In this document: piece after piece, positions 1 to 64,000 of the stretch
Layout of the letters: each line of letters begins with the position of its first letter
How positions within the stretch are numbered: position 1 is the stretch's first letter
Source: Candidatus Adlerbacteria bacterium RIFCSPHIGHO2_12_FULL_53_18
Lineage (GTDB): Bacteria > Patescibacteriota > Minisyncoccia > Phycocordibacterales > SBAW01
Assembly (NCBI GenBank): GCA_001775475.1
Contig: MEWW01000010.1
Location: forward strand, 5,143 to 69,142
Length of the DNA: 64,000 nucleotides
Reading direction: 5' to 3'
The notes under the pieces: model-generated
Databases searched by the model: none
The model's input: only the letters and a program-made list of their open reading frames with translations
Told to the model about the DNA's origin: nothing
Translations under genes and position numbers: made by a program

Positions 1-584
1 TCGTCGTCGGTGTCGTAGAGCGGCGAGAGTTTAACTATGGCGCGCTTCAAGGCAGGGCCTTCTTTGAGCAGATAGTAGAGGGCTATAAAAAAGATAAATA
101 GATTCAGCAAAAAACCGGTAGCGCTAGAAAGGAGGCCGCCCAAGTGGCCGATGATGACCTGGAGCGCAGCCCTCGCGTAGGTGTCGAGCTCGGCAATAAT
201 GCTTTCGGCGTTGAGAGTAATCCCCGGTACAAACTGCGAAACTGCCGCCACCCCCTGCTCTAGCAGGCTCTGCGTCACGGCAAATCCTTCGCCGCCCGTG
301 AGTGTAGCGTACAAGTCGCGCGCCTCTACGACTATTTGCGTGGTTACCAGCCCCAGGGGCACCAAGATGCACACGAGTGCAACAAGAAGCGTTGCCAAGC
401 CCGCGAGCGCATGGCTGCGCCCGACGTAGAGAAAAATGTTGTTGAAGATCGGCCGCAAGACAACAGCAAAAATCGCCGCAAGTGCCAAAGGAGCCAAGAA
501 TGGCTGTAAGACCAGCACAACGAGAGCAAGGGCTCCAAGCAATATCGCAAGCAAAAAGTAAGGACGGAGCGTATCCAGACGCAT
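1..584 (-). CDS. AI-2E family (PerM/UPF0118) membrane transporter, N-terminal ~194 aa; C-terminus lies beyond the window edge
   Basis: Manual minus-strand translation from ATG at 584..582 gives MRLDTLRPYFLLAILLGALALVVLVLQPFLAPLALAAIFAVVLRPIFN..., multi-TM, typical AI-2E N-terminus; no stop before position 1. Not in the ORF track because it runs off the edge. Confidence 0.55.
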   Translation of the reverse strand, partial: MRLDTLRPYFLLAILLGALALVVLVLQPFLAPLALAAIFAVVLRPIFNNIFLYVGRSHALAGLATLLVALVCILVPLGLVTTQIVVEARDLYATLTGGEGFAVTQSLLEQGVAAVSQFVPGITLNAESIIAELDTYARAALQVIIGHLGGLLSSATGFLLNLFIFFIALYYLLKEGPALKRAIVKLSPLYDTDD

Positions 585-626
585 ACGGCTTTACTGTATC
601 ACGACTATTAGGTAAGGTTTATAGAC

Positions 627-1511
627 GTGAAGCATGCAAAAATCGTTGCAGTGGTACTCGTGCCGGCAAGTTTCTTCTTTGCCGCCTATCATGCATGGGG
701 ATTTTTTATCGCAGCCTCGCAGCCGCTTGTCGTTGAGCCGGTATATGCCGAACAACTAGCTGCATCCGCGACAGCAGAGCCGGAATTTGTTGACACGACC
801 AACCCCAACGATCTTCTTCCCGACCTCCTGCCTCTGCCGCCACGCGATTTAAAGGTAGAGAAAATTGGGAACCAAGTTCTGCTCTACTTCAGCACAACCT
901 ACTACAACCAGGGGCGGGGCACCTTGGAGCTGCGTGCAGACCCTGCGACTGCCGGCCTTCGCGAGACAATAGAGCGCAATGTGTTGCAGCGCGTGTATCA
1001 AGCTGACGGTGCACATCGAGACAAACCGGTAGGCACATTTTTGTGGCACCAGGAACATCTGCACTACCACTACACTGACTTTATTACGTATGACCTTGAG
1101 CCCGTTGGTGCCCCAAAAAACGAGGAGCTTTCCGGCAACTTGGTCAAATCGACCTTTTGCCTGCGCGATGTATCACGAGTGTTTCTTGATCTCGCAAGCT
1201 CTTCTCCTGAAGCGACTTATAAGATCTGCGGCAAGGAGTTGCAAGGGGTTTCTGTCGGCTGGGGCGACACCTACTACTGGAACTACCCTGACCAAGCACT
1301 CGATATCACGGGCCTGGAGTCCGGCACCTACCGTCTAACTTTTGTCGCTAACCCCGAAAAGCGGCTCGAAGAAATACGCTACGACAACAACATCTCAAGT
1401 GCACTCTTCCGCCTCAACATGGATACCGCTACGGTTGATGTGCTTGAAGAGAATCCTAAGGAAACTCCGGAGGTCGAGCATATACATCTAGATTCGCCCT
1501 TTGGTATGTAA
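627..1511 (+). CDS. secreted lysyl oxidase (LOX)-like copper amine oxidase domain protein
   Basis: N-terminal TM/signal. C-terminal block aligns with the LOX catalytic domain: WHQEHLHYH (LOX copper site WxWHxCHxHYH), YDL, KSTFCLRDVS (LOX KASFCLEDTS, LTQ lysine), QGVSVGWGDTYY (LOX QGLSPGCYDTYG, LTQ tyrosine), DITGLESGTYRL..VANP...L.E..YDNN (LOX DITDVKPGNYIL.VSVNP). Confidence 0.55.
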   Translation: MKHAKIVAVVLVPASFFFAAYHAWGFFIAASQPLVVEPVYAEQLAASATAEPEFVDTTNPNDLLPDLLPLPPRDLKVEKIGNQVLLYFSTTYYNQGRGTLELRADPATAGLRETIERNVLQRVYQADGAHRDKPVGTFLWHQEHLHYHYTDFITYDLEPVGAPKNEELSGNLVKSTFCLRDVSRVFLDLASSSPEATYKICGKELQGVSVGWGDTYYWNYPDQALDITGLESGTYRLTFVANPEKRLEEIRYDNNISSALFRLNMDTATVDVLEENPKETPEVEHIHLDSPFGM

Positions 1512-1516
1512 TAAAT

Positions 1517-2659
1517 ATGAAATATTTTGCCTGGTCGCTCACTATTGTTGCACTGCTTGGAGTTCTGCTTCTTGTGGTCATCCCCGTGCCGCAGGAGCCA
1601 GCAGAACAGCACGTGGCAACAACAACACCAGCAACGAGCAACACTGCGGAGCCGCAGCTCTACACGGTAGTGGCTGAGGGCCTAGAAATTCCTTGGGACA
1701 TCGCATTTCTCCCGAACGGCTCACTGCTTGTCACAGAGCGCACGGGCCATGTAATTGAAATTCTGCAGGATGGCACCAGGCGCGAAATACCTGTACCCGG
1801 GGTTCGCCAAAGCGGCCTGCCTGCGCAGGCAGGCGAAGGTGGGCTTCTCGGTCTCACTCTGCACCCTGACTTTCAGGTCAATAACTACGTGTATCTCTAC
1901 ATGAGCGCTCCGGGAACTACGGAGCAGACGCAAAACCGCGTCGTGCGTTTTATCTACAAAAACGGTGTGCTGTCTGAAAACAGAGTAATTATCGAAAACA
2001 TCCCTGGGGCCATATATCACGACGGCGGCCGGATGGAGTTTGGACCGGACGACCGCCTTTATATAACGACCGGGGATGCAACGACTCCAGCAATAGCACA
2101 AAACCTACAGTCACTCGGCGGAAAGATACTGCGTTTGCACGACGACGGCGTAGTGCCGAGCGACAACCCCTTCGGTACTGCCGTATACTCCTATGGCCAT
2201 CGCAACCCGCAAGGCTTAGCATGGGATAGCGCCGGCCGGCTCTGGGAAACCGAGCACGGGCGCTCGGGTGTGCAGAGCGGTCTCGATGAAATCAATTTGA
2301 TAGAAAAAGGAAAGAACTACGGCTGGCCGGAGAACGAGGGCGACAAAGTTGCCATAGGTACCATGGCGCCAGTGCGTCACTCGGGTGCAAGCGACACCTG
2401 GGCACCTGCGAGTCTCGCCTACTTAAACGGCAAACTCTTTTTTGGCGGGTTGCGCGGCGAAGCGCTCTACGAAGCAGTACTTGATGGCACCCGCGTTGCA
2501 GAACTTAAAGAGCATTTTAAAGGCCAATTTGGCCGCATCCGCACGGTGCGCGTTGGCCCTGACGGCATGCTCTACCTCACCACAAGCAACACTGACGGCC
2601 GTGGCTCCCCTGCCGCAGGCGACGACAAAATAATCCGAGTCAATCCGGAACTGCTGTAA
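1517..2659 (+). CDS. PQQ-dependent soluble sugar (aldose/sorbosone) dehydrogenase family protein, N-terminal TM anchor
   Basis: Beta-propeller motifs typical of the YliI/sGDH family: EIPWDIAFLPNGSLLVTER, GGLLGLTLHPDF, HDGGRMEFGPDDRLYITTGD, YSYGHRNPQGLAWD, KNYGWPE. Confidence 0.8.
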   Translation: MKYFAWSLTIVALLGVLLLVVIPVPQEPAEQHVATTTPATSNTAEPQLYTVVAEGLEIPWDIAFLPNGSLLVTERTGHVIEILQDGTRREIPVPGVRQSGLPAQAGEGGLLGLTLHPDFQVNNYVYLYMSAPGTTEQTQNRVVRFIYKNGVLSENRVIIENIPGAIYHDGGRMEFGPDDRLYITTGDATTPAIAQNLQSLGGKILRLHDDGVVPSDNPFGTAVYSYGHRNPQGLAWDSAGRLWETEHGRSGVQSGLDEINLIEKGKNYGWPENEGDKVAIGTMAPVRHSGASDTWAPASLAYLNGKLFFGGLRGEALYEAVLDGTRVAELKEHFKGQFGRIRTVRVGPDGMLYLTTSNTDGRGSPAAGDDKIIRVNPELL

Positions 2660-2743
2660 CTTTGACTAAACCGTGCCCCCAAGATAGCTTGGGGCGTAGA
2701 GTTCTGTACTACATATCCATCCACTCCAACAAGCGAGGTTGCT

Positions 2744-3889
2744 ATGCATAAATGGATGAACGTGGCGGTCGTTGGTAACGGTAACCGCGAGAAAGCGATG
2801 AAATCAGTCATCGAGCCCAGCGCGGGGAGTTCTCGAGTGAACTCCTGCGTTCTGGTCCCTTGGACAACTATAGATGAAGTGGTTGCCCAGGTTCTGGACA
2901 CAGCAGACCTTGTCACTATCGGCCCCGAAGCCCCGCTTGTTGCAGGGCTTGCCGACAAGTTGCATTCGCTCGGTATACCGACGGTTGGTCCGACTGCGGC
3001 GGCGGCAAAGCTCGAAGGTAGCAAAGTCTTCGGGCGCAAGATCTGCAAGGAAGCCATAGTTCGCACGCCGAGATACTGGCGAATTGATTCGGAACGCGAC
3101 GCTGAGGCTTTGCTTGCCAACTGGGAGGGACCTATCGTCGTCAAATGGGACGGGCTCTGGGGCGGTAAGGGCGTAACCATACATCATTCTGCGAGAGAAG
3201 CTCTCGCAAAGGTAAGCGAGGGCTTGCCTCACGGCCCTGTGCTAATCGAGGAATTCCTGGTCGGACAAGAGATATCTGTCTTCTTCGCCTGCGACGGCGT
3301 CAACGGCAGGTTCGTGGGCGATGCCTGCGACAAGAAGAAGCTTCTGGAGAATGACGAGGGCCCGAACACTGGCGGTATGGGGGCATGGTCCCCCTCTTCC
3401 TATCTCACTTCTCATTTGCTGGAGGAAATCCAGGGCGACATTGTCGAGCCGGTGTTGCAGGTCATGAAGCAAAGAGGAGTCCCATATCATGGGATTCTCT
3501 ACCTCGGATTGATGCTGGTGAATGTGGGTGGAACCATTCTCATCTACCTGATCGAGTTCAACTGCAGGTGGGGCGATCCGGAAGCGCAAGTCATCTTGCC
3601 CCGGCTCAAGACAAACTTCGTGAACATCTTGACCGCCACTCTCGAAACAGGCGGGCTTGAAAGTCTTCCTCCGATCGAGTTCTACTCGACAAAACTCGTG
3701 GGGGTTACCATTGCCGGGAAAGACTATCCGAAGAAAGGCAGCCGACTCCGGACAGTCGTTGGGTCTGGCAAGACTTACCGCGCGGCTCACCTCGATGCCT
3801 ACGGACAAATCGAGGAGATGAAAGATAGCGGTGTTTTGGTGGTGCAGGACATCCAATACCGCACCGACATCGGCGTCGGTATCGTCTAG
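2744..3889 (+). CDS. purD: phosphoribosylamine--glycine ligase (ATP-grasp)
   Basis: MNVAVVGNGNREKA (PurD N-term VLVIGSGGREHA), IVVKWDGLWGGKGV, GPNTGGMGAWSP and EFNCRWGDPEAQ are all PurD signatures. GAGGT lies 4 nt upstream of the ATG. Confidence 0.8.
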   Translation: MHKWMNVAVVGNGNREKAMKSVIEPSAGSSRVNSCVLVPWTTIDEVVAQVLDTADLVTIGPEAPLVAGLADKLHSLGIPTVGPTAAAAKLEGSKVFGRKICKEAIVRTPRYWRIDSERDAEALLANWEGPIVVKWDGLWGGKGVTIHHSAREALAKVSEGLPHGPVLIEEFLVGQEISVFFACDGVNGRFVGDACDKKKLLENDEGPNTGGMGAWSPSSYLTSHLLEEIQGDIVEPVLQVMKQRGVPYHGILYLGLMLVNVGGTILIYLIEFNCRWGDPEAQVILPRLKTNFVNILTATLETGGLESLPPIEFYSTKLVGVTIAGKDYPKKGSRLRTVVGSGKTYRAAHLDAYGQIEEMKDSGVLVVQDIQYRTDIGVGIV

Positions 3890-3910
3890 CGATCTGCAAT
3901 AAAGAGAACA

Positions 3911-3947
3911 GCCCCGGCGGTCTGCACCGCCGGGGCTTTTGTTTTTT
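3911..3947. terminator. rho-independent terminator (bidirectional) between purD and the convergent small minus-strand gene
   Basis: GC hairpin gccccggcgg-tctgcac-cgccggggc followed by ttttgtttttt on the plus strand. The complementary strand also carries a T-rich tail. Confidence 0.7.
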
Positions 3948-4113
3948 ACTTCTGCATGCAGCGCACGCAGATGGTCTGGCGGGGGCGGGTCTTTAGATAC
4001 CTATTGCCGCAGGCACACACATAAATCTGGGATACCGTTTTTTTAGGCGTCCAGAGGCCGTAGGAGTGTACGGGCTTGTCGTGCTTAATGTCTTTAGGGT
4101 CCCGTTTTTGCAT
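3946..4113 (-). CDS. 56-aa basic Cys4 zinc-ribbon protein (possibly ribosomal protein L31-like); below the ORF-track size cutoff
   Basis: Manual translation from ATG 4113..4111: MQKRDPKDIKHDKPVHSYGLWTPKKTVSQIYVCACGNRYLKTRPRQTICVRCMQK*. It has a CxCGN ... CxxC pattern, is lysine/arginine rich, and ends at the shared terminator. The overlapping listed ORF 3993..4181 in another frame is low-complexity and was rejected. Confidence 0.35.
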   Translation of the reverse strand: MQKRDPKDIKHDKPVHSYGLWTPKKTVSQIYVCACGNRYLKTRPRQTICVRCMQK

Positions 4114-4258
4114 GAAAATAACCCTCTTCTAAGAGGGCTTGGCACGCGGGTAACTATATAGTAGTTAATAGGCTTTGTCAATTATCGCCATTAGTGTACT
4201 CTGTAGATGTTTGGCAAGTAATTGCCGGCTCCACTAGTGGCGTGGCGCCAGCATACTT

Positions 4259-4329
4259 TGCCGGCTCGTCTAATGGTAGGACAGCGGCCTTTGAAGCCGT
4301 TAATTGGGGTTCGAATCCCTGGCCGGCAG
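4259..4329 (+). tRNA. tRNA-Gln (anticodon TTG)
   Basis: 71-nt cloverleaf TGCCGGC-TC-GTCT AATGGTA GGAC-A-GCGGC CTTTGAA GCCGT-TAAT-TGGGG TTCGAAT CCCTG-GCCGGCA-G. U1:A72 and G73 as in bacterial tRNA-Gln; no encoded CCA. Confidence 0.8.
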
Positions 4330-4404
4330 CTAGTGAAATTTTATATGCCATTCGGCATAGAAAATTTTGCTTACTGTGTTGTCAGGGATTCGAACCAAGG
4401 AGGG

Positions 4405-4500
4405 GGTCGGGGAACGGGAGTTCCCCGTGGCGGAAGTAATTCGAAACCGAGGGTTTCGAAAGAACCGAAGGTTCAGGAGTGAGATTCCCTGGCCGGCAGC
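4405..4500 (+). other. hairpin-rich element ending in a 15-nt direct repeat of the tRNA-Gln 3' end (tRNA-like 3' fragment)
   Basis: tccctggccggcagc at 4486..4500 duplicates 4316..4330. It is preceded by three perfect hairpins: GGGGAAC-GGGA-GTTCCCC, TCGAAACC-GAG-GGTTTCGA and GAACC-GAA-GGTTC. No 5' acceptor strand is present, so this is not an intact tRNA. Confidence 0.4.
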
Positions 4501-4591
4501 AAAAAGCTTATACACACCCCTGCTTTTGAGCATCCGTGGAGTGTTACAATTACTGTAGTATCAATAATCGTCGATTAATAACTATTTAGTT

Positions 4592-4984
4592 ATGGACAGC
4601 ACCACCATGTTCCTCGCCCAGACGCTTGGGCTTTATTTTGTTATCCTGGGCGCGCTTGTGCTCATTCGCCAGTCGTCGATGCTGCGCGTGTTTTCGGGGC
4701 TTACTAAGAGCCCGTTGGCGCTCTATATGATTGCCCTTCTTGAGCTTATTGCCGGTCTTATGCTCACAGTTGCCTACCCCACTGTCGGCACCGATGTTGC
4801 GGGCATCCTTTCAATAATCGGCTACATGCTCATCGTTGAAGGCATCTTCTACCTAGGTGTGCCCCTCGGCGTCTCACGCAAGTTCATTAACAAGTTCAAC
4901 ACAAGTTCGTGGTACGTGGCAGGCGGCGTTGCGGCAATCGCGCTCGGCTCCTATCTCGCGGGCCTGGGCTTTGGATACCTTTAG
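4592..4984 (+). CDS. small integral membrane protein (4 predicted TM), unknown function
   Basis: ORF of 130 aa with hydrophobic segments throughout. A promoter-like TTACAA..TATCAAT lies upstream. Confidence 0.5.
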   Translation: MDSTTMFLAQTLGLYFVILGALVLIRQSSMLRVFSGLTKSPLALYMIALLELIAGLMLTVAYPTVGTDVAGILSIIGYMLIVEGIFYLGVPLGVSRKFINKFNTSSWYVAGGVAAIALGSYLAGLGFGYL

Positions 4985-6033
4985 GAGTTTAACCGGTACA
5001 ACGCAAGTTCAAGAGGAATAGCCGGGTAAGGAGCCCGGCTGGTTTCTATATAGGCGGTCAGGAGCTCCGCAAGCACGGAGGAGTTTATCGCCGCTCCTTT
5101 AGCACCCGCGAGTTCTTTAAGTATCGCTAGATCATCGCCGCCAAATTGCTCAGCCAACTCCTTTTCAAGCTTGGGTGCATAGCGCATCAGGAGCACTCCT
5201 CTTACTTTAGTTATCGCCAAGAGCAAAAAAACGCGCGGCTCCGACCCGTTAGTAACCGCCTCGTGAAAGGCGGCGATAGCCTCTTCGGTATTTTTGTCCG
5301 CAAGCGCATGCAAGAAGTCGTGTACGGTTTTCGAAGAGGGAGCGCCAACCACCTTCCCTACCTCAGCCTCGGTAAGTTTTTTGTCGCGCGACACAGTAAG
5401 CACTTTCTGAAGTATGGAGAGTGTATCTCGAAAGGACCCTTCGCCCATTAAGGCAATAAGCTCCGCACCCGTGGGCTCGAGTGAAGCTCTCTCTTTTTTT
5501 GCAACATCCTGAACAAGTTTTTTAAGCACTTCATGCGACGGTTTTTTAAACTGAAATACCTGGCAGCGGGAAATAATGGTCTCCGGTACGCGGTCGAGCT
5601 CAGTCGTTGCAAGCACAAAAATTACATGCGCGGGCGGCTCTTCCAGAGTCTTTAGAAGCGCCCCCCAAGCGTCGCGGGTCAGGGCGTGTGCTTCGTCTAT
5701 GATGTAAAACTTGTAGCGAGAGTTAAACGGCAAAGTGGCAACACCTTCCCGCAGCTCGCGGATTTCGTCTATGCCGCGGTTGCTTGCGGCATCCATTTCA
5801 TAAATATCTTCTTCTGCGGTGCCAACTGCGGCCGCAAGCAGGCGTGCCATGCTAGTTTTACCGGTTCCCCGGCCGCCCGCAAAAAGATAGGCGTGTGCAA
5901 TTTCGTCTTTTTTTACCGCAGCCTCTAAGACTGATACTACTTGCTCCTGTCCCCGCACCTCTTCAAACGTCGACGGCCTATAGGTGCGGTATAAGGCCAT
6001 AGGATTGCGCCCACTCTCTGCCTTTTTTGCCAT
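4981..6033 (-). CDS. dnaX: DNA polymerase III subunit gamma/tau (short form)
   Basis: MALYRTYRP, GQEQVV, AYLFAGGRGTGKTS (Walker A), IIDEAH, SRCQVFQF. The start could be ATG 6033 or the internal Met at 6000. Confidence 0.85.
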   Translation of the reverse strand: MAKKAESGRNPMALYRTYRPSTFEEVRGQEQVVSVLEAAVKKDEIAHAYLFAGGRGTGKTSMARLLAAAVGTAEEDIYEMDAASNRGIDEIRELREGVATLPFNSRYKFYIIDEAHALTRDAWGALLKTLEEPPAHVIFVLATTELDRVPETIISRCQVFQFKKPSHEVLKKLVQDVAKKERASLEPTGAELIALMGEGSFRDTLSILQKVLTVSRDKKLTEAEVGKVVGAPSSKTVHDFLHALADKNTEEAIAAFHEAVTNGSEPRVFLLLAITKVRGVLLMRYAPKLEKELAEQFGGDDLAILKELAGAKGAAINSSVLAELLTAYIETSRAPYPAIPLELALYRLNS

Positions 6034-6053
6034 GGGGTAAGTATACCGTTACG

Positions 6054-7025
6054 CTACGATTTCAGGAATTCCTCAACAAGCCCTTCAACCTCCGCAGCAT
6101 TCTCCGCCTCCATCAGCTTTACCCGCAGCTCTTTAGCGCCCGGGAAGCCTTCGACGTACGCTTTAAAATGCTTTTTCATAATCGCAAAGTTCTTAATATC
6201 GCCCAGCAATTCTTCAAACAATTTAGTATGCTCTACCAGAATTCGAAGTTTGGTTAGTATATTCTCATATTCTTGAGAATTTGAGAATAACCAAGGTCTA
6301 CCGAAGATCGCGCGTCCAAGCATAACTCCGTCGGCATCGCTCTCTTCTGCTTTTTGCCTCGCATCTGTTAAATCTTTTACGTCACCATTGCCGACTATAA
6401 GCGTTTTACTCCCTTTTTCATTGCGAATCTCAACCGCACGTTTAACCCTGTCCCAATGAGCGTCCACTTTTGACATCTCTTTACGCGTGCGGGCGTGGAG
6501 CACAACGGCGGCAGGCTCGGCCTCAAGCAGCACCGGGAGCAACTCTTCTAAAACATCTTTATTGTAGCCAAGCCGCGTTTTAACTGAAACCGGAAGCCCT
6601 GGCGCGCCGCACTTCGCCGCCGCGATAAGCTCCCGCGCGAGCTTGGGGTTTAAGGTCAATTTTGCGCCCGCCCCCTGTTTTTCTATCGTCCGGTCAGGAC
6701 AGCCCATATTGAGATCAACACCGTCAAACCCCAGCTTCGCGGCAAGCGCCGCCGCTTTTTCCATATGTTCAGGTATTGCAGTAAAAAACTGCGCCACTAT
6801 CGGTCGCTCCTCCTCGCTAAACACGAGGTCGCGCATGAGTTTTGCCCGCCCCTCTTCCGGCGCAAGTGCAAGGCCGTCGGCAGAAACAAATTCGGTATAT
6901 ATAACAGCAGGTCCCGCCGGTTTACTGTACTTTGCGATGACACGCCGAAAGGCCGCGTCGGTTACGTCCGCAAGCGGCGCCAATGCAAAAAACGGTTTCG
7001 GTAGAGTCTCCCAGAAGTTTTTCAT
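6054..7025 (-). CDS. tRNA-dihydrouridine synthase
   Basis: Dus family: PLADVTDAAFRRV, DLNMGCP, TIM-barrel FMN-binding pattern, 323 aa. Confidence 0.8.
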   Translation of the reverse strand: MKNFWETLPKPFFALAPLADVTDAAFRRVIAKYSKPAGPAVIYTEFVSADGLALAPEEGRAKLMRDLVFSEEERPIVAQFFTAIPEHMEKAAALAAKLGFDGVDLNMGCPDRTIEKQGAGAKLTLNPKLARELIAAAKCGAPGLPVSVKTRLGYNKDVLEELLPVLLEAEPAAVVLHARTRKEMSKVDAHWDRVKRAVEIRNEKGSKTLIVGNGDVKDLTDARQKAEESDADGVMLGRAIFGRPWLFSNSQEYENILTKLRILVEHTKLFEELLGDIKNFAIMKKHFKAYVEGFPGAKELRVKLMEAENAAEVEGLVEEFLKS

Positions 7026-7068
7026 TTTAAGGTGTCACCTTAACACAAGGACTCTCAAGGTGACACCT

Positions 7069-7884
7069 TTATTTTAATTTGTAGTACAGCCGGTCGCCAA
7101 ATCGGAGGTCGAGATATGCGAAGTCGCTTACCGGATGTTCTTTAAATGGCTGCGCTTGGAGCGCCAGCACAAAACGCTCGTACACGTCGCCTCCGCCGTC
7201 CTCCAAGACAAAAATAATTTCAAACCCGTGTGCAAAGTGCAGGCGTACGTCTCCTGCGTGGTCGACCTCAACCGACGCAACACGAGTTCCAAGCTCCGCT
7301 TCCAGCGCCGCGGCAAGTGCAGTGAGAGAGCGATATGGGTCTTCTGCAAGGTACTGTCGCGGTAGGACACCCCCTGCAAGAGAGCCGTAGTAAGTGGTAT
7401 ACGCCAAGCCTGCAGACTGGGCCGCCAGCTCGTACGCGACACCCTGCTCATCAAGCAAAAAACAGGGTGCGGGAGCGGCTCTCGCCTCTCCACACCACAG
7501 CGCCTCTGGTGTGCGTTTGGCCACAACCACGTGCAGGGTGCGCAGATTTTTTGCACGTACTTCTACCGTTGCAAAAATCGGATACTCCGCATGGAGATCC
7601 GAGACTATCTGTGAGCGCGGATATATAAGAACGTTATTGCGGGGAAAAACAAACACGTAGCGCCCTTCGAGATGCTCGCGTACGATCCTCTCGACCGCCT
7701 GCGCCTCGGTACCTTCCACTCCTTCTACGCTCACCTCCACAACCCGTAGATGCGGCAGATAGGTAAGGCCCACAACGCCGCCAGCAAAAAACGCAATAAG
7801 AGCAAACCACAGTATCGCTACAACAACTCGGCGTTTGCGGCGACGAGTCCTGAGCTTACTTTGCGGGAGGTCAAACCGAGCCAT
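7069..7884 (-). CDS. cell division protein FtsQ/DivIB-like (single TM plus POTRA-like domain)
   Basis: Basic N-terminus with one TM (VVVAILWFALIAFFAGGVVG), then a beta-rich periplasmic domain, in division-related gene context. Assignment is by architecture only. Confidence 0.4.
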   Translation of the reverse strand: MARFDLPQSKLRTRRRKRRVVVAILWFALIAFFAGGVVGLTYLPHLRVVEVSVEGVEGTEAQAVERIVREHLEGRYVFVFPRNNVLIYPRSQIVSDLHAEYPIFATVEVRAKNLRTLHVVVAKRTPEALWCGEARAAPAPCFLLDEQGVAYELAAQSAGLAYTTYYGSLAGGVLPRQYLAEDPYRSLTALAAALEAELGTRVASVEVDHAGDVRLHFAHGFEIIFVLEDGGGDVYERFVLALQAQPFKEHPVSDFAYLDLRFGDRLYYKLK

Positions 7885-7891
7885 CCCGCCA

Positions 7892-9184
7892 TTATACCTG
7901 CACCTTTTCTATTTTTTCTTTGCCGCCCATAAATGGACGGAGTACTTCCGGCACAGTTATGGTGCCGTCTTCCTGCTGATAATTCTCCATAATCGCAATC
8001 AAGGTACGCCCCATCGCAAAAACGGTTGCATCATTCATATGCACGGGTTCTACCTCACCCCCAGCGCGCTTAAGGCGAGTGTTGAGCCGTCGTGCTTGAA
8101 AACCCCCTACATAATCGGCACTGTGCGTCTCTCGGTAAGTGTTTTGCCCGGGCATCCAGGTTTCGAGGTCAATCTGCCGCTGGTCGGGGAAGCCCATATC
8201 GCCAGTACAAATAAGTACCGTCTGGTGTGACAACGCTAGTTTGCGCATCAAATGTTCTTGTATTGCGATCATAAAGTCCTGCTCTGCCAAACCGTCTTCG
8301 GGCTTAACAAAGCTCTCCATCTCAAGCTTGTCAAACTGGTGGAGTCTCAAAATTCCTTTCGTATCTTTGCCATAGCTCCCCGCTTCGCGTCTGAATGAGG
8401 GAGAGTAGCCAGCGTAGCGTATTGGCAACTGCTCTTCCTTAAGCGTCTCGTCCATATGCAGGGGCCCTAGCGTGTGTTCTGCACTGCCGATGAGTACCAG
8501 GTCATCCTTTTCAAAATAAAATCGGTCGTCTATGGGGTCTAGCCGCGCCATGCGGTTCATCACCAGCGAGCGCATCATGACCGGCGGCACTACCGGCACA
8601 AAAGGTTTGGGGTTGACCGAGAGTCCTGCTTCTTTAGCGATAGTTTCCAGTTTTTCCCGCGAGGTAAGCACTGAAAGAGCCCACTGGAGTATTGCAAACT
8701 GTAAGAGCGCGAGGTCGCCTTTAAGGTAGGTAAAGCGCGCGCCCGACACTTCTGCCGCTTTTTCACTATCAATAACGCCAAGCGCGTGTCCAATATCCCA
8801 ATGCGCTTTCGGCTCAAAATTAAATTGTGGTTTCTCTCCCCACTGTCTGATTATCTTGTTTCCACTCTCATCGGGCCCCACGGGCGTGTCGGCTGAAGGA
8901 ATATTGGGGACCTTAATAAGGAGAGCGACCAGCTCACGCTCAAGCGTCTGATATTTTTCTTCCGCGCTTTTTAGCTCGTCTTTAAGCCGCTTTCCGGCCT
9001 CGGCGTCGCGTCTGTTGGCTGCCTCGTTGCGGCTTCGGTTGAGGTCTGAAATGTCACCCGCGAGTTTTTTACGCTTGTCAGCAAGTGCCAAAATTTTCTC
9101 AATATCAATTCCTTCGCGGTTTTTATTTTTTATCGCCGCTTTGACGAGCTCCTGATTCTCCCGGATAAAAGTGACATCAAGCAT
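7892..9184 (-). CDS. serS: serine--tRNA ligase
   Basis: N-terminal coiled coil (MLDVTFIRENQELVKAAIKNK...) followed by a class II core (FEKDDLVLIGSAEHTL, RLHQFDKLEM, GRTLIAIMENYQ). The start is set at ATG 9184; the 58-codon upstream extension in the ORF track was rejected. Confidence 0.85.
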   Translation of the reverse strand: MLDVTFIRENQELVKAAIKNKNREGIDIEKILALADKRKKLAGDISDLNRSRNEAANRRDAEAGKRLKDELKSAEEKYQTLERELVALLIKVPNIPSADTPVGPDESGNKIIRQWGEKPQFNFEPKAHWDIGHALGVIDSEKAAEVSGARFTYLKGDLALLQFAILQWALSVLTSREKLETIAKEAGLSVNPKPFVPVVPPVMMRSLVMNRMARLDPIDDRFYFEKDDLVLIGSAEHTLGPLHMDETLKEEQLPIRYAGYSPSFRREAGSYGKDTKGILRLHQFDKLEMESFVKPEDGLAEQDFMIAIQEHLMRKLALSHQTVLICTGDMGFPDQRQIDLETWMPGQNTYRETHSADYVGGFQARRLNTRLKRAGGEVEPVHMNDATVFAMGRTLIAIMENYQQEDGTITVPEVLRPFMGGKEKIEKVQV

Positions 9185-9212
9185 ATAAAATACGTGTAGA
9201 ATTAATCCTACA

Positions 9213-10070
9213 ATGCCGGCCGTTATACGACAACTGACAAGAAAAGAGTTTCCGGCTCTGCTGAAAGAGATTCCCGACTGCCCGCCGCAGCTTTTCATAC
9301 GAGGCGAGATGCCGCCGTCCGGCTTTGTGTATCTTTGTGTGGTCGGCTCGCGTGCCACGACCCCCTACGGGCGGCGCACCTGTGCTTCGCTTATAAGCGG
9401 CTTGGCGCGATTTCCTATTGCAATAATTTCCGGCATGGCGCTCGGTATTGATGCCGAGGCGCACAAAGCGGCACTTGATGTTGGGCTTCCTACCGTTGCC
9501 GTGCTGCCTTCCTCCTGCGACGAGGAGTCGCTGTATCCGCCGAGCAACAAAGCGCTTGCTCAGCGCATCTTAGCGCGCGGGGGCGCTTTGGTCAGTGAGC
9601 GGAAGAGCCCGTGGAAGGCGCATCCTCACGACTTTGCCGCGCGCAACCGGATTATGGCCGGGATGAGCAAGGTTATTCTTATTATCGAAGCGGGAGAAAA
9701 GTCGGGCACGCTTATTACCGCGCGGCTTGCGCTCGACTACAACCGCGAGGTCCTCTGTGTCCCACATGAGTTGGGCCGCGAGAGCGGCAAAGGAGCAAAC
9801 CAACTTATCCGCGAAGGGGCGACACTGGTGTGCAACTCCGCTGATGTCGCGGAAGCGCTTGGGTTTAAAGAAAAGCCGGAACAAGAAACGCTCCCCACCG
9901 ACCTAACGCCGCAGGAAGAAAAGATTCTACAGGCCTTAACCGGCTCCGCCCACAAAGACGACCTCCTGCTTGCCACTAAACTCTCAGCGCAAGAAGCAAA
10001 TATTGCCCTCTCTTCGCTCCTCATCCGCGGGCTTATTGTTGAACGGTTGGGTAAAGTGGAGCGCGTGTAG
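9213..10070 (+). CDS. dprA: DNA processing protein DprA (Smf)
   Basis: Rossmann-like DprA core: GSRATTPYG, GMALGIDAEAHKAAL, GTLITARLALDYNREV. A C-terminal winged-helix-like tail follows. Confidence 0.8.
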   Translation: MPAVIRQLTRKEFPALLKEIPDCPPQLFIRGEMPPSGFVYLCVVGSRATTPYGRRTCASLISGLARFPIAIISGMALGIDAEAHKAALDVGLPTVAVLPSSCDEESLYPPSNKALAQRILARGGALVSERKSPWKAHPHDFAARNRIMAGMSKVILIIEAGEKSGTLITARLALDYNREVLCVPHELGRESGKGANQLIREGATLVCNSADVAEALGFKEKPEQETLPTDLTPQEEKILQALTGSAHKDDLLLATKLSAQEANIALSSLLIRGLIVERLGKVERV

Positions 10071-10140
10071 TGGACAATTGTTTATTCTGTGGTATCTTAT
10101 CTTTAGTAAGTATTAGCAATCATAGTCGAGGAGACGGAAA

Positions 10141-10677
10141 ATGATTGACGGAAAACGGGGCTCGCTCAATAGTGGCAACACGTGGTGGAAAAGCCTCAAG
10201 CCTATTGAGAAGATTGCGGTGGTAAAACCGCTTCTTGAGGATGGCCTTACGAGCGAACAAGCCAAAGTTCGTCTGCACTTGAGCAGCAAAAACATGATTG
10301 TGAACGTTCGCAATCAGATCATGAAGTTCTATCCGGAAGGAATGCCCGACCGGAAGAATGGCCCGCGGTCTTCTACACCTGCCTTGCCGCGCCCTTCAAG
10401 GCGCGGAGCACATGCACGGCAAATCAAGGAGCGTGTGAAAAGACGTAACGAGGATCTGGCACGGGCGAAGGTGCCGGAGCTGCAGGTGATCAAGAATCCG
10501 ACACCTCCGCCGAAGCGTCCCCGCACGCGCGAGGAGATTATCGACGCGAACATTCATGACATGCCTCCACCATCACGTGGCCCTTTTATTGACGATCCTA
10601 TAAATATAAAGGATCGTGCCTACGGCGCCGCTTTGAACTCCATCATCTACAAGCTCATCGACGCCGGTGTCGTATGA
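10141..10677 (+). CDS. hypothetical protein, basic and Pro-rich (possible N-terminal HTH)
   Basis: GAGGAG RBS 10 nt upstream; 178 aa; no recognised family. Followed by a strong terminator. Confidence 0.4.
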   Translation: MIDGKRGSLNSGNTWWKSLKPIEKIAVVKPLLEDGLTSEQAKVRLHLSSKNMIVNVRNQIMKFYPEGMPDRKNGPRSSTPALPRPSRRGAHARQIKERVKRRNEDLARAKVPELQVIKNPTPPPKRPRTREEIIDANIHDMPPPSRGPFIDDPINIKDRAYGAALNSIIYKLIDAGVV

Positions 10678-10684
10678 ATAGTCT

Positions 10685-10722
10685 GGGGCCCCGCACAGCG
10701 CGTGCGGGGCCCACTCTTTTTT
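10685..10722 (+). terminator. rho-independent terminator
   Basis: ggggccccgcac-agcg-gtgcggggccc hairpin followed by ctcttttttaa. Confidence 0.7.
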
Positions 10723-10775
10723 AATGCTATGCTTTACACGGTATACACTTGTGGTGTATTACTTAGGACTCGCAG

Positions 10776-12998
10776 ATGAAACTAGTAATAGTAGAGTCGC
10801 CTGCAAAGGCGAAGACCATAGAGAAGTATCTCTCCGACATCGACAAGTCGGGGGATTTTGTTGTGCGCGCCTCGGTGGGCCACGTGCGCGACCTGCCGAA
10901 GAGCAACAAGAAAGCAATCGACATAGCCGGCGGCTTTGTCCCCCACTACGAGGTGGTAGCCGGCAAACTCGATGTTATCAATGACCTTAAAAAACTGGCT
11001 AAAAAAGCAGACGAGGTGATACTCGCCACCGATCCCGACCGAGAGGGCGAGGCCATTGCCTGGCACATTAAAGAAGAGCTGGGATTAAAGAAGCCGGAAC
11101 GTATTGTATTTAACGAGATTACACCGGAGGCTATTGCCGAGGCGCTTCAAAACCCGCGCAACATCGACGACAACTTGCGATATGCGCAGGAGGCACGCCG
11201 GGTCTTGGACCGCCTGGTGGGCTACGATCTCTCAGGCCTTATCTGGAAGAAGGTGCGCTACGGACTCTCCGCCGGCCGCGTGCAGTCGCCTGCCCTGCGT
11301 ATCTTGATGGAGCGCGAGCGCGAGATCCGCGCTTTCAAACCGGAAACCTTTTATGTCATTACGGCACAAACAGAAACGCCGAAGAAGGTAGACCTTACTC
11401 TTACCTGCGTAGAAGAGCCTCGCGACAAGAACGTTACCGACTCCATAATCGATGCCGTTAAAAAAGACGGTCTTACCGTGGCAGAGGTCACAGAGAGCGA
11501 GATGAAGCGCAGTCCCCGCCCGCCCTTTACTACCTCGACCCTCCAGCAGGCGGCATCAACGCGGCTTGGCTTCTCGCCCGCAAACACTATGCGCATTGCA
11601 CAAAAACTTTACGAGGCGGGGCATATTTCCTATATGCGCACCGACTCGGTAAACCTTTCCAAACAGGCGGTAGACAGCATTGCAAAAATCGTAGAGAAAA
11701 AGTTTGGCAAAGAGTACGCACAGACCCGTATCTATACTGCCAAGTCTAAACACGCACAGGAGGCGCATGAGGCTATCCGCCCTTCGCATATAGAAAAGGA
11801 GAACGCGGGCAACACGCCTGAGCAGAAGAAACTCTACGAGCTTATCTGGCACCGCACTGCTGCCTCGCAAATGGCCGATGCCAAGCTCCTTAAGACAAAG
11901 ATAGTGGCAGAGACAAAGGATAAGAAAGTGCCTCAGTTTGCCGCCAACGGCTCTCAAGTCGTGTTTGACGGCTGGCTTAAAGGCGACCCGGCAGCGCGCG
12001 GCGAGGATGTCGAGCTGCCAAAAGTTACCAGCGGCGAAGAGCTTGATGTAAAGAGTGTTGAGGCAGAGGAAAAACAGACCACCCCGCCCCCGCGCTACAG
12101 CGAAGCGGGCCTGGTAAAGGAGCTTGAAAAGCGCGGCATTGGCCGCCCCTCGACCTACGCATCAATAATGAAGACGCTTGTTGACCGCGGCTACGTCACT
12201 AAAGAAGGCCGTACCCTTACCCCAACCGATACTGGCGACGTCGTCTCAAGCTTCCTTGAAGAGAACTTCCCTACGTACATCAGCGACACCTTTACTGCCG
12301 AGATGGAGGACGAGCTCGACGAGATTGCCGAGGGCAAGCGTGAGTATGCAAAAACACTGAAGGATTTCTACACCCCGTTTCTCAAGGACGTAAAAATTAA
12401 AGATAAAGAAGCAGGCAAAATTACCGACATCGGCGAGGCACCGAAAGAGTTCCCCTGCCCTGAGTGCGGCTCACCAATGGTCTTTAAGCTCTCTAGAGGG
12501 GGCAAGTTTATGTCGTGCAATCGCTTCCCCGAGTGCACCGGCTCGCGCACCGAAACCGGCGAAATTATTTCAAACGAGCCGCCAAAGCCTATCGGCAACT
12601 GGCCAGAGACCGGCGAGTCTATCTACGTTTTGACCGGGCGCTTTGGCCCGTATGTGCAGGTTGGCGAGACACCAACCGGCAAAGGCTCGAAGTCTAAAAA
12701 TAAACCCCGCCGCGCATCCGTGCCAAAAGAAAAATTGCCGGAGGATGTAACGCTTAAAGATGCACTTCACTACCTTTCGCTTCCGCGTACGTTGGGCACT
12801 CACCCTGAAACGGGCGAATCAATCGTGGCAAACGTGGGTCGCTTTGGTCCGTATATTGCGCACAACACCAAGCCAAAACCCGATTTCCGTTCGCTTAAAA
12901 CCGATGATGTCTACTCGATCGACCTCCCCCGCGCACTCGAAATTTTGAAAGAGGAAAAGAAAAAACGCGGCTTCGCACGAAAAACTAAAAAGGAGTAG
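10776..12998 (+). CDS. topA: DNA topoisomerase I
   Basis: Toprim (VIVESPAKAKTIEKYL, ATDPDREGEAIAW), catalytic Tyr region (GHISYMRTDS), C-terminal Zn ribbon (CPECGSPMVFKLSRGGKFMSCNRFPEC) and a lysine-rich tail. Confidence 0.9.
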   Translation: MKLVIVESPAKAKTIEKYLSDIDKSGDFVVRASVGHVRDLPKSNKKAIDIAGGFVPHYEVVAGKLDVINDLKKLAKKADEVILATDPDREGEAIAWHIKEELGLKKPERIVFNEITPEAIAEALQNPRNIDDNLRYAQEARRVLDRLVGYDLSGLIWKKVRYGLSAGRVQSPALRILMEREREIRAFKPETFYVITAQTETPKKVDLTLTCVEEPRDKNVTDSIIDAVKKDGLTVAEVTESEMKRSPRPPFTTSTLQQAASTRLGFSPANTMRIAQKLYEAGHISYMRTDSVNLSKQAVDSIAKIVEKKFGKEYAQTRIYTAKSKHAQEAHEAIRPSHIEKENAGNTPEQKKLYELIWHRTAASQMADAKLLKTKIVAETKDKKVPQFAANGSQVVFDGWLKGDPAARGEDVELPKVTSGEELDVKSVEAEEKQTTPPPRYSEAGLVKELEKRGIGRPSTYASIMKTLVDRGYVTKEGRTLTPTDTGDVVSSFLEENFPTYISDTFTAEMEDELDEIAEGKREYAKTLKDFYTPFLKDVKIKDKEAGKITDIGEAPKEFPCPECGSPMVFKLSRGGKFMSCNRFPECTGSRTETGEIISNEPPKPIGNWPETGESIYVLTGRFGPYVQVGETPTGKGSKSKNKPRRASVPKEKLPEDVTLKDALHYLSLPRTLGTHPETGESIVANVGRFGPYIAHNTKPKPDFRSLKTDDVYSIDLPRALEILKEEKKKRGFARKTKKE

Positions 12999-13008
12999 AC
13001 TGAGGTCT

Positions 13009-14523
13009 ATGGTTACCGCCAAAGAGATAATCGAGGCGATGGGGGCGCCCAGCCAAGAAGACAAGGCGCTGGTGGAAAAGGCATACAATTTTGCATTAAA
13101 AGCCCACGAGGGGCAGAAGCGCTTTTCCGGCGAGCCTTACATGGTGCACCTGGGGCGCGTGGCGCGCAGCATCGCCGAGTTGGGCTTGGGTAGCAAAACA
13201 GTTGCAGCGGCGCTCCTACACGACACTATAGAGGATACCGAGGCAACAGCTGAGCAACTAGAAAAGGAATTTGGCAAAGAAATCTTATTTTTGGTTGAAG
13301 GTGTTACCAAGCTCGGCCACTTGAAGTATCACGGGGTCGAGCGCCACCGGGAGTCCCTACGCAAACTCCTGGTTGCCACGGGACAGGACGTCAGAGTGCT
13401 TATCATCAAGCTCATGGACCGGCTCCACAACATGCGCACGCTTGAACATGTCCCTAAAGAAAAACAGCAGCGCATTGCACTCGAGACGTTAGAAATTTAT
13501 GCCGCTATCGCTCACCGGCTCGGCATGGGCGTCGTGCGCAAAGAGCTCGAGGACCTCGCCTTCCAGTATGCGTACCCTGAGGAGTACGAAAATGCCAAAC
13601 GCCTTTTGACCGAAAAAACGCAGGAGACTACAGCGCGGCTTGAGGGCATGCTGCGCGACCTCAAAAAAGAGCTTGCTAAGGACGGTTTTACCAAATTTGA
13701 GAGTGACTTCCGGGTTAAAGGCCTCTGGAGCCTCTGGCAAAAACTCAAACGCAAGGAAGGCGACATTAGCAAGGTCTACGACATCGCAGCAATACGTATC
13801 GTGGTTGACGACGTCGCTGACTGCTATCGAGTGCTTGGCATAGTTCACAACCTCTGGCAGCCCTTGGTCGGTAAAATAAAAGACTACATCGCCTTCCCTA
13901 AGCCCAACGGCTATCAGTCGCTGCATACCACCGTTTTCTCCGGCGACGGTGGCATTGTCGAAGTGCAGATCCGCACTAAGAGCATGCACCAGGAGGCGCT
14001 CTTTGGCATAGCGGCCCATGTCTCGTACAAGGAGCCGGGCGCAGCGGCAGGCAGAGGCTCGAGTTTCGACTGGATCAAGAGCTTAATTCCCGGTTTCTCA
14101 AGCAAAACTGTGCCACCACCCAAAGAGGCACCGGCGCACTACGGCTCCCAGGTCCCCGAGTGGCTGAGCGCCTTGAGTGAACACGAAACCGACGACCCCG
14201 ACTTTGATACAACGTTAAAGACAGATATTTTCTCTCACCGCGTGTTCGTCTTTACCCCCAAGGGCGACGTGGTTGATCTCCCGGTTAAAGCTTCGCCCGT
14301 CGACTTTGCCTATGCAATACACTCCGATCTCGGCAACCACGTGTTTGGCGTCAAGGTTAACGGCAAGATGGTGTCGCTCAACACTGTGCTCCACAACGGC
14401 GACATCGTGGAGATAGACACACGAAAGTCTGCACATCCAACCAAGAAATGGCTGGACTTCGCAAAAACGACGCTCGCCCGCCGGCATATCCGGAACGCAA
14501 TCGGTGAAGGCGTAAAAAACTAG
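13009..14523 (+). CDS. short RelA/SpoT-family (p)ppGpp synthetase/hydrolase (HD + synthetase + TGS domains; no C-terminal ACT/RIS region)
   Basis: HD motif ALLHDTIEDT. Synthetase block DIAAIRIVVDDVADCYRVLGIVHNLW...GYQSLHTTV. TGS domain VFVFTPKGDVVDLPVKASPVDFAYAIHSDLGNH. The ORF ends right after TGS at 504 aa. Confidence 0.8.
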   Translation: MVTAKEIIEAMGAPSQEDKALVEKAYNFALKAHEGQKRFSGEPYMVHLGRVARSIAELGLGSKTVAAALLHDTIEDTEATAEQLEKEFGKEILFLVEGVTKLGHLKYHGVERHRESLRKLLVATGQDVRVLIIKLMDRLHNMRTLEHVPKEKQQRIALETLEIYAAIAHRLGMGVVRKELEDLAFQYAYPEEYENAKRLLTEKTQETTARLEGMLRDLKKELAKDGFTKFESDFRVKGLWSLWQKLKRKEGDISKVYDIAAIRIVVDDVADCYRVLGIVHNLWQPLVGKIKDYIAFPKPNGYQSLHTTVFSGDGGIVEVQIRTKSMHQEALFGIAAHVSYKEPGAAAGRGSSFDWIKSLIPGFSSKTVPPPKEAPAHYGSQVPEWLSALSEHETDDPDFDTTLKTDIFSHRVFVFTPKGDVVDLPVKASPVDFAYAIHSDLGNHVFGVKVNGKMVSLNTVLHNGDIVEIDTRKSAHPTKKWLDFAKTTLARRHIRNAIGEGVKN

Positions 14524-15482
14524 ATAGAAAAACTGCTCGGGTTGAAGGTGTTTTCATCTATCGTCTTTTCCTCTGCCGGTCGGTCGTCAACGGGTGTGTC
14601 CGGAGCCGCTGTGTCCGAGGGCTTTTGTTCCTGAGATTCCGGCGAAGTTCCGGTAGCTCGCGCCTGCAGCGCCGCAAAGAGAGCGCGCAGGTCTTCTTCA
14701 GTCATGTAGTCAATCGAGAGCTTGCCGCCTTTGTCTTTAGGCTCAATCACGACGCGCGTGCCAAGAGCCGTTGCCAAGTCGCGCTCCATTTCCAGCACCT
14801 CCGGCGAAAAGAGATATTCCTTTTTGCGTACGCGGTCAACCGCAATCCGCCGCGCGATATTTTCCGAGTCGCGCACAGTGAGCTTCTTGAGCATGATTTC
14901 CTTAAAGAGTGTCTGCTGCTCGGCAGGGCGGTCAATAAGCATGAGGAGCGGCCGCGAGTGACCCTCCGAAATCTTGCCGTCTGTCAGAGCTTGCTGCATC
15001 TCTGGCGGCATCATAAGGAGCCGTACCGTATTGGCGACGTACTCGCGGCTCTTGCCTATCTTTTCTGCAATCTGCCCATGCTTAAAGCCGAACTCGTCGT
15101 GCAGCCGGTTAAAGGCCGTTGCGCGGTCCATGGGGTTGAGGTCCTCGCGCTGGAGGTTTTCGATAATAGCGAGCTCGAGCTTGGTTTTATCGTCGTCATC
15201 CACCTCGCGTATGAGGGTCGGCACGGTAGCAAGCCCCGCAATCTTTGCAGCGCGGAGCCGCCGCTCACCCGCCACGAGTTCATACTCGGTCGCGATGCCG
15301 CCATCGGGTTTTTGCACCTCCTGGCGGTTGACAGTTAAGGGTTGCAAAATACCGTACTGGCGTACCGAGCGCGCCAGGTCGTTAAGTTTATCTTCGTCGA
15401 ACTCTCGCCGTGGCTGAAAAGGGTTCGGTTTTATCTTGTCTACCTCAACCCAAAAAATAGCGTTGTTGTAAAACCCTGCCAT
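14520..15482 (-). CDS. parB: ParB/Spo0J-like partition protein with an acidic/Pro-rich C-terminal tail
   Basis: ParB N-terminal box GILQPLTV, ELVAGERRLRAAKIAG, HTH region. The start is set at ATG 15482 because the longer listed ORF would overlap tRNA-Leu. No parA is present in the window. Confidence 0.75.
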   Translation of the reverse strand: MAGFYNNAIFWVEVDKIKPNPFQPRREFDEDKLNDLARSVRQYGILQPLTVNRQEVQKPDGGIATEYELVAGERRLRAAKIAGLATVPTLIREVDDDDKTKLELAIIENLQREDLNPMDRATAFNRLHDEFGFKHGQIAEKIGKSREYVANTVRLLMMPPEMQQALTDGKISEGHSRPLLMLIDRPAEQQTLFKEIMLKKLTVRDSENIARRIAVDRVRKKEYLFSPEVLEMERDLATALGTRVVIEPKDKGGKLSIDYMTEEDLRALFAALQARATGTSPESQEQKPSDTAAPDTPVDDRPAEEKTIDENTFNPSSFSI

Positions 15483-15506
15483 GTCGCCCCATTGTATCAA
15501 ACTTTG

Positions 15507-15587
15507 TGCCGGAGGTGGGACTCGAACCCACACCCCTTGCGGGACACGATTTTGAGTCGTGCGCGGCTGCCATTACGCCACTCCGGC
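15507..15587 (-). tRNA. tRNA-Leu (anticodon CAA)
   Basis: 81-nt GCCGGAG...CACGA CTCAAAA TCGTG, long variable arm TCCCGCAAGGGGTG, GTGGG TTCGAGT CCCAC, CTCCGGC-A. Confidence 0.8.
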
Positions 15588-15665
15588 TTGATAATTACTG
15601 TACCCTACCCTGCCCAAAATCTCTATGGTAGTGTGGCAAAGGCACGAACCTTGAGGAGAAAACCG

Positions 15666-16388
15666 ATGCCAAAAACCGGACTAATTTTCGCCTACGATTT
15701 CAGCACCTTCGACGACAAGGCCGCTTTGCTCAAGGAGATTGCATCGCATGTTGACCTCATCAAGGTCGGCCTGCAAGCAATAACGGCACTTGGCCCGGAG
15801 CACGTGAGTATTGCGTACACAGTCCAGAGCTTCACAGGGACAGTCCTGCAAAAAAAGGTGATGTGGGACGAGAAACTGCTCGACATCGGCAACACGATCG
15901 AAGGTGCAGCGAAGAACATTGCTCTGCTTTCAAGCGTGAGCCTCGCTACCCTACATGCCCAGATGAGCACCGCAGGGCTTCAAGCAGTTGTGCGAGCCTG
16001 GGAGGGTAAGATCACTCCTCTCGCGGTAACCGCCCTTACCGACCTCGACGACCAGGCGTGCTGGGACAGATTTCGTCGCGATGCCGCCCAGACCGTTATT
16101 GATTTCGCCAAGATCGCGTACAGCAACGGCATCCGCGGTTTTGTCTGCTCGCCTCACGAAGCACGAGAGATCCGCAACAGGTTCTCCGATGTTACTATCG
16201 TGACGCCGGCGATTCGCCCCCTGTGGGCAGTTGCCAAGGACGAGCAGAAGCGGGTCATGACACCGACCAAGGCTGTACAGGCAGGCGCCGACTATATTGT
16301 GGTTGGGCGGCCGATCTCAAAGCCACCCGAGGGCAAAACCTCCGAACACGCAGCACGCGAGATCCGTGAAGAACTCGAGGCGGCGTAA
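15666..16388 (+). CDS. pyrF: orotidine 5'-phosphate decarboxylase
   Basis: GAGGAG RBS then ATG. DFSTFDDKAALLKEI...DLIKVGL, KLLDIGNTI, VCSPHEA, VTPAIRP, TPTKAVQAGADYIVVGRPI. The 5' extension in the ORF track overlaps the tRNA and was rejected. Confidence 0.7.
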   Translation: MPKTGLIFAYDFSTFDDKAALLKEIASHVDLIKVGLQAITALGPEHVSIAYTVQSFTGTVLQKKVMWDEKLLDIGNTIEGAAKNIALLSSVSLATLHAQMSTAGLQAVVRAWEGKITPLAVTALTDLDDQACWDRFRRDAAQTVIDFAKIAYSNGIRGFVCSPHEAREIRNRFSDVTIVTPAIRPLWAVAKDEQKRVMTPTKAVQAGADYIVVGRPISKPPEGKTSEHAAREIREELEAA

Positions 16389-16490
16389 TTGTCTCGAAAC
16401 GAACGTGCGCCGGCCACTTGTGGCCGGCGTTTCTCTTTTTGCTTAAAAATGGTAGGTTTTGTGCGGAACTGAACAAATGGAGACACGCTC

Positions 16491-17198
16491 ATGAAAGTTC
16501 CTTCAGGACGTATTTTCTACCAGCCCGATCTCAACATCATGCGGCTTGCCGCGCACGTTGGCTTCGTCAGATGGTACGACGAGGCTCGCACCCTTGCCTC
16601 AGGTCGCGAATCGCACATTTACGTTGAAGGTCGCCAGGACACGACTGAGAATCCGGCATTCCTCGACCTCGTGTGCAGGAAAATTCTTCAAGATACAAAC
16701 GCCATCATGGCGGAAGACGAGGACGATCGAAGGGCGCGATTCATCGGTATCCCCCATGTCGCCCATGGGTGGACGCCCGCGATCACCATGGTCGATTTTC
16801 ACTCCAAGATCACGCCTCACGGTGCCTGTCATGCAATCATGCGTTCCGAGCTCAAGGAACATGGCGGACGTAAGGGCAAGTGGGTTGCTGGCAGTCCTCA
16901 ACCAGGGAAGTATCGCGATTTTCTCTTCGACAACGTCGTGACCGACGCAGGAAGTAAGCAGACCGCTCTGAGCCATCTGATCGAAGATGGATGGCGGTCA
17001 GACCAGATCGACACGATGGTCTTCGTCGATCGTCAGCAAGGCGGACTGACAAATATGGAACAGTTGGGGTTCCGTCGGGTCCACGCATGCTACTTCCTGC
17101 TCGACATGACGTTTGCGTTTCGCGAACTCGGGCTCTGGCCAGCAGATGCGGTTGAGCGGGTCGAAGAAGAGATTGCTGCTCATCAACTCGCCAAGTAG
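16491..17198 (+). CDS. pyrE: orotate phosphoribosyltransferase-like type I PRTase
   Basis: PRPP-binding loop FLFDNVVTDAGSKQTA and VFVDRQQGG (PyrE VDReqGG). Lies directly downstream of pyrF. Confidence 0.6.
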   Translation: MKVPSGRIFYQPDLNIMRLAAHVGFVRWYDEARTLASGRESHIYVEGRQDTTENPAFLDLVCRKILQDTNAIMAEDEDDRRARFIGIPHVAHGWTPAITMVDFHSKITPHGACHAIMRSELKEHGGRKGKWVAGSPQPGKYRDFLFDNVVTDAGSKQTALSHLIEDGWRSDQIDTMVFVDRQQGGLTNMEQLGFRRVHACYFLLDMTFAFRELGLWPADAVERVEEEIAAHQLAK

Positions 17199-17206
17199 CC
17201 TTTGTA

Positions 17207-18184
17207 ATGCGCGTCCTCGCCCCCACCCAGGGCGAGGCGCTTTCTTTTTTTCACTATCCGCGCTACAAGTGTCTTGTGCCTACTCGTAAAATCATCGCCG
17301 TTGTGGGCCCCACCAGCTCGGGCAAAAGTGCCTTGGGCATTTACCTTGCGCAAAAGCTCGGCGGCGAGGTTATATCCGCCGACTCGCGGCAGGTGTACAA
17401 AGGGCTCGACATCGGCACCGGCAAAGTAACGAAGAAAGAAATGGCGGGTGTCCCTCACCACCTGCTTGATGTCGCATCGTCCAAGAAAGTCTTTACCGCC
17501 GATGATTTTGTAAAGAAAGCGGAGCGGGTAATAAATACTTCGATATATCGAAGTATTTTGCCTATTATAGTTGGCGGCACGGGGTTTTATGTAGACGCGC
17601 TGCTCGGAAGGCTCGTGATCCCGAATGTGCCTCCCAATCCTGCCCTGCGCGCCAGGTTAGAAAAAAAGAATATTGAAGAGCTTTATACTATGCTGAAGAA
17701 AAAAGACTTTGCGCGGGCAAAGACAATAGAACCTAAACACAAACGGCGTATTATACGAGCAATTGAAATTGCCACGGCGCTTGGGAAAAACCCCACGCCC
17801 GCTAAAAATGAGAAGTATGAGGTGCTCTGGCTCGGTCTCTCCCCCGCCCCTGCTAAACTAAAATCAAATATTCATAAGCGCCTTCTGGCACGGATGAAGC
17901 AAGGCATGATTGCCGAGGCAAAGCGGCTACACGCGCAAGGTCTCTCCTACAAGCGCATGGAAGAACTGGGCTTAGAGTATCGGGCGCTTGCGCGGCACCT
18001 CCAGGGTAAAACTACCCGGGCAGAAATGTTGGCCAAACTTGAGCGCGAAATAAATAAGTACGCCAAGCGGCAAATGCGCTGGTTTAAGCGCAACAAAGAT
18101 ATCCGCTGGGTCGGAGACAAAGCGGAGGCTCTAAAGCTGAGCGAGGCATTTTTACAGGGTCGCATTCGTAGAGTATCTTTATAA
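17207..18184 (+). CDS. miaA: tRNA dimethylallyltransferase
   Basis: IIAVVGPTSSGKSALGIYLAQKLGGEVISADSRQVYKGLDIGTGK (P-loop), DPKH-like region. The exact start is uncertain (GTG/TTG alternatives near 17276). Confidence 0.8.
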   Translation: MRVLAPTQGEALSFFHYPRYKCLVPTRKIIAVVGPTSSGKSALGIYLAQKLGGEVISADSRQVYKGLDIGTGKVTKKEMAGVPHHLLDVASSKKVFTADDFVKKAERVINTSIYRSILPIIVGGTGFYVDALLGRLVIPNVPPNPALRARLEKKNIEELYTMLKKKDFARAKTIEPKHKRRIIRAIEIATALGKNPTPAKNEKYEVLWLGLSPAPAKLKSNIHKRLLARMKQGMIAEAKRLHAQGLSYKRMEELGLEYRALARHLQGKTTRAEMLAKLEREINKYAKRQMRWFKRNKDIRWVGDKAEALKLSEAFLQGRIRRVSL

Positions 18185-18185
18185 A

Positions 18186-18731
18186 GTGATAGTCTTTGTT
18201 TTTCTTGCACTTGGTTATACAACAGTAATAGTGCTTGGTTTGCTTTGGTTTTATGACACATTTTGGGGCGGAGAAGACTTTGCAACGTCAGAACATGCCA
18301 TTCAAAAGATCAGCGAGATAGTTTCTGCCAAAAAGTCAGATGGACTTTTGTACGACCTTGGAAGTAGTCGTGGACATGTTGTATTCAGTCTGCTGAAAAG
18401 AGTCCCTAACTTACAGACTGTTGGAATAGACAATAGTTACTTAAGAGTTTGGAGTGCAAGATTATTGAGCTTCTTTTATGACGGTAATCCCATATTTAAA
18501 AAAGGAGATTTCTTTAATACAGATATCTCTCGAGCCGACTTTGTATATCTCTATGTTCCAAGAGAACTGCTCCCTACCCTGGCACTAAAGCTGAAAAAAG
18601 AACTTAAACCTGGAGCACAAATAATTACATACCGTATTACATTTTCTGACTGGAAACCTGAGCAAGTCTTTTTAGTAGATTCTAAAGATCCTGAAAAAGA
18701 AAACGTATACGTCTATTCGAGCGGGCGATGA
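18186..18731 (+). CDS. small class I SAM-dependent methyltransferase-like protein (low-GC gene)
   Basis: N-terminal TM, GxGxG-like LYDLGSSRGHV, acidic loop GIDNS. Local GC is markedly lower than the flanks. The last ~10 nt overlap the tRNA-Trp 3' end. Confidence 0.4.
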   Translation: MIVFVFLALGYTTVIVLGLLWFYDTFWGGEDFATSEHAIQKISEIVSAKKSDGLLYDLGSSRGHVVFSLLKRVPNLQTVGIDNSYLRVWSARLLSFFYDGNPIFKKGDFFNTDISRADFVYLYVPRELLPTLALKLKKELKPGAQIITYRITFSDWKPEQVFLVDSKDPEKENVYVYSSGR

Positions 18732-18792
18732 GGGAATCGAACCCCCAATAGTGGTTTTGGAGACCACTGTTATACCATTTAACTAATCGCCC
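18722..18792 (-). tRNA. tRNA-Trp (anticodon CCA)
   Basis: GGGCGAT-TA-GTTA AATGGTA TAAC-A-GTGGT CTCCAAA ACCAC-TATTG-GGGGG TTCGATT CCCTC-ATCGCCC-G. Confidence 0.8.
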
Positions 18793-18809
18793 TGTGGCGA
18801 CAGTGTATC

Positions 18810-18965
18810 TTATTTTTTCGCTTCTTTAAAGACGACGTGCTTGCGGAGCTTTTTGCTGTACTTTTTGAGCTCAATCTTGCGCGTAACAAGCTTCTTGTTT
18901 TTGGTAGTCCAATATACCTCGCCCGTCGGCGCATGCTTTAAAATGATGAGGCTATCCTGCGACAT
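18810..18965 (-). CDS. rpmG: 50S ribosomal protein L33 (51 aa; below the ORF-track cutoff)
   Basis: Manual translation MSQDSLIILKHAPTGEVYWTTKNKKLVTRKIELKKYSKKLRKHVVFKEAKK* matches the L33 consensus (..TTKNK.....KLELKKY.P..RKHV.YKE.K). The conserved tRNA-Trp/rpmG adjacency is present. Confidence 0.7.
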   Translation of the reverse strand: MSQDSLIILKHAPTGEVYWTTKNKKLVTRKIELKKYSKKLRKHVVFKEAKK

Positions 18966-18986
18966 AGGGTTAAAACTATATACCAC

Positions 18987-19679
18987 CTACCGCAAGAGGT
19001 CAAATGACGTCCCGTTCCAGAGTGCGACGGTAGTCCCCTCCTCATAGCTGGACCCGTTCCATATGTATCTAACTATTCGAGTCAAATAGCCCGTGTCTCC
19101 ATGTACTGACAAAAGTAAATCACTGTAACTGTTGGTCTTTGTGGAAAGGATCCCTACCCACTCATAGGTAAGCGTGGTAAATATGAGCTGCCACTTTGTA
19201 CCATTTTTTTTGTGAATATCCACGGGGCAGCCGGCTGTTCCACAATAACCCGGCATATCGAGGCGTACGAACGCCTCTGTCGTGCCGTCTCCGTCGAGGT
19301 CCTGTAGAGCCACACCAATTATAGGTTCCGGTGCCGTGGGGTAGAACTTTTTGTAGTCTTCAAACTCTACTTTATAAAGTGCGTATAAGTCTCCGCTTCC
19401 GCCCGTCGAGGTGGCTACGTTGGAAAATGCAAGGCGCTTCGCTCCAAGCGTTGCAAACACCGACGCATAAGACATATCCGGATCGATTTCAGCTCCTTGT
19501 GAGGACACTGGCACCGTTACCGTTTGAGTGTAGTCCGGGTTGGTGGAAATTGACTGGTTTTGCCCCCCAAGCTCTACCGGTGTGTTATCGCTTTCCTGCA
19601 GCAGGTACCAAACTCCCACTCCTCCTAACCCGAGAAGGGCCACCACTGCTATCAAAATACTGAGAGTTTTTATCTGCAT
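18987..19679 (-). CDS. membrane-anchored secreted hypothetical protein
   Basis: N-terminal TM (LSILIAVVALLGLGGVGVWYLL) then a Thr/Gly-rich extracytoplasmic domain. No family recognised. Confidence 0.45.
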   Translation of the reverse strand: MQIKTLSILIAVVALLGLGGVGVWYLLQESDNTPVELGGQNQSISTNPDYTQTVTVPVSSQGAEIDPDMSYASVFATLGAKRLAFSNVATSTGGSGDLYALYKVEFEDYKKFYPTAPEPIIGVALQDLDGDGTTEAFVRLDMPGYCGTAGCPVDIHKKNGTKWQLIFTTLTYEWVGILSTKTNSYSDLLLSVHGDTGYLTRIVRYIWNGSSYEEGTTVALWNGTSFDLLR

Positions 19680-19682
19680 ATG

Positions 19683-20900
19683 TTATTGCAAAATTATACT
19701 CCTCGCGTTTGCCACGTTAGGTACGTACGAACGGGTTTCGGCGTAGCCCGAGTTTGCCGTACACTGCCACCAGGTTTGGCCCGGACAGTCGAAGCTTCGG
19801 TTATTTGCTCTGGGGCCTCCATTGTACGCTGCTATCGTGTTGGTACTTCTGCCAAACTGGCCTTCCATTTGAGTTAAATATTTAACGCCAAGCGTCATGT
19901 TGTAGACAGGATCTTTCAAACGAGCGGTGATTTCCGAGTTCGACAGCCCCGCAAGAGACGAGTCGAGCCCCCTTGCAGTGTCAGGGCATACCTGCATTAA
20001 CCCGACACAGCGGGCAGGGCTCACCGCCCCCGCGTTGCCGTTAGACTCAATCGCCATCACTGCTTGTGCCATTTCACAGTCACTGTAACCCTGCTGTCTG
20101 CAAATGGTCTGCAGTTGTGCGGCATACTGGTTAGTGCCTTGTATTTTTGCCTCAAGCTGGGCGACAGAGAAGATGCGTGCGTTCGGGTCGGTGGTGAGCG
20201 GCCCGGTTAAGCCTGCGGTCGTGGACACGATAGTGGGTTCGACTTGGTCGCAAGCTTCTTGAAATTGACATGAAGAATTAACACAGACTTGCTGCATCTG
20301 GTTGTACTTGTATCCATTGGGACATGTGACTTGTATGACACTGCCTGGTGACGACCCTGAGGGGGCCGAAATGGCTTTAATTGGAAGAGGGGTGGTTGGA
20401 ATAACCTCGCCAAGAAGATCACTCAAACTTGCGTTTCTTAAGCGCTCTTCCCTGCTGCACTGGAGTTCGTTCCAGCTACCTCCTATCCAAAAGTCCTGGT
20501 CAAACACGACGCTCAGCAGAGTCTGCACAACAAGGTAGGCTGAAATCGCGATTAAAAAGCCGATGAGTACACTTTTAAATATCTTATGTGCCTTGCTTAT
20601 CTGAGTGGGGTTTGAGCCTCCGGTCACATAGAGAAACCCGGCATAGGCAAACATTGCCGCCGCGACTGAGACTGAAAGTCCGATAAGGAAGTTGATAATG
20701 TTCTGCATCAACTGCCCCAGGCTGCATAGATCGCAACCTGTAGTTGTTCTTATGTATTCGCTGTAAGCGGGAGTATTCTGTTCTGGTATCGGCCCTTCCC
20801 ACACTCCACAAGGGACTAACCCCTGCGCGTCCGCAATCAGAGGAATGGAGAGCCACAACAATGCAGCTACAAAAAAGAGCAAAGCACGCTGCTTTTGCAT
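19683..20900 (-). CDS. fusion protein: VirB2/TrbC-like pilin module (signal peptide + two TM helices) + Cys-rich linker + family-1 lytic transglycosylase (SLT) domain
   Basis: Signal peptide ending ADAQG. TM1 INFLIGLSVSVAAAMFAYAGFLYV, short loop, TM2 SVLIGFLIAISAYLVVQTLL, the same layout as the 32.2-33.7 kb pilin paralogs. C-terminal SLT motifs AIESNGNAGAVSPARCVGLMQV (catalytic Glu; ES..S.AxGLMQ) and AAYNGGP. Confidence 0.6.
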   Translation of the reverse strand: MQKQRALLFFVAALLWLSIPLIADAQGLVPCGVWEGPIPEQNTPAYSEYIRTTTGCDLCSLGQLMQNIINFLIGLSVSVAAAMFAYAGFLYVTGGSNPTQISKAHKIFKSVLIGFLIAISAYLVVQTLLSVVFDQDFWIGGSWNELQCSREERLRNASLSDLLGEVIPTTPLPIKAISAPSGSSPGSVIQVTCPNGYKYNQMQQVCVNSSCQFQEACDQVEPTIVSTTAGLTGPLTTDPNARIFSVAQLEAKIQGTNQYAAQLQTICRQQGYSDCEMAQAVMAIESNGNAGAVSPARCVGLMQVCPDTARGLDSSLAGLSNSEITARLKDPVYNMTLGVKYLTQMEGQFGRSTNTIAAYNGGPRANNRSFDCPGQTWWQCTANSGYAETRSYVPNVANARSIILQ

Positions 20901-20932
20901 GGTTTTATTGTAGCACCTAATTTTTATACAAG

Positions 20933-21016
20933 TGCGCCGGGTAGGATTCGAACCTACGTAGCCACAAGGGCGCTTGGTTTACAGCCAAGTGCGATTGACC
21001 GCTCCGCCACCGACGC
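20933..21016 (-). tRNA. tRNA-Tyr (anticodon GTA), long variable arm
   Basis: GCGTCGG...CTTGG CTGTAAA CCAAG-CGCCCTTGTGGCT-ACGTAGG TTCGAAT CCTAC-CCGGCGC-A, 84 nt. Confidence 0.75.
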
Positions 21017-21060
21017 AAGAACCTCCTTACTTTACACCGTTTAGCTGCAATTGTCAGCGC

Positions 21061-22299
21061 TCAAAAATTTTCGGCAATCGCCGGAGCTTTTTGCGTATGA
21101 GGCTGCTCCCATAAGTCCCATAGATGCTTGGCCACATGCACCGGCGTGCCATAGAGAGGTTCCAAGTGCAGGTCTATCCATGGCAGCGAGTTTGCCTCGA
21201 TTATTCCCCACATTTGGGATTGAGGGCTCTCTTTCGGATTTTGAATAATCAAATCAAATCCGACCACCGGAAGCTTCGTAAGCCTGGCTGCGCGCTCTAT
21301 CTCTTTTTTAAGCTCGGGGTGTATGTCGGTACCGTGTTCCCACGTCCTGCCGCCGGACAAACGACCTGCCCAGTAAACCAGCGGGAGCATCTTGCCCTTC
21401 TCTAACACGCTATCTAGCGTATAACCGCGCCGCTCAACATAGCACTCGTGCAGAGGAGTAATCTCTATATCTTCAACCCGCACAGGTTTGTTTTTATTTT
21501 CCCTCTCGACGAGCTCACGGACGGTCGAGCTGCCGTCGCCCACGACCGTCGGATATTTAGACTCTAAAAACCCGATCATCTGGCCGTTGACGCAGGTGGC
21601 GCGGCCGACATTTCCCTCCAGATGCTGCTCGATAGCTACCCAATGGCAAAGTTTTTTAGCGGACGCAAATGCCTTTACGAGCTCTGCGGAAGTTGAAACA
21701 TGAGGAAAGGTATGCCGTCCGTTTGAGCCGGTACGCGGCTTAACACACGCGGTACCTAACTGTTTGAGCGCGGCGCTCGCCTGGTGCAGAGTTGAGACAC
21801 TGAAAGAGAGGGGTGCGGCAACTCCTGCCTCTTTAAACTTCTGCTTTAACAGATGTTTGTCGTCGGCCCACAGCGTTCCTGCGCGGTATATGGGTGGTAT
21901 GGGTAGGCTGTAAAAAATGCGCATCATGCCGAAAATATTGGCCTCAAAAAACTCGGTGGGGATTCCAAATACAAAAAACTGCTGCATGGGGATGCCGCGC
22001 AGCCGTGCCTCTTGCCATACTGCGCGTGAGCGCTTGGTGCACGCCTGCTCTAAATCGTCATTACGAGACACAACGTGTAAGAACTCTGCCGCCCGAAACA
22101 AAGGCGGCAACACCGGCGCCACCAGACGGGCAAAGCCGCGCGAGCATGCAGAGAAAAAAGCGGAAAGCCGTGTAGGAGCCCCAAGCGAGCTTATGCCGAT
22201 TTCAAGCGTACTGCTCACCCATACAGACCAATGGTCGGCTGAGACCGCGCCGCACTCAGAGCAGTATTTTTGGATGCCCTTTCCTACAGTGAGTTGCAC
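21061..22299 (-). CDS. ATP-grasp peptide-ligase-like protein (cyanophycin synthetase/RimK-like ATP-grasp domain) with an N-terminal CxxC motif
   Basis: ACVKPRTGSNGRHTF (ATP-grasp K-loop), VVGDGSSTVRELVERENKN (CphA-like GDG.sTi.eLi), C-terminal acidic/Mg-binding region FDLIIQNP. 412 aa, no Mur-ligase domain. Confidence 0.45.
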   Translation of the reverse strand: MQLTVGKGIQKYCSECGAVSADHWSVWVSSTLEIGISSLGAPTRLSAFFSACSRGFARLVAPVLPPLFRAAEFLHVVSRNDDLEQACTKRSRAVWQEARLRGIPMQQFFVFGIPTEFFEANIFGMMRIFYSLPIPPIYRAGTLWADDKHLLKQKFKEAGVAAPLSFSVSTLHQASAALKQLGTACVKPRTGSNGRHTFPHVSTSAELVKAFASAKKLCHWVAIEQHLEGNVGRATCVNGQMIGFLESKYPTVVGDGSSTVRELVERENKNKPVRVEDIEITPLHECYVERRGYTLDSVLEKGKMLPLVYWAGRLSGGRTWEHGTDIHPELKKEIERAARLTKLPVVGFDLIIQNPKESPQSQMWGIIEANSLPWIDLHLEPLYGTPVHVAKHLWDLWEQPHTQKAPAIAENF

Positions 22300-22320
22300 C
22301 TGGTTATGGTACTACGAACA

Positions 22321-22340
22321 AAGCCCCCGAGGGGGCTTTT
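22321..22340. promoter_or_regulatory. perfect 20-nt palindrome aaagcccccgagggggcttt in the divergent intergenic region
   Basis: Seen directly; it sits immediately 5' of the ATP-grasp gene start. It could be a 5'-UTR hairpin or an operator. Confidence 0.4.
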
Positions 22341-22573
22341 AACCTTAAGTGTGTCCTCCGCCGAGCAACATAGAAAAGAGAGTTAATCTGATACCCTTTA
22401 ATTATGCCACGCGCTACCCTTCCCCACTTACCCACTGGGGATAGTGACTTTTTGGCACGAGGTTTTATGGAGAAAGTCCCGGCCAGTACTCGACAAAACG
22501 GGATTTTTACTTTACTTTAAGCAACTAGTTACTTGGCCCGGCCACTCCTAGTGGCGCACAATCGAGGAGTTCT

Positions 22574-23335
22574 TTGATGAAGCCCTTTATTAAGGATCTG
22601 CGTAGAGCTACGCTTAAAGGAGCGGGAATGACCAGCTTTGACGTCCTGACTGTCGGGGAAAGGGTCGGCATACTCGGCGACCGGCGCTACGGCATCAAGC
22701 GCAAGCCGGCCTCTACCCCCGATGAGTGGGGGCCCAAAGGAAAATTCTATGTGGCAATGAACACGCCGGTCATGCCTGCCGAACACCCTGTCTACAACAC
22801 TGGTTTGGCCGGTCCGGACGGCATGAGCCAGCTCGACTTCGACTACCTCACGGAGCTTGCGACCAGGATCGGCGTTGAAGGACCGCTCGCCGTGCTCGAC
22901 ACCAAGGGCAAGTTTAACCTCACTGACGACAAGGAGCCGTATGTGTCGTTTCTCAACCTTGCATCGGTGCAGGCCCTCGACGAGTGGCTTGGGCATGAAA
23001 TCAATCCTGCTCGCTTTCGCATGAACGTGTGGTTGGGCGATCTCGACCCGTTTGCCGAGCTCATGTGGGTCAACGGCTACCCGGGAACCTACGAATTCCA
23101 GCTCGGCGAAGTCCGCTTCCGCGTCGAAGACGTCTGCGAACGGTGCAGGGCAACGGAGGCCAACCCGGAGACCGGTGTCTACGACCTCCCCATCCTCGCC
23201 GCGCTTGAGAAGATGATGAAAGAGCGCGGCTACGCCGGTTCTCCGAAACGCAAGAAGTTCGAGGTGATGGGTGTTCTCGCTCGCCCTCTCAACTCCGGCA
23301 AAATCAAAAAGGGAGACAGTCTGACCTTCCTTTAG
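22574..23335 (+). CDS. MOSC domain-containing protein
   Basis: MOSC beta-barrel signature ARFRMNVWLGDLDPF..., GEVRFRVEDVCERCRATEANPETG (conserved Cys), 253 aa. Confidence 0.6.
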   Translation: MMKPFIKDLRRATLKGAGMTSFDVLTVGERVGILGDRRYGIKRKPASTPDEWGPKGKFYVAMNTPVMPAEHPVYNTGLAGPDGMSQLDFDYLTELATRIGVEGPLAVLDTKGKFNLTDDKEPYVSFLNLASVQALDEWLGHEINPARFRMNVWLGDLDPFAELMWVNGYPGTYEFQLGEVRFRVEDVCERCRATEANPETGVYDLPILAALEKMMKERGYAGSPKRKKFEVMGVLARPLNSGKIKKGDSLTFL

Positions 23336-23375
23336 TCACGGCTGCCAGAACTCCCCGCCGTTCACTTACGAAGTA

Positions 23376-23416
23376 CGCCCACTCGGCCTTCTTGAGTGGG
23401 CGGCTTTTTCTTTTTG
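23376..23416. terminator. bidirectional rho-independent terminator between the MOSC gene and clpB
   Basis: cgcccactc-ggccttctt-gagtgggcg hairpin then gctttttctttttgg. Confidence 0.7.
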
Positions 23417-23426
23417 GCACGGGGCT

Positions 23427-26126
23427 TTACGCCCCTATTTTCTCTTCGGTGAGCATAGCGGCTGGGACTTTGACTCCCCTGCCCTTGCCGGTTTTTTTGA
23501 CGTCAAAGACGAACTCGCCGTTTTTGTGGCCCACCGAAACAGAGCCGCCGGAAAGTACGCCTCGAGAGACCATTAGGCTCGCTACTTTGGTCAAAATTTT
23601 ATCCTGTATTAAGCGGCGCAGGGGGCGCGCACCGTAGTGCGGGTTGTAACCCTCTTTTGACAAGTACTCATACACCTCCGGAGCGATATTGAGCGTAATT
23701 TCTTTTTGCGCCAGACGCTCCACCACTTCTTTAACCTGAATGTTCACTATTTCTTTGATTGCCACAGGCGAAAGGATGTTGAAGATGATGATCTCGTCTA
23801 TGCGGTTGAGGAACTCGGGGCGGAAGTAGTCTTTAAGCGCGTTCTGCACCTTCTCCTTCGCCATGATGTAGTTTTGTGCGTCGCTAGAACCTGCAACCGC
23901 AAAGCCAATCTGCTCCATCTTGTCGATGTAGGTCGCGCCGATATTGGAGGTCATTATGATGACGGTGTTGCGGAAGTTGACCTTGCGCCCCTTGGCGTCG
24001 GTCAAGTAGCCGTTGTCCAAGACCTGCAAGAGGATGTTAAACACCTCCGGATGCGCTTTCTCGATTTCGTCGAATAGGAGCACGGCATACGGGCGGTGGC
24101 GCACAAGCTCGGTTAGTGCCCCGCCCTCTTCGTGGCCTACATAGCCGGGGGGGGCGCCGATGATTTTTGAAACACTGTGCTTTTCCATGTACTCCGACAT
24201 ATCAACGCGTATAAGCGCTTTTTCGTCGTCAAACATGAACTGCGCCAAGGCGCGCGTAAGCTCGGTTTTGCCGACACCTGTGGGCCCCAAGAACATAAAT
24301 GAAGCTATGGGGCGGTTAGGGTCGGCAATGCCCGCGCGGCTGCGCTTAACCGCATCCGCTACTTTTTGCACTGCTTCTTCCTGGCCGACCACACGCTGTT
24401 TGAGCTCGGTCTCGATGCGCATCAAACGCGCCGCCTCCTCCTCGAGCATTCGAGAAACGGGGATGCCCGTCCACTTGGCGACAATTGAAGCAATGTCCGC
24501 GCTGGCTATCTCCTCCTTGAGGAGGCGGCGTGAGCTCTGGAGCTTTTTGAGCTTCTTTGTCTTTTGTTCAAGCTCTCTTTCAAGCGAAGGGATTTCTCCG
24601 TAGCGGATTTCCGCCGCGCGAGACAGGTCTACCGCGGCTTCGGCAGAGTCAGCTTCCAGGCGCAGGCTTTCAAGCTCTTTCTTGATTGACTTGATGTCGG
24701 AGAGTATCTGCTTCTCGTTTTTCCAGCGCAGCTCAATCTCACTTGTCTTCTCTTTTAGCTCGGCTATCTCGCGCTCAATTTCCTTTACACGGCTTTTAAC
24801 CGTCTTACTGCCGTCGGCACTCTCGGCCTCCTTGCGCAGAGCTTCTTTCTCAACCTCCAGGCGCATAATCCTGCGGTGCGCGTCTTCGAGCATCGGCGGT
24901 TTGTTTTCTAGGCTTATGCGTAGTGCTGAGGACGCCTCGTCAATGAGGTCTATCGCTTTGTCAGGGAGAAAACGATCCGGAATATAGCGGGCAGAGAGTT
25001 CTACCGCCGCCACGATGGCGTCGTCGGTGATGCGCACGCCATGAAAGAGCTCGTACTTCTCTTTAAGGCCACGCAAAATCGAGATGGCGTCGTCTGTTGT
25101 CGGCTCGAGCACATACACCGGTTGGAAACGGCGCTGAAACGCCGGGTCTCGTTCGATGTGCTTTTGATACTCCTTAAGAGTCGTGGCACCTATGAGGTGC
25201 AGATCGCCCCGCGCCAGCGCGGGTTTGAGCATGTTGCTTGCGTCCATAGCGCCCTCTGCGGCGCCCGCGCCTATCATCGTGTGTATCTCGTCGACAAAGA
25301 GAATGATCTTCCCTTCCGAGCGCTCAATCTCTTTTATGATGGCTTTGAGGCGCTCCTCAAACTCACCGCGGTACTTGGTACCTGCAATAAGGGCGCCCAG
25401 GTCGAGCGACACCAAGTCTTTGTCCTTGAGACTCTCCGGACAGTCGCCCATCGCAATGCGCGTAGCAAGCCCCTCGGCGATAGCCGTCTTACCGACTCCC
25501 GCCTCGCCTATCAAAATCGGATTATTTTTTGTGCGGCGCGAGAGTATCTGAATAACACGCTTAATCTCCTCGTCGCGACCTATAACCGGATCGAGCTTGT
25601 TCTCCGTTGCCATTTTAGTCAAAGAGCGCGTGTACTTGGGCAGCGCGCGGAACTTCTTCCCCTCTCCGCTTGCCGGCTTGGCTGAGCGTAGCTCTGTAAG
25701 TGCGCGCACGGTTGCTTCGCGGGTAATCCGGAAGCGCGCCAAAATCTCGCGCACGCTGCCCGCAACGTCAAAGAGCGATATAAAAAGGTGTTCGGTCGAG
25801 ACAAACTCGTCGTGGAGTTCGGTCGCGACTTTTGCCGAACGCTCGAGCGCCTGCACAAGGTCGGGTGTGAGATACAACTGGTATGAGGGAGAAAGCACTG
25901 AGCTTGCCTGCCCGCCTTCCAAACTCTCAAGTACGGTGTCAGTCAAAAGGATGACGTCAACGTCGAGCTTGTCGAGTACGGAGGCTACTAATGACTCTTC
26001 TTGCAACAAAAGAGCCCCCAGGAGGTGCAGGGGTGATACTTGGTTCTGGCCGCGCTCTACCGCAAGCTCATGAGCGCGGCGCACGGCCTCTTTGGCCTTA
26101 GTGGTGAAATGGTTGAATGGGGGCAT
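23427..26126 (-). CDS. clpB: ATP-dependent chaperone ClpB
   Basis: N-domain, two AAA+ modules ([20 protein letters not shown] Walker A), a long middle coiled coil, 899 aa. Confidence 0.9.
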
Positions 26127-26136
26127 ATATCCTATA

Positions 26137-26937
26137 TCACGAACTGGAGACGGTATTTATTACAGTGGCGGGCGCAGAGGGCATTGTAATAATAGTGTAC
26201 GAATCATTATTAGGACTTAATGAAGGCGTTGCGATGCCTACAACTTCGCCGAAGATGGTGAGTAGCACCGAGCCCGGCGTTGCCGAGGCCACACTTGCCT
26301 CAACTACCTGCCGGTCGCCTTCTGCCGCGGGCAGGGCCGCAATAACACCCTGGCTCACGGTGTCACTTCCGCTTCCACTGATGCGGAGCACCGTCTGGCC
26401 AAGAGTAAGCTTTGCTGGGTCGGTCAAGGTCGCTTGCACGAAGCCTGTCGAGGTACCTACGTTCACGTCTATAAACACGGCTGCCGTTGCAGCATTGTCG
26501 TCCCGCACCGTAAGTGCAACCCGCTCGCCCGAGTAGAGTATCGCCTCAAGGTTACGGTTCTCTGCCGCAGCAAGCGCCGCACGGTCGGTAACGGCAAGAC
26601 CCCGTTGGTCTAAGATGACACCACGCGCCAATACTTCGCCCTCACCCTCTCGCACAATGCGTATGACGCTCTTTTGCACGGTGGCAATAGACTGAGGCAC
26701 CAGCTCGTCTTGCTGAATCACGACTGTTTTTTCGGTCGTGGCAGTGGCCGCACCTTGTGTGTCGGGCACTACCGTCTCGACAGTCCTTTCAACGATCTGA
26801 TTAATGACCCTCGTTACTCCCTCCGGCGCCTGGTCCATAAGGGAAACGGTGACAATCCCTGTCGCAATGGATGTGACAAACGACACCAAAAGGGTGAGGA
26901 GCAGTATTTGATGTTTTGTCAGCTGTTCTAGGTCCAT
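26137..26937 (-). CDS. membrane-anchored Thr/Val-rich beta-rich hypothetical protein
   Basis: One N-terminal TM then a low-complexity T/V/A-rich domain. No catalytic motifs seen. Confidence 0.4.
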
Positions 26938-26955
26938 TGCGAGGATTGTTACATA

Positions 26956-28188
26956 TTAGTGTACCACATTTCGGTATCGGTCGGCAACTTTTTTGAGTGC
27001 GATCGCGATCGCACGCGCATCGCGCAGACGCGCGTCCGGAAGGAGCGTTATCCGGACCGCCTCTCTCGTTGCCTGCTCCCCTGCCCCTATAGCCTGCAGT
27101 ACAGGTGAAGGCTCTTCGTCAGCCGTACTGCATGCCGAGCGCGTGGAGACGGCAACTCCTTTGGCATCGAGTGCCACTGTGGCCATCTGTCCGTCGAGTC
27201 CGGGGACCGAAATGTTAAGGTTGTTGGCAACTCGAGCATCCGAAGGCCTCGCCTTGCCACCACGTGGCAAGGCGAGGCCTTGACATGCTGGGCCGTTGAG
27301 CACTGCGCCGGGCAGTAGTGTTTGTATCTCGCTCCAAAGATAATCCCGCACTTCCGCAACTTGCGCCGCACGTTCGTCCACACCCTCCTGAGCATTCGCG
27401 AGCGCTTCGGCAAGCGCACCGGCAAGTACCGCATTTTCTGTCCCGCTGCGCAGCCCTCGCTCCTGTCCGCCGCCAAAAAGCAGCGGCTCAAGCTCTGTGC
27501 CGCGACGCACATACAGCAAGCCACTGCCCTTTGGCCCCATCATTTTTTGCGCATCAAGCGTCATCAGGTCGATTCCTAACTTTTCTACATTGAGCGGCAG
27601 CCACAAAGGCGCCTGCGATGCATCGGTGTGGAAGTAAAGCGGGAGTTTCGCCACTCTAGTCTTACGGACATGTCTTATCTCCTTAGCTATGTCTCGTACT
27701 GGTTGAATCGTTCCTATTTCGCTATTTACCATCTGCACCGAAACAAATACGGTCTCATCGTTTACCGCTTCGCGCACATCTTTCGGATTGACCTTCCCCT
27801 CTTTGTCCACCGGCAGGTAGGTTATGTAGAGCCCATCGCGCTCAAGCGCTTTGAGCGGCTCCAGAACGGAAGGATGTTCTATCGGCGCTGTTACGGCATT
27901 AAGCTCGCCATGTTCGTGTAAGCCCTGGCGCAGCGCGCCAAAAATCGCGAGGTTGTTCGCCTCGGTGCCGCCTGAAGTAAAAATAATTTCGTCCGCATGC
28001 GCGCCAACTGCATGGGCGGCGCGCATGCGCGCGCTCTCCAGCTCCTTTTTTGCGGCAACGGCTTCCCTGTGGAGCCCGCCAGGGTTGGCAAAAAGCTTTT
28101 CAAGCCGGTGCATTTCTTTTTGTACGCTGCGCGAGAGCGGCGTTGCCGCCGCCGCGTCGGCGTAAATGCGTTTTTTCCAAAACTTCAT
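26956..28188 (-). CDS. cysteine desulfurase (class V aminotransferase, IscS/NifS-like)
   Basis: The start is set at ATG 28188 (MKFWKKRIYADAAAATP). PLP-fold motifs FTSGGTEANNLAI, HTDASQAPLWLPLNVEKLGIDLMTLDAQKMMGPKGSGLLYVRRG, RSGTENAVLAGALAEA. The 95-codon N-terminal extension in the ORF track was rejected. Confidence 0.8.
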   Translation of the reverse strand: MKFWKKRIYADAAAATPLSRSVQKEMHRLEKLFANPGGLHREAVAAKKELESARMRAAHAVGAHADEIIFTSGGTEANNLAIFGALRQGLHEHGELNAVTAPIEHPSVLEPLKALERDGLYITYLPVDKEGKVNPKDVREAVNDETVFVSVQMVNSEIGTIQPVRDIAKEIRHVRKTRVAKLPLYFHTDASQAPLWLPLNVEKLGIDLMTLDAQKMMGPKGSGLLYVRRGTELEPLLFGGGQERGLRSGTENAVLAGALAEALANAQEGVDERAAQVAEVRDYLWSEIQTLLPGAVLNGPACQGLALPRGGKARPSDARVANNLNISVPGLDGQMATVALDAKGVAVSTRSACSTADEEPSPVLQAIGAGEQATREAVRITLLPDARLRDARAIAIALKKVADRYRNVVH

Positions 28189-28239
28189 AAATAAGCAATT
28201 TAAGTATATACTGCACCGCAAGACCTTCACGTCCAACAT

Positions 28240-29814
28240 ATGACTGCAGATAAGGCCATAGGGGGCTTGCGCCCTCCCGTCGTTGCAATCGTGGGCCACA
28301 TCGACCACGGCAAATCTACCCTGCTCGACTATATCCGCAAAACGAACGTCGCGCTCGCTGAGGCTGGCGGTATTACCCAGCATCTCTCCGCCTACGAGGC
28401 CATGCACCTGCCTGCGCAGGCAGGCAAAAACGAGGAACCTCGTAAGATCACCTTTCTCGATACGCCGGGGCACGAAGCATTTACCGCAATGCGCTCACGA
28501 GGGCTCGAAGTTGCGGATGTGGCAATACTCGTTGTTTCGGCGGAAGACGGCGTAAAGCCGCAGACGCTTGAAGCACTTAAGCTTATCGAGGGCGTTAAAA
28601 TCCCCTACATCGTCGCACTCACTAAGATAGACAAGCCAAGCGCCAATATTGAAAAAGCAAAAGCGAGCCTGCTTGAAAACGGCGTGTACTTAGAAGGTAT
28701 GGGCGGCGAAGTACCGTATGTTGGCGTTTCCGGCAAGTCGGGGATTGGCGTGCCCGAACTTCTCGATTTGATTTTACTCGCGGCCGAGCTGGAGGGACTT
28801 CAGGCCGACCCTTCCCTCCCCGGGACTGGCGTCGTTATTGAGGCGCACATCGACAACAAGCGCGGCGCCACCGCAACGCTTATCGTAGAGAACGGCACGG
28901 TTGAGGCGGGAGAGTTTGTCGTGGCCGGAGAGGCCTTTGCACCGACACGGATTATGGAAGACTTTGCCAGCCGGCCGGTAAAGCACGGCTTGCCCGGCAC
29001 TCCGGTCCGGATTATCGGCTTTTCTGCGCTGCCGCAGGTGGGCGCGCAGTTTACCACCGTGGAAACTAAACGCGATGCGGAGGAAATGGTAGCCGAAGCC
29101 CTTCGACACGCTCAGGGTAAACGCGACGCAAGCAGTGCGCCGGTAAAAAAAGAGCTTAAAGCAGAGACAGAGGAACGTGTCGAAGAAGAGGCGGCTCCGG
29201 AAGTGACAATACTTCCTATAGTTATCAAAACCGACGTTGCGGGCGTCGGAGACGCTGTGATACATGAGCTAGCAAAACTCCCCAAACACGAGCGGCTTGA
29301 GATCAGGGTAGTCTCACAAGGCGTGGGACCCATAACCGAAGGCGACGTGCGTTTTGTCGGGAGCGGAAAGACGCCGGGCATTGTTATAGGCTTTAACGTA
29401 AAGGTTGAAAGAATAGCCCACGACTTGGCAGAGCGCCAAGGGGTTACCATTGAGGTCTTTGACGTAATCTACAAACTAGCCGAGTGGCTGCAGACGCAGC
29501 TGGAGAAGCGCCGGCCCAGAGAGCGCGTGGAGGAAAAAACGGGTAGCGCTAAAGTGTTAAAGCTTTTTGGCGAGGCTAAAGGCAAAGTCGTTTTGGGAGG
29601 AAAGGTTGAGGAAGGAGAGCTTACCGAAGGTTCGGAGGTTAAAGTGATGCGCCGCGACTTGGAGCTAGGAGTGGGAACCATCACTTCCCTGCAGTCACAT
29701 AAAAAGCAGGTTAAAAAGGTTGAAGCCGGGGCCGAGTTTGGCGCGCAGGTTAAAACAAGTGCGGACCCGGCGCCCGGCGACCGGCTCGAGATATTTACCG
29801 TCACGCTTAAGTAA
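28240..29814 (+). CDS. infB: translation initiation factor IF-2 (short form lacking the N-terminal domains)
   Basis: G-domain [25 protein letters not shown]. Then domain II/C1/C2 beta-barrels. 524 aa. Confidence 0.85.
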
Positions 29815-29815
29815 C

Positions 29816-30133
29816 ATGCAGGAAAACAGGAATGAGCGAAAGCGGGAAGCCCTGCGCGAAGTTGCAGCAGAGTTTCTCTCGCGCGAGGCGGGCCGGCAGT
29901 CGCTTATAACCGTAACGCGTACGCAACTTAGCGAGGACGGCAAGCGCGGCACAATATACATCACCGTGCTCCCAGAGACGGCCGAAGAGAACGCTTTAGA
30001 CTTCTGCCTTCGCAACCGCACCGAGCTTAGCAACTTTTTTAAGAAACGAGTTAAAGGCGCGCTCCCGCCGCATGTGGAGTTTGCTATCGACAAGGGAGAA
30101 AAGAACCGCCAGCGGTTAGACGAATTGTCCTAA
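29816..30133 (+). CDS. rbfA: ribosome-binding factor A
   Basis: ATG 29816 sits immediately after the infB stop. KH-like RbfA pattern (AEFLSRE...ITVTRTQLSEDGKRGTIYITVL). The conserved infB-rbfA order is present. Confidence 0.7.
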   Translation: MQENRNERKREALREVAAEFLSREAGRQSLITVTRTQLSEDGKRGTIYITVLPETAEENALDFCLRNRTELSNFFKKRVKGALPPHVEFAIDKGEKNRQRLDELS

Positions 30134-30140
30134 TATAATT

Positions 30141-30215
30141 TGGAGGCCACGGCGGGAATCGCACCCGCGTATAAGGGATTTGCAGTCCCTTGCCTTACTA
30201 CTTGGCGACGTGGCC
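30141..30215 (-). tRNA. tRNA-Cys (anticodon GCA), CCA encoded
   Basis: GGCCACG-TC-GCC AAGTAGTA AGGC-A-AGGGA CTGCAAA TCCCT-TATAC-GCGGG TGCGATT CCCGC-CGTGGCC-T-CCA. The T-loop TGCGATT is atypical. Confidence 0.6.
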
Positions 30216-30255
30216 GTGTTTTTAAATCTAGCATTTGGTGGTAAAAATAGGAAAC

Positions 30256-30337
30256 GCCCGGGTGGCGGAATCGGTATACGCGCTCGACTTAAGATCGAGT
30301 TCCGTAAGGAATGTGAGTTCGAGTCTCACCCCGGGCA
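30256..30337 (+). tRNA. tRNA-Leu (anticodon TAA)
   Basis: GCCCGGG...CGACTTAAGATCG, long variable arm, GAGTTCGAGTCTCAC, CCCGGGC-A; 82 nt. Confidence 0.8.
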
Positions 30338-30376
30338 CTATCAAAAAAAGAAAATTTGTTGTATTTTATTTGTATT

Positions 30377-30449
30377 CCGCCCATAGCTCAGTTGGTAGAG
30401 CAGCTCCCTCTTAAGGAGACGGTCCGAGGTTCGAATCCTCGTGGGCGGA
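30377..30449 (+). tRNA. tRNA-Lys (anticodon CTT)
   Basis: CCGCCCA-TA-GCTC AGTTGGTA GAGC-A-GCTCC CTCTTAA GGAGA-CGGTC-CGAGG TTCGAAT CCTCG-TGGGCGG-A. It has C1:G72 and a G27.A43 mismatch. Confidence 0.7.
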
Positions 30450-30459
30450 CCCGCAAAAT

Positions 30460-30541
30460 GCTGGGGTGGCGGAATTGGTATACGCGCCAGTCTTAGGAAC
30501 TGGTGCCGCAAGGCTTGGAGGTTCGAGTCCTCTCCCCAGCA
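30460..30541 (+). tRNA. tRNA-Leu (anticodon TAG)
   Basis: GCTGGGG...CCAGT CTTAGGA ACTGG, variable arm TGCCGCAAGGCT, TGGAGGTTCGAGTCCTCT, CCCCAGC-A; 82 nt. Confidence 0.8.
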
Positions 30542-30672
30542 CAAAAGTCCTCATTTCACCCTTGTTTTGCAAGGTTTTTTTGCTTGACAAAACCGTATAA
30601 AATGATATAATAACAAACGGACTAGCGGCCTCTGTAGCCGCGTGAAAAATCTGAACCTTGAGAGGTAAGCAA

Positions 30673-31683
30673 ATGTCAGACACTACAATCGTCCCTCCTG
30701 CGACGGAGCCCCCTGCGTGGGTGCAGATGGAACAACAAGTCGAAGAAGCTACCAGGAGCAAGTTGAGTCTTCTTGCAGGAATACTTATCTCGTATTTGCT
30801 GGTGGCTCCGTTTGTCGACTTCCTGCTAGTCAACTGGTGGTTCTTCAGACTTCTCGGTCTGGACGACGCCTTCACAGCCCACATCGTCTTCAACTTGACG
30901 GTGGGGGGTCTCTATCTCGTGTGGGGGCTCGAAGACATCCCAGTCGGCTCTCGCGGAGCCCTTCTTCTGCTTGGGCAGCGTTTACTACGTAGCGGGAGTG
31001 GCTTGAGTGAAGGGTATCAGTGGATACCCAAGCCATTCATGTCGATTCGACCTGTGGACTGCAAACCTAAGTCAGTCGACATCAGCGATGAGGAAGGAGC
31101 CTATGCCAAAGACGGTCCGCTGATGGCTACCAACGGCTTCCAGCGGTACCGTGTGTTTGACCCCTATCGATTCCTCGGGGTTGACGACGTTATTCCCTCA
31201 CTGGAACGTCTGGCTCGCCAATCAGTTCGTATCGAGATGAAGGGAAAGAAAGCCCTGGAAGCTCGCAATGCTGACAAAAAAGACTTCTCGGATCAAGTCG
31301 CAACAACACTCCATGCTCAACTTGATGCCAACGGCAATCCTAACGGGGTCCGCTGGGGCATCAGAACAGGCGTCACAGTCATCGACGACATCTGGGCAGT
31401 CGACCCGAAACTCGAAGCCGCCTGGACGGCAAAAGTTCGAGAAGAAGCGGAAGGAAAAGCGGAGAAGGTCCAGACTAAACGTCGTCTCGAGCAGGTCGAC
31501 ATGTACATCGACAAGAAAGTAGATCCTGACTTGGCGGTGGTGGCGGCTCAAACTGATGTCGAGAAGCCGGGTGCCCGGGTCAACACAGTCAGCATTCCGG
31601 GCCTCTCCAAGGCCTTTGAAGCCATAGCCAAGGCCCTTGAGAACGGTCTCAAGAACTTGGGTACAGGGAGGGGTGAGCGATGA
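30673..31683 (+). CDS. SPFH/band-7 (stomatin/HflK-like) membrane protein
   Basis: RBS GAGGTAA then ATG 30673. Two N-terminal TM helices. SPFH core YRVFDPYRFLGVDDVIPSLERLARQSVRIEMKGKKALEAR ... RWGIRTGVTVIDDIWAVDP. C-terminal coiled coil (REEAEGKAEKVQTKRRLEQ). Confidence 0.6.
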   Translation: MSDTTIVPPATEPPAWVQMEQQVEEATRSKLSLLAGILISYLLVAPFVDFLLVNWWFFRLLGLDDAFTAHIVFNLTVGGLYLVWGLEDIPVGSRGALLLLGQRLLRSGSGLSEGYQWIPKPFMSIRPVDCKPKSVDISDEEGAYAKDGPLMATNGFQRYRVFDPYRFLGVDDVIPSLERLARQSVRIEMKGKKALEARNADKKDFSDQVATTLHAQLDANGNPNGVRWGIRTGVTVIDDIWAVDPKLEAAWTAKVREEAEGKAEKVQTKRRLEQVDMYIDKKVDPDLAVVAAQTDVEKPGARVNTVSIPGLSKAFEAIAKALENGLKNLGTGRGER

Positions 31684-32153
31684 ACAAATGGCGCATTGGC
31701 GGTTGGATAGCTGGCATCGGAATAATGATGCTTGTTGTCGTCAGCATCATTCACTGGGTTGGTGGCCCTCCAGCTACGCAATTGGCCGGCACTCCACCCG
31801 CCGGCCAGTACACCTCGTCGCCCCCTGTGGCAAAGGCGAACATGGTGGATCTCGACTTAGAGTGCTACCGGCCATGGCACGATCAGCCTATCAGTGGGGA
31901 CCCCAAGAAACCCACTCGCATTAACCCCAGAGGCAACTGCGACTGGACGGTCAAGACGCCTGGCAAGTGTGTAATGGCCAAGCGTACTGACCGGGTCGGA
32001 GACAATGCGTGGTATGGCCCTATCTGCGACTACGAGATTGTCGGTGTGGAGCGAGTTGAAGCTCCGCTTGATGTGGAGTGGATCTACGCAGCAGACGAAA
32101 AAGGAAAGCCCGTTGAAGGCTTTACTGCTCTGGCACGGCTTCGGTCGAACTGA
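31680..32153 (+). CDS. membrane-anchored Cys-rich extracytoplasmic protein, translationally coupled to the SPFH gene (ATGA overlap)
   Basis: N-terminal TM (IAGIGIMMLVVVSIIHW), then a 6-Cys domain (ECYRPW...GNCDW...GKCVM...GPICDY). No family recognised; it does not look like a canonical NfeD. Confidence 0.4.
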   Translation: MNKWRIGGWIAGIGIMMLVVVSIIHWVGGPPATQLAGTPPAGQYTSSPPVAKANMVDLDLECYRPWHDQPISGDPKKPTRINPRGNCDWTVKTPGKCVMAKRTDRVGDNAWYGPICDYEIVGVERVEAPLDVEWIYAADEKGKPVEGFTALARLRSN

Positions 32154-32214
32154 TCTTTACGAAATAATGGGCGCGACGGGTTTCTCAACCCGCCGCGCTC
32201 TTCTTCTTTTATAT

Positions 32215-32490
32215 TTATCGTATGCCCTTTAACTCTACGTTCGCTCCCACGGCGTTGATTATGATAAGCACTATTGCAGAGGCTATAACCATGACGAACA
32301 TCCCAACCATACCCCAGAGCATGTGTTTTTTACCACGCTCCCTGGCATCGGTTTCGGCATTAAGGCCGTAGAGAAACTCCACCAGCCCAAAGACAAATAT
32401 CAAAAGCCCGACGGCAAAAACCAGAAGCATTATCGGGTCTATGACGTAGTCGACAACGAGCCTGCGGAGATCTACGAGATCATCCCTCAT
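32215..32490 (-). CDS. VirB2/TrbC-like pilin-family small membrane protein (paralog 1, 91 aa)
   Basis: Short N-terminal segment, TM1 IMLLVFAVGLLIFVFGLVEFLYGL, charged loop NAETDARERGKKHM, TM2 LWGMVGMFVMVIASAIVLIIINAV. Confidence 0.5.
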   Translation of the reverse strand: MRDDLVDLRRLVVDYVIDPIMLLVFAVGLLIFVFGLVEFLYGLNAETDARERGKKHMLWGMVGMFVMVIASAIVLIIINAVGANVELKGIR

Positions 32491-32498
32491 GAGAGCTG

Positions 32499-32861
32499 TT
32501 ATCTGGGTGTATTAGGTGCCTGTAGATTTTGTTCAGCGTCCCGGTTGGATTGGATATTAAGCACGCCTTGTGCAAGGCGGATAATGCCCCACACCGACAC
32601 CATCACGAAGAGGCCTACCAAGCCGGCAATCATAATCTTCTTACCCGTCTCTGCCTCCGGCTTGCGTATGTACTGAACCAAACCCCAAAAAAATACTATG
32701 AGACCGAATGCTATGAGGATAGGAATGACATTATCGAGAAGATCTCGCGTACCCCCCACAAGAGACTGAAAGTAGCCAAAATTGATTGCCCCTGTCCCGC
32801 CTTGTGCAGATGCTAGTAAAGGGAACAGGCCGAGTGAACCAGCGATTATGGTCTTTTTCAT
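32499..32861 (-). CDS. VirB2/TrbC-like pilin-family small membrane protein (paralog 2; start at the internal ATG; the ORF track extends to 32909)
   Basis: Signal peptide MKKTIIAGSLGLFPLLASAQG, TM1 VIPILIAFGLIVFFWGLVQYI, loop RKPEAETGKKIM, TM2 IAGLVGLFVMVSVWGIIRLA. Confidence 0.5.
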   Translation of the reverse strand: MKKTIIAGSLGLFPLLASAQGGTGAINFGYFQSLVGGTRDLLDNVIPILIAFGLIVFFWGLVQYIRKPEAETGKKIMIAGLVGLFVMVSVWGIIRLAQGVLNIQSNRDAEQNLQAPNTPR

Positions 32862-32932
32862 AAAAAATTTATTATATATCCACTTTAACAGCTGGGGAGT
32901 CGAACTCAAGACTGCAGTGTGGATAGTCGCAT

Positions 32933-33229
32933 CTACACTTCGAGTATCTCCACGGTGTTGCCGCGCTCCTCTTCGTAGCGCTCGTTGGTGTAAGGTACTA
33001 GCTGCTTAAATATGTTGATGATCCCCCAGATAGAAAAAAGGATAAAAAGTGCCAAAAGGCCCCAACCCATAGCCCTGCGCTCCTCGCTTTTGCCGTGTGC
33101 GTCGCCCGCCTTGGCTATGTAGCGCACTACGATTATAAGAAAAAGGACCAGCACCACCCCTCCCAAAGTCGAGACGGTGAGGTCAATAAAATCGACTATC
33201 GGGTATACAATATCGTCCCTCAAATTCAT
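32933..33229 (-). CDS. VirB2/TrbC-like pilin-family small membrane protein (paralog 3, 98 aa)
   Basis: TM1 LGGVVLVLFLIIVVRYIA, loop KAGDAHGKSEERRAM, TM2 GWGLLALFILFSIWGIINIF. Acidic C-terminal tail. Confidence 0.5.
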   Translation of the reverse strand: MNLRDDIVYPIVDFIDLTVSTLGGVVLVLFLIIVVRYIAKAGDAHGKSEERRAMGWGLLALFILFSIWGIINIFKQLVPYTNERYEEERGNTVEILEV

Positions 33230-33654
33230 ATGTCGATGTTAAGCCGCGCCAGCGTCCCCACGATTACCTCAGTGATAAGCCATGCGCCAAAAAAGACGGC
33301 AATACCCACCACGGTGTAAAGCAAATTGGTCTTAGCTTTGTCAAGTTCGGTAGGATTGCCGCGCGCCCAGACAAAACGAAAGCCTGCGATAACGATAAAA
33401 AGTACCGCTACAGGGAGACCTATGATAAATGTACCATCGAGTATGGCTTTAATAAGTTCAGGAAATGAATCAATATCTCCGAGAGGGTTGGAGAGTTTTA
33501 CAAAATTGCTATTACTACTGCCGCCACCTATTCCCCCGTCACTCCCACCCCCTAACCCTCCATCCGACCCTCCACCGATGGCCGCTATAGATACGAAAGG
33601 AAAGCAGACAAAAGTAACGAAGAGAAAAACAAAAAAAATATATTTTCCTTTCAT
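33226..33654 (-). CDS. VirB2/TrbC-like pilin-family small membrane protein (paralog 4) with a GGGSDGG tandem-repeat linker
   Basis: Signal peptide/TM MKGKYIFFVFLFVTFVCFPFVSIAAIGGG, (GGGSDGG)x3 repeat, then TM1 FIIGLPVAVLFIVIAGFRFVW, loop ARGNPTELDKAKTN, TM2 LLYTVVGIAVFFGAWLITEVIV. Overlaps the upstream gene by 4 nt. Confidence 0.5.
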   Translation of the reverse strand: MKGKYIFFVFLFVTFVCFPFVSIAAIGGGSDGGLGGGSDGGIGGGSSNSNFVKLSNPLGDIDSFPELIKAILDGTFIIGLPVAVLFIVIAGFRFVWARGNPTELDKAKTNLLYTVVGIAVFFGAWLITEVIVGTLARLNIDI

Positions 33655-33657
33655 ACT

Positions 33658-34947
33658 TTATCTCCCTACAAGTTGCCGCAGCCCCTGGGCGGCGGTGTTG
33701 ACAGCGTTTGCGGGCTCGGCACCGCCGCTTATCACCGATTCTATCATGGCCTGAAAGATGTCATCGGTGGCCTCTGGCTCTGGGTCGAGCCAGCCGCGTG
33801 CGATAAGCGCTGCCCCGGCAAACACGCCTGCCGCGGCATTTGCCGAGGTATCAAACACAACATCGCGGCGCACGGGCGGCAGCCCTGTTGCCTGTGCCAC
33901 CAGTGCGATAGTCTCTGCACTCACAAGCTTTTCCGCAATGATTGCCGCGCCTTCGATATTGCGGGCGGAGCGCGGGATAGCGAGCCCTGTCATCCGACCG
34001 AAGGTGGCACTTGAGAGTGCGCCTTCAACCTGCGGCACCTGCGCTACGGAAAAGCGCAGGTTGGGGTTGCGTGCCGCGATAGCGTTAAACTCGCTTACAA
34101 AACCGAAGTACAAGGCCACGTCGCCGGCAACAAAAGCGTTGGTGGAAAGAGGGAGGCCCCTGTTCCACGAGTAGGTGGTTTTAGTGGGGTTGGCAAAGTC
34201 GGTATAAAACCGCAGCGCCGAAGGCGCATCAGCCGAGCCGCCGCCTGTTGCAGAGCCTAAAACCGGCAAGAGTGCGCCGTCCTCTCCGCGCACGACTACC
34301 CGGTCGCCCGCCTGCATAAAGAGAGTTGAGAGTATTTCCTTAGCGTGCGCGACGTTGCTCCACGTGCCAAGTGCCACGGCGCTCTTGGTTATGTTGGAGC
34401 GGTCGAGCGCGGTCACCTTGGGCGCCACAGCGAGGAGCTCGTTCCAGTAGCGCGGCGGCTCGCCCAACCCAGCAGTCGCAAGCAAGTCGCGGTTCCAGTA
34501 CATAACCAGGGGGTCGATAGTAAATGGCAGAGCAAGCTCACCCTGCGTGGTTAAAAACAGCTCGCTCTCGTCGACAAATGAGTTAAGGAAGACGTTTTGC
34601 GACACGAGCCGATACGGGATCGTAATGATTTTGTCGGAAAATGAGTGGAGCTTGTCGCTATCTATCAAAAAAAGGTCGGGCCCCGTGCCTGCGGCCATGG
34701 CGTTGAGAAGCTCGGTGTCGTAGGTGGCCGGGTTTTTCTCTGTATAGGAAACATCCTGAAATGTTTCGTCGGCGTTTCGGAGCGAGGTCAACACATTGTT
34801 CATCATCGTCCCGTCGAGCGTACCCCAGATAACCACCTGTCCGGTGCCGCCACCGCCAAGCACACCACCAAAGGAAGCAAACACGCCAACGCCTATGAGT
34901 ATAAGTGCGGCGCAGACGCCAAGAACGATGATCTGAAAGGTCGACAT
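33658..34947 (-). CDS. membrane-anchored extracellular solute-binding protein (ABC-type SBP family 1-like), orphan
   Basis: N-terminal TM, Gly-rich linker, then an SBP fold pattern (VVIWGTLDG..., AAGTGPDLFLIDSDKL, LPFTIDPLVMYWNRDLL). There are no permease or ATPase genes nearby. Confidence 0.5.
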   Translation of the reverse strand: MSTFQIIVLGVCAALILIGVGVFASFGGVLGGGGTGQVVIWGTLDGTMMNNVLTSLRNADETFQDVSYTEKNPATYDTELLNAMAAGTGPDLFLIDSDKLHSFSDKIITIPYRLVSQNVFLNSFVDESELFLTTQGELALPFTIDPLVMYWNRDLLATAGLGEPPRYWNELLAVAPKVTALDRSNITKSAVALGTWSNVAHAKEILSTLFMQAGDRVVVRGEDGALLPVLGSATGGGSADAPSALRFYTDFANPTKTTYSWNRGLPLSTNAFVAGDVALYFGFVSEFNAIAARNPNLRFSVAQVPQVEGALSSATFGRMTGLAIPRSARNIEGAAIIAEKLVSAETIALVAQATGLPPVRRDVVFDTSANAAAGVFAGAALIARGWLDPEPEATDDIFQAMIESVISGGAEPANAVNTAAQGLRQLVGR

Positions 34948-34972
34948 CTCGTTTGTTTAATAATGCGCTTGA

Positions 34973-35569
34973 TTAAGACTTTTTCCTAACGACAAATCCC
35001 CAATGGTAGAGGCCTGCCGGCACCTCTTCGACATAGGCAAAGCCTTGAGTTTCAAAAAGTGCGCGTGCGGCGGCCGCAGTTATTACGTGGTCTGTATGCG
35101 GCCCTAAGCCCCCAAAGGAGCCCGCCCAGTCCACCACAAGCGCGCGGCCGCCGCGCTTTAAGACCCGTTTTATCTCCGCGACACACTCACCCCGGTGCTC
35201 AAGCCCAAAAAGCAGGTTTGCTGCAACACAGAAGTCAAAATGGTTCTCCGGCAGGTTGCTGCCCCCCACCGCCTCGACATCGCCGTGGATAACCTCAACG
35301 TTGTGCAGGCCCTCTGCGAGGGCTAGCGTTTTAATCCGCGGCAGAAGCTCCCGATGGATATCAACCGCCCACACCACTCCTCCGTCACCAACCTCGCGCG
35401 CTAAGGCGCGCGTAAAAAAGCCCGACCCAGCGCCAAAGTCGGCCACAACCATACCCTCGTGCACCTTGGCACTAAGCAGTGTCTTATGCGGGTTGAGGAA
35501 AGAGCTCTCGCTCATCGTTTGTATTATAACGCCCTTTTTGTTACCGTGACTGCGGACGAACACGGCCAT
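34973..35569 (-). CDS. class I SAM-dependent methyltransferase
   Basis: Motif I VADFGAGSGFFTRALA, motif II VWAVDI, post-I acidic residue. 198 aa. Confidence 0.65.
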   Translation of the reverse strand: MAVFVRSHGNKKGVIIQTMSESSFLNPHKTLLSAKVHEGMVVADFGAGSGFFTRALAREVGDGGVVWAVDIHRELLPRIKTLALAEGLHNVEVIHGDVEAVGGSNLPENHFDFCVAANLLFGLEHRGECVAEIKRVLKRGGRALVVDWAGSFGGLGPHTDHVITAAAARALFETQGFAYVEEVPAGLYHWGFVVRKKS

Positions 35570-35606
35570 ACATAATGTGTGGCTATCTGAACCGGAGGAA
35601 AGTTAC

Positions 35607-37025
35607 ATGGAGATGGAACTTAACGCACTGACCGCACTAAGCCCGGTGGACGGGAGGTATCGGCGCCACATCGTAGACCTGGTACCTCACATGAGCGAAT
35701 ATGGCCTTATCCGGGCGCGCCTCGAGGTACTTATCGAGTACCTGATAACGTTTTCTGAACATCGTGATACACCGCTGCGAGCATTTACGCCGACGGAGTA
35801 CAAGATGCTCAACGAGTTCAAGAAGGTGTCGGTTGAAAATGCCGCCATCATCAATAAAATCGAAACGCAGGGATATAAGGACATCAAGGCAACCAACCAC
35901 GATGTGGTCGCGGCGATCAAGTATCTGCGCATGGTGCTTCAAGGCACTTCGCTTGGCGATATCGTCGAGTGGGTGCACTTTGGCCGTACCTCGGAGGACG
36001 TTAATAACCTTGCCTACGCGCTCATGCTGCGGCGGGCAGCAAGCGTCCTCTTGGCAGAGGTTATTGCGGTGCGGGATGCACTGCGAAGCTTTGCCCTGCA
36101 GTATGCCGCACTTCCGATGCTTGGGCGTACTCACGGCCAACCCGCAACCCCAACGACACTCGGCAAAGAATTCAACGTGTTTGCCGAGCGCCTTACGAAG
36201 CACATCTTCAAGCTGCGGCAATTCGAACTCTTGGTGAAATGTAATGGGGCGAGCGGCAACTACAGTGCCGACGTGAAAGCGCTCCCCAAGGTCGAGTGGA
36301 TCAGCTTTACCTACGACTTTGTTCTGCGACTCAACAAAATATCTGCAGAAGAGAGATTGCTGCCCTTCGTCGTGAACGAGGTGACAACGCAAATCGAGCC
36401 CCATGACACCTACGCCGAGTTCTTCGGCATCTTCATGCGGATCAACACAATCCTGATCGGACTTTCACAGGATGTATGGCGTTACATCAGCGACGACTGG
36501 TTGATGCAAAAAACAGTCGAGGGCGAAGTTGGCTCCTCGGCCATGCCGCAGAAGGTCAACCCGATCGACGACGAGAACGCTGAAGGAAACTTGGGGTTGT
36601 CGAACGCGATGTTGGAATTTTTCTGTAGAAAGCTCCCCATCTCGCGCCTGCAGCGGGATCTCTCGGACTCCACGGTTGAGCGTGCGTTTGGGATGGCGCT
36701 CGGACACTCCCTCATCGGTTACAAGGCCCTGCTGAAGGGGCTTGGCAAGATCTCGGCCGACCAGGCCAAGATAATCACTGAACTTGAAAATCGTCCTGAA
36801 GTGCTCGCGGAGGCCATACAAACCATATTACGTCGCGAAGGCGTAAGCGGTGGATATGACCTCCTCAAGGAGGAAACTCGAGGCAAACCGGTGTCTCTTG
36901 CGAGTTTGCACAAAAGGATCGACTCGCTTGATATCCCGGAGGCCGTAAAGGAGGAGTTGCGAGCCTTAAAGCCCTCGAACTTTACGGGGCTTGCCGTGGC
37001 GCTGGCGGCCAGGTTCACCGACTAA
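35607..37025 (+). CDS. purB: adenylosuccinate lyase
   Basis: GGAGG RBS 8 nt upstream of ATG 35607. LSPVDGRY, HFGRTSEDVNN, fumarate-lyase signature GSSAMPQKVNPID. The ORF-track start 35577 is a GTG extension. Confidence 0.85.
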   Translation: MEMELNALTALSPVDGRYRRHIVDLVPHMSEYGLIRARLEVLIEYLITFSEHRDTPLRAFTPTEYKMLNEFKKVSVENAAIINKIETQGYKDIKATNHDVVAAIKYLRMVLQGTSLGDIVEWVHFGRTSEDVNNLAYALMLRRAASVLLAEVIAVRDALRSFALQYAALPMLGRTHGQPATPTTLGKEFNVFAERLTKHIFKLRQFELLVKCNGASGNYSADVKALPKVEWISFTYDFVLRLNKISAEERLLPFVVNEVTTQIEPHDTYAEFFGIFMRINTILIGLSQDVWRYISDDWLMQKTVEGEVGSSAMPQKVNPIDDENAEGNLGLSNAMLEFFCRKLPISRLQRDLSDSTVERAFGMALGHSLIGYKALLKGLGKISADQAKIITELENRPEVLAEAIQTILRREGVSGGYDLLKEETRGKPVSLASLHKRIDSLDIPEAVKEELRALKPSNFTGLAVALAARFTD

Positions 37026-37032
37026 CGAAAAA

Positions 37033-37071
37033 GGCCCCCCGCGAGACCATCCGCGGGGGCACTCATTTTTT
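37033..37071 (+). terminator. rho-independent terminator after purB
   Basis: ggcccccc-gcgagaccatccgc-gggggc hairpin then ctcatttttta. Confidence 0.7.
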
Positions 37072-37075
37072 AATA

Positions 37076-37219
37076 TTAGGAGCGGTCGACTACCACCGAA
37101 GCTGGCTCGCCAGACTGATTGGTTAGGATATGCGTGCCCCAGAAGGAGTACAGGGAGATGACCACCGCGGCTACCATAACCGCGCCTAAGACATCTTTGT
37201 TGGCCCTGACCTTCATCAT
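37076..37219 (-). CDS. 47-aa small membrane protein (hypothetical; below the ORF-track cutoff)
   Basis: Manual translation MMKVRANKDVLGAVMVAAVVISLYSFWGTHILTNQSGEPASVVVDRS*. Its stop lies beside the purB terminator hairpin. Confidence 0.25.
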   Translation of the reverse strand: MMKVRANKDVLGAVMVAAVVISLYSFWGTHILTNQSGEPASVVVDRS

Positions 37220-37455
37220 ATATAGAGGTATAACGCACGAGCAAGCTGTTTCTTACAAGAACCCCTAGTTAAAAGAAAAAGAGCGCCCAACTTCAAAGCG
37301 CTCAGGTTATCTGCTTCGACCCACCTATTACAGGCTCAAGGGGCCTAGATGGGGTTAGTCGTTGACCTACGTGGCGTACCGGCTTCGGAGGGCTCGGTCG
37401 TGGTGGCCAACGTCGAAGCATATGAAAACTGCGCTCTACATTACAGAATAAGTTA

Positions 37456-37806
37456 TTATTCCTTTAATGTCACCAGATGCAGGTGAAAGTGTTTAGGTAT
37501 CGACTTCTTTTTATAGACCGCCTCTATGACGTAGTCGTAGGTGTCGTTAATGTAAGAATGCTTTATCTCGCGTAACTCTTCTAACTCCTCGGCGGTAAGC
37601 TCGTGCTCCGTGATATGCCGCAGAGGTACCACCATGTCGTGCGCTCCAGCCACACGGTCGTAAGGAAAGTCATTTGAGACTATTTTCCAATACGTAAAGG
37701 TTTTACGTGCCGTGTCGCGACACAGTGGACAGCCGTTATCGAGGCCCCCTGCTTTAATGTAGTCCTGATATTTTTGCTCGCCTTCCGGCGTCCGTAAGGT
37801 AGCCAT
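37456..37806 (-). CDS. HIT (histidine triad) family protein
   Basis: C-terminal HFHLHLV (HxHxHxx) and an N-terminal nucleotide-binding fold pattern. 116 aa. Confidence 0.65.
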   Translation of the reverse strand: MATLRTPEGEQKYQDYIKAGGLDNGCPLCRDTARKTFTYWKIVSNDFPYDRVAGAHDMVVPLRHITEHELTAEELEELREIKHSYINDTYDYVIEAVYKKKSIPKHFHLHLVTLKE

Positions 37807-37894
37807 AACCAGAGCAGTATACCAATAAAAATCCCCGCCCGCGGTCGTGCGCCGCGGGCGGGGATGGGTAAAATCGTCATGGCTGTCGGAACAG

Positions 37895-38110
37895 CTAGAT
37901 GAATATTCCCAAAAAGTTGCACCAACTCCCCTTCGGGACCGTGCCGAAACGAGCGTCGTAGTTCTCGTGAGCGTCTTTGTAGTCCTTGCCCACGGAACAA
38001 CTACTGTTGTCGATATTATAGAGAAGGTATTGACCCTGCTGTCCGTCCTTCAGGGCTTCGCGCAGTTCGTTGAAGTCCTTCTCGACCTCTGGCGGTACTG
38101 GTGCTGACAT
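37895..38110 (-). CDS. small hypothetical protein (71 aa from the internal ATG with a GGAG RBS)
   Basis: MSAPVPPEVEKDFNELREALKDGQQGQYLLYNIDNSSCSVGKDYKDAHENYDARFG... GGAG lies 8 nt upstream of ATG 38110. The listed 95-aa version starts further upstream. Confidence 0.3.
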   Translation of the reverse strand: MSAPVPPEVEKDFNELREALKDGQQGQYLLYNIDNSSCSVGKDYKDAHENYDARFGTVPKGSWCNFLGIFI

Positions 38111-38206
38111 CTTGGTTGCTCCCAGGTTCGATTCCTGCGACACCTTACCACAATACCTCCTCAAAATCTTACCATTTGGCAAGGGTGTCGCATTGCCATG
38201 GGCTTA

Positions 38207-38593
38207 TCAATTTCTTAAGTTCTTTACTAGAACAAATATTGAAGCTCCGGTAAAAGCAATATCTGCCAACAGATAGAACCAAATACTTGACGCTACAGAT
38301 CCACCGGTAACATACACCCTAATGATTAGTAGAAAACTCAGAATGGTGAAGAGTGATAACCCGATCGCGAGAGAAAAAGCAAGAGAAAGGGGCATTTTCT
38401 TTCTTCCTAAAAACATGTCCATAGGGCTAGTGTAAAGTTCAGCAAATTCTTCATACTTCTCTCCAAAATTGTTTTTTATCCCTTTCCTTCTATTTCTGAT
38501 TGCTGTAATTGATAGACCTATAACTGCAATTAGTATAAAAGAGAAAGAAACTATATTCACTATTGAAGAAAAATCGAGAAGTTGAAAATTCAT
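38207..38593 (-). CDS. AT-rich small integral membrane protein (4 TM), hypothetical
   Basis: 128 aa, hydrophobic throughout. Local GC (~35%) is well below the ~58% of the flanks. Confidence 0.45.
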   Translation of the reverse strand: MNFQLLDFSSIVNIVSFSFILIAVIGLSITAIRNRRKGIKNNFGEKYEEFAELYTSPMDMFLGRKKMPLSLAFSLAIGLSLFTILSFLLIIRVYVTGGSVASSIWFYLLADIAFTGASIFVLVKNLRN

Positions 38594-38599
38594 GCAATT

Positions 38600-41068
<2,469 letters not shown>

Positions 41069-41071
41069 AGG

Positions 41072-41278
41072 TTACTCCTGCACCGCTTCAAGCGCCGAGG
41101 CGGCGTTGCTTGTGCCCTCGTTTACCACTGCGGGCACCGCGCCCCCAAGCCGGACACCAAGCGTAGCAAGCCACGCTATAAACAGCAGGCCGGTCACGAT
41201 TGCCGCAATGCGCATAGCGACTTGTCGTCGCTCGTGCGGCGTGTGGGTGTCTTGGATGTTTTCTATATATCTGCGCAT
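41072..41278 (-). CDS. small membrane protein upstream of gyrA (hypothetical)
   Basis: 68 aa, one TM (IAAIVTGLLFIAWLATLGV). Confidence 0.3.
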   Translation of the reverse strand: MRRYIENIQDTHTPHERRQVAMRIAAIVTGLLFIAWLATLGVRLGGAVPAVVNEGTSNAASALEAVQE

Positions 41279-41283
41279 AGGGT

Positions 41284-41901
41284 TTATGACTGCAAGACCA
41301 CTATCTCGTCTTCTTTGCCCTCCAGGTCTTTGCGCTTTACCGTAAGCTTGTCTATCGGTTTAACATCCTCGCCCGCTTCTTTAAGAAAGCGCTTGAGCTG
41401 CTCCTCCGTATAGTGCATCGGGATCACCACCTTAGGCTCCAATTGTACCGCAAGCGCGTAGGCTTGGCTGTAGTCTAAAACCCCTTCGCCTCCAATCGGC
41501 ACAAACAGGATATCAATGTCGTCGAGACCCTCTATAGCTTCTTTCGAGAGCTGGTCGGTGCCAAGTGCGCCTAAAAATGCCAAGTTCATGCCCTCAAGCA
41601 AGATACTGTAAATTGTGTTGATACTCTTCTCTCCCCCGTAGGTGCTCTCGGATGCAAAGCCACGCACCGCAACTCCCTTAACCTCATATTCGCCGGGGCC
41701 GGTTATTACAAACGGCGCCCGCTCGCCAAAGCCCACTTGCTCAATACCGTTAAAGTCTTCATGGTCCAAGGTTGTGAGCACGATGTCGGAGCCAAACTTC
41801 GGGGCTTTAAGCGAAGAGTCTTTAGACGGCGGGTTTATGGCTATAGTGAGGTCACCCTGGGTGACCTTAAAGCACTCGCCGCCGAGGTAGGTTATTACCA
41901 T
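41284..41901 (-). CDS. metallo-beta-lactamase-fold metal-dependent hydrolase (UPF0173-like)
   Basis: MVITYLGGECFKV..., MBL-fold pattern with His/Asp clusters (TLDHEDF, PMHY). 205 aa. Confidence 0.55.
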   Translation of the reverse strand: MVITYLGGECFKVTQGDLTIAINPPSKDSSLKAPKFGSDIVLTTLDHEDFNGIEQVGFGERAPFVITGPGEYEVKGVAVRGFASESTYGGEKSINTIYSILLEGMNLAFLGALGTDQLSKEAIEGLDDIDILFVPIGGEGVLDYSQAYALAVQLEPKVVIPMHYTEEQLKRFLKEAGEDVKPIDKLTVKRKDLEGKEDEIVVLQS

Positions 41902-42008
41902 AATGTACCCTTAATTATAGCATTATTTGGTACATTTTAAAAGCGTGATAAAGTCTACCGATGCGCCTTTTTTAGGGTGGCAAAAGTTCTACGAGGAGAC
42001 GGAATGCG

Positions 42009-42230
42009 ATGAAGAAGGATGACAAGAAATTGGATAAACCTTTTCTCGACAAATATCCTCAAAATGTGCGGCGATTTGGGCGGAAAAGGGTTCCAAAACA
42101 GATGACCGACCTCACCAAGTCGCCAGACCAGCAGCGGCAAGGTCCGCACCCAAAAGGGGTTATAGGCGAAGGTGATGCCGGATGGGATTTGGAAGAACAC
42201 GATCCCAAACCTGTTCTCCGTACCTGGTGA
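42009..42230 (+). CDS. small basic hydrophilic protein (73 aa), hypothetical
   Basis: GAGGAG RBS ~9 nt upstream of the ATG. Lys/Arg/Pro-rich with no TM. Confidence 0.3.
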   Translation: MKKDDKKLDKPFLDKYPQNVRRFGRKRVPKQMTDLTKSPDQQRQGPHPKGVIGEGDAGWDLEEHDPKPVLRTW

Positions 42231-42250
42231 TCATTTTTCGACATGTCCGT

Positions 42251-42280
42251 GGCTCGCGCGCTTGCGCGAGCCTTTTGTTC
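42251..42280 (+). terminator. rho-independent terminator
   Basis: ggctcgcgcg-ctt-gcgcgagcc then ttttgttc. Confidence 0.65.
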
Positions 42281-42486
42281 TCCGCGGCGGTTTTCTTATT
42301 TATAGAATATTGACCAAAAAACTAACTGGTAGTACAAACTAGTTAGACACTGTTTAAAAGGTCGATGCTCGGAAAACCCAAGCCCATAAGCTAGGTAATC
42401 GTCGGCCAGATTTCTACAACGCCTACCCTGGTGCATTCAGGATGCCAATGTAGAAAGGGGCGTGGTCCTAAATTAAGAATTGTCTA

Positions 42487-42520
42487 CCCGCGCGATGCAC
42501 CGCGCGGGCTTTTCTTTTTT
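42487..42520 (+). terminator. rho-independent terminator or attenuator hairpin ~100 nt upstream of rpsA
   Basis: cccgcgcg-atgcac-cgcgcggg then cttttctttttt. Confidence 0.6.
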
Positions 42521-42622
42521 AGAAATATCGTGTATAGTCCCTAGCAATAAAGGGTTTCTACCTTTTATTAGCACGCACAGGAGTAAACCCCGCAGGGGCC
42601 CCTGACGTAAAACTAAATAACT

Positions 42623-43723
42623 ATGGTTACAAAAGAACTCATTGTTGAGGCCGAGGCACCTGTATCTTTGATGCAGGGTTTTGCCTTGCGCGCGCCCGAG
42701 CCGCCTAAAGAGGGCGACATTGTCGAGGGCAAGGTTATCGCTCTTGACCGCGCGCGGCTTTACATCAACCTCCCCCCATTCGGTACCGGCATCATCTTTG
42801 GCCGCGAGTACATGAACGCCCGCGAGGTCATCAAGCGCACCAACCTTGGCGACGTTATCGCCGCAAAAGTAATTTCAACCACGAGCAAAGAGGGCTACAT
42901 CGAGCTCAGCCTCAAAGAGGCGCGCCAGGCTATAGTGTGGGCTGAAGCCGAAGAGGCGGTTAAAGACAAGCGCCAGCTCGAGCTCCTGGTTAAAGAGGCA
43001 AACAAGGGCGGGCTCATTTTGGAGTGGCAGGGGTTGGCGGGCTTTCTCCCCGCAAGCCAGCTTAAGGCCGAGCACTACCCTAGAGTTGTAGACGGCGACA
43101 AAGACAAAATCCTCGACGAGCTGCGCAAACTGGTAGGCACTCGGATCGCGGTCTCGATAATCGGCGCCCAGCCCAAAGAAGGCAAACTTATCTTCTCCGA
43201 GAAAGGCGTTGACGACAAAGAAAAGCGCGAGCTTATCCAAAACTACGCCGTGGGTGACGTGGTGGAGGGCGAGGTCACCGGCATGGTGGACTTCGGCGTC
43301 TTTGTAAAACTCGAAGAGGGTTTGGAAGGCCTGGTCCATATTTCAGAAATCGACTGGGGCTTGGTAGACGACCCGCGCCACTTCTTCAAGGTCGGCGACA
43401 AGCCCAAGGTCAAGATAATCGACATTAAAGAAGGCAAGGTCTCGCTTTCGGTCAAACAGCTCAAAGAAAACCCATGGAAGAGCGCCGAGACCAAATACAA
43501 CAAAGGCGACAAAGTGGAGGGCGTGGTGATCAAGTTTAACAAGCACGGCGCACTCGCCTCTATCGAGGAAGGTATCGCAGGGCTGGTGCACATAAGCGAG
43601 TTTGGCACCGAAGAAAAGCTCCGTAGCTCGCTCGAGCTCGGCAAACGCTACCCCTTTTCCATTTCCCTCTTTGACCCCAAAGAGATGCGCATGGCGCTCT
43701 CGTTTACCGGAGAGAAAAAGTAA
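42623..43723 (+). CDS. rpsA: 30S ribosomal protein S1 (four S1 domains)
   Basis: Repeated S1 OB-fold units (GDIVEGKVI..., GDVVEGEVTGMVDFGVFVKL, GDKVEGVVIKFNKHGALASI). 366 aa. Confidence 0.8.
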   Translation: MVTKELIVEAEAPVSLMQGFALRAPEPPKEGDIVEGKVIALDRARLYINLPPFGTGIIFGREYMNAREVIKRTNLGDVIAAKVISTTSKEGYIELSLKEARQAIVWAEAEEAVKDKRQLELLVKEANKGGLILEWQGLAGFLPASQLKAEHYPRVVDGDKDKILDELRKLVGTRIAVSIIGAQPKEGKLIFSEKGVDDKEKRELIQNYAVGDVVEGEVTGMVDFGVFVKLEEGLEGLVHISEIDWGLVDDPRHFFKVGDKPKVKIIDIKEGKVSLSVKQLKENPWKSAETKYNKGDKVEGVVIKFNKHGALASIEEGIAGLVHISEFGTEEKLRSSLELGKRYPFSISLFDPKEMRMALSFTGEKK

Positions 43724-43746
43724 TTTATAACTCTTGTGTAGTTGAT

Positions 43747-44256
43747 TTATCTCCCGTTGATTGCAGTCATTGCTTTCCCCAAACCCTCAGTCATCAGAAT
43801 TTCGAGGCCCTCTTTGACGCTTTTACGAGCCACTTTGAGCTCTGCTTCATCGCTTGATTTGAATTTGCCCAACACATCGGGCTTCTTTACTGCGCCACTC
43901 TTCTTCTCCGCCGAAATACCAATGCGAAAGCGCACATAATTCTTGGTTTTTACTGCGCGCTCGACAGACTCCACCCCCTTATGCCCTGCCGAGCCCCTAC
44001 CAAAAGAGATTTTTACCGTTCCTAAAGGTAAATCAAGGTCGTCATGCAACACCACGAGCTGCTCTGCGGCTTTTGCGGACTTAATATACGGCTTTACTGC
44101 GCTCCCCGACTTGTTCATAAATGTATCGGGCGTTACTACAGTAGCTTTTTTGGGCAAATCATCTGCACAAGCGAGCAAAAACTCTCTACCAACGTTATGG
44201 CGTGTGTGTTCGTACTCTTTCCCCGGGTTGCCTAAGCCTACTAATACCCATTGCAT
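43747..44256 (-). CDS. pth: peptidyl-tRNA hydrolase
   Basis: MQWVLVGLGNPGKEYEHTRHNVG, GHKGV, 169 aa. Confidence 0.85.
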   Translation of the reverse strand: MQWVLVGLGNPGKEYEHTRHNVGREFLLACADDLPKKATVVTPDTFMNKSGSAVKPYIKSAKAAEQLVVLHDDLDLPLGTVKISFGRGSAGHKGVESVERAVKTKNYVRFRIGISAEKKSGAVKKPDVLGKFKSSDEAELKVARKSVKEGLEILMTEGLGKAMTAINGR

Positions 44257-44313
44257 GTGTCCTAATGTAGCAAACTGCTTGCATTAACGCGAGAGTGACA
44301 TACAATTACTCTC

Positions 44314-44868
44314 ATGCCAGAGGAGAAGAGTGAGAATATCTTCACCGAACTCCTAAAATTCGCCCTTGTTGCCGTAATCATCGTGGTACCGGTGCGCCTT
44401 TTTGTTGCACAGCCCTTTATCGTATCCGGCGCTTCTATGGTACCGACCTTTGAAAACGGTCAGTATCTCATTGTCGACGAGCTTTCTTACCGCTTTGACG
44501 AGCCTGACCGAGGCGATGTCGTTATTTTTAAATACCCGAAGGATCCTTCGCAATATTTCATCAAGCGCCTCATCGGGCTCCCCGGCGAAACCATACGCAT
44601 CACCGAAAGCAGCGTTACCGTAACCAAAACAGACGGCTCGAGCGTCGTGCTTGACGAGTCGTACGTAGTTAACGAAGGCAACGGCGGTAGTTTGACCGTG
44701 GAGCTCGAGAACGACGAGTACTTTGCCATGGGCGACAACCGGCCCGAGAGTTCCGACTCGCGGATGTGGGGTATCTTGCCGAAAGAAAATATTGTCGGCC
44801 GGGCCTTAGTGCGCCTGCTGCCTATACAAAACGCGACTCTCTTACCGGGAAGTACACCAGCACAATAA
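44314..44868 (+). CDS. lepB: signal peptidase I
   Basis: TM anchor, SGASMVPTF (catalytic Ser), GDVVIFKYP, KRLIGLPGETI (catalytic Lys), GDNRPESSDSR. Confidence 0.8.
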   Translation: MPEEKSENIFTELLKFALVAVIIVVPVRLFVAQPFIVSGASMVPTFENGQYLIVDELSYRFDEPDRGDVVIFKYPKDPSQYFIKRLIGLPGETIRITESSVTVTKTDGSSVVLDESYVVNEGNGGSLTVELENDEYFAMGDNRPESSDSRMWGILPKENIVGRALVRLLPIQNATLLPGSTPAQ

Positions 44869-46017
44869 TTGTTGATGAAAAGCCCTTCTTCTTTCTTAAG
44901 ACACGCGAGTGACGTCGCTACCTTCTACGGCTTTCGGCCCGTACGTGAGGTGGAAAAAGAGGTTCCGCGCTCTGCGGTGCTGCTCCCGCGCAGCAGAGCG
45001 CCGCACACTTTTATGAGTGCGGCGCATGTATGCGCTGCGCACGCTGCCTTAAAGCCCGGAGAACCTGTGCTGGCCTTTTATGCCACACCCGCGCCCGAGT
45101 ATGCGCCGTACACGCTACCGCCCCGCGAGACGGCGGAGTTCGGCCTGCAGGTCATGGGCACCGGCGAGAGCGTGGGAGAAATCCTGCTTCTCAAGACGCT
45201 TATCATGATTGCGGAGGAGTGGGGAGCGAAGCCGCGTGCCGTGCGGTTTAATGCGCTTGGCGACCGCGACTCCCAGCAGCGATTTCAGCGCGAGTTGGGG
45301 ATTTTTGTCCGCAAGCAGGTAGAGCGACTCGACCCTGCCTGCCGCGACGACGTTCTTAAAAATCCGCTCATGATCTACCACTGCCGCTTGGAGAGCTGTC
45401 AGAGAACTGCCCTGGAAGCTCCTCACCCCACGCATTTTCTCTCCGAAAAGAGCCGGGATCATTTCCGTTCGGTGTTGGAGCATGCAGAACATCTGGGGCT
45501 TCCCTACGAGCTCGACGACACGTTGGTGGGCGACGAGCGAGGAGCCCACACGCTTTTTGCGCTCGACTTTACAGACGGCGACTCGACGGTTATGGCGTGT
45601 GTCGGCGGCCGCTACGACGAGTATCTCCGCCGCGAGACGCGGCAGAAAGAGAGCACGGGTGTGGGTGCGAGTATTTTTTTCCGAAAGAGCGGCTTAAAGC
45701 CGGGCATCTACTCCGCCGAGCGGCGCACACACAAGCCGAAAGTGTACTTTGCTCAGCTGGGGTTGCGCGCAAAGATTCAGGGGCTTGCGGTTATCGACAT
45801 GCTGCGCGCGGCTCGCGTGCCGGCATGGCAATCGTTCAATACCGCCCACCTCTCGGTACAGCTTGCCGCCGCGCGCGAGAAAGGCGTCTCCCATCTCCTC
45901 ATCATGGGCCAGCGGGAAGCTCTCGACGGCACGCTTATCGTACGTTCGATGCAAAACAGCTCGCAGACGACTATTATGTTGACCGAAGTGCCCCGGTTTT
46001 TAAAAACGCTTAGGTAA
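44869..46017 (+). CDS. histidyl-tRNA synthetase-like class II aaRS protein with a divergent N-terminal region
   Basis: HisRS motif-3-like ACVGGRYDEYL and a C-terminal anticodon-binding-domain pattern (VYFAQLG...AVIDMLRAARV...LIMGQREALDGTLIVRSMQNSSQ). N-terminal motifs 1/2 are not recognisable. The likely start is ATG 44875, right after the lepB stop. Confidence 0.5.
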   Translation: MLMKSPSSFLRHASDVATFYGFRPVREVEKEVPRSAVLLPRSRAPHTFMSAAHVCAAHAALKPGEPVLAFYATPAPEYAPYTLPPRETAEFGLQVMGTGESVGEILLLKTLIMIAEEWGAKPRAVRFNALGDRDSQQRFQRELGIFVRKQVERLDPACRDDVLKNPLMIYHCRLESCQRTALEAPHPTHFLSEKSRDHFRSVLEHAEHLGLPYELDDTLVGDERGAHTLFALDFTDGDSTVMACVGGRYDEYLRRETRQKESTGVGASIFFRKSGLKPGIYSAERRTHKPKVYFAQLGLRAKIQGLAVIDMLRAARVPAWQSFNTAHLSVQLAAAREKGVSHLLIMGQREALDGTLIVRSMQNSSQTTIMLTEVPRFLKTLR

Positions 46018-46056
46018 GTTGCAGCGGATATTTTTTCGTGTTAGTATTGCTCCGCA

Positions 46057-46311
46057 ATGGCAGTAAATGCAGAGGTGCAAAAAAACGAGTCTGAAACGGC
46101 GGTCAACTTGATCCGCCGCTTTAGCAAACGCGTGCAGGGCGTGGGGCTTATCCAAGGCCTACGCAAGCGCCGCTACTACTCCCGCGACAAATCTAAGCTC
46201 GTGCGCCGTAAGCACACGCTCAAGGTCATTAAGCGGCGCGAAGAGGTTGCTGAACTCATCAAGATGGGCAAGATACTCGAGCGTCCTCCGCGCCGAGGCA
46301 GGAGACGCTAA
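46057..46311 (+). CDS. rpsU: 30S ribosomal protein S21-like
   Basis: Basic 84-aa protein; LIRRFSKRVQ resembles S21 ALRRFKR; Arg-rich C-terminus. Confidence 0.45.
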   Translation: MAVNAEVQKNESETAVNLIRRFSKRVQGVGLIQGLRKRRYYSRDKSKLVRRKHTLKVIKRREEVAELIKMGKILERPPRRGRRR

Positions 46312-46314
46312 CTA

Positions 46315-46653
46315 ATGCGACAAGCAGAGCTTTTTAAACGCTTGCAAAAAGAGGTACTGGGCCCGCACTACGACCTACAGCACGCTTTTTTGTCTCCCAA
46401 AGAGATGCGCAAGGTAACCCTCCGCACTAAAAACAAGAACAAAGTGTCTAATGTCCTTTCTTTTCCTCTCTCTAAAACGTCGGGAGAGATACTTATCTGC
46501 AAAAAAGCGGCCGCACCCTACTCGGTCCCCTACCTTTTTATCCACGGATTACTGCACCTGAAAGGCTTCAAACATAGTGCTAGAATGGAAAGCGCTGAGC
46601 AAGAGCTCTTAGCGCGTCATTCTTTGCATGCAAAAAATCGTCACCGGTATTGA
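46315..46653 (+). CDS. ybeY: rRNA maturation endoribonuclease YbeY (short)
   Basis: HGLLHLKGFKH metal-binding motif (HGxLHLxGxxH), 112 aa. Confidence 0.6.
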   Translation: MRQAELFKRLQKEVLGPHYDLQHAFLSPKEMRKVTLRTKNKNKVSNVLSFPLSKTSGEILICKKAAAPYSVPYLFIHGLLHLKGFKHSARMESAEQELLARHSLHAKNRHRY

Positions 46654-47806
46654 TGTAGGCACACACCAGGTCAAGGTTGTGATCGCCCGCCGTCCTGACA
46701 ACCCCCGCGAAGCGCCGCAGATACTGGGCACCGGATACGCCGAGAGCCGCGGCATGAAGCAGGGGTATGTTATCTCCGTACCGGATGTTGCTCGCTCAAT
46801 AGCCGCGGCAGTGGCACAAGCAAGCAGAGCAGCACAAGTTAAGGTAAGGCGCGCCTACGTCGGAGTGGGCGGGGTCGGGTTGGACGAAGCATTTTCCCGC
46901 GGAGAAACGGTTGTGGAGCGGGGCGACTCGGAAATTACCTCCCGCGATATCCCCCGCGCACTCTCTGCCGCCGAAGGCGCTCTTGCACCCTCCTCAACTT
47001 TAAACCGCAAGGTGATCCACACCATTCCCCTGCGATATTCGGTCGACGGGATGAGAGTGATGGGCAAAAGCCCCATCGGTATGAAGGGCCAGCGCATCTC
47101 TGTTGAAACCTTTTTTATCACCTGCCTCGAGCGCCACGTGCATGACCTCGTTTCGGCAGTCGAGGAAGCCGGGATTGAAGTCGAGGATATCGCCGCATCG
47201 CCCTTGGCGGCTTCGTTCGTGGCGCTCAATAAGATGCAAAAACGCGTGGGCTGCGTCTTGGTGAACATCGGCTCGGAAACTCTTTCCATAATCGTGTTTG
47301 AAGACAGTATTCCGATGTCCGTTCGGGTCTTCCCCGTGGGCGGTACCGATATCACCAATGACCTTGCGCTGGGGCTCCGCATCAGTCCTGAAGAAGCCGA
47401 GCAGTTAAAGAGCGGTGCGGTGTTAGGCTCTACCTATCCCAAGCGCAAAATAGACGACCTTATTTCAAAACGGGTGTCCGACATGTTTAAGCTTGTTGAA
47501 GCGCACCTTAAAAAAATCGGCAAGAACGAACTCCTCCCGGCCGGGGTAATCCTAAGCGGCGGGGGCTCATCGGTTCATACGATGTCCGACCTTGCCAAGG
47601 CGGTGTTGCATCTCCCTTCGCGTTTTGCCATGCTTTCGGAAGGTACAAACTCGCGCGTCGAGCTTAAAGACGGCTCATGGGCGGTAGCCTACGGACTTAC
47701 CATTTGGGGCTTTACTCAAGGCAGCGGCTTCGAAAATCAGGAAGGGGGTGGCGCGCGTGATGCCTTGCAAGCCGCGTGGCGTTGGTTTAAGAAATTTCTC
47801 CCCTAA
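46628..47806 (+). CDS. ftsA: cell division protein FtsA
   Basis: Actin-fold ATPase IVTGIDVGTHQVKVVIAR, GGGSS, and the FtsA-FtsZ gene order. 392 aa. Confidence 0.8.
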   Translation: MQKIVTGIDVGTHQVKVVIARRPDNPREAPQILGTGYAESRGMKQGYVISVPDVARSIAAAVAQASRAAQVKVRRAYVGVGGVGLDEAFSRGETVVERGDSEITSRDIPRALSAAEGALAPSSTLNRKVIHTIPLRYSVDGMRVMGKSPIGMKGQRISVETFFITCLERHVHDLVSAVEEAGIEVEDIAASPLAASFVALNKMQKRVGCVLVNIGSETLSIIVFEDSIPMSVRVFPVGGTDITNDLALGLRISPEEAEQLKSGAVLGSTYPKRKIDDLISKRVSDMFKLVEAHLKKIGKNELLPAGVILSGGGSSVHTMSDLAKAVLHLPSRFAMLSEGTNSRVELKDGSWAVAYGLTIWGFTQGSGFENQEGGGARDALQAAWRWFKKFLP

Positions 47807-47875
47807 ATACAAAAACAAAAAGGTAGATTGTCAAAGGTTGCAAACGGCTTATAAGTGGTATACTGCCCTTTACTT

Positions 47876-49048
47876 ATGCCGCAGATATTACCGGAGGTGG
47901 AAGCATTCGCACGGATACGGGTGGTCGGCGCAGGAGGCTCTGGCAGTAATGCGGTCAATCACATGGTCGAGAGCAAGATGCGTGGCGTAGATTTTATTGC
48001 AATAAATACTGATGCTCAGGCACTCCACCATGCACTCGCCAAAAAGAAAATACACATCGGCAAAAATCTGACACGGGGCCTCGGCACCGGTATGAACCCG
48101 GAATTGGGCAAGCGTGCGGCCGACGAAACAAAAGAAGAGATCCAACAGGCACTTAAGGGCTCTGACATGGTGTTTGTTGCAAGCGGTATGGGCGGCGGCA
48201 CGGGAACCGGCGCCGCGCCGGTTGTTGCTCGCACGGCCAAAGAGCTTGGGGCGTTAACAGTGGGGGTGGTGACAAAGCCGTTTTCATTCGAGGGTGCCCA
48301 GCGCATGCGCTTGGCGGAGCAGGGTTTAGAAGAACTGCGCAAAGAAGTAGACGCGCTTATTGTAATCCCCAACGATCGCCTGCTTGCAACCGTACAAAAA
48401 GAAACGACGCTCAAACAGGCCTTTGCCATGTGTGACGACATTTTGAAGCAAGCGGTCGAAGGAATCTCCGACCTTATTACCTCCCCCGGCATCATCAACG
48501 TCGACTTCGCTGACGTACGCGCCGTTATGGAAAACTCCGGCAGCGCGCTCATGGGCATCGGCGTAGCAAGCGGAGAGAACCGCGCGGCTGCTGCAGCCAA
48601 CGCCGCAGTCTCCTCGCCTCTCCTCGAACTCTCGATAAACGGCGCAAAGGGCGTGCTGTTCGCGGTCGCCGGCGGCGAAGACTTGGGTATGATTGAAGTG
48701 CACGAAGCGGCAAAAATTATTACTGAGTCTGTTGATCCTAACGCTAAGATTATCTTCGGCGCCATCAAGGACGACAAATTGAAGAAAAACGAACTAAAGG
48801 TTACGGTTATTGCAACCGGCTTTCCGGCACAGGGAGTAACGCCCCGCGGTACTCAGCTCTTTACTTTTGCTCGCGATGGCAAGGAAAAAGAGGCTGATGT
48901 CCCCGCGGTAGGCAAAACGTACGGCACGCCTGTCGTACCCATGAAAGAAGGCCACAATGAGCCTGACACCAAGCCTAAGCTCGACGACAAAGAGGAGGAC
49001 GACTGGAGCGCGGTACCTTCGTTTTTGCGAAGACCGAAAATTAAGTAG
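47876..49048 (+). CDS. ftsZ: cell division protein FtsZ
   Basis: Start at ATG 47876 (MPQILPE...). [37 protein letters not shown] (tubulin signature), acidic C-terminal tail. Confidence 0.9.
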
Positions 49049-49057
49049 AATAGAGCA

Positions 49058-49978
49058 ATGTACGATCTTGCGATTTTAGGCGGCGGGCCTGCCGGAGTGG
49101 CCTCAGGAGTGTATGCTGCCCGCAAACAGCTCAAGACTGTTTTTATAACTGAAACTATAGGCGGACAGTCTATGGACTCCGTAGAGATCCAGAACTGGAT
49201 CGGTACCAAAGCGATTTCCGGTCTTGACCTGGCCAAGAGTTTTGAGGCGCATCTGCGCGCCTATGCGAGCAATGTGGTGGATATTAAACTCGGAACCCGT
49301 GTTACCAAGCTCGAGAAAAAGGGAGGGGCTTTTTCGATTATTGCAGGCGAGCAGTACGAAGCGCGGGCGGTCTTGGTTGCGACAGGAGGCGTGCGCAGAA
49401 AGCTCAAGGCTATAGGTGCGGCAGAGTTTGAGAACAAGGGCCTTACCTACTGTGCCTCGTGCGACGGCCCCTTGTTTGCCGGCCAAGACACGGTGGTTGT
49501 AGGCGGCGGCAACGCCGGCTTTGAGACAGCAGCACAGCTTCTTGCCTATGCCAAGTCGGTGACGCTCCTCCACAGGAGCGCGGAATTTTCAAAAGCGGAT
49601 GCCTTGACGGTTGAAACAGTGTTAAAACATCCCAACATGAAAGCACTTACAAACACCCGCCCTATTGAAATAAAAGGCAGTGGTTTTGTATCGAGCGTAG
49701 TTGTCGAAAATACCCAAACAAAAGAGAAGAGCGAAATCCCGTCTGCGGGCGTATTTGTGGAGATCGGCATGCTCCCCTCCACCGACTTTGCCAAAGGCAC
49801 GCTCGAGCTCGATGAGTTTGACCGTGTAGTTACCAACCCCAAAAACCAACGCACCAGTGTAGAAGGTATCTGGGCCGCGGGCGACTGCACCGATGAACTC
49901 TACCACCAAAACAACATTGCCGCCGGCGACGGTGTTAAAGCGCTTGAAGACATATACTTTTGGATTAAGGCACACTAG
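49058..49978 (+). CDS. trxB: thioredoxin reductase
   Basis: FAD GxGxxG ILGGGPAG, redox CASC, NADPH GGGNAGFE, GIWAAGDCTD. Confidence 0.85.
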   Translation: MYDLAILGGGPAGVASGVYAARKQLKTVFITETIGGQSMDSVEIQNWIGTKAISGLDLAKSFEAHLRAYASNVVDIKLGTRVTKLEKKGGAFSIIAGEQYEARAVLVATGGVRRKLKAIGAAEFENKGLTYCASCDGPLFAGQDTVVVGGGNAGFETAAQLLAYAKSVTLLHRSAEFSKADALTVETVLKHPNMKALTNTRPIEIKGSGFVSSVVVENTQTKEKSEIPSAGVFVEIGMLPSTDFAKGTLELDEFDRVVTNPKNQRTSVEGIWAAGDCTDELYHQNNIAAGDGVKALEDIYFWIKAH

Positions 49979-49983
49979 AAAGA

Positions 49984-50012
49984 GCAAATCCCGCCAGTAT
50001 GGCGGGATTTGC
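49984..50012. terminator. hairpin terminator after trxB (possibly bidirectional)
   Basis: gcaaatcccgcc-agtat-ggcgggatttgc perfect 12-bp stem. T-tract is weak on plus and modest on minus. Confidence 0.5.
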
Positions 50013-50247
50013 TTATAGCCAGTAGGCTAAAAATTACATTTGGCCCGGAGCAGGGGGCGTTTGCGGTGCGCCACCCGGCATTGGAGGAGTCGGAGTGGCG
50101 CCTGGCACTGGTGCTCCTGGAGCAGGTGCTGTGCCGCCTGGATTCATGTCGTCCATACGATACGTGCTTTTTTTCGCGTTACGCTGGTAACGATTCGACC
50201 TCACTACTAACCGTACCATAGTGCGCTACAAATCTAAAGAAAAGTTT

Positions 50248-51516
50248 TCAAGACTTGATAAACTCAAGTAGTTTTTGATGCACGGTGCTTTCTCCCGCGA
50301 CCTCGCGCAGCGCCTCGCGCGCGGAGTTAGTGACGGCCGGGAGCCCGCCCTCCTGCACCAAAGCAAAAACCTCCCGCACGTTCGCAAAGCTTACAATCAA
50401 CTTGTCCAAACCGACCTTTCTAAACACTTCCGCCACACCCATGTTGCGGCTCACTAAGGCCGGCGTGCCTGCGGCAACCGCCTCCTGTGCCACGTTGCCA
50501 TAGGTCTCGAAGTGCGAAGGACAGATAACCGCCTGCATACTTGCATAAAACTTCGCCATCTCAAGCGCGCTGTGGTAGGGGCCCGCAAAGCGCACGCGGT
50601 CGTGAAGGACCTTGCTTGCCTTACCCCTGCCCCGCTCGTCTGTCACGACATAGAGGTCGAGAGGGTTCTTGCTCATGTGGTTGAGGTAGGCAAACCTATC
50701 GAGAAAAGTGGTATTTTTAACCCGCGTCCACCTGCCCACAAATGCCACACCCTTTTTATCTTTGGGTATAGGTGTTTCAAAAAACTCCTTGGGTATAGGG
50801 TTTGGCAGCACAAGCGCCTGCGCCTTGCGCACGCTGTGGCGAAACACGTTCCGCTCGACATAATGCTTCACCAGCGTTGAGGGAAAGACATACTTCAAGT
50901 CGGCGCGGTCGAACGAGGTTTCTATGGCGCGCATGATGCGTTTGTGTTTCTCGTTCTGCCAGTGCTCGGTCTCCTTTATAAGCGAGCCGTGGTAGTAGTG
51001 CACCACCGGGTACCGCAGGCCGCGCGCCGCAATCATTAAAGCCCAGGCGATTATGTAGGTGCCGTTAACCAAGACGACGTCCGGTTTTTCCTCCTTAAGA
51101 GCGGCGCGGTAAGCGTCAATAAGCGTCGCGTAGGCGCGGCTGACATCCTCTATCCCTTTTGCCGACTGCAACACGCCCGCAAACGGAGGAATAACCCCTT
51201 CATACAGGAGCGAGGTAAGATGTTTTTCTTTGTTAGTTTCTTTTTGCCAGCCAGCGCCTTCATGCTGAGCATTGTCGGGCGCTGTTGAAATACATACGAG
51301 CTCTACGCGGGTATCGGGAGAGGCATTTACATGTTCCGCAAACGAAGACATGACACGGGTTATCCCCGCGACAGAAGCACTCTGCACATTGGTAAAAATC
51401 TTGAGACGCTTTGGGGACGGTGTAGCAAGTGGCTGTGAACGCCAGCGCCGCACGGCAGAGCGTGTTTTGCGGTATACCTTCCGCTGAATAGAGTGTTTGC
51501 TTTTTTTTTCTTCCAT
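50248..51516 (-). CDS. GT-B glycosyltransferase (family 4-like)
   Basis: C-terminal GT4 pattern VICPSHFETYGNVAQEAVAAGTPALVS. 422 aa. Confidence 0.7.
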   Translation of the reverse strand: MEEKKSKHSIQRKVYRKTRSAVRRWRSQPLATPSPKRLKIFTNVQSASVAGITRVMSSFAEHVNASPDTRVELVCISTAPDNAQHEGAGWQKETNKEKHLTSLLYEGVIPPFAGVLQSAKGIEDVSRAYATLIDAYRAALKEEKPDVVLVNGTYIIAWALMIAARGLRYPVVHYYHGSLIKETEHWQNEKHKRIMRAIETSFDRADLKYVFPSTLVKHYVERNVFRHSVRKAQALVLPNPIPKEFFETPIPKDKKGVAFVGRWTRVKNTTFLDRFAYLNHMSKNPLDLYVVTDERGRGKASKVLHDRVRFAGPYHSALEMAKFYASMQAVICPSHFETYGNVAQEAVAAGTPALVSRNMGVAEVFRKVGLDKLIVSFANVREVFALVQEGGLPAVTNSAREALREVAGESTVHQKLLEFIKS

Positions 51517-51556
51517 TACTAGCCCTTAAGGGCGCCTAGATAGTATCAAATTCTAG

Positions 51557-51629
51557 TGCGCGGTGCAGGACTTGAACCTGCGACCCTCCCCACGTCAAGG
51601 GGATGCTCTGCCAACTGAGCTAACCGCGC
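51557..51629 (-). tRNA. tRNA-Val (anticodon GAC)
   Basis: GCGCGGT-TA-GCTC AGTTGGCA GAGC-A-TCCCC TTGACGT GGGGA-GGGTC-GCAGG TTCAAGT CCTGC-ACCGCGC-A. Confidence 0.8.
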
Positions 51630-51681
51630 TTGGAAAAGAGTATAGCCGAAAATGGCCAAAAATGGTACTTTGTGGTCTATT

Positions 51682-51766
51682 GGAGAGGTGGCTGAGTGGT
51701 CGAAAGCACCGGTTTCGAAAACCGGCATACCGCAAGGTATCGTGGGTTCGAATCCCACCCTCTCCG
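51682..51766 (+). tRNA. tRNA-Ser (anticodon CGA)
   Basis: GGAGAGG...CACCGGTTTCGAAAACCGG, long variable arm CATACCGCAAGGTATC, GTGGGTTCGAATCCCAC, CCTCTCC-G; 85 nt. Confidence 0.8.
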
Positions 51767-51767
51767 C

Positions 51768-51839
51768 GGCCCCATCGTCTAACGGTTAGGACGCCGGCTT
51801 TTCAAGCCGTTAATCCGGGTTCGATTCCCGGTGGGGTCA
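51768..51839 (+). tRNA. tRNA-Glu (anticodon TTC), starting 1 nt after tRNA-Ser
   Basis: GGCCCCA-TC-GTCT AACGGTTA GGAC-G-CCGGC TTTTCAA GCCGT-TAAT-CCGGG TTCGATT CCCGG-TGGGGTC-A. Confidence 0.7.
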
Positions 51840-51926
51840 TGGCGACAGTTTGAATAAATAAAAAAGAGAAACCCCGCACCATATTGGAACGGAGTTCCTC
51901 TGTGGTGCGGGATTAGACGCTTGTGT

Positions 51927-52556
51927 TTATATCTGAACCAGTCCAGCCTCAACTGACCGGTATTCGGCACGTGTCTCAGTGCCGTTCTCGTCAGAGACCC
52001 TGATTATGTCGCCGACGCTCATCGTCATTAGCGCATCATGCCAGCCGACGTTCTGCCGGTCTTGCTTGATGAACCAATCCTCCGGACCGGTGGCGGCCAT
52101 GAGAACCTTGTCGCGTCCCTCGCACCAAGGCAGAGTTCCGCAGTCAAAGTTCCAAATGCCGGTACGGCGGTCACGGCCCTCAAGGCAGTAGTAGGCTCGG
52201 GCACTCACCACCACCAAAATCTTGTCGCTTTCCTGATTGGGCTTTGCGAGAGCGTATCCGTCATGGATCGAAACCGGATGGGCTTCCAAAATCCTGTTGT
52301 GCAGAATCTCGGCAGGATTCTTTCTGAACAGAGGCACCTTCTTGTTATTCGAGCCTCCGCCCAGAATCAGTGCTTCCTGCGGAGACCTGGAATATACCTG
52401 GGCCCCACGGTGAACTCGTTCTTCGCGGATTTCGTAGACCTTCATGACTCCCTCCTTTGGGAGAATCCAAACGGCTTGCGCCGGGATTGTAGTTGGTGTG
52501 GTGCCCATTTCTGGGCTTCTGGCAATGAGCGAATCTTGCCATTTATTATTATACAC
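51927..52556 (-). CDS. hypothetical protein (no recognised family) next to the tRNA cluster
   Basis: 209-aa ORF. The probable start is an internal Met (MKVYEIREERVH...). Cys/Trp-containing, soluble. Confidence 0.4.
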   Translation of the reverse strand: MYNNKWQDSLIARSPEMGTTPTTIPAQAVWILPKEGVMKVYEIREERVHRGAQVYSRSPQEALILGGGSNNKKVPLFRKNPAEILHNRILEAHPVSIHDGYALAKPNQESDKILVVVSARAYYCLEGRDRRTGIWNFDCGTLPWCEGRDKVLMAATGPEDWFIKQDRQNVGWHDALMTMSVGDIIRVSDENGTETRAEYRSVEAGLVQI

Positions 52557-52773
52557 CCGAACAACATTTTTGTCAACATGTCAATAGAGCGTCAAAATAA
52601 GGCTTTTTACCGTTTCTAATCCCTTAGAGCAGTACTAGACCCGCTCGGCCTCTAGAGTCTGTCCGAGCAGATACCAAGCCTCTAGCTCTATAAGGAGTTA
52701 GTTCCAATTCTGACCCACTTGGGTCACCAAGCAGCAATGCTATACTAAAAAGCATAAAAGTAATTGCTTTTTT

Positions 52774-53010
52774 ATGCCTATTTCCTTAGATTCACTGTCG
52801 AGGTTAAAGAACAAGATAAAGGAAAACGAAAGTAAAATAAAACGCGAGCAAGACTGGTGTAGCCGTACACGTGCAGAGATAGAGGCAAAGCAGAAAGAAG
52901 TTGATGACGCCGAGCGTCTCATTGCATCCCTGGAAAAAGAGAATGCGACTATGGAAAGAGAGCTTGCAGATGCTCAGCGGCAATTGCAGGAAAAAATCGC
53001 AGAAAGATAA
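52774..53010 (+). CDS. small coiled-coil protein (78 aa), AT-rich gene
   Basis: Heptad-like charged sequence (KNKIKENESKIKREQ...EIEAKQKEVDDAERLIASLEKENATMERELADAQRQLQEKIAER). Confidence 0.3.
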   Translation: MPISLDSLSRLKNKIKENESKIKREQDWCSRTRAEIEAKQKEVDDAERLIASLEKENATMERELADAQRQLQEKIAER

Positions 53011-53071
53011 TAAACGCGGTCTCAAGATGTCTGGTGCTTGAGTGACATTTCCGCTAGTATCTAAAGCACTC

Positions 53072-53905
53072 ATGAAAAACATTGTTGTTCTCTACCACGC
53101 GAGCTGCCCCGACGGGTTTGGCGGTGCATACAGCGCGTGGAAGAAGTTTGGAGAAAATGCGGAGTATATCCCCGTTTATCATGGCGATCCGCCGCCCAAT
53201 GTTACAGGCAAAGAGGTATATATTGTTGATTTCAGCTACCCTAAAGAAACACTGCTTAAGCTGGAAGTAGGGGCAAAGCGGCTGGTAGTACTCGACCACC
53301 ACGAGGGAGCCGAGGAAGCGGTTGTGGCGGTGCGCGAGCATGTTTATGACTCTACACGCTCCGGCACCGGTATTGCGTGGGAGTACTTCCACCCCGGCAT
53401 CCCGCTCCCCCGCTTACTTGCCTACATCCAAGATGCTGATTTGTGGAAGTTCGAGCGCCCGCACGCCAAAGAGGTAGCGAGTTTTGTCAGCAGCCTTAAG
53501 TTTGAGTTTGACCTATTCGACCCAATTGTCCAAAAAGCAGAAACAGAGGAGGGTTTTGCAGAAATTGTTGCAAAAGGTAAAGCGTATCGTGAATACTACG
53601 ACTACATCTGCGATAAGATAATCGAACAGGCAGAGGAGGTGGAGTTTGAAGGTTATCGCATCTACGCCGTCAATGCGCCCCGGCTCTTCCGCTCCGAGGT
53701 CGGCAACCGGCTTGCAAGGATGAAGGGTCCGTTTGCCGTTGTCTGGTATCCCAATCACGGCAAGTGGCACTTTTCTTTGCGGGGCGATGGCACGATAGAT
53801 CTTACTAAAGTTGCACAAAAATACGGCGGCAATGGCCACACCAACTCTGCGAGTTTTCAACTCCCACTAGATAAACCACTTCCTTTTACGTTTGTTAAAA
53901 AGTAG
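53072..53905 (+). CDS. DHH-family phosphoesterase (NrnA-like nanoRNase/pAp phosphatase)
   Basis: Start at ATG 53072. Motif I VVLYHASCPDGFGGAYSAW, motif III VLDHHEG, DHHA1-like C-terminus (GGNGHTNSASF). Confidence 0.6.
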   Translation: MKNIVVLYHASCPDGFGGAYSAWKKFGENAEYIPVYHGDPPPNVTGKEVYIVDFSYPKETLLKLEVGAKRLVVLDHHEGAEEAVVAVREHVYDSTRSGTGIAWEYFHPGIPLPRLLAYIQDADLWKFERPHAKEVASFVSSLKFEFDLFDPIVQKAETEEGFAEIVAKGKAYREYYDYICDKIIEQAEEVEFEGYRIYAVNAPRLFRSEVGNRLARMKGPFAVVWYPNHGKWHFSLRGDGTIDLTKVAQKYGGNGHTNSASFQLPLDKPLPFTFVKK

Positions 53906-53907
53906 CT

Positions 53908-55005
53908 ATGCGCGTGTTAGCTATAGAAACCTCCTGCGACGAGACAGGGATTGCAGTCGTAGAAGGAACATGTCAAGGCGAGGCCTTGCCATTTGGTAAG
54001 GCCTCGCCTTTATTCTTTCGTGTACACAAAAACGCCCTGCTCTCGCAGGCGGCACTTCATGCACAGTATGGCGGAGTCTACCCCAACCTAGCTAAGCGCG
54101 AGCACGAAAAGAATTTGCCTTTGCTTTTTGAACAGTTTAGAGACGAGAAAGTAGACGCTGTTGCAGTAACTAAGGGCCCGGGGCTCGAGCCTGCGCTCTG
54201 GCAAGGTATCGTATTTGCCGAAAAAATGGCTAAAGAACGCAGTTTGCCGCTTGTCCCAGTCAACCATATGGAGGGACACCTTATCTCCTCCTTAGTACGA
54301 CATTCCAACATTCTGCAGAATGTTGGAATGTCTGGAGAATTGCGTGATGTGACTTTGCCCGTATTGGCACTCTTAATCTCCGGTGGCCACACAGAGTTTG
54401 TATTAATGCGAAAGTGGTTCAAATACGAAATTATCGGCGAGACACTCGATGATGCCGTAGGCGAAGCCTTCGACAAAGTTGCGCGCATGCTCGGACTCTC
54501 CTATCCAGGAGGACCAGAAATATCGAGGCTTGCTGAACAAAGCCGCAAAGCCAATGCCGAGTCGACTGGGTCCTTGAAGCTCCCTCGACCAATGCTCAAC
54601 ACAAACACTTGCGATGTATCTTTTTCAGGCCTCAAAACTGCAGCACTGTACGCCTTGCGCGGCAAAGATTTGTCAGAGGATGAGAAAAAAGATTTTGCCC
54701 GAGAGTTTGAGGACGCGGTAACGGATGTATTTGTCGCGAAAACCCGCAAGGCTCTGCGGGAAACGGGTGCACAAACGTTTGTAATCGGTGGCGGCGTTGC
54801 AGCCAACAAGTTTATCCGCGAATCTTTGCAAAAATTAATTGACCAGGATTTCTCCGACGTCGAGTTTCGCCTCCCTGAGCTTTCGATAACCGGCGACAAC
54901 GCAATCATGATTGCCGAGGCGGCGCTCGCGCGCCGCCTCTCCGGCCTCGACGACAACGCAAAAGAAGAAGTCCGAGCCGTTGGAAATCTCTCTATTGCGA
55001 GCTAG
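53908..55005 (+). CDS. tsaD: tRNA N6-adenosine threonylcarbamoyltransferase TsaD, with a ~45-aa insertion
   Basis: MRVLAIETSCDETGIAVVEG, HMEGHLIS, GGGVAANKFIRE. Insertion CQGEALPFGKASPLFFRVHKNALLSQAALHAQ. Confidence 0.85.
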   Translation: MRVLAIETSCDETGIAVVEGTCQGEALPFGKASPLFFRVHKNALLSQAALHAQYGGVYPNLAKREHEKNLPLLFEQFRDEKVDAVAVTKGPGLEPALWQGIVFAEKMAKERSLPLVPVNHMEGHLISSLVRHSNILQNVGMSGELRDVTLPVLALLISGGHTEFVLMRKWFKYEIIGETLDDAVGEAFDKVARMLGLSYPGGPEISRLAEQSRKANAESTGSLKLPRPMLNTNTCDVSFSGLKTAALYALRGKDLSEDEKKDFAREFEDAVTDVFVAKTRKALRETGAQTFVIGGGVAANKFIRESLQKLIDQDFSDVEFRLPELSITGDNAIMIAEAALARRLSGLDDNAKEEVRAVGNLSIAS

Positions 55006-55015
55006 AATCAATCCA

Positions 55016-57133
55016 ATGCCCGAGAAGTTTACGAAGCCCTATAACCCCGTGGAGGTCGAGGGCGCTATATATAAAAAATGGGAAGATTCGGGCTACTTTA
55101 ACCCCGACAAACTCCCTGGAGAGCGTACTGAGTCTTTTTCAATCGTTCTTCCCCCGCCCAACGTTACCGGCAGTCTACACCTTGGACACGCGTATGAAGA
55201 TACGCTTCAAGATATAGTAATTCGCTTTCAACGCATGCGCGGCAAAAAAGTACTGTGGCTACCCGGCACTGACTCGGCAGCCATAGCAACGCAGGCACGT
55301 GTAGAAAAGAATATCCAGAAAGAGGAAAAGAAAACCAGGCACGACCTCGGCCGCGAGGAGTTGGTTAAACGTGTGCATGAGTTTGCAAAAAGCAGTGAGA
55401 CCACTATTTTGAGCCAGGTGCGCAAAATGGGCGCAAGTCTTGATTGGTCGCGCTATGCTTACACACTCGATGAAAAGCGAAATCTCGCAGTGCTTACCGC
55501 CTTTAAGCGCATGTACGATGCCGGGCTCATTTATCGCGGCCACAGAATCGTCAATTGGGACCCGAAGGGTCAAACTACAATATCTGATGACGAAGTGATG
55601 TATGAGGAAGAGAAGGGTACATTTTACTATTTTCAATACGGACCGTTTGTTATTGGCACCTCACGACCAGAAACAAAATTTGGGGACAAATATGTCGTGA
55701 TGCATCCAGATGACTCTCGTTACAAGGACTATACGCATGGTCAAAAAATAGAGCTCGAGTGGATTAACGGGCCTATCACCGCCACGGTTATCAAAGACAC
55801 AGCAAGCGATCCCGAGATGGGCTCAGGTGCCATGACCATCACACCGTGGCACTCTATGGCCGACTTCGAGATAGCAGAGCGGCACGGTCTTGACAAAGAA
55901 CAGGTCATAGACCGTTACGGCAAATTACTGCCCATTGCGGGAGAGTTCGCGGGTATGAAGATATCCGAAGCGCGAGAAAAGATTGTAGAAAAACTCCGGC
56001 AGAAGGGCCTCGTCGTAAAAGTCGACGATGCGTATACCCACAATATCGCCACCTCGGAGCGCACTGGTGCCACTATTGAGCCTCAGGTCATGGAGCAATG
56101 GTTTATTGCGGTAAATAAATCCTTCGTCATCCCCCACTCAGAAATCCCAGGTATCACGAGCGGCAGCGAGACGACGCTCAAGGACATTATGCGTGCCGCT
56201 GTTGAAAGCGGAGCTGTTGATATGCCACAGGAAGGTTTCCGTAAAACATATTTCCACTGGATTGAAAACCTTTATGACTGGTGCATCTCGAGACAAATTT
56301 GGTTTGGACATCGCATCCCTGTTTGGTATCGCGAACAAGAGGTCTACTGCGGTGTTACCCCCCCTGAGGGCGACGGGTGGGAGCAGGACCCTGACGTGCT
56401 GGATACTTGGTTCTCCTCCGCACTGTGGACGTTTTCAACTCTCGGATGGCCAGAGGATACAAAAGACCTTGAAACATTTCATCCCACCTCGTTTATGTCG
56501 CCTGCATATGAAATTCTTCAACTATGGGTATCCCGCATGATACTCATGAGCGGCTTCCATCTTGGGCAAGTACCCTTTAAGAAAGTCATGATTCACGGAC
56601 TGGTGCGGGCAAAGGACGGTAGAAAATTTAGCAAGTCACTCAACAACGGAGTCGACCCGCTGGAGATGATAGAAAAATACGGTGCTGATGCGCTGCGCAT
56701 GGGACTCATTGTGGGAGCTGTAATCGGAAGTGATATTAGGTTTGATGAGCAAAAAGTTAAAGCCTACAAGCTCTTTGCCAACAAAGTCTGGAACATCGCA
56801 CGGTTTGTGCTCTCGCAGGAGAGAACGGGCGACATAAAAACAGAACTTAAGGAAGAGTTTGACGCACTCGCTAAAGAAGTTACAGCGGATATGGAAAATT
56901 ACCGGGTGTATATGGCTGCCGAAAAACTTTATCACTATCTGTGGGGCCGCTTTGCCGCGGAAATTTTAGAGGAGAGTAAAGGCAAACCTGAGTATGGCAA
57001 AACGTTGTACTACATTTTAGAAAACTCGCTCAAGCTCCTCCACCCCTTTATGCCATTTATTACCGAGGAGATTTGGAACAGCATGCCCGGCAAAAAAGAG
57101 CTGTTGATGGTCGAAGAGTGGCCTATAAAGTAG
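55016..57133 (+). CDS. valS: valine--tRNA ligase (short, ~705 aa, lacking the long C-terminal coiled coil)
   Basis: Start at ATG 55016. PPPNVTGSLHLGHA (HIGH), KFSKSLNNGVDP (KMSKS), ValRS-type N-terminus YNPVEVEGAIYKKWEDSGYF. Confidence 0.85.
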   Translation: MPEKFTKPYNPVEVEGAIYKKWEDSGYFNPDKLPGERTESFSIVLPPPNVTGSLHLGHAYEDTLQDIVIRFQRMRGKKVLWLPGTDSAAIATQARVEKNIQKEEKKTRHDLGREELVKRVHEFAKSSETTILSQVRKMGASLDWSRYAYTLDEKRNLAVLTAFKRMYDAGLIYRGHRIVNWDPKGQTTISDDEVMYEEEKGTFYYFQYGPFVIGTSRPETKFGDKYVVMHPDDSRYKDYTHGQKIELEWINGPITATVIKDTASDPEMGSGAMTITPWHSMADFEIAERHGLDKEQVIDRYGKLLPIAGEFAGMKISEAREKIVEKLRQKGLVVKVDDAYTHNIATSERTGATIEPQVMEQWFIAVNKSFVIPHSEIPGITSGSETTLKDIMRAAVESGAVDMPQEGFRKTYFHWIENLYDWCISRQIWFGHRIPVWYREQEVYCGVTPPEGDGWEQDPDVLDTWFSSALWTFSTLGWPEDTKDLETFHPTSFMSPAYEILQLWVSRMILMSGFHLGQVPFKKVMIHGLVRAKDGRKFSKSLNNGVDPLEMIEKYGADALRMGLIVGAVIGSDIRFDEQKVKAYKLFANKVWNIARFVLSQERTGDIKTELKEEFDALAKEVTADMENYRVYMAAEKLYHYLWGRFAAEILEESKGKPEYGKTLYYILENSLKLLHPFMPFITEEIWNSMPGKKELLMVEEWPIK

Positions 57134-57148
57134 CGCTATAATAGCGAT

Positions 57149-57835
57149 ATGTTCGAGCCTTTGCTCCTTGTTGCACTGCTAGGCGGTCTTTTGCCTGCCC
57201 TGCTGTGGCTTGCTTTTTGGCTCCTCGAAGACCGGTGCGAACCCGAGCCTAAGCGCTACATCTTTTATTGCTTTGTCCTAGGCATGGCCACAATCCCCTT
57301 AGTGCTCTGGGGAGAAAAGCTTGTGGCACACTATCTGACGGGGCCGCTCCTTCTCGTTGCCTGGGCTGGGATAGAAGAGGTGTGCAAGTTTGGCGCAGCC
57401 TACTTTGCGGCCCTGCGCTGGAGCGTCTTTGACGAGCCCCTAGACGCGGTTATTTACATGGTGACGGCGGCACTAGGTTTTGCGGCGATAGAAAATACCC
57501 TATTTATCCTCTCGCCGTTGGAAAACGGCAATGTCCTTCAGACCATTATGACCGGCAACCTCCGCTTTATAGGAGCAACACTTCTCCACACGCTCTCCTC
57601 GGCAACTGTGGGGCTTGCGCTTGCATTTGCATTTTATAACCGGGCAAGCATTAGGCGTTTAGCAGCCCTAGGCGGGGTTATCCTTGCAGTGCTGTTGCAC
57701 GCACTTTTTAACTTGTCTATACTAGGCAAAGGTGGCAGTTCGATATTCTGGATTTTCCTCCTTATCTGGCTTGGTATTATCGGCGCGCTTCTACTTGTAG
57801 AGCGGGTCAAGCAGCCGTCACGTGATTATTGCTAA
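57149..57835 (+). CDS. PrsW-family intramembrane protease-like protein
   Basis: Multi-TM with EEVCKFG (EExxK) and FAAIEN (FxxxEN) motifs, HTLSS; 228 aa. Confidence 0.5.
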   Translation: MFEPLLLVALLGGLLPALLWLAFWLLEDRCEPEPKRYIFYCFVLGMATIPLVLWGEKLVAHYLTGPLLLVAWAGIEEVCKFGAAYFAALRWSVFDEPLDAVIYMVTAALGFAAIENTLFILSPLENGNVLQTIMTGNLRFIGATLLHTLSSATVGLALAFAFYNRASIRRLAALGGVILAVLLHALFNLSILGKGGSSIFWIFLLIWLGIIGALLLVERVKQPSRDYC

Positions 57836-57853
57836 ATTCCTCCCTTTGTACTC

Positions 57854-58354
57854 ATGGCGCGAGAAAAAAAATCCCTCTTTGGTTGGTTGACTGGCGGCGC
57901 AGATGCCGACAACGACTACTCGTTTGACGACCTCGAGGCGGGCTCGGGAGCGCTCCCCACCCGTGGCCGTGCAGCGGCCGAAAAGCACCCTGCTTCCATG
58001 CCAGACCCTATAGAAGAGCCTATAGACGGGGAGCTCTCGGTAGATGTCTACCAAACCCCAAGCCACATCGTGGTTAAGGCCATGATTGCGGGAGTCCGAC
58101 CTGAAGATTTGGATGTCACTATAACCCGCGACATGGTTACAATTCGGGGCAAGCGCGAGCAGCATACCGAAGGCAGCGCGGGCGACTTCTTTTTTCAAGA
58201 GCTCTATTGGGGCTCGTTTTCGCGCACCATAGTCTTGCCGCAGGAGGTTGAGGTTGAAGAAGCGGAAGCCGTGGAAAAACACGGGCTCCTCATCATCCGC
58301 CTTCCCAAACTTGATAAAGGCCGCCAGGCCAAGCTCAAGGTCAAATCGAGTTAA
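57854..58354 (+). CDS. small heat shock protein (Hsp20/alpha-crystallin family)
   Basis: ACD pattern ELSVDVYQTPSHIVVKAMIAGVRPEDLDVTITRDMVTIRGKRE...GSFSRTIVLPQEVEVEEAEAVEKHGLLIIRLPK. Confidence 0.8.
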   Translation: MAREKKSLFGWLTGGADADNDYSFDDLEAGSGALPTRGRAAAEKHPASMPDPIEEPIDGELSVDVYQTPSHIVVKAMIAGVRPEDLDVTITRDMVTIRGKREQHTEGSAGDFFFQELYWGSFSRTIVLPQEVEVEEAEAVEKHGLLIIRLPKLDKGRQAKLKVKSS

Positions 58355-58422
58355 AGCAGGTGCTTGGGGCCGGGCACTGGGAAACCCACGGTTTTCCCAA
58401 CTTTCCTCATTTCGTCCGTCTG

Positions 58423-58495
58423 TGCCTGGGCCCGGGCTCGAACCGGGGACCCTTCCCTCTTCAGGGGAATGCTCTACCAACTGAGCTACCCAGGC
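58423..58495 (-). tRNA. tRNA-Phe (anticodon GAA)
   Basis: GCCTGGG-TA-GCTC AGTTGGTA GAGC-A-TTCCC CTGAAGA GGGAA-GGGTC-CCCGG TTCGAGC CCGGG-CCCAGGC-A. Confidence 0.8.
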
Positions 58496-58530
58496 GATTT
58501 GGGTACTCTAGCATATTTGTCACTAAATTT

Positions 58531-58800
58531 TTAGGGCTGCTGAAACTGATTTCCAATCTGCCGCGCCTGTTCAAGGGCTTGTTGGGCCGTGTCGTAAAGC
58601 TCCTTCATTTCCTGCAGGTAGGGCAGCAAGTAGAAAAAAGCCCCTACCGAAAACGCTGCAATAACAGCGAGCCAAATAAACTTGCCTACCCTGCCCCATA
58701 CGGCCGTGCGATGCATCGACTTAACCATCGCATTCGTCTCTTGAGTAAGCGCCGTATTTTGCCGAATAAGCTCTTTGAGCTGTTCTATTTGCGGATCCAT
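58531..58800 (-). CDS. small membrane protein, hypothetical
   Basis: 89 aa, one central TM (FIWLAVIAAFSVGAFFYLLPYL), coiled-coil-like termini. Confidence 0.3.
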   Translation of the reverse strand: MDPQIEQLKELIRQNTALTQETNAMVKSMHRTAVWGRVGKFIWLAVIAAFSVGAFFYLLPYLQEMKELYDTAQQALEQARQIGNQFQQP

Positions 58801-58823
58801 GCGTTCATTATATCATCTCTCTT

Positions 58824-58899
58824 TGGTGCCCCCGCGAGGAATCGAACCTCGATCAAACCCTTAGGACGGGTACGTTCTGATCCGTTGAACTACGGGGGC
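58824..58899 (-). tRNA. tRNA-Arg (anticodon CCT), CCA encoded
   Basis: GCCCCCG-TA-GTTC AACGGATCA GAAC-G-TACCC GTCCTAA GGGTT-TGAT-CGAGG TTCGATT CCTCG-CGGGGGC-A-CCA. It has G32 and a U27.U43 mismatch, so the isotype call is moderate. Confidence 0.6.
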
Positions 58900-58930
58900 G
58901 GATAAACAAGGTTATCCTAACAGGTATTGT

Positions 58931-59200
58931 CTATTCGTAAATATCATGGGTACCTATTTGAAAAAATCGAGCAATCTTTCCTTCTTCTGAATCCTCGATA
59001 ATGTCAAAGATAATGCGATACGAATATGTAACTGAAAATGCAGATAGGCCTTCCATTTTCCCTGTAAGCTTATGAACTCTCAGGCGTGGGTCGAAGGGGT
59101 TTTGGGCAAAAATTTTCGTCTTTTTCTTTGCGATTTCACGAATATCGGAGGGTGTTTTCTTATATTGTCGAAGATAGAGCGGAGAAAAGAAAACCTCCAT
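58931..59200 (-). CDS. type II toxin, RelE/ParE family
   Basis: 89 aa. ...NPFDPRLRVHKLTGKMEGLSAFSVTYSYRIIFDIIEDSEEGKIARFFQIGTHDIY matches the RelE/ParE C-terminal core (YRiiY.i.d.....i..ig.H..Y). Confidence 0.6.
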   Translation of the reverse strand: MEVFFSPLYLRQYKKTPSDIREIAKKKTKIFAQNPFDPRLRVHKLTGKMEGLSAFSVTYSYRIIFDIIEDSEEGKIARFFQIGTHDIYE

Positions 59201-59210
59201 GGAATGCCTG

Positions 59211-59426
59211 TTATCTAAGCTCTTTGAGGGAACTTAGACGCTTCCAGGTTTTTTTATTGAATGTCCTTTTTTGTTCCTGTAACTCCTCCGCAAGTTTGCG
59301 ACGCTTTTCCTCCCGCAAGAGGTAGCGGAAGAACTCGCTGACAGAGGCAAACCCTTCTGCACGCGCTACACGTTTTGCTTCTGCGGCGGTTTCTTTGGGT
59401 ACGGATATGTTAAGAATGGTTCTCAT
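59211..59426 (-). CDS. type II antitoxin, ribbon-helix-helix (CopG/ParD-like)
   Basis: Start at the internal ATG (MRTILNISVPKETAAEAKRVARAEGFASVSEFFRYLLREEKRR...). RHH N-terminus. Lies 10 nt upstream of the toxin gene. Confidence 0.55.
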   Translation of the reverse strand: MRTILNISVPKETAAEAKRVARAEGFASVSEFFRYLLREEKRRKLAEELQEQKRTFNKKTWKRLSSLKELR

Positions 59427-59544
59427 AGCTGTATTACAAAGTATATACACCTACCCGCACAAAGTCAATTTTGCAATACTTACGCCTCAACCCACTGTCT
59501 CGAAGACTCCCAGTACACACCAAGAATATAGTCGTAAAGCCTCC

Positions 59545-59787
59545 TTATTCTTGGATGCCTAACTTCTGCGCCAAACGGCCGCGGTCAAAGCCGACCATCA
59601 CCTCGTCCCCTATAACGATTACCGGCACACCGAGCTGGCCTGTCATCTGTATCATCTCCTGGCGCTTTGCCGCGTCACTTGCAACATCGTAGTTAGTAAA
59701 CTCAACCCCTTTTTCAGTAAAAAATTCTTTTGCCATGTGGCAAAAGTGACAGGTCGGGGTCGAATAAATAGTGACAGATTTTTGCAT
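59545..59787 (-). CDS. glutaredoxin-like protein (NrdH/Grx)
   Basis: TIYSTPTCHFCHMAKEFF (CxxC), GVPVIVIGDEVMVGFD; 80 aa. Confidence 0.7.
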   Translation of the reverse strand: MQKSVTIYSTPTCHFCHMAKEFFTEKGVEFTNYDVASDAAKRQEMIQMTGQLGVPVIVIGDEVMVGFDRGRLAQKLGIQE

Positions 59788-59833
59788 GACTTTCTTTATT
59801 AACTGTTTTCTTTTAGTATAACATACGTGCCAA

Positions 59834-59904
59834 GCGGGATTAGTTCAGTGGCAGAACGAGTGCTTCCCAAGCATTAGGCGCGAGTCCGATTCTCGCATCC
59901 CGCA
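59834..59904 (+). tRNA. tRNA-Gly (anticodon CCC)
   Basis: GCGGGAT-TA-GTTC AGTGGCA GAAC-G-AGTGC TTCCCAA GCATT-AGGC-GCGAG TCCGATT CTCGC-ATCCCGC-A. Confidence 0.8.
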
Positions 59905-59917
59905 CAGAATTCATCAC

Positions 59918-60316
59918 TTACCATGCCAGCAGCGCGTTAAAAAGCTTGCTAAACGGGTTATTTGCCGTAATTTCTTCAATACTCTCGGCACTCTCTGTCC
60001 GCACAATACGAATCTCTCCCTCGCCGGGGCGCACCACCCCAAAGCGTTCCCGCACTGCGGCTTCGATACCTCTCTCAGACGAAAACTGCTCCAGCGTCGC
60101 GACTATAGTGACATACTCTTCTTTAGTGGCCGCAAGCTCGGCCTCAGCTAGCGCGCGCTCCCCGACCGCCATGTCGAAGGTCTGATACATGCCCCAAGCC
60201 GCTTTTACCGAAGCACTTGATACAAAAAGTAAGACGCCCGCCGTCACGAGCGCCAAAAAGAAGCGCCAGAAGACGTGTTCGCTCGTTTGGTTGGTTTTAA
60301 AATCTCTCTGGGGCAT
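59918..60316 (-). CDS. FtsB/DivIC-like septum formation initiator family protein (tentative)
   Basis: N-terminal TM then a coiled coil (ERALAEAELAATKEEYVTIVATLEQ) and a short beta-rich C-terminus. 132 aa. Confidence 0.35.
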   Translation of the reverse strand: MPQRDFKTNQTSEHVFWRFFLALVTAGVLLFVSSASVKAAWGMYQTFDMAVGERALAEAELAATKEEYVTIVATLEQFSSERGIEAAVRERFGVVRPGEGEIRIVRTESAESIEEITANNPFSKLFNALLAW

Positions 60317-60437
60317 AGGTTGAAGGGTTGGAGAAATACGCTATACTAAGTGCCATGTTTGGAAGAAATGGCAGCCGGATGGCTCGTATCGTGACCTGGT
60401 TTGTAGGGGTGGTTATTATCCTCAGCATGGTATTGGC

Positions 60438-60818
60438 CTACTTTGCAATGCTTATCTGATTGGGCGCTATGAGGAGCAGAGGCTCCGGAGCCGGCACCGA
60501 TGTAGCTGCGTCGGCCAACGGCTCGGATACAGCTCCTACGGAGGCCAGGTTTGACCGAGCAGGCCCAGAGAAGCCTGCGACAATTGCCGCACCCATAGCC
60601 ACATAGGCGCGCTCCTGGGCGTCGCCAAGCGCATACACACTCTCTACGTAGGACTCGACTACAATCCGCGTCAGCGGTATCCCTATCGCGTAGGAGAAGG
60701 CGAGGTTAAATACGGTGAGCGCCACAATAACGCCGAGCGCTACAGAGGAGTCGCGCTTTTTAAACGGTTGTTTTTTAGGACTTTTCGCACTCTTTACACT
60801 CCTCGAACGCTTTTTCAT
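60438..60818 (-). CDS. membrane protein, hypothetical
   Basis: Basic N-terminus (KKRSRSVKSAKSPKKQPFKKR) then two TM segments. 126 aa. Confidence 0.4.
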   Translation of the reverse strand: MKKRSRSVKSAKSPKKQPFKKRDSSVALGVIVALTVFNLAFSYAIGIPLTRIVVESYVESVYALGDAQERAYVAMGAAIVAGFSGPARSNLASVGAVSEPLADAATSVPAPEPLLLIAPNQISIAK

Positions 60819-60840
60819 AACCTTCCCAGGCTAGGTTAAT

Positions 60841-60883
60841 AATTTTTAGAAAAAGAAAATGCCGGGCCCAAAAATGGCCCGGC
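60841..60883 (-). terminator. rho-independent terminator on the minus strand
   Basis: gccgggcc-caaaaat-ggcccggc hairpin. The minus-strand read-out is followed by attttctttttctaaaaatt. Confidence 0.55.
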
Positions 60884-61145
60884 CCTGTTGCCTGACTATA
60901 GTACCCCTCCCTTCCTCTTGATGCAAATCAGGGCTCTGTGGATATCTCCCGACGCTTTGGTCGGGACCCCGACCGGGAGCGTCGGGGTTTAATCGCCTAC
61001 TAAAAGAATTCCAGGCTGCTAAATATGGTCAGCTTGCCCGGATATTACAAGAGTTTTCTAAACTCTTCTTCGGTTAAGCCGGCTTGTTTTATTATTTGTT
61101 TTAAAAGGGAGCGTTTTATATCACCCGGGTGTATAGGAACAGAGG

Positions 61146-61343
61146 TCACAAGGCGCTAACGGGAATTTGCTCTCCATGCTTAACTAATGTGTCCAAGTAT
61201 CCCTCGATAGCATCCTTTGCCATCTCCCTAACCTCGTCGAGCGACTCCCCTTGTGTGAGACACCCGGGCAGTGCAGGAACCTCGGCCCAGTAGCCGCCCT
61301 CCTCTGCCTTATGTACTCGCACCGTATAGTTAAACACCTTCAT
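61146..61343 (-). CDS. hicB: HicB-family antitoxin (UPF0150), apparently without an adjacent HicA
   Basis: MKVFNYTVRVHKAEEGGYWAEVPALPGCLTQGESLDEVREMAKDAIEGYLD matches the HicB consensus (..DGGY.A.VP.LPGC.TQG.TLEEA..NAKEAIE.YLE). The start is set at ATG 61343; the ORF-track start is GTG 61352. Confidence 0.6.
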   Translation of the reverse strand: MKVFNYTVRVHKAEEGGYWAEVPALPGCLTQGESLDEVREMAKDAIEGYLDTLVKHGEQIPVSAL

Positions 61344-61463
61344 ACCCGACACTATACCACAACTTCTCCAACGACGTGAGGTTTAGCCTCACGAGTTACA
61401 GTCACGCTCCATGTGCACAGCATGAACGACTTACGAAGTCGTTCATTTAGACACCGAAGCGGC

Positions 61464-61979
61464 TTACCAATCTGCAGCCCCTTGCGAATAGACTGAACAA
61501 AACGTGTGTTGTGATTCGGTTGTCCGGCGAGGGTCGGCAAAATTCTGGCCTAGCTTGCATTTAGTCCCTACTTCGGCGCTCCAGTCGGTGGAGAGTTTGT
61601 AATTGGTCCCATTAGATCTATAAATGTAGCCCTTGAAAGATCCCCCGCTGACGCAGCCCGATGGGTCTGTGGGAAGAACTGCGATATACGCTGGAGCCAG
61701 GTTAGGGACATAGCCATTCGCGCCGCTTGTGTCGCGTGGTGTCGGATCGGCGCCGTTGGTACAGACCGTCCACCAACTGCCGCCCGTTGATGGGTAGGAA
61801 CCATTGTCGTTATAGTAGAGCTTCAAGCCAATATCCACGTTAATCAAATCTGAGTATCGTTTTGCGTCTCGAGACTCTTTGCGAGAGCTACCGAGACCAG
61901 CGACGACAATGGTTGAAAGAATGCCGATTATCCCAACCACAACCATAAGCTCAACTAGCGTAAAGCCGCGTACGTGCAT
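61464..61979 (-). CDS. type IV pilin / pseudopilin (class III signal peptide)
   Basis: Prepilin peptidase site MHVRG/FTLVELMVVVGIIGILSTIVVAG. C-terminal globular domain with Cys pairs. 171 aa. Confidence 0.7.
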   Translation of the reverse strand: MHVRGFTLVELMVVVGIIGILSTIVVAGLGSSRKESRDAKRYSDLINVDIGLKLYYNDNGSYPSTGGSWWTVCTNGADPTPRDTSGANGYVPNLAPAYIAVLPTDPSGCVSGGSFKGYIYRSNGTNYKLSTDWSAEVGTKCKLGQNFADPRRTTESQHTFCSVYSQGAADW

Positions 61980-61984
61980 GTAAT

Positions 61985-64000
61985 TTACTGTATCACCGCA
62001 GCAACATCTGTTTCAACCTGAGATGAAGGAGAACTTTCTTCTTCGCTCTCCTCCACTGTCGACTCTTCCTCATTCGTCTCTTCTGGTGCCGGTGCTTCCT
62101 CTACAGGCTCACTTGGGGTTGACGGAGCAACATCTTCTACAGTCGGTTCTTCTATTTCATCTGCTTCTTCCGGCGCTCCGGCGGGCTGAGCCTCTGGCGG
62201 CGGTTCCGATTCTGCTTGCGGTGAGCTTGTCGAATCCGGCGCGGGAGAGGGCGCGGGAGCTGGTGCGGGCGTACTCGAGCCACCCGCAGCCGCAGATTGG
62301 GATCGCAAATCGAGAAGCTGCTGCAGTTCGGCTTCGTTTACGCAGGTTGCGCCGACGCACAACTCGTCGGTGCGCACACGCTTTGCAAAGAAATCGGCGA
62401 TGCCGTTGCCAGCGTCGGCGAACCATTGTGTGAGGCGGGTGAAGAGGGAAGAAAAGAAGCGGGACGGGAATGAACCTTGCTCGGTTGCTGGCGTCGTCGT
62501 CGCGAGGTCTTCGAATTTAAGGTTGAGTTCTTGGATCGCCTTGGCAAGGAGCGCGGTGAGGCGCTCGTACTTTACGCCTTGGAGCTCTCCTGTTTCGTTA
62601 TCGTAGCGGGCAAGAAGCGGACTGACGGCGACGATTTCCTCGGCGATAAAGCCGAGGTCATGCTCGCCTCCGAAATCCTCTCTCCAATCGAACTCGCGAG
62701 GAGTTAGCGCAAGGACCGCATCGAGACCGAGAGAAATGTCCTCCACGTTCTCTTTGTACTGCGCAAGCGACGTGCAGTCGCCGTACAAAGACCCACCCGC
62801 GCCGTCCCAGCAGAGGGGGTCAGCTCCGACAGCTGTGTTGGTGAGCACATACAGAGTGCCCCCGACCGTAAGAAGTCCTTCGGTCGGCGTTGTGTCATTG
62901 ATGCCGACGTTGCCGGTGGAGTTGATGGTCACCTTTTCCGTGACCCCGCTTATGTCCCCTGACCCCGTGTAGAGCGAGATGCCGGACGCGCCTGCGACGA
63001 TCGCGTTGCCGTTCAAGACCGCGAACTCCGCGTGCGTCCCGCTTCGTGTGATGCGGATACGGCTTGTGGCAGCTGTCGTGCCGTCGACATGGAGAGCAAC
63101 TGCTGGCGAGGTGGTGCCGATACCGACGTTGCCTGAATAGTCAATCGTCATCGCAGTGTTGGTGATACCACTGGAGTATAGATTTGAAGTGCCGAAGTGG
63201 AGATAACTACCGCTTGAGGTGACTTGAGATCCGATGCGAGCTTTCGGAATCCCATGAGAACCAGCGGATACGGCACTGCGGCTTGCAAAGTCGAGCACTG
63301 TGTACTGGTTGGAGCCCGTATCCGCTTGAATTCTCAAGTGTCCGTCAGTCGTGCCGGTGAAAGTTGAGAGAGCGGTCCCCTCGATATTAAGTTTAGTTTC
63401 CGGCGTCGTGGTGCCGATGCCGACGTTGCCGGCGTTGTCTATTCTCATGCGCTCGAGCGCTGCACCACCAGCGTTAGGGCGCGTGATGAATTGCAGGTTA
63501 CCACCCCACGTCCCGGTCTTTGTGCCAGTTATTAAAGCCGCGCGTTCTCCGGTGTTATTAGAATCAGCAAATGCAATCCCATTATTAAACGCGTCGAAGT
63601 CCGTACCGATGGAATGCGTACTACCTGAAAATAATAGGTCGCCAAGATCTATCTGTAGTTTTGCCTTTGGACTCGTCGTCCCGATGCCGACGTTGCCGTC
63701 GTCTATGACGAGCCATGTATTTGCATCACCGCTTCCTTCACCGAATGCGATGGTGTTGTCGGAAGCGGTGGAAGCGCCGTGACGAAACTCGATCCACGAT
63801 TGTGCGGAACTATTATCGTCGATTGACGCTTCAAGTCGAAGTGCGCTGTTGTGCCATGAATTGTCGCGCGTCGCATGTGCTCGCGTAACGATGTCGAAGT
63901 AATTGTTATTGGCGCCATCGACAAAATTGTCTCTGAAACGCGCAAGGAGCGTCTCGCTATCATCGGCAAGCGCAAGCGCGTTTGTTCCATGAACATGGAG
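61985..64000 (-). CDS. large secreted tail-fibre-like protein with repeated (I/V)DxxGNVGIGTTSP units, a C-terminal S74-type intramolecular chaperone domain and an acidic Pro-rich tail; the N-terminus lies beyond the window edge
   Basis: The ORF track starts at Met 63448, but the same frame is open upstream to position 64000 (...LHVHGTNALALADDSETLLARFRDNFVDGANNNYFD...ALERMRIDNAGNVGIGTTTP). Three GNVGIGTT(S/T)P repeats. Chaperone-domain pattern CWDGAGGSLYGDCTSLAQYKENVEDISLGLDAVLALTPREFDWRE...GFIAEEIVAVSPLLARY...KYERLTALLAKAIQEL. Confidence 0.55.
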   Translation of the reverse strand, partial: LHVHGTNALALADDSETLLARFRDNFVDGANNNYFDIVTRAHATRDNSWHNSALRLEASIDDNSSAQSWIEFRHGASTASDNTIAFGEGSGDANTWLVIDDGNVGIGTTSPKAKLQIDLGDLLFSGSTHSIGTDFDAFNNGIAFADSNNTGERAALITGTKTGTWGGNLQFITRPNAGGAALERMRIDNAGNVGIGTTTPETKLNIEGTALSTFTGTTDGHLRIQADTGSNQYTVLDFASRSAVSAGSHGIPKARIGSQVTSSGSYLHFGTSNLYSSGITNTAMTIDYSGNVGIGTTSPAVALHVDGTTAATSRIRITRSGTHAEFAVLNGNAIVAGASGISLYTGSGDISGVTEKVTINSTGNVGINDTTPTEGLLTVGGTLYVLTNTAVGADPLCWDGAGGSLYGDCTSLAQYKENVEDISLGLDAVLALTPREFDWREDFGGEHDLGFIAEEIVAVSPLLARYDNETGELQGVKYERLTALLAKAIQELNLKFEDLATTTPATEQGSFPSRFFSSLFTRLTQWFADAGNGIADFFAKRVRTDELCVGATCVNEAELQQLLDLRSQSAAAGGSSTPAPAPAPSPAPDSTSSPQAESEPPPEAQPAGAPEEADEIEEPTVEDVAPSTPSEPVEEAPAPEETNEEESTVEESEEESSPSSQVETDVAAVIQ

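What the first reader, a model, noticed from the sequence alone, without database searches (positions are those of the whole stretch)
627..2659. Secreted lysyl-oxidase-like copper enzyme adjacent to a PQQ-type sugar dehydrogenase
The C-terminal ~150 aa of ORF 627..1511 align block by block with the animal LOX catalytic domain. Matching blocks are the copper-site histidines WH..H.HYH, KSTFCLRD (LTQ lysine), GWGDTYY (LTQ tyrosine) and DITG..GTY.L..VANP. LOX homologues are rare in bacteria and are thought to have been acquired horizontally. Finding one in a small-genome CPR-like organism is unexpected. Its immediate downstream neighbour is a membrane-anchored PQQ-dependent aldose/sorbosone dehydrogenase. 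The two together suggest an extracytoplasmic oxidative module, possibly for cross-linking or modifying host or matrix polymers.
Basis: partly seen in the sequence, partly recalled or inferred. Interest (0 to 1): 0.55.

Follow-up and report, generated by a model that had tools for sequence, protein, structure and literature searches.

The report
Coupled lysyl oxidase and PQQ dehydrogenase
A tiny symbiotic (CPR) bacterium encodes a copper lysyl-oxidase-type enzyme next to a PQQ-dependent sugar/aldehyde dehydrogenase; the two genes are paired or fused across this bacterial group, the first concrete clue to what bacterial lysyl oxidases do.

Summary
ORF 627..1511 is a lysyl oxidase (LOX) family protein: PF01186 E 8.6e-16, human LOXL2 the only significant fold match, and the copper His triad and both cofactor residues (Lys174, Tyr216) invariant in 116 relatives. 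ORF 1517..2659 is a GSDH-family PQQ dehydrogenase (PF07995 E 1.4e-79) with its catalytic and PQQ-binding motifs intact. Both have N-terminal membrane anchors. The organism is Candidatus Adlerbacteria (CPR).

LOX homologues are not rare: there are 5830 clusters at 50% identity. This copy also shows no sign of recent transfer, since its GC and codon usage are normal and it belongs to a deep CPR clade.

The new result is that the pairing is conserved. In the LOX clade that contains this gene, 49 of 52 assessable species-level loci have a GSDH-family gene adjacent. Of those, 13 are single LOX–GSDH fusion proteins, and a reverse-order GSDH–LOX fusion also exists. In other bacterial LOX loci the count is 0 of 20. 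No searched paper reports this pairing.

Most likely this is a cell-surface two-enzyme oxidative module. I favour amine to aldehyde (LOX) to acid or lactone (GSDH), probably on cell-wall material. The order of reactions and the substrate are inferred, not shown.

The parts
585..626 (.). 42-nt divergent intergenic region between a minus-strand AI-2E-family transporter gene (which runs off the window start) and the LOX gene. Presumed promoter region; an AAGG lies about 14 nt before the GTG start.
   Evidence: Gene layout on identical contigs; sequence. No consensus sigma-70 site was found here, so the promoter is inferred only.
627..1511 (+). LOX-family copper amine oxidase gene (294 aa; GenBank OGC84685.1, UniProt A0A1F4XSN2).
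   Evidence: PF01186 E 8.6e-16; LOXL2 5ze3 E 6.6e-8; AF2 pLDDT 90.2 with Foldseek hit to 5ze3 at E 9.6e-10; 100% match to P0001.
627..719 (+). N-terminal signal-anchor/transmembrane helix of LOX (residues 1-31, MKHAKIVAVVLVPASFFFAAYHAWGFFIAAS). The positive N-terminus implies the catalytic domain faces outside.
   Evidence: Sequence; AF2 helix 2-31. Topology is inferred from the positive-inside rule.
813..1454 (+). LOX catalytic domain (residues ~63-276), starting at the conserved LLPDLLPLPP motif.
   Evidence: Family conservation; Foldseek alignment of about 250 columns to LOXL2; HMM matches of distant bacterial LOX cover profile positions ~57-280.
1056..1070 (+). Copper-site histidines H144-L-H146-Y-H148.
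   Evidence: Aligned with HRHYH of LOXL2; invariant in 116 homologues.
1146..1148 (+). K174, predicted LTQ lysine (KSTFCLRD).
   Evidence: Aligned with the K of KASFCLED in LOXL2. LOXL2 LTQ is formed from Lys653 and Tyr689 per PMC9694262. Invariant.
1272..1274 (+). Y216, predicted LTQ tyrosine (GWGDTY).
   Evidence: Aligned with the Y of GCWDMY in LOXL2; invariant.
1158..1229 (+). Segment bounded by C178 and C201, the only two cysteines in the protein. A probable disulfide next to the LTQ lysine.
   Evidence: Both Cys invariant. The disulfide itself was not tested.
1455..1508 (+). C-terminal tail (residues 277-294, P..P.VEHIHLDSPFGM), conserved only in one subclade. Function unknown.
   Evidence: P277 and P281 invariant, E284 and H285 >=90% conserved. 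The motif is present in L001-L027-type loci and absent in the sister subclades.
1512..1516 (+). 5-nt spacer between the LOX stop (TAA) and the GSDH ATG. Indicates tight operon coupling.
   Evidence: Sequence. No terminator-like site lies between the genes.
1517..2659 (+). GSDH-family six-bladed PQQ-dependent sugar/aldehyde dehydrogenase gene (380 aa; OGC84686.1), with an N-terminal membrane anchor (residues ~5-24).
   Evidence: PF07995 E 1.4e-79; 3a9g E 2.7e-74, 3das and 2ism ~1e-68; named 'PQQ-dependent sugar dehydrogenase' in relatives.
2018..2020 (+). H168 of the YHDGGR motif, the predicted catalytic base of GSDH.
   Evidence: Aligned with HNGGR of 3a9g and 3das; invariant in 133 relatives including the fusion proteins. 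The role is assigned from knowledge of sGDH/Asd.
2198..2206 (+). H228-R229-N230 of the GHRNPQG motif, predicted PQQ-binding residues.
   Evidence: Conserved against 3a9g and 3das; invariant.
2534..2542 (+). R340-I-R342 (GRIR motif), predicted PQQ carboxylate-binding arginines.
   Evidence: Aligned with GRLR of 3a9g and 3das; invariant.

Best explanation
Genes 627..1511 and 1517..2659 form a two-gene operon. It encodes a cell-surface oxidative module anchored on the outer face of the membrane of a Candidatus Adlerbacteria (CPR) cell.

The first enzyme is a true lysyl-oxidase-family copper amine oxidase. It should self-process Lys174 and Tyr216 into the lysine tyrosylquinone (LTQ) cofactor at a Cu site formed by His144, His146 and His148. 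It would then use O2 to convert a primary amine (R-CH2-NH2, e.g. a peptidyl lysine) into an aldehyde plus NH3 and H2O2.

The second enzyme is a six-bladed GSDH-type dehydrogenase. It must obtain PQQ from outside the cell.

I propose that the two act in sequence on the same extracellular target. LOX makes the aldehyde. The PQQ enzyme oxidises it further, as its hydrate, hemiacetal or hemiaminal, to an acid, lactone or lactam. This would be an extracytoplasmic, NAD-independent counterpart of the classic 'amine oxidase + aldehyde dehydrogenase' pair. The target is probably cell-wall (peptidoglycan-associated) material.

Shown: the family membership of both proteins, their intact active-site residues, and their conserved genetic coupling and fusion.

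Inferred: extracytoplasmic topology, cofactor formation, the order of the reactions, and the substrate.

Sub-confidences: identity of the two enzymes ~0.95; that they function together ~0.9; the sequential amine-to-aldehyde-to-acid mechanism ~0.35-0.4.
For: LOX identity.

GSDH identity and intact motifs. Invariant residues are H168, H228, R229, N230, E246, H247, W270, P271, R340 and R342.

Coupling:
- The two genes are 5 nt apart on the same strand.
- In the LOX clade containing this gene, 49 of 52 assessable species-level loci have a GSDH-family gene adjacent. That is 32 separate downstream, 13 as one LOX-GSDH ORF of 756-910 aa, and 4 with a divergent GSDH/TrAA12-like gene upstream. In the other bacterial LOX clade the count is 0 of 20.
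- Both Pfam domains are confirmed within single polypeptides.
- A reverse-order GSDH-LOX fusion exists, P0315, with a linker of only about 20 aa.
- Where the two proteins are separate in the fusion clade, both carry the same 51-aa repeat domain.
- The pair keeps its adjacency while the surrounding genes differ.
- Active-site residues of both enzymes are retained in the fusions.

Sequential logic (established knowledge):
- LOX products are aldehydes.
- The GSDH family includes sorbosone (aldehyde/hemiacetal) dehydrogenases.
- PQQ enzymes are the usual extracytoplasmic substitutes for NAD-dependent aldehyde dehydrogenases.
- Amine oxidase and aldehyde dehydrogenase genes are commonly linked (E. 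coli tynA-feaB).

Substrate hints:
- Longer family members carry a YceG/MltG N-terminal region in front of LOX: 41.6 bits against a cut-off of 32.4, profile positions 1-146 of 275.
- Peptidoglycan enzymes are occasional neighbours: VanY, and M23 with PG_binding_1.
- A characterised archaeal LOX has broad amine specificity, including Lys polymers and aminoglycosides.
Against: - No biochemical data exist for any member of this clade.
- The GSDH is closest to ordinary aldose sugar dehydrogenases (3a9g, 2ism, 2g8s). Its natural substrate could therefore simply be a sugar.
- GSDH occurs without LOX in some CPR genomes (L092, L093), and LOX occurs without an adjacent GSDH in 3 loci.
- One GSDH partner carries a C-terminal cytochrome b5 domain. 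This fits an electron-transfer relationship at least as well as substrate hand-over.
- In most fusions about 150 aa of repeat domains separate the two catalytic domains. This does not suggest tight channelling.
- In animals the LOX aldehyde is itself the useful product, for cross-linking. Further oxidation would destroy it.
- How PQQH2 would be re-oxidised in an organism without a respiratory chain is unexplained.
- The window protein itself lacks both the YceG-like domain and the repeat domain.
Confidence: 0.4

Rival explanations
1. Redox-partner model. The PQQ dehydrogenase oxidises a sugar, for example on host or own surface glycans. It passes the electrons to the LOX protein, directly or in some lineages via a fused cytochrome b5 domain. 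The Cu/LTQ centre of LOX then reduces O2. LOX would thus act as the terminal oxidase that a respiratory-chain-less CPR cell needs to recycle PQQH2. This parallels fungal AA12 PQQ pyranose dehydrogenase feeding electrons to copper LPMOs.
For: - The coupling evidence is the same as for the best explanation.
- A GSDH-cytochrome b5 fusion (HPGG motif) is encoded immediately after a YceG-LOX gene.
- Some partners are TrAA12-like.
- There is precedent for a PQQ-dehydrogenase-to-copper-enzyme electron flow in PMC5960967.
- The GSDH is very similar to ordinary sugar dehydrogenases.
- CPR genomes lack pqq genes, and (from my own knowledge) typically lack respiratory chains.
- The asymmetry fits: non-CPR LOX never has this neighbour.
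Against: - LOX enzymes are not known to accept external electrons, and their catalytic cycle needs none.
- Strict conservation of the substrate-side LTQ Lys/Tyr is expected for amine oxidation, though it is also compatible with a quinone relay.
- The cytochrome b5 fusion was seen once among the 120 top GSDH hits.
- GSDH exists in CPR without LOX.
Confidence: 0.2
2. Same-target, independent-chemistry model. Both enzymes are brought to the same polymer but do unrelated jobs. The polymer would be the peptidoglycan or surface layer of the CPR cell or of its host. LOX would convert lysine side chains to allysine for Schiff-base or aldol cross-links or for adhesion. GSDH would oxidise reducing-end sugars of the glycan.
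For: - The shared 51-aa repeat occurs on both proteins when they are separate.
- A YceG/MltG-like N-terminal domain occurs on long LOX forms.
- Peptidoglycan enzymes are neighbours in some loci.
- Long flexible repeat linkers occur in the fusions.
- Animal LOX is a cross-linker (established knowledge).
Against: - Independent functions rarely give 94% adjacency together with fusions in both orders, one of them with a linker of only about 20 aa.
- No peptidoglycan- or glycan-binding function has been demonstrated for the repeat. It has no Pfam or PDB match.
Confidence: 0.2
3. Helper model. The GSDH partner does not process a substrate of its own pathway. Instead it supports LOX, for example by consuming the H2O2 or aldehyde by-products as a detoxifier. 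Alternatively it assists formation or maintenance of the quinone cofactor, as the flavoprotein LodB does for the quinoprotein lysine oxidase LodA.
For: - The dependency looks one-sided: LOX of this clade nearly always has GSDH, while GSDH can occur alone.
- CPR cells have few peroxide defences (general knowledge).
- The two-gene lodAB operon is a precedent (own knowledge).
Against: - LTQ biogenesis in LOX is regarded as autocatalytic with Cu and O2.
- The GSDH keeps a complete dehydrogenase active site.
- No precedent is known for a six-bladed PQQ propeller acting as a maturation factor or a peroxidase.
Confidence: 0.07
4. Coincidence or recent import. The LOX gene is a recent horizontal acquisition that happens to lie next to an unrelated housekeeping sugar dehydrogenase.
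For: LOX phylogeny in general shows horizontal transfers.
Against: - GC, GC3 and codon usage of both genes are within the range of 25 other window genes.
- The pairing is conserved while LOX identity falls to about 34%.
- Fusion proteins exist.
- The GSDH-associated LOX sequences form one clade.
Confidence: 0.02

Closest known systems
Animal lysyl oxidases (LOX, LOXL1-4; structure 5ze3 of human LOXL2)
   Same: Same catalytic domain family (PF01186) and fold. Same HxHxH copper site. Same Lys and Tyr that form LTQ. Extracellular location.
   Different: About 20% identity. No SRCR domains or propeptide; instead an N-terminal membrane anchor. Only two cysteines, where (from my own knowledge) the LOXL2 catalytic domain has several disulfides. 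It has an obligate PQQ-dehydrogenase partner, which no animal LOX has. No collagen or elastin substrate exists in this context.
Haloterrigena turkmenica HTU-LOX, a biochemically characterised prokaryotic LOX (PMC6452851)
   Same: A prokaryotic single-domain LOX with a hydrophobic N-terminus. It shows that prokaryotic LOX domains can be active, BAPN-sensitive amine oxidases with broad specificity (Lys polymers, diamines, aminoglycosides, polymyxin).
   Different: It belongs to a different LOX lineage. No GSDH partner is reported, and its native function is described as cryptic.
Soluble aldose sugar dehydrogenases of the GSDH family (3a9g/3a9h, 2ism, E. coli Asd/YliI 2g8s, A. calcoaceticus sGDH 1c9u)
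   Same: Six-bladed propeller. All motif-level catalytic and PQQ-binding residues are present. Like E. coli Asd, the host cannot make PQQ and must scavenge it.
   Different: Membrane-anchored. Genetically coupled or fused to a LOX domain. Scores below NCBIfam's TIGR03606 cut-off (146.6 against 434.55). The physiological substrate is unknown.
Fungal AA12 PQQ pyranose dehydrogenase (CcPDH, with AA8 cytochrome b and CBM1) driving copper LPMOs (PMC5960967, PMC4332668)
   Same: An extracellular six-bladed PQQ dehydrogenase working with a mononuclear copper oxidative enzyme on a polymer surface. It has a heme b domain and a carbohydrate-binding module. One CPR partner likewise has a cytochrome b5 domain, and others have binding repeats.
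   Different: The copper partner here is LOX (an amine oxidase with a quinone cofactor), not an LPMO. The direction, and even the existence, of electron transfer is unknown.
Amine oxidase plus aldehyde dehydrogenase catabolic pairs (e.g. E. coli tynA-feaB; own knowledge)
   Same: Genetic linkage of a copper/quinone amine oxidase with the enzyme that oxidises its aldehyde product.
   Different: There the second enzyme is a cytoplasmic NAD-dependent ALDH, and the oxidase is a TPQ copper amine oxidase. Here both enzymes are extracytoplasmic, and the second uses PQQ.
LodA/LodB and GoxA/GoxB (CTQ quinoprotein amino-acid oxidases with a partner gene; own knowledge)
   Same: A two-gene operon in which a protein-derived-quinone amine oxidase depends on the adjacent gene product. 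H2O2 is released outside the cell.
   Different: Unrelated folds. The partner is a flavoprotein needed for cofactor biogenesis.

Membership tests
Lysyl oxidase family (Pfam PF01186) | Significant match to the family profile above the curated threshold | tested here: met
   58.6 bits against a cut-off of 20.4, E 8.6e-16. All 116 aligned homologues carry PF01186 in the precomputed annotation (the one listed hit without it, P0085, was not aligned).
Lysyl oxidase family (Pfam PF01186) | Three copper-ligand histidines in an HxHxH motif | tested here: met
   H144, H146 and H148 align with HRHYH of LOXL2 and are invariant in 116 sequences.
Lysyl oxidase family (Pfam PF01186) | Lysine and tyrosine that form the LTQ cofactor (LOXL2 Lys653/Tyr689) | tested here: met
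   K174 and Y216 align with the corresponding LOXL2 residues. Both are invariant.
Lysyl oxidase family (Pfam PF01186) | LOX catalytic-domain fold | tested here: met
   AF2 pLDDT 90.2. Foldseek against PDB finds only 5ze3 as significant (E 9.6e-10, probability 1.00, ~250 columns).
Lysyl oxidase family (Pfam PF01186) | Actual Cu binding, LTQ formation and BAPN-sensitive amine oxidase activity | not testable with these tools
   Needs the purified protein. The only prokaryotic precedent is HTU-LOX.
GSDH / soluble PQQ-dependent sugar dehydrogenase family (Pfam PF07995) | Significant match to the family profile and to solved PQQ sugar dehydrogenases | tested here: met
   268.2 bits against a cut-off of 25. 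3a9g E 2.7e-74, 3das 3.6e-68, 2ism 1.1e-67, 1c9u 5.6e-29.
GSDH / soluble PQQ-dependent sugar dehydrogenase family (Pfam PF07995) | Catalytic His and PQQ-binding Arg/Asn/Arg-x-Arg motifs | tested here: met
   H168 (HDGGR), H228-R229-N230 (GHRNPQG), E246-H247, W270-P271 (NYGWP) and R340/R342 (GRIR) align with 3a9g and 3das. They are invariant in 133 relatives. Residue roles are assigned from knowledge of sGDH/Asd.
GSDH / soluble PQQ-dependent sugar dehydrogenase family (Pfam PF07995) | Availability of PQQ | tested here: inconclusive
   No pqq gene was seen among the annotated window genes, but the window is only 64 kb. The preprint 10.64898/2026.07.10.737718 states that no CPR genome encodes PQQ biosynthesis. 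The cofactor would have to be scavenged.
NCBIfam TIGR03606 (non-repeat PQQ glucose/sorbosone dehydrogenase subfamily) | Score above the curated subfamily cut-off | tested here: not met
   146.6 bits against a cut-off of 434.55. The protein belongs to the broader GSDH family, not to this curated sGDH-like subfamily.
YceG/MltG-like N-terminal domain (PF02618) fused to LOX | Presence in the window protein | tested here: not met
   The window protein (294 aa) has only a ~62-aa anchor and linker before the LOX domain. The domain is found in ~400-500-aa relatives: P0248 at 41.6 bits against a cut-off of 32.4, and the 466-aa protein of L089. A Foldseek search with the model of a long form did not retrieve MltG.

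The most novel reading that the evidence does not exclude
The LOX-GSDH pair (a single fusion protein in some lineages) is a self-contained extracellular redox circuit built from two different quinone cofactors, protein-derived LTQ and scavenged PQQ. The reduced PQQ enzyme would be re-oxidised by the LOX copper/quinone centre or by the H2O2 that LOX makes. A CPR cell without a respiratory chain or catalase could then carry out a net four-electron oxidation of surface amines or sugars with O2, without releasing aldehyde or peroxide. This chemistry might be used on its own or its host's cell wall during episymbiosis.
Probability: 0.15. Interest if true: 0.8.

Novelty: new variant of a known kind. 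Interest (0 to 1): 0.6.

Why it matters
The native function of prokaryotic lysyl oxidases is described in the literature as enigmatic or cryptic (PMC6452851). A near-obligate partnership with a PQQ dehydrogenase is the first strong genomic-context clue to that function. The evidence is adjacency in about 94% of loci of a deep clade and fusion in both domain orders. It can be tested directly with two small recombinant ectodomains.

It also matters for CPR biology. These organisms are usually portrayed as anaerobic fermenters with minimal redox metabolism. Yet many carry a conserved, O2-, copper- and PQQ-dependent surface module whose organic cofactor must come from a host or neighbour. That suggests a role in the cell envelope or at the host interface.

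The natural LOX-PQQ dehydrogenase fusions could also interest enzymologists as two-quinone oxidative catalysts.

Tried and rejected
1. Recent horizontal acquisition. Rejected. LOX has GC 0.524, GC3 0.569 and a codon-usage log-likelihood of -1.107; GSDH has 0.561, 0.593 and -1.096. Both lie within the spread of 25 other window genes.

2. 'Rare in bacteria.' Rejected.

3. The conserved C-terminal tail (P..P.VEHIH..PFG) as a docking element specific to LOX forms with a separate GSDH. Rejected. A sister subclade with a separate adjacent GSDH lacks the tail, and loci without an adjacent GSDH keep it.

4. Identity of the 51-aa repeat in the fusion clade. No Pfam, NCBIfam or PDB sequence match was found. 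The repeat is absent from the window. It remains unidentified.

6. Literature search for any prior link between LOX and GSDH, PQQ or CPR. None was found. The only related items are a passing mention of Parcubacteria LOX and a 2026 preprint on CPR PQQ propellers that does not mention LOX.

7. My first greedy ORF caller missed two fusions (L049, L070), because a longer stop-free antisense frame overlapped them. This was corrected with an HMM search of all six-frame segments.

8. Promoter scan. No consensus sigma-70 site lies upstream of LOX. There is no terminator between GSDH and purD, and a strong one at 3910-3937 after purD. purD may therefore be co-transcribed here, but it is not a conserved neighbour elsewhere.


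Full report
**1. What is in the sequence**

The window carries two tightly packed plus-strand ORFs: 627..1511 (GTG start, 294 aa) and 1517..2659 (ATG, 380 aa). They are separated by 5 nt (TAA-TAAAT-ATG). Upstream, 42 nt away and divergent, is an AI-2E-family transporter gene that runs off the window, as shown by identical contigs. Downstream, after an 85-nt gap with no terminator-like site, lies purD, followed by a strong bidirectional terminator at 3910-3937.

The exact LOX protein is OGC84685.1 / UniProt A0A1F4XSN2 of Candidatus Adlerbacteria bacterium RIFCSPHIGHO2_12_FULL_53_18. GenBank calls it 'hypothetical protein' and UniRef calls it 'Lysyl oxidase'. The neighbour is OGC84686.1. The rest of the window is ordinary CPR housekeeping: SerRS, DprA, TopA, RelA/SpoT, ParB, ClpB, IF-2, GyrA, FtsA/FtsZ and 14 tRNAs.

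**2. The LOX assignment holds**

- PF01186 matches at E 8.6e-16, 58.6 bits against a cut-off of 20.4.
- phmmer against PDB finds human LOXL2 (5ze3) at E 6.6e-8. A profile of 116 relatives finds it at 5.4e-14.
- In those alignments WHQEHLHYH pairs with WHDCHRHYH, KSTFCLRD with KASFCLED, and GWGDTY with GCWDMY. LOXL2's LTQ cofactor is formed from Lys653 and Tyr689 (PMC9694262).
- In an alignment of 116 homologues, H144, H146, H148, K174, Y216, W140, H141 and the only two cysteines (C178, C201) are invariant.
- An AlphaFold2 model built on that alignment has mean pLDDT 90.2. Its only significant PDB match is LOXL2, at Foldseek E 9.6e-10, probability 1.00 and about 250 aligned columns.

Residues 2-31 form a hydrophobic helix after a positively charged start (MKHAK). 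I infer an N-in/C-out signal anchor that places the catalytic domain outside the cell.

**3. The neighbour is a GSDH-type PQQ dehydrogenase**

- PF07995 matches at E 1.4e-79.
- The closest solved structures are 3a9g/3a9h (E 2.7e-74), 3das and 2ism (about 1e-68), E. coli Asd 2g8s and sGDH 1c9u. PDB names 3a9g only 'putative uncharacterized protein'; from my own knowledge it is the Pyrobaculum aerophilum PQQ sugar dehydrogenase.
- The motifs that carry the catalytic base and the PQQ ligands in those enzymes are HDGGR, GHRNPQG, EHG, NYGWP and GRxR. All are present, and all are invariant across 133 relatives, including the GSDH halves of the fusion proteins.
- The protein scores below NCBIfam's sGDH-like subfamily cut-off. 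It is therefore a member of the broad family only.
- It also begins with a hydrophobic anchor (residues ~5-24).
- A July 2026 preprint reports six-bladed PQQ propellers in 247 CPR genomes and states that no CPR genome encodes PQQ synthesis. That preprint does not mention LOX.

**4.

LOX homologues are not rare.
- A profile search of 1.84 billion cluster representatives gives 5830 clusters at E<=1e-3 and 568 at E<=1e-30.
- 261 genome stretches in the species-representative collection matched two LOX peptide patterns.
- Grau-Bove et al. 2015 already reported LOX in five bacterial phyla and two archaeal groups.
- Pestov et al. 2019 mention 'a few samples from Parcubacteria'.

Nor is this copy a recent import. 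LOX has GC 0.524, GC3 0.569 and a codon-usage log-likelihood of -1.107, and GSDH has 0.561, 0.593 and -1.096. Twenty-five other window genes have means of 0.543, 0.612 and -1.109, with standard deviations of 0.026, 0.059 and 0.059.

**5. The main new finding: the LOX-GSDH pairing is conserved and often a fusion**

I fetched 80 species-level genome loci encoding LOX relatives. I scored them with tblastn and with HMMs for both families. A neighbour-joining tree of the LOX domains splits them into two groups (midpoint-rooted, no support values).

The first group contains the window gene.
- Its members are labelled Paceibacteria/Parcubacteria, Kaiser-, Colwell-, Giovannoni-, Doudna-, Uhr-, Komeili- and Terrybacteria, and 'Patescibacteria group'.
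- Some co-assembly MAGs in it carry generic 'Saccharibacteria' or 'Gammaproteobacteria' labels, which I do not trust.
- 52 of its 56 loci have enough flanking DNA to judge.
- 32 have a GSDH gene immediately downstream on the same strand.
- 13 encode LOX and GSDH in one ORF of 756-910 aa.
- 4 have a divergent GSDH/TrAA12-like gene immediately upstream (PF07995 at 53-76 bits).
- 3 have none.

The second group contains Rhizobacter, Methylibium, two cultured Gammaproteobacteria isolates (Aerolutibacter, Montanilutibacter), Truepera, Verrucomicrobia, Planctomycetes, Actinomycetota, Chloroflexi and others. There, 0 of 20 assessable loci have a GSDH within about 5 kb.

Further points on the pairing:
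- Pfam confirms both domains inside single polypeptides.
- A reverse-order fusion exists: P0315, 572 aa, with GSDH at 47-346 and LOX from ~366, joined by a linker of about 20 aa. It sits on a 166-kb contig.
- Metagenome look-ups gave the same picture for L005, L006, L008, L089 and L091. The surrounding genes differ in each, so the pair behaves as a self-contained cassette.
- LOX identity to the window protein falls to 34-40% in the fusion clade, while GSDH stays at 50-57%.
- All active-site residues of both enzymes persist in the fusions.
- Because the association maps to one clade, the counts reflect long retention of one or a few ancient events rather than 49 independent events. The two fusion orders are at least two independent events.

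**6. Architectural variants give hints about location and substrate**

The family has several forms.
- (a) Short: TM-LOX, ~290 aa. This is the window form.
- (b) Long: TM, then a YceG/MltG-like N-terminal region, then LOX, ~400-500 aa.
  - P0248 scores 41.6 bits against a cut-off of 32.4, on profile positions 1-146 of 275.
  - The 466-aa protein of L089 has a precomputed YceG hit.
  - Weaker hits occur in P0107, P0070 and P0104.
- (c) Fusions: signal peptide, repeat, LOX, two to three repeats, GSDH.
- (d) The reverse fusion.

The repeat is a 51-aa unit with consensus LVRAEGDPRVYVINNGKKRWILSPEVFRSYGFSWSDVAVVPEAELDAYPEG. It has no Pfam or PDB match. Among the fetched loci it occurs only in these LOX and GSDH proteins. 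Where the two are separate genes in that clade (L053, L056, L060, L064), both carry it. This implies co-targeting.

From my own knowledge, positions 1-146 of the YceG profile precede the catalytic glutamate of MltG. The LOX-fused piece would then be the non-catalytic, glycan-strand-proximal part. This points to the cell wall, but I could not confirm the fold.

Occasional neighbours are peptidoglycan enzymes: VanY, and M23 with PG_binding_1.

One GSDH partner (P0195) carries a C-terminal cytochrome b5 domain with the HPGG motif. It is encoded directly after a YceG-LOX gene.

**7. How it most likely works**

Shown:
- Both proteins belong to their families.
- Both have intact catalytic residues.
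- They are coupled by conserved adjacency and by fusion.

Inferred:
- Both ectodomains face outward from N-terminal anchors.
- LOX forms LTQ with copper and oxidises a primary amine to an aldehyde, with NH3 and H2O2.
- GSDH uses scavenged PQQ.

My preferred mechanism (about 0.35-0.4) is sequential. LOX makes an aldehyde on a surface or cell-wall amine, and GSDH oxidises it further to an acid, lactone or lactam. The GSDH family includes sorbosone dehydrogenases and acts on hemiacetals. The pair would then be an NAD-independent, extracytoplasmic version of linked amine oxidase and aldehyde dehydrogenase genes.

The main rival (about 0.2) is a redox-partner model in which GSDH oxidises a sugar and LOX serves as the O2-reducing acceptor. 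It is supported by:
- the cytochrome b5 variant;
- the TrAA12-like partners;
- the fungal precedent of an AA12 PQQ dehydrogenase feeding a copper LPMO (PMC5960967);
- the restriction of the pairing to organisms that, from my own knowledge, lack a respiratory chain.

A third reading (about 0.2) is independent chemistries on one polymer: lysine cross-linking plus oxidation of glycan reducing ends.

Points against my preferred model:
- The GSDH closely resembles ordinary aldose dehydrogenases.
- GSDH occurs without LOX in CPR (L092, L093).
- Most fusions have long repeat linkers.
- There is no explanation for PQQH2 re-oxidation.

**8. Comparison with what is known, and novelty**

The LOX gene alone is a new member of a known family and is already auto-annotated. 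The GSDH alone is ordinary.

What I could not find in the literature is any link between LOX and a PQQ dehydrogenase, or any treatment of LOX in CPR beyond a passing mention. I therefore class the coupled or fused LOX-GSDH module as a new variant of known kinds.

It matters because the function of prokaryotic LOX is explicitly called enigmatic. It also shows a conserved O2-, Cu- and PQQ-dependent surface activity in organisms regarded as minimal fermenters.

**9. Verdict**

- Observation: confirmed.
- Interpretation: partly supported. The module idea is strongly upheld. Rarity and horizontal transfer are not. Cross-linking is undetermined.
- Interest: 0.6.

Noticed in passing
L045, L046, L048-L052, L057-L059, L061, L065, L070 (e.g. 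L050:4821-7256); P0282, P0302, P0355; P0315 = L094:5001-6719: Natural single-polypeptide LOX-GSDH fusions (756-910 aa) occur in 13 species-level genomes. A reverse-order GSDH-LOX fusion (572 aa) also exists. NCBI names one of them (MFZ2682046.1) only 'PQQ-dependent sugar dehydrogenase'.
   Followed up: yes
L050:4821-7256 residues ~44-94 and ~339-490; also L053, L056, L060, L064 proteins: An unannotated 51-aa repeat domain (consensus LVRAEGDPRVYVINNGKKRWILSPEVFRSYGFSWSDVAVVPEAELDAYPEG). Among the fetched loci it is found only in LOX and GSDH proteins of one clade. It has no Pfam, NCBIfam or PDB sequence match and is absent from the window.
   Followed up: partly
L089:6001-7356 (P0195) and L089:4611-6011: A GSDH with a C-terminal cytochrome b5 domain (HPGG motif) is encoded directly after a YceG-LOX protein, overlapping it by 11 nt. 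Among the 120 top GSDH hits it is the only one listed with PF00173.
   Followed up: partly
L005:6883-7152: A small GIY-YIG nuclease gene (89 aa) is inserted between LOX and GSDH in one Paceibacteria genome. It may be a mobile homing-endonuclease-type insertion in the operon.
   Followed up: no
L092:4001-6373 and L093:4001-6391: CPR loci with two convergent GSDH paralogues (one TrAA12-like) and no LOX within 4 kb. Their flanking genes (MgtC, Peptidase_M23, DoxX) resemble those next to a GSDH-less LOX in L007.
   Followed up: no
L041 (DATGWK010000031.1): A contig labelled 'Candidatus Nanoarchaeia archaeon' carries the LOX-GSDH pair with 41% and 59% identity to the window proteins. It clusters inside the Patescibacteria LOX clade. 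This is either mis-binning or a CPR-to-DPANN transfer.
   Followed up: no
L049:4014-7085 and L070:4206-7085 (minus strand): Stop-free antisense frames of about 960-1020 codons lie opposite the LOX-GSDH fusion genes. They are longer than the real gene and misled a greedy ORF caller.
   Followed up: partly
window 19683..20900 (-): A 405-aa protein combines a T4SS_pilin domain (E 2.3e-7) with an SLT lytic transglycosylase domain (E 3e-19). It lies in the lowest-GC stretch of the window (18-20 kb, GC 0.461), next to ORFs with no Pfam match (18987..19679, 21061..22299).
   Followed up: no
window 2744..3889 (+), 35577..37025 (+), 15342..16388 (+): Nucleotide-biosynthesis genes purD, purB (adenylosuccinate lyase) and an OMP-decarboxylase-family gene are present in this small-genome CPR organism. 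purD follows GSDH with no terminator and may be co-transcribed with the LOX-GSDH pair here. It is not a conserved neighbour elsewhere.
   Followed up: partly
window 3910..3937: A strong bidirectional intrinsic-terminator-like hairpin (12-bp stem, 10 GC pairs, T-runs on both strands) lies between purD and the region holding tRNA-Gln.
   Followed up: no
window 30141..30542 and 51556..51839: tRNA clusters: Cys/Leu/Lys/Leu within 400 nt, and Val/Ser/Glu within 290 nt. There are 14 tRNA genes in the 64 kb.
   Followed up: no
L001:1-9958 (region upstream of the window start on identical contigs): Upstream of the LOX operon lies a run of envelope and oxidative-stress genes: an AI-2E transporter, a P2-type cation ATPase, MsrA, Zincin_1, PsbP_2-like, VKOR, a Big_3_5 protein and a CAP-domain protein. 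VKOR and MsrA fit an oxidising extracytoplasmic compartment. AI-2E, MsrA and Zincin_1 recur next to the pair in L091.
   Followed up: no
window 4592..4984 (+): A 130-aa predicted multi-helix membrane protein with no significant Pfam match. It is conserved in position on the identical contigs.
   Followed up: no

What the first reader, a model, noticed from the sequence alone, without database searches (positions are those of the whole stretch)
19683..20900. Single polypeptide fusing a VirB2-like pilin module to an SLT lytic transglycosylase (VirB1-like function), beside tRNA-Tyr
Residues ~1-135 comprise a signal peptide ending ADAQG, then a ~35-aa segment with a Cys pair, TM1, a short loop and TM2. 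This matches the small pilin paralogs at 32.2-33.7 kb. A Cys-rich linker follows (CPNGYKYNQMQQVCVNSSCQFQEACDQ). The C-terminus is a family-1 lytic transglycosylase with the catalytic AIESNGN..GLMQV and AAYNGGP motifs. In type IV secretion systems VirB1 (the transglycosylase) and VirB2 (the pilin) are separate proteins. A covalent fusion would anchor a peptidoglycan-cutting domain in the membrane through a pilin fold. The gene lies between a secreted protein (18987..19679) and tRNA-Tyr, close to tRNA-Trp.
Basis: partly seen in the sequence, partly recalled or inferred. Interest (0 to 1): 0.7.

Follow-up and report, generated by a model that had tools for sequence, protein, structure and literature searches.

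The report
Pilin-anchored cell-wall cutter in Patescibacteria
One gene of this ultra-small (Candidatus Adlerbacteria) bacterium really does join a secretion-pilus subunit to a cell-wall-cutting enzyme; the design is common in this bacterial group, apparently undescribed, and probably supplies the "missing" wall-opening enzyme of their type IV secretion machinery.

Summary
Observation confirmed. ORF 19683-20900(-) is one uninterrupted 405-aa protein (OGC84703.1, Ca. Adlerbacteria RIFCSPHIGHO2_12_FULL_53_18). It has a Sec signal peptide, a Cys-bearing outer segment, a T4SS_pilin (PF18895) two-helix hairpin, a disordered linker, a small Cys-rich beta module and an intact family-1 lytic transglycosylase (SLT).

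The fusion is not an artefact. 43 of 69 relatives carry both domains, and a full-length profile finds 756 clusters (50% identity) at E<=1e-30. Named genomes that carry it are almost all Patescibacteria.

In 16 more distant loci the pilin-SLT gene lies in a virB4 operon, usually last: split VirB4, second pilin-module protein, beta-propeller, DsbA (in about half), pilin-SLT. In the Adlerbacteria/Kaiserbacteria lineage, this window included, it lies in a housekeeping block (ClpB ... tRNA-Tyr, fusion, partner, rpmG, tRNA-Trp, miaA). A published survey found no VirB4 in this draft genome.

The same pilin module also occurs on SLT_3, CHAP and other lysozyme-like domains, and its evolutionary history differs from that of the enzyme part.

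Best reading: the patescibacterial equivalent of VirB1, a wall-cutting enzyme anchored or targeted through a VirB2-type pilin module. The papers I could search do not describe it. New variant of a known kind; moderate interest.

The parts
19683..20900 (-). Whole ORF, 405 aa: pilin-module / lytic-transglycosylase fusion (OGC84703.1, A3F55_02455, UniProt A0A1F4XUI2)
20826..20900 (-). Sec signal peptide, aa 1-25. Predicted cleavage A-D-A|QG (AxA rule, read from the sequence).
   Evidence: Sequence. Helix 2-27 in the model. M1, P20 and A25 are conserved in the alignments.
20721..20825 (-). N-terminal extracytoplasmic segment, aa 26-60, with the GLVPC motif and Cys31, Cys56 and Cys59. A fourth conserved Cys148 follows helix 2.
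   Evidence: Alignments. The same GLVPC...C motif occurs in stand-alone pilins.
20505..20720 (-). T4SS_pilin (VirB2-like) hairpin, aa 61-132: two hydrophobic helices joined by the loop GGSNPTQISKAHKIFKS, which is positively charged and therefore predicted to be cytoplasmic.
   Evidence: Pfam PF18895, 31.2 bits. AF2 helices 58-93 and 98-132. Profile hit to the paralog at 33226-33654, 46.9 bits. hhalign against VirB2, 66.9%. 99% amino-acid identity to P0003.
20340..20504 (-). Low-confidence, probably disordered linker, aa 133-187. Includes the conserved W143 and C148.
   Evidence: pLDDT <50 for aa 167-187. Conservation.
20220..20339 (-). Small four-Cys beta module, aa 188-227 (CPNGYKYNQMQQVCVNSSCQFQEAC).
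   Evidence: AF2 strands 188-227, pLDDT about 84-89 for aa 190-210. One relative gives a weak cEGF hit.
19689..20165 (-). Family-1 lytic transglycosylase (SLT) domain, aa 246-404. Includes a family-specific C-terminal motif CPGQTWWQC..N.GYAETR.YV.
   Evidence: Pfam SLT, 69.2 bits. Foldseek hits to MltE, Slt70 and MltC/D/F. Invariant columns. The motif served as the genome-scan pattern.
20046..20048 (-). Codon of the predicted catalytic Glu285 (E-S motif).
   Evidence: Invariant E285-S286 in 18 relatives. Codon read.
18987..19679 (-). Conserved downstream partner: a 230-aa protein with an N-terminal membrane anchor. It starts 3 nt after the fusion's stop codon. Function unknown.
   Evidence: conserved in L001/2, L006, L009, L029; L037
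20932..21016 (-). tRNA-Tyr, 31 nt upstream of the fusion's start codon; possibly the same transcript.
21029..21057 (-). Sigma-70-like promoter match upstream of tRNA-Tyr (weak evidence only).
32215..33654 (-). Array of four small T4SS_pilin paralogs (33226-33654, 32933-33229, 32499-32909, 32215-32490). These are the candidate major pilins with which the fusion's module could interact.

Best explanation
Shown. The gene encodes a genuine single polypeptide, exported by Sec and held in the cytoplasmic membrane by a VirB2/T4SS_pilin-type helical hairpin. A flexible linker, a small disulfide-rich module and a catalytically intact family-1 lytic transglycosylase follow the second helix and therefore lie outside the membrane, next to the cell's own peptidoglycan. 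The protein belongs to a large family specific to Patescibacteria. In many lineages that family is encoded in the virB4 (type IV secretion) operon.

Inferred. It is the patescibacterial functional equivalent of VirB1 or PrgK, the enzyme that opens the wall locally so that the T4SS or pilus can pass. The pilin module is more than a plain anchor. Because it looks like a pilin subunit, it probably brings the enzyme to the place where the small VirB2-like pilins are assembled, either by docking to the assembly platform or by co-assembling with them at the base or start of the filament. Wall cutting would then be confined to that spot.

In the Adlerbacteria/Kaiserbacteria lineage the gene has moved to a housekeeping locus: tRNA-Tyr, fusion, partner, rpmG, tRNA-Trp.
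For: Architecture and intact active site.

The hairpin is pilin-like:
- PF18895 above its cut-off.
- The hairpin profile ranks three of the window's four pilin paralogs as its top three non-self hits among 375 ORFs.
- The nearest relatives of the module include complete stand-alone pilins of 126-158 aa, two of which also hit TrbC PF04956.
- hhalign against real VirB2 gives 66.9% probability, E 5e-5, over both helices, with LMQNIINFLIG aligned to MVNNICTFILG.

The fusion is conserved: 66 of 69 relatives carry T4SS_pilin and 43 carry SLT. 756 clusters reach E<=1e-30, and the best 150 nearly all span both parts.

Link to T4SS:
- 14 of 21 genome loci, plus L005 and L030, carry TraC-like (VirB4 N-domain), VirB4 ATPase, unknown genes, a second pilin-module protein, a beta-propeller and pilin-SLT on one strand. 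DsbA is present in 7 of the 16.
- Pfam confirms pilin+SLT in the loci tested from Saccharibacteria-labelled and other MAGs.

The module is constrained far beyond what an anchor needs:
- 99% amino-acid identity over aa 61-135 to P0003, against 50% in the SLT domain, with 17 synonymous changes and 1 non-synonymous change.
- 78-83% identity to proteins whose C-termini are unrelated.

The many conserved extracytoplasmic Cys residues fit the DsbA gene found next to the fusion in the operon-type loci.

Literature:
- Patescibacterial T4SS and its PF18895 pilins are essential in Southlakia (PMC10633639).
- The survey PMC12102498 says most genomes with VirB2 lack a VirB1. This family would fill that gap.
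- Monoderm VirB1-like enzymes are normally membrane-anchored, as reviewed in PMC12857230.
Against: In this window the gene has no T4SS neighbour. The large ORFs are ClpB, TopA, RelA, GyrA and tRNA synthetases.

None of the loci of the Adlerbacteria/Kaiserbacteria/Nomurabacteria type has VirB4 within the flank fetched, 10 kb where the contig allows.

The published survey lists this assembly (GCA_001775475.1, 540 kb, draft) as VirB4-negative. The two VirB4-negative assemblies are the smallest of the seven Adlerbacteria assemblies seen in the held part of the table, so this may reflect incompleteness.

No experiment exists for any member of the family. Southlakia's virB4-linked hydrolase (SEML1_0006) is annotated without a pilin module.
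Confidence: 0.6

Rival explanations
1. Housekeeping autolysin. In this lineage the protein is a general membrane-anchored lytic transglycosylase used for wall growth, turnover or daughter-cell separation. The pilin-derived hairpin survives only as a convenient two-helix anchor, with no working connection to a T4SS.
For: The gene sits in a syntenic housekeeping block: infB-rbfA, aminotransferase, ClpB, fusion, partner, rpmG, miaA, pyrF, parB, relA, topA. It lies between tRNA genes and next to rpmG, which suggests constitutive expression. VirB4 was not detected in this assembly.
Against: A plain anchor would not keep 99% amino-acid identity, with 17 synonymous changes against 1 non-synonymous, while the enzyme domain drifts to 50%. 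It would also not keep specific motifs shared with stand-alone pilins. The sister clade is encoded inside virB4 operons. The genome keeps a four-gene pilin array.
Confidence: 0.2
2. Pilus-borne or pilin-delivered weapon. The pilin module inserts the protein into the T4SS pilus as a minor or tip subunit, so the hydrolase is displayed on the filament and cuts the host bacterium's wall during episymbiosis. The interchangeable C-terminal hydrolases are polymorphic effector heads, and the downstream gene may be a protective partner.
For: The same highly conserved N-module carries SLT, SLT_3, CHAP, Lysozyme_like, Destabilase-like and phage-lysozyme domains. The module and the enzyme part have different histories: third-codon-position identity is 0.77 against 0.34. 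Tandem paralogs with different C-termini share one locus (L007, L008, L010). A conserved small exported partner lies directly downstream. A long flexible linker follows helix 2. In solved conjugative pili both pilin termini face the outside (my own knowledge of the F and T pilus structures, not tested here).
Against: There is no evidence that PF18895 proteins form pili at all. A 270-aa appendage on a pilin is sterically demanding. The partner is missing in some loci (L003), and it is conserved rather than varying together with the head. The locus is inherited vertically within housekeeping synteny, unlike typical polymorphic toxin loci. All the heads are wall hydrolases, which is also what a self-wall 'space-maker' needs.
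Confidence: 0.17
3. Artefact: two neighbouring genes (a pilin and an SLT enzyme) joined by a sequencing, assembly or frameshift error, or a chance match of a hydrophobic segment to the pilin model.
For: The PF18895 score is only 4.6 bits above its cut-off. Hydrophobic helices attract spurious profile hits, for example the weak hits to a choline-transporter family in Pfam and to GPCRs in the PDB search.
Against: The single ORF has no stop or frame change. The identical protein occurs on 12 contigs from independent sources. The architecture recurs in hundreds of clusters of 30-60% identity. The linker and the Cys module are themselves conserved. Three of the four window pilin paralogs, rather than other membrane proteins, are the top three hits of the hairpin profile.
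Confidence: 0.02

Closest known systems
VirB1 of Agrobacterium-type (MPF_T) type IV secretion systems, and relatives such as P19 and TrbN
   Same: A family-1 SLT lytic transglycosylase dedicated to a T4SS. In the operon-type relatives it is encoded with virB4. In classical systems virB1 lies right beside virB2.
   Different: VirB1 is a soluble periplasmic protein, separate from the pilin. Here the enzyme is covalently attached to the C-terminus of a pilin-like hairpin. The order is pilin then SLT, the reverse of the virB1-virB2 gene order. The host is a monoderm. In this window the gene is not in a T4SS cluster.
Monoderm conjugation hydrolases PrgK (pCF10), TraG (pIP501), TcpG and CwlT
   Same: T4SS-associated wall hydrolases of monoderms that are held at the membrane by an N-terminal hydrophobic segment and often combine SLT with CHAP or other lytic domains (PMC12102498; PMC12857230). 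The patescibacterial family likewise carries SLT, SLT_3 or CHAP heads.
   Different: Those anchors are not reported to be pilin-like, and those systems have no VirB2 pilin. Here the anchor is a signal-peptide-bearing two-helix T4SS_pilin module that is homologous to the organism's own pilins. I found no sequence relationship outside the SLT domain: plasmid matches cover only aa 195-404.
VirB2/TrbC pilins and the PF18895 pilin arrays of Patescibacteria (Southlakia SEML1_0014-0019; surveyed in PMC12102498)
   Same: Signal peptide, two hydrophobic helices and a short basic loop. PF18895 match. The closest relatives of the module include stand-alone pilins with the same GLVPC...C motif. The window holds a four-gene array of such pilins.
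   Different: Pilins are about 90-160 aa and end shortly after helix 2. This protein continues for 270 more residues into an enzyme. Whether it can polymerise is unknown.
Structural subunit fused to a wall hydrolase in other machines: FlgJ (flagellar rod cap + muramidase), evolved VgrG-3 (T6SS spike + hydrolase), phage tape-measure proteins with SLT domains
   Same: The same design logic: a wall-cutting domain is attached to a building block of the machine, so cutting happens only where the machine crosses the wall. This comes from my own knowledge of those systems. Phage and plasmid tape-measure/SLT hits were seen.
   Different: No homology outside the lysozyme-like domain. The carrier here is a T4SS pilin-type membrane hairpin, a combination the papers I searched do not describe.
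E. coli membrane-bound lytic transglycosylases MltE/EmtA, MltC and Slt70
   Same: Best structural matches of the C-terminal domain (Foldseek E about 1e-4, probability 1.0). They share the E-S, GLMQ and AYNGG motifs.
   Different: Those enzymes are lipoproteins or soluble periplasmic proteins of diderms with housekeeping roles. They lack the pilin module, the Cys-rich linker module and the C-terminal CPGQTWWQC..GYAETR signature.

Membership tests
Family-1 lytic transglycosylases (Pfam SLT, PF01464) | Profile match above the curated cut-off | tested here: met
   69.2 bits against a cut-off of 21.3, aa 270-370
Family-1 lytic transglycosylases (Pfam SLT, PF01464) | Catalytic Glu in the E-S motif, plus the GLMQ and AYNxG motifs | tested here: met
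   E285-S286, G300/Q303 and A357/Y359/N360/G362 are invariant in 18 relatives
Family-1 lytic transglycosylases (Pfam SLT, PF01464) | Lysozyme-like fold resembling solved lytic transglycosylases | tested here: met
   AF2 pLDDT >95 for aa 246-404. Foldseek hits MltE, Slt70 and MltC/D/F with probability 1.0.
Family-1 lytic transglycosylases (Pfam SLT, PF01464) | Cleaves the MurNAc-GlcNAc bond and forms 1,6-anhydro-MurNAc | not testable with these tools
   Needs an enzyme assay
T4SS_pilin (PF18895) / VirB2-TrbC pilins | Profile match above the curated cut-off | tested here: met
   31.2 bits against 26.6. 66 of 69 relatives also match.
T4SS_pilin (PF18895) / VirB2-TrbC pilins | Signal peptide followed by two hydrophobic helices joined by a short basic loop | tested here: met
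   Sequence. AF2 helices 58-93 and 98-132 with loop GGSNPTQISKAHKIFKS.
T4SS_pilin (PF18895) / VirB2-TrbC pilins | Detectable homology to experimentally established VirB2/TrbC | tested here: inconclusive
   hhalign against a six-sequence VirB2/TrbC alignment: 66.9% probability, E 5.3e-5, 64 columns. Close stand-alone relatives and one window paralog hit TrbC PF04956. A profile search of PDB sequences found no pilin, and the fold searches were non-specific.
T4SS_pilin (PF18895) / VirB2-TrbC pilins | Small stand-alone subunit that ends soon after helix 2 | tested here: not met
   405 aa, with 270 residues after helix 2
T4SS_pilin (PF18895) / VirB2-TrbC pilins | Polymerises into a conjugative or T4SS pilus | not testable with these tools
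   No experiment on any PF18895 protein was found in the papers read
VirB1-type T4SS-dedicated wall hydrolases (including monoderm PrgK/TraG) | Encoded within the T4SS (virB4) gene cluster | tested here: not met
   Not met in this window or in close relatives. Met for the more distant branch of the same family in 16 loci.
VirB1-type T4SS-dedicated wall hydrolases (including monoderm PrgK/TraG) | A T4SS (VirB4) is present in the same genome | tested here: inconclusive
   Table S1 of PMC12102498 lists GCA_001775475.1 as VirB4 'No'. It is a 540-kb draft, and 5 of the 7 Adlerbacteria assemblies seen in the held part of the table are 'Yes'.
VirB1-type T4SS-dedicated wall hydrolases (including monoderm PrgK/TraG) | Needed for, or stimulates, T4SS or pilus assembly | not testable with these tools
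   Genetic test needed
Polymorphic effector with immunity partner | Conserved N-terminal delivery module with interchangeable C-terminal activity domains | tested here: met
   SLT 43, SLT_3 8, CHAP 3, others. N-module 78-83% identical beside unrelated C-termini. Mosaic history.
Polymorphic effector with immunity partner | A cognate protective gene directly downstream that varies together with the head | tested here: inconclusive
   The partner is conserved in 6 loci, absent in L003 and replaced by a different gene in L007. Binding was not tested.

The most novel reading that the evidence does not exclude
Patescibacteria build a hydrolase-armed T4SS filament. Pilin-module proteins carrying interchangeable wall-degrading heads (SLT, SLT_3, CHAP, lysozyme-like) co-assemble with the small VirB2-like pilins as minor or tip subunits. 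The pilus then enzymatically drills through the epibiont's own wall and the host bacterium's wall. Mosaic exchange between the pilin module and the heads would adapt the tool to different host walls.
Probability: 0.17. Interest if true: 0.85.

Novelty: new variant of a known kind. Interest (0 to 1): 0.55.

Why it matters
The type IV secretion system is essential for the one genetically tractable patescibacterium (Southlakia), and unlike other monoderm systems it has VirB2-like pilins (PMC10633639; PMC12857230). The main survey concluded that most genomes with VirB2 lack a VirB1, and that pilus biogenesis may therefore not need one (PMC12102498).

This analysis points to a large, conserved family in which the wall-cutting enzyme is attached to a pilin module. 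A pilin HMM would score such a protein as a pilin, which may be why that survey, which found VirB1 with CONJScan profiles, did not count it as VirB1. In many lineages the gene lies in the virB4 operon.

That gives a concrete candidate for the missing VirB1 function. It also gives a testable mechanism for confining wall lysis to the assembly site, and a possible route by which epibionts attack host walls.

For this window alone the result is more modest: one member of that family, located away from any T4SS genes.

Tried and rejected
2. Profile search of PDB sequences with the N-module alignment. Only GPCR and ion-channel membrane helices appeared, at E about 0.2.
3. The search for related loci with the 18-sequence alignment failed because no stretch was conserved enough. 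It was repeated with 13 closer sequences. Only one C-terminal peptide pattern was used, so the 21 loci are a narrow sample and not a census.
4. I looked for the fusion in Table S3 of PMC12102498. The stored file is cut before the Adlerbacteria rows, and 'SLT' and 'PF01464' do not occur in the part held.
5. Southlakia's essential 'lysozyme' next to virB4 (SEML1_0006) is annotated without PF18895. Its essentiality therefore cannot be transferred to this family.
6. tblastn against 72,556 plasmids and 50,697 phages matched only the SLT part, aa 195-404 at most. There is no sign of the fusion on known mobile elements.
7. Partner protein: no PDB relative and no NCBIfam family, only weak FG-GAP and beta-propeller hints.
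8. The frameshift/assembly artefact and the chance-match explanations were rejected (see rivals).
9. GC content across the gene (0.50-0.51 against a window mean of 0.53) gives no sign of recent foreign origin.
10. I ran no further search on finding VirB4 in this genome. A distant VirB4 query would return thousands of hits, and the relevant one would probably be cut from the list.
Full report
**1. What is at the coordinates**

ORF 19683-20900 on the minus strand is a single open frame of 405 codons starting with ATG. It begins 31 nt after tRNA-Tyr (20932-21016, minus). Three nucleotides after its stop codon comes a 230-aa ORF (18987-19679, minus), then a 58-aa ORF and tRNA-Trp (18721-18792, minus). 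In the related locus L037 the gene at the position of the 58-aa ORF is ribosomal protein L33.

The identical protein is on record as OGC84703.1 / A3F55_02455 / UniProt A0A1F4XUI2. [quoted passage not shown] The published survey classes this genome as Paceibacteria, phylum Patescibacteria/CPR.

**2. Domain anatomy**

Pfam assigns two domains:
- SLT (PF01464) at aa 270-370, 69.2 bits against a cut-off of 21.3.
- T4SS_pilin (PF18895) at aa 61-128, 31.2 bits against a cut-off of 26.6.

NCBIfam finds only partial matches to murein transglycosylases, and a weak one to a Mycoplasma ICE 'pilin-like conjugal transfer protein'.

An AlphaFold2 model built on 69 relatives (mean pLDDT 82.7) shows these elements:
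- a signal helix, aa 2-27;
- a short helix, aa 44-53;
- two long helices, aa 58-93 and 98-132, forming a hairpin;
- a low-confidence stretch, aa 133-187;
- a lysozyme-like domain, aa 246-404, with pLDDT above 95.

Foldseek matches that last domain to MltE, Slt70, MltC, MltD and MltF. The catalytic E285-S286 and the GLMQ and AYNGG motifs are invariant in 18 relatives.

Topology, read directly from the sequence: the signal peptide ends A-D-A|QG, and the loop between the helices (GGSNPTQISKAHKIFKS) is basic. After cleavage the N-terminal segment and everything after helix 2 therefore lie outside the membrane. That is where a wall-cutting enzyme must be, and it is the known topology of VirB2-type pilins.

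Conserved cysteines (C31, C56, C59, C148, C266/C275, C372/C380, plus four in the beta module) all lie in the outside parts.

**3. Is the hairpin really pilin-like?**

Evidence in favour:
- The four small ORFs at 32215-33654 all match PF18895. One scores 45 bits and also matches TrbC/VirB2 at 25.5 bits. The other three score 23-25 bits, just under the cut-off.
- A profile of the fusion's hairpin, searched against all 375 window ORFs of 50 aa or more, ranks three of these paralogs as the top three non-self hits (46.9, 10.8 and 9.7 bits). The fourth (32933-33229) scores only 1.8 bits, level with background.
- A database search with aa 1-140 alone returns pilin-sized proteins. Six of them (126-158 aa) look complete. 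They are 36-53% identical and carry the same GLVPC...C motif, and two also match TrbC.
- I built an alignment of annotated VirB2/TrbC proteins from six plasmids and compared it with the module's alignment. hhalign gives 66.9% probability, E 5.3e-5, over 64 columns covering both helices.

Evidence that was uninformative or negative:
- Fold searches cannot tell this hairpin from thousands of others.
- A sequence profile finds no solved pilin structure.

My conclusion is that membership of the PF18895 family is well supported and that the link to classical VirB2 is probable but not proven.

**4. Is the fusion real and recurrent?**

Yes.
- Of 69 relatives, 66 match T4SS_pilin and 43 match SLT.
- A profile of 18 full-length members, run against 1.84 billion cluster representatives, finds 756 proteins at E<=1e-30. 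The best 150 (all <=1e-58) almost all align across both parts.
- A scan of one genome per species found 21 loci. Most named ones are Patescibacteria: Paceibacteria, Kaiserbacteria, Nomurabacteria, Saccharibacteria, Parcubacteria.
- No plasmid or phage record matches anything but the SLT part.

**5. Genomic context: two settings**

(a) Housekeeping setting. This applies to the window and its closer relatives: L001-L004, L006, L007, L009, L010, L029, L037, and L008 in part. The gene sits in a conserved block: infB-rbfA, aminotransferase, a 266-aa protein, ClpB, [fusion], partner, rpmG, miaA, pyrF, parB, relA, topA. No VirB4 lies within the flank fetched, 10 kb where the contig allows. Some lineages carry two tandem pilin-module genes with different C-termini at this spot (L007, L008, L010).

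(b) Operon setting. This applies to 14 of the 21 genome loci, plus L005 and L030. The pilin-SLT gene is on the same strand as, and usually last in, this operon: TraC-like, VirB4 ATPase, a 183-aa protein, one or two further proteins including a second pilin-module protein, a beta-propeller, DsbA in about half of the loci, then pilin-SLT. The 'TraC-like' protein is the N-terminal domain of a split VirB4. Pfam confirms T4SS_pilin plus SLT in the operon-type loci tested, including MAGs labelled Saccharibacteria.

The family as a whole is therefore tied to the T4SS, but this window's copy is not physically linked to one. Table S1 of PMC12102498 records this 540-kb draft assembly as VirB4-negative. 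Five of the seven Adlerbacteria assemblies seen in the held part of that table are positive, and the two negatives are the smallest.

**6. Modularity**

The N-module also occurs on SLT_3 (8 relatives), CHAP (3), Lysozyme_like, Destabilase and phage-lysozyme domains. 'Unassigned' C-termini give weak hits to RPF-like transglycosylase, destabilase or SLT_3 models. Every head I could identify is a wall hydrolase.

Several relatives keep 78-83% identity in the module beside unrelated C-termini.

Against P0003, which has the same synteny (L037), the two parts differ sharply:

| Region | Amino-acid identity | Third-codon-position identity | Other |
|---|---|---|---|
| Hairpin, aa 61-135 | 99% | 0.77 | 17 synonymous changes, 1 non-synonymous |
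| SLT domain | 50% | 0.34 | - |

The hairpin has both a more recent common origin (a mosaic gene) and very strong purifying selection. That is much more than a passive anchor needs, and it points to specific packing or docking interactions.

**7. Mechanism**

Shown: the architecture, the intact catalytic motifs, an outside-facing enzyme, family-level linkage to virB4 operons, and a modular and tightly constrained pilin module.

Inferred: the protein acts as the VirB1/PrgK equivalent of the patescibacterial T4SS. Its pilin module takes it to the site where the small pilins are assembled, so that the wall is opened only there.

This agrees with what is known of monoderm T4SS hydrolases, which are membrane-anchored and often multi-domain (PMC12102498; PMC12857230). 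It also follows the general design of FlgJ or evolved VgrG, where a structural unit carries a hydrolase (my own knowledge of those systems).

Rivals:
- A housekeeping autolysin that merely inherited a pilin-derived anchor. The synteny and the missing VirB4 favour it. The conservation of the hairpin argues against it.
- A pilus-displayed hydrolase aimed at the host wall. The interchangeable heads, the mosaic history, the flexible linker and the conserved downstream partner favour it. There is no direct evidence for it.

**8. Relation to the literature**

The papers I could search describe patescibacterial VirB2-like pilins and pilin arrays, and VirB1 homologues found with CONJScan profiles (PMC12102498). 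They report essential T4SS and pilin genes in Southlakia (PMC10633639), and they review these systems as the only monoderm T4SSs with pilins (PMC12857230). None mentions a pilin-hydrolase fusion.

PMC12102498 states that most genomes with VirB2 lack VirB1. Its PF18895 search would have scored such fusions as VirB2. Public databases do carry the automatic two-domain annotation, so the architecture is visible but not interpreted.

I rate it a new variant of a known kind: a T4SS-associated wall hydrolase with a pilin-type carrier.

**9. Verdict**

- Observation: confirmed.
The caveats are that the fusion belongs to a large family and is not a singular event, and that this genome's copy lies outside any T4SS cluster.
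- Confidence in the architecture: about 0.95.
- Confidence in the T4SS-coupled, pilin-targeted mechanism: about 0.6.
- Interest: 0.55.

Noticed in passing
window 61-135 aa of ORF 19683-20900(-) vs L037:104-1258: Mosaic conservation. The pilin hairpin is 99% identical in protein and 92% in DNA to P0003 (third-codon-position identity 0.77), while the rest of the gene is about 35-50% identical (third-position identity about 0.35). This points to module exchange plus very strong purifying selection.
   Followed up: partly
window 18987-19679(-): A 230-aa membrane-anchored protein is conserved directly downstream of the fusion in L001/2, L006, L009, L029 and L037. It shows only weak similarity to FG-GAP and to the beta-propeller of the T4SS operons, and has no PDB or NCBIfam relative. 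Its role (regulator, inhibitor or partner of the hydrolase) is unknown.
   Followed up: partly
window 32215-33654(-) and 33658-34947(-): Four abutting or overlapping T4SS_pilin genes form an array directly downstream of a solute-binding-protein gene (SBP_bac_8) on the same strand. No VirB4, VirB6 or other T4SS gene was recognised among the window ORFs scanned.
   Followed up: partly
L030:34-2637 and equivalent positions in L011-L018, L020, L023-L024, L027: In these patescibacterial T4SS operons VirB4 is split into two genes: a 'TraC-like' (PF26593) protein of about 220 aa that matches the VirB4 N-terminal domain, and an ATPase of about 630 aa.
   Followed up: partly
L030:4057-5028, L010:9899-10945, L007:8916-9965, L008:10965-12053: Second pilin-module proteins of about 320-360 aa, with C-terminal domains that match no Pfam family, sit beside the pilin-SLT genes both in the virB4 operons and at the ClpB-miaA locus.
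   Followed up: partly
L013, L015, L025, L019: Contigs from MAGs labelled 'uncultured Gammaproteobacteria' (L013, L015, L025) carry the patescibacterial virB4 operon with its pilin-SLT gene; the 2.5-kb contig labelled 'Balneolia' (L019) carries a match to the fusion only. They are probably mis-binned or mislabelled contigs.
   Followed up: no
window 21061-22299(-): A 412-aa ATP-grasp ligase resembles part of cyanophycin synthetase (146 bits, far below the family cut-off). It is conserved upstream of the pilin-module genes in L007.
   Followed up: no
window 18000-18999 (ORF 18186-18731 +): A 1-kb block with GC 0.418, against a window mean of 0.53, covers a methyltransferase-like ORF next to tRNA-Trp.
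   Followed up: no
L031-L036 (MPF_T plasmids): In classical systems virB1 (SLT) ends at or overlaps the start of virB2. The two functions are already adjacent there, but in the opposite order to the patescibacterial fusion.
   Followed up: yes
window 1-64000: The window holds 14 tRNA genes in 64 kb. The fusion-partner-rpmG group is bracketed by tRNA-Tyr and tRNA-Trp, with a promoter-like site upstream of tRNA-Tyr (21029-21057, minus strand).
   Followed up: no

Follow-up and report, generated by a model that had tools for sequence, protein, structure and literature searches.

A putative operon coupling a solute-binding protein to four VirB2/TrbC-related pilins in Paceibacteria

The ultrasmall groundwater bacterium Ca. 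Adlerbacteria RIFCSPHIGHO2_12_FULL_53_18 encodes a solute-binding protein (SBP) and, directly downstream of it, a tandem array of four small pilins (p4, p3, p2, and p1). We analyzed a 64-kb stretch of its genome (the window) and the corresponding loci in related genomes. The gene order (SAM-methyltransferase)-SBP-p4-p3-p2-p1 probably reflects a chromosomal operon that has been inherited vertically in the class Paceibacteria (Parcubacteria), and its products would most likely form a pilus or conduit for host interaction, in which the SBP is the extracellular partner. We infer this function, and we give this reading a probability of roughly 0.55. The system is not a conjugation apparatus.

The preliminary description of this DNA reported four consecutive small genes and an SBP on the minus strand. 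The open reading frames are there, and they form a true tandem array: the SBP (429 amino acids; 33658..34947) is followed by p4 (142 amino acids; 33226..33654), p3 (98 amino acids; 32933..33229), p2 (120 amino acids; 32499..32861), and p1 (91 amino acids; 32215..32490), which is the last gene of the operon. The p2 reading frame would encode 136 amino acids from a TTG start (32499-32909); the gene callers' choice is the ATG at 32861. Junction gaps within the operon are 3 nt (p4 starts 3 nt past the SBP stop), -4 nt (the p3 start and the p4 stop overlap, as ATGA), and 8 nt. Upstream, a class I SAM-dependent methyltransferase (198 amino acids; 34973..35569, minus strand; Pfam Methyltransf_11/25/31) ends 25 nt before the SBP; it may be where the operon starts and is a candidate member of the system. 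A terminator-like hairpin with a 12-bp stem, including 9 G-C pairs, lies 17 nt past the p1 stop, between convergent genes (32171..32198, minus strand). It is the sole strong hairpin in 31900-35800, where the total number of terminator-like sites is about what is expected from shuffled sequence.

As had been suspected from their topology, the products of all four small genes belong to PF18895 (T4SS_pilin), a patescibacterial pilin family related to VirB2/TrbC. In a Pfam HMM search, all four proteins matched this family: p4 scored 45.2 bits, which is above the gathering threshold of 26.6 bits, and p3 (24.8 bits, E = 2.3e-5), p2 (23.3 bits, E = 6.6e-5), and p1 (24.7 bits, E = 2.6e-5) fell just below it, with E values of about 2e-5 to 7e-5. 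These three are tied to the family by their E values of about 1e-5, by positional orthologs that pass the threshold, and by an iterated HMM. Across 26 loci, 107 of the 111 array members matched PF18895, and 33 of the 111 also matched TrbC at E ≤ 0.01 (best, 6.6e-9). In the window, the match of p4 to PF04956 (TrbC/VirB2) was below threshold (25.5 bits, E = 1.6e-5; threshold, 27.9 bits), as was the match of p3 to the NCBIfam model Mbov_0395 pilin-like (30.7 bits; cut-off, 40). Close homologues are already named "pilin" or "TrbC/VirB2 family protein" at NCBI.

All four paralogs are membrane hairpins, their two helices joined by a short basic loop. A hydrophobic or signal segment had been described at the N terminus of each protein, but by eye and hydropathy, which are our only assessments of signal peptides, just p4 and p2 have an N terminus like a signal peptide, of the Sec type; p1 and p3 have a short acidic start that runs directly into TM1. 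In p4, a signal peptide is followed by a Gly/Ser/Asp low-complexity linker, an NPLG motif, and the hairpin, with helices at residues 3-25, 64-99, and 101-140 in the AF2 model. The linker repeat described as (GGGSDGG)x3 is visible, but as roughly 2.5 copies of [IL]GGGSDGG. An alignment of p4 orthologs (A4) has invariant N56 and P57, P81, and A97-R98-G99. In p2, the signal peptide ends in ..LLASA/QG and is followed by the hairpin and then by a C-terminal tail that is polar; both of the motifs noted earlier, ASAQG and AIGGG, can be seen in the translations. p1 and p2 are 43% identical over 54 amino acids.

With a putative signal peptide, two hydrophobic helices, and a short, positively charged loop, p4 and p2 resemble the canonical VirB2/TrbC/TraA pilins of the T-pilus and F-pilus, and the similarity to Pfam TrbC is shared at the family level. 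Unlike the canonical systems, the window has no adjacent virB operon, two of its pilins (p1 and p3) lack a signal peptide, and the four members form a heteromeric array. The cell that carries it is probably monoderm-like, whereas the canonical conjugative and effector type IV secretion systems (T4SS) belong to diderms, and enzymes for cyclization or acetylation were not identified. Comparison with solved VirB2 and TraA structures, which the preliminary description had proposed, gave no significant match: in Foldseek, the model of the monomer, a simple helical hairpin, reached the T-pilus only at E = 3.7, HMM searches against PDB sequences returned no significant match to solved pilins, and for A4 against Ti VirB2 hhalign gave E = 0.023 and a probability of 2%.

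The same pilin module occurs, as had been noted, in a separate 405-amino-acid protein in the window (19683..20900, minus strand; SLT, 69.2 bits; T4SS_pilin, 31.2 bits). This protein has a signal peptide, a PF18895 hairpin at residues 61-128, and a C-terminal SLT lytic transglycosylase domain at residues 270-370; in effect, it is a VirB2-like/VirB1-like fusion. Its homologues combine the pilin module with SLT, SLT_3, or CHAP, which are domains of the VirB1-type peptidoglycan hydrolases of T4SS (VirB1 and the bifunctional homologues of monoderms, for example); in contrast to those hydrolases, the catalytic domains are fused to a VirB2-like hairpin. In relatives, the gene lies at the syntenic position (ClpB ... 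fusion ... MiaA), which does not adjoin VirB4. In one Moraniibacteria relative (locus L090), an 829-amino-acid subtilase-pilin-SLT protein is encoded inside the SBP-linked array. Judging from these domain arrangements, the pilin module probably faces outside. We found no discussion of the pilin-hydrolase architecture in the T4SS literature cited here.

The SBP was correctly described as a membrane-anchored family-1 protein (MalE/UgpB-like). It matches SBP_bac_8 (68 bits) and SBP_bac_1 (59 bits) and has an N-terminal transmembrane helix that a Gly-rich linker joins to an SBP domain of two lobes. The AF2 model (pLDDT 76.6; helix at 3-27) has oligosaccharide SBPs as its top Foldseek matches (5ci5, 7bvt, MalE1/2, 1eu8, and UgpB; E = 1e-18 to 1e-21). 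More than 868 homologues, at 56-60% identity, are found in many Paceibacterota. Over 76 species, 34 positions are at least 95% identical, and the conserved positions include aromatic and polar residues. Cys12 is variable (Phe in 76%), so the SBP is not a lipoprotein.

This SBP had been called an orphan, but no other gene accompanies the array as constantly. Among related species' genomes with at least 3 kb of DNA downstream of the SBP, it is directly followed by a pilin array in 61 of 61, with a median gap of 2 nt and many 4-nt overlaps. This fixed coupling across the whole class appears to be unreported; PMC12102498, which catalogs patescibacterial pilin arrays, makes no mention of an SBP partner ("solute-binding" has 0 occurrences in its text). 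The strongest alternative accepts the pilin array as real and takes the SBP for a bystander, that is, the receptor of an ABC importer whose permease and ATPase are encoded elsewhere, with the adjacency left over from frozen gene order. Its fold is indeed a standard MalE-like one, and close relatives share synteny for GyrA, the methyltransferase, and IF-2 as well; because much of the surrounding region is conserved there, adjacency alone is weaker evidence in those genomes. Locus L090 also has a second SBP, of family 5, next to PGI and RNase J, and the locus as a whole has no ABC-ATPase motif, which suggests that scattered SBP genes may be normal. However, the linkage of SBP and pilins outlasts the flanking gene order. 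Where SBP identity is 35% or less, pilins follow in 6/6 loci, as compared to 1/5 for GyrA and 0/4 for IF-2. The methyltransferase is directly upstream of the SBP in 53/53 loci at 50% identity or above, 8/10 at 36-49%, and 5/8 at 35% or less. As the preliminary description had stated, no ABC permease or ATPase is annotated in the window, and a regular-expression search for the ABC-ATPase motif (Walker A...LSGGQ) found none in the window or in 80 loci with up to 8 kb on each side; an ABC permease could still be encoded elsewhere in the genome. The MalEFGK and UgpBAEC importers share the fold of the SBP, which has an N-terminal membrane anchor, but here pilins lie downstream instead of a permease and ATPase. 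Overall, a bystander SBP is doubtful but deserves serious consideration.

Pilin arrays with many paralogs are not new in themselves; the preliminary description knew of no functional account of such an array with an SBP. Quinonero-Coronel et al. (2025; PMC12102498) catalogued 441 VirB2-like pilin arrays of 2-11 genes in 383 Patescibacteria assemblies, with an average within-array identity of 25%; pilins were scored by their proximity to virB4, and the arrays were mainly in Microgenomatia and Saccharimonadia. In Southlakia epibionticum ML1, a six-gene array (SEML1_0014-0019) is essential for epibiotic growth (Wang et al. 2023; PMC10633639). In cultured Patescibacteria, the unknown genes with the highest expression include T4SS pilins (PMC10936435). 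The window array fits the definition in PMC12102498 (at least two PF18895/PF04956 genes, in tandem or with one gene in between, and with low mutual identity, 20-43% here) and, like the arrays in that study, it is chromosomal, without a relaxase, and presumably non-conjugative. It differs in being far from virB4, led by an SBP, fixed at four paralogs, and conserved across Paceibacteria. Since three of the four members in the window fall below the Pfam threshold, SBP-type arrays may be under-counted. The ML1 array also comprises consecutive PF18895 genes (six, of about 100-185 amino acids), some matching TrbC, in a cluster without a coupling protein or relaxase; however, it is adjacent and divergent to genes for VirB4, PrgI, a VirB6-like protein, and lysozyme, and no SBP is in that cluster, whereas in the window an SBP heads the operon and there is no VirB4 or VirB6 within about 30 kb.

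The absence of VirB4, VirD4, and relaxase from the window held up, and we found no VirB6, coupling protein, or integrase in its 64 kb either. The distance from the arrays to any T4SS ATPase is 8 kb or more (about 30 kb in the window), and no VirB4, VirB6, or VirD4 is beside the distant arrays that we examined. A non-conjugative, host-contact role, as first suggested for this locus, fits the lack of conjugation machinery nearby and has been proposed for patescibacterial T4SS (PMC12102498, PMC10633639, PMC11665869). Whether VirB4 is encoded elsewhere in the genome has a divided answer: the source assembly, a 540-kb draft, is scored "No" in Table S1 of PMC12102498, but six other operon-bearing genomes listed in that table are all VirB4 positive, with VirB4 elsewhere in the genome. 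The negative score may reflect the incompleteness of the draft.

Another possibility is that the PF18895 hairpins and the SBP form a membrane complex that is independent of any T4SS, with the hairpins as a channel or anchor for SBP-dependent uptake or signaling in place of an ABC permease. This would suit an operon that stands alone, far from T4SS genes, in an assembly without a detected VirB4. A signal peptide is missing from two of the four proteins, the pilin module acts as a membrane anchor for enzymes, and the transmembrane helix of the SBP is conserved to nearly the same degree as the globular part (0.55 vs. 0.59). But the family is homologous to TrbC/VirB2, it lies beside virB4 in Saccharimonadia and Microgenomatia, VirB4 is present in other operon-bearing genomes, and no energy-coupling component is apparent. 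We consider such a complex unlikely.

If the products do form a host-interaction pilus or conduit, the hairpins would insert into the membrane with both ends outside. Extraction and polymerization by a VirB4-containing machinery is the established route for VirB2-type pilins. Here, VirB4, TrsD, VirB3, and VirB6, encoded elsewhere in the genomes, would extract and polymerize the hairpins into a heteromeric surface filament or envelope conduit with which these bacteria contact and exploit host cells. The SBP would work with the filament outside the cell, and might either recognize a glycan on the host surface or, at the base of the structure, capture a ligand that derives from the host. Through pilin modules fused to cell-wall hydrolases (and, in the Moraniibacteria relative, to a protease), the same structure would carry lytic enzymes. 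A more speculative version, which we think improbable, makes the SBP and the four-pilin filament a single nutrient-scavenging organelle that replaces the ABC permease: the SBP would capture a host-derived ligand and pass it to a lipid-containing VirB2-type pilus or conduit for import. The ligand might be an oligosaccharide, a cell-wall fragment, or a glycerophospho-headgroup freed by the pilin-tethered hydrolases. If true, this would be an uptake device derived from a T4SS, in organisms unable to synthesize lipids or cell-wall precursors for themselves.

The four paralogs are ancient and non-redundant, in the fixed order p4-p3-p2-p1. When we compared 41 four-gene arrays to the window paralogs, the best match was the paralog at the same position in 41 loci for p4, 29 for p3, 40 for p2, and 40 for p1. 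The preliminary description suggested diversifying selection on an exposed surface, and PMC12102498 also speculates about a rapidly diversifying, copy-number-variable cassette for antigenic or host-range variation. The paralogs in the window do have low mutual identity, array size does vary across the class (3 to 8 pilin genes), and the N-terminal linkers and C-terminal tails show variable, low-complexity sequence. However, an array of exactly four genes, with the order unchanged and orthologs specific to each position, is present in 38 of the 61 loci; pilin conservation is only modestly lower than that of the SBP (median identity to the positional counterpart, 38-47% vs. 55%); and conservation is concentrated in the hairpin and loop. 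A variable cassette is thus very improbable.

The preliminary description also pointed to nearby tRNAs and a low regional GC content, which hinted at an island. Four tRNAs are indeed at 30141-30542, 1.7 kb from the locus. GC content does dip, but just in the four pilin genes (0.46-0.50 vs. 0.55-0.59 in their neighbors); for p1 and p3, this is largely low GC at the second codon position, from hydrophobic residues, and in p4 and p2 third-position GC is low as well. The whole neighborhood is syntenic across the class, with the same housekeeping context in all of the relatives examined, so the locus is a vertically inherited housekeeping neighborhood and not an island. A remnant of a horizontally acquired conjugative element, which the tRNA cluster and the lower GC might suggest, is effectively refuted by this synteny, by the window's lack of integrase, relaxase, T4CP, and VirB4, and by a GC dip that is limited to four hydrophobic reading frames and is partly compositional.

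Two convergent genes on the plus strand (30658..32153) encode a 341-amino-acid membrane protein and a 157-amino-acid membrane-anchored partner. The first (30658-31683) had been called an SPFH protein, but it has no match to Band_7 (PF01145) at E ≤ 1. Its positional counterparts match Band_7 in locus L007 and weakly in L009, and it is 28% identical to the L007 counterpart over 167 amino acids (E = 6e-5), so a divergent SPFH/Band_7 protein is possible. The second, described as Cys-rich, has just 4 Cys in 157 amino acids. Similar-sized gene pairs are at the equivalent position in distant loci; the likeness is one of size and place. Whether these two genes belong to the system is uncertain.

Pilin arrays are essential in the one genetically tractable species. 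Their invariant partner, a highly conserved sugar-type SBP, provides a concrete handle that could be purified: its ectodomain should be expressible and could be screened for ligands, which could reveal what these cells recognize in, or take from, their hosts. The fusions of pilin modules to hydrolases and to a protease suggest a structure that bears lytic enzymes, and the fixed set of four paralogs argues for a heteromeric machine and against antigenic variation. More broadly, pilin arrays in Paceibacteria would be under-counted if only above-threshold, virB4-proximal matches were scored.

The window contains four small pilin-like genes (p1 to p4) and a gene for a membrane-anchored family-1 solute-binding protein (SBP), all on the minus strand, as the preliminary description reported. 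In operon order, these are SBP (33658-34947, 429 aa), p4 (33226-33654, 142 aa), p3 (32933-33229, 98 aa), p2 (32499-32909 and 136 aa if translated from a TTG codon; gene callers prefer the ATG at 32861, which gives 120 aa), and p1 (32215-32490, 91 aa). The gap from SBP to p4 is 3 nt, p4 and p3 overlap by 4 nt (ATGA), p2 and p1 are 8 nt apart, and a 12-bp G+C-rich hairpin lies downstream of p1. The four tRNAs that had been noticed near the array are at 30141-30542. Just beyond the last pilin, at 30658-32153 (+) and at equivalent positions in loci L071-L084 from related genomes, is a convergent gene pair that encodes two membrane proteins (~350-425 aa and ~160-285 aa). The pair is found in many lineages, including distant ones, and some of the larger proteins match Band_7 (SPFH-like).

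The identification of the small proteins as VirB2/TrbC-like pilins is correct: all four match PF18895 (T4SS_pilin), and p4 also has a match to TrbC/VirB2 (PF04956; 25.5 bits, E = 1.6e-5) slightly below that family's cut-off of 27.9. For PF18895, p4 scored 45.2 bits, as compared to Pfam's cut-off of 26.6, while p1, p2, and p3 were slightly below the cut-off (23.3-24.8 bits, E = 2e-5 to 7e-5). There were also sub-threshold matches to NCBIfam's model for the "pilin-like conjugal transfer protein" of Mycoplasma ICEs, and NCBI already labels close homologues as "pilin" or "TrbC/VirB2 family protein." Among 111 array members from relatives (26 loci), 107 matched PF18895 and 33 matched TrbC (best E = 6.6e-9). 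Comparisons to structures added little. In an AlphaFold2 model of p4 from a single sequence (pLDDT 60), a signal helix is followed by a hairpin of two helices, and Foldseek found no significant match for it (VirB2 from the T-pilus, 8exh_A, ranked 7th with E = 3.7); hairpins of this type are too generic for such a comparison to be informative. HMMs built from alignments of p3 and p4 orthologs had only chance matches to transmembrane segments (GPCRs) among PDB sequences, along with TraM of pKM101 at E = 0.17. Aligning the p4 HMM to Agrobacterium VirB2 with hhalign gave E = 0.023 and a probability of 2% (the VirB2 query was 99% identical to Ti-plasmid virB2 by tblastn). Because these direct ties to solved VirB2/TraA pilins are uninformative, the claim of homology rests on the Pfam profiles.

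All four pilins have two hydrophobic helices with a short basic loop between them. As for the proposed N-terminal signal segments, p4 (..SIA/AIGGG) and p2 (..ASA/QG) have N-termini that resemble signal peptides, unlike p1 and p3, which have a short acidic segment followed directly by the first transmembrane helix. Third-codon-position GC is low in the two genes with signal peptides (0.43 in p4 and 0.50 in p2, versus 0.59-0.71 for the neighbours) and not in p1 or p3; this might reflect codon usage linked to expression, or relaxed constraint.

The SBP is highly conserved: it has over 868 homologues, with identities of 56-60% for many of those in Paceibacterota. Using an SBP alignment, we searched a genome set with a single representative of each GTDB species, which yielded 80 loci, and we called ORFs and applied an iterated pilin HMM. 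In all 61 of the loci with at least 3 kb of downstream sequence, pilin-like genes directly follow the SBP gene on the same strand. The array has four genes in 38 of these loci, five in 16, six in 3, seven in 2, and eight and three in 1 each. The median gap from the SBP's stop codon to the first pilin's start is 2 nt, with many 4-nt overlaps. Lineages with this linkage include Adler-, Nomura-, Kaiser-, Zambryski-, Azam-, Brenner-, and Moraniibacteria. In close relatives, the wider region, from GyrA through a class I SAM-dependent methyltransferase (MTase), SBP, and the pilins to IF-2, is also syntenic, so as a control, we binned the loci by SBP identity. At 50% identity or above, pilins follow the SBP in 51/51 loci, the MTase is just upstream in 53/53, and GyrA and IF-2 are in the upstream and downstream flanks in 41/42 and 29/37, respectively. 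At 36-49% identity, the corresponding counts are 10/10, 8/10, 7/8, and 4/8, and at 35% identity or below, they are 6/6, 5/8, 1/5, and 0/4. The pilins are retained in every bin while the flanks fade; thus, the link between SBP and pilins outlasts the surrounding gene order.

Some arrays have an additional gene. In L019, L022, L023, L025, L029, L030, L031, and L035, an extra pilin-like ORF of 71-103 aa (at ~9300-9560 in most of these loci) lies between SBP and the p4 ortholog, so that these arrays have five genes. The window has no room for such an ORF because only 3 nt separate SBP and p4.

In an AlphaFold2 model of the SBP (24 sequences, pLDDT 76.6), an N-terminal helix (residues 3-27) is joined to a domain with two lobes by a Gly-rich linker of low confidence. 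Foldseek matched it to oligosaccharide-binding MalE-like proteins and to UgpB (E of ~1e-18 to 1e-21), and a profile search of PDB sequences agreed. Over 76 species, 34 positions reach an identity of 95% or more; many of these are aromatic or polar, and they include W41, Y68, D91, W168, N198, Y248, Y259, W261, and N262. We ruled out a lipoprotein: Cys12 is not conserved, so the SBP is anchored by its transmembrane segment. That anchor is not exceptionally conserved (0.55, versus 0.59 for the globular part).

We also considered whether the SBP might be a bystander, placed here by synteny, whose ABC importer is encoded at a distance. A regular expression for the Walker A...LSGGQ motif of ABC ATPases, run with no positive control, had no matches in the window or the 80 loci, and the pilins follow even the most divergent SBPs. 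We consider the bystander explanation possible but unlikely. Locus L090 encodes a second SBP, of the SBP_bac_5 family (2321-3964, +), followed by genes for PGI and RNase J rather than transporters, and the locus lacks the ABC-ATPase motif as well. In these genomes, SBP genes that stand alone may be a broader trend.

The operon is separate from the genes for T4SS ATPases as well as from those for ABC transporters. Across the 64-kb window, we found no VirB4, VirD4, VirB6, or relaxase, which bears out the preliminary description for VirB4/VirD4 and relaxase, and no T4SS ATPases were adjacent to the distant arrays that we examined. Table S1 of Quinonero-Coronel et al. 2025 (PMC12102498) lists VirB4 as "No" for the 540-kb draft assembly from which the window comes (GCA_001775475.1) and as "Yes" for 6/6 other operon-bearing genomes (L024, L065, L073, L074, L078, and L082). 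This makes a T4SS encoded elsewhere plausible, and its apparent absence from the source genome could reflect the incompleteness of the draft. That the hairpins and the SBP instead form a membrane complex that is independent of any T4SS seems improbable to us.

Related fusions of pilins to hydrolases exist. In the 405-aa protein at 19683-20900, which had been noticed to carry a pilin module, a signal peptide precedes a PF18895 hairpin, and an SLT lytic transglycosylase domain follows. Its homologues join the same N-terminal module to SLT, SLT_3 (lysozyme-like), or CHAP. In Adlerbacteria, the fusion gene is in conserved housekeeping synteny and VirB4 is not adjacent. We dropped T4SS roles for two neighbouring proteins, one of 412 aa that is ATP-grasp-like and a secreted one of 230 aa; neither has a Pfam match, and the 412-aa protein resembles ATP-grasp enzymes by eye only. 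A Moraniibacteria MAG (L090, JAVEXR010000012.1) has, as part of its SBP-linked array, a gene for an 829-aa protein (10626-13112, +) in which a PF18895 hairpin (525-588) lies between a subtilase (residues 65-324) and SLT (670-773). Judging from this domain order, enzymes on both sides of the hairpin fit a topology with both ends extracellular. Other enlarged proteins with the pilin module, whose additional regions carry no assignment, are at L090:9387-10535 (383 aa), L089:11587-12651 (355 aa), and L078:9280-10023 (248 aa). One relative at a greater distance (L093:1-9511, from GCA_964486505.1, CAZAMC010000003.1) has the pilin-SLT fusion downstream of a series of large proteins that lack annotation (1286, 447, 463, and 420 aa) and of a "TraC-like" protein (PF26593) of 199 aa, and a RadA-like ATPase follows it; this may be a divergent T4SS-type cluster.

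The preliminary description suggested diversifying selection on the pilins. For 41 four-gene arrays, we compared each gene's best match among the window's paralogs to its position. The best match was at the same position for p4 in 41/41 loci, p3 in 29/41, p2 in 40/41, and p1 in 40/41. Median identities to positional orthologs are 46% for p4, 38% for p3, 46% for p2, and 47% for p1, versus 55% for the SBP in the same loci and 20-43% among the paralogs within the window. The hairpin and its loop are the conserved part (N56-P57, P81, and A97-R98-G99 are among the invariant positions of p4), and the N-terminal linkers and C-terminal tails are variable. Position-specific orthologs with a conserved hairpin and loop do not fit diversifying selection or copy-number turnover. 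The orthology data also disfavour an antigenic-variation cassette, which we consider very unlikely. The conservation pattern fits four non-redundant subunits of one structure.

The locus lies in the same housekeeping surroundings in each relative examined, and this synteny rules out an island or ICE origin and refutes a mobile-element remnant, which has almost no chance of being correct. GC does dip below the flanks, but only within the four pilin ORFs and not regionally; in p1 and p3, this is largely due to low second-codon-position GC. The rest of the window is housekeeping: IF-2, ClpB, GyrA, TopA, aminoacyl-tRNA synthetases, RelA/SpoT, DprA, and, by N-terminal sequence only, FtsA/Z. Elsewhere in the window are a type IV pilin that carries the N-terminal methylation motif of PF07963 (61464-61979, -) and an adjoining 487-aa protein (61985-63448, -) with a Peptidase_S74 "chaperone of endosialidase" domain, which is a tail-spike-like intramolecular chaperone; together, they may form a type IV pilus-associated fibre or adhesin. 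Also, the gene for a lysyl-oxidase-like protein with an N-terminal transmembrane segment (PF01186, 58.6 bits; 627-1511, +) immediately precedes one for a homologue of glucose/sorbosone dehydrogenase (GSDH; 1517-2659, +); such a pairing is unusual in a reduced CPR genome. Among the related loci, an FtsH gene (L089:12905-16126, +) has an intein that contains a LAGLIDADG domain; the GyrA ORFs of L072 and L074 (1227-1230 aa) are ~400 aa above the usual length, so inteins are possible; and a 216-aa ORF between a Band_7 gene and rbfA (L007:13463-14113) has a faint match to LAGLIDADG_3.

Multi-paralog pilin arrays had been thought undescribed, but they are already catalogued, and one is essential. 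Quinonero-Coronel et al. applied PF18895 and PF04956 to 3,035 patescibacterial genomes and reported that 383 assemblies contain 441 arrays, each of 2-11 pilin genes, with a mean identity of 25% within an array; relaxases were mostly absent, and they suggested a non-conjugative role (PMC12102498). Wang et al. 2023 (PMC10633639) found that the pilin series of the Southlakia epibionticum T4SS cluster is essential; their tables show six consecutive PF18895 genes (SEML1_0014-0019) beside genes for VirB4, PrgI, a VirB6-like protein, and lysozyme. Kuroda et al. 2024 (PMC10936435) reported T4SS pilins among the top-expressed function-unknown genes of cultured Patescibacteria. The array in the window is a member of this known kind. 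As far as we could find, an operon that is led by an SBP, distal to virB4, and fixed in composition is a previously undescribed variant.

Overall, an oligosaccharide-type SBP and four or more distinct PF18895 pilins form a class-wide, vertically inherited operon. The main new observation is the SBP-pilin link that outlives the surrounding gene order, and we found no mention of this link in the literature that we searched. As to the operon's function, we infer that a T4SS encoded elsewhere would assemble the hairpins into a heteromeric structure that interacts with the host, either a surface filament or a conduit, of which the SBP would be an extracellular receptor or ligand-capture component.
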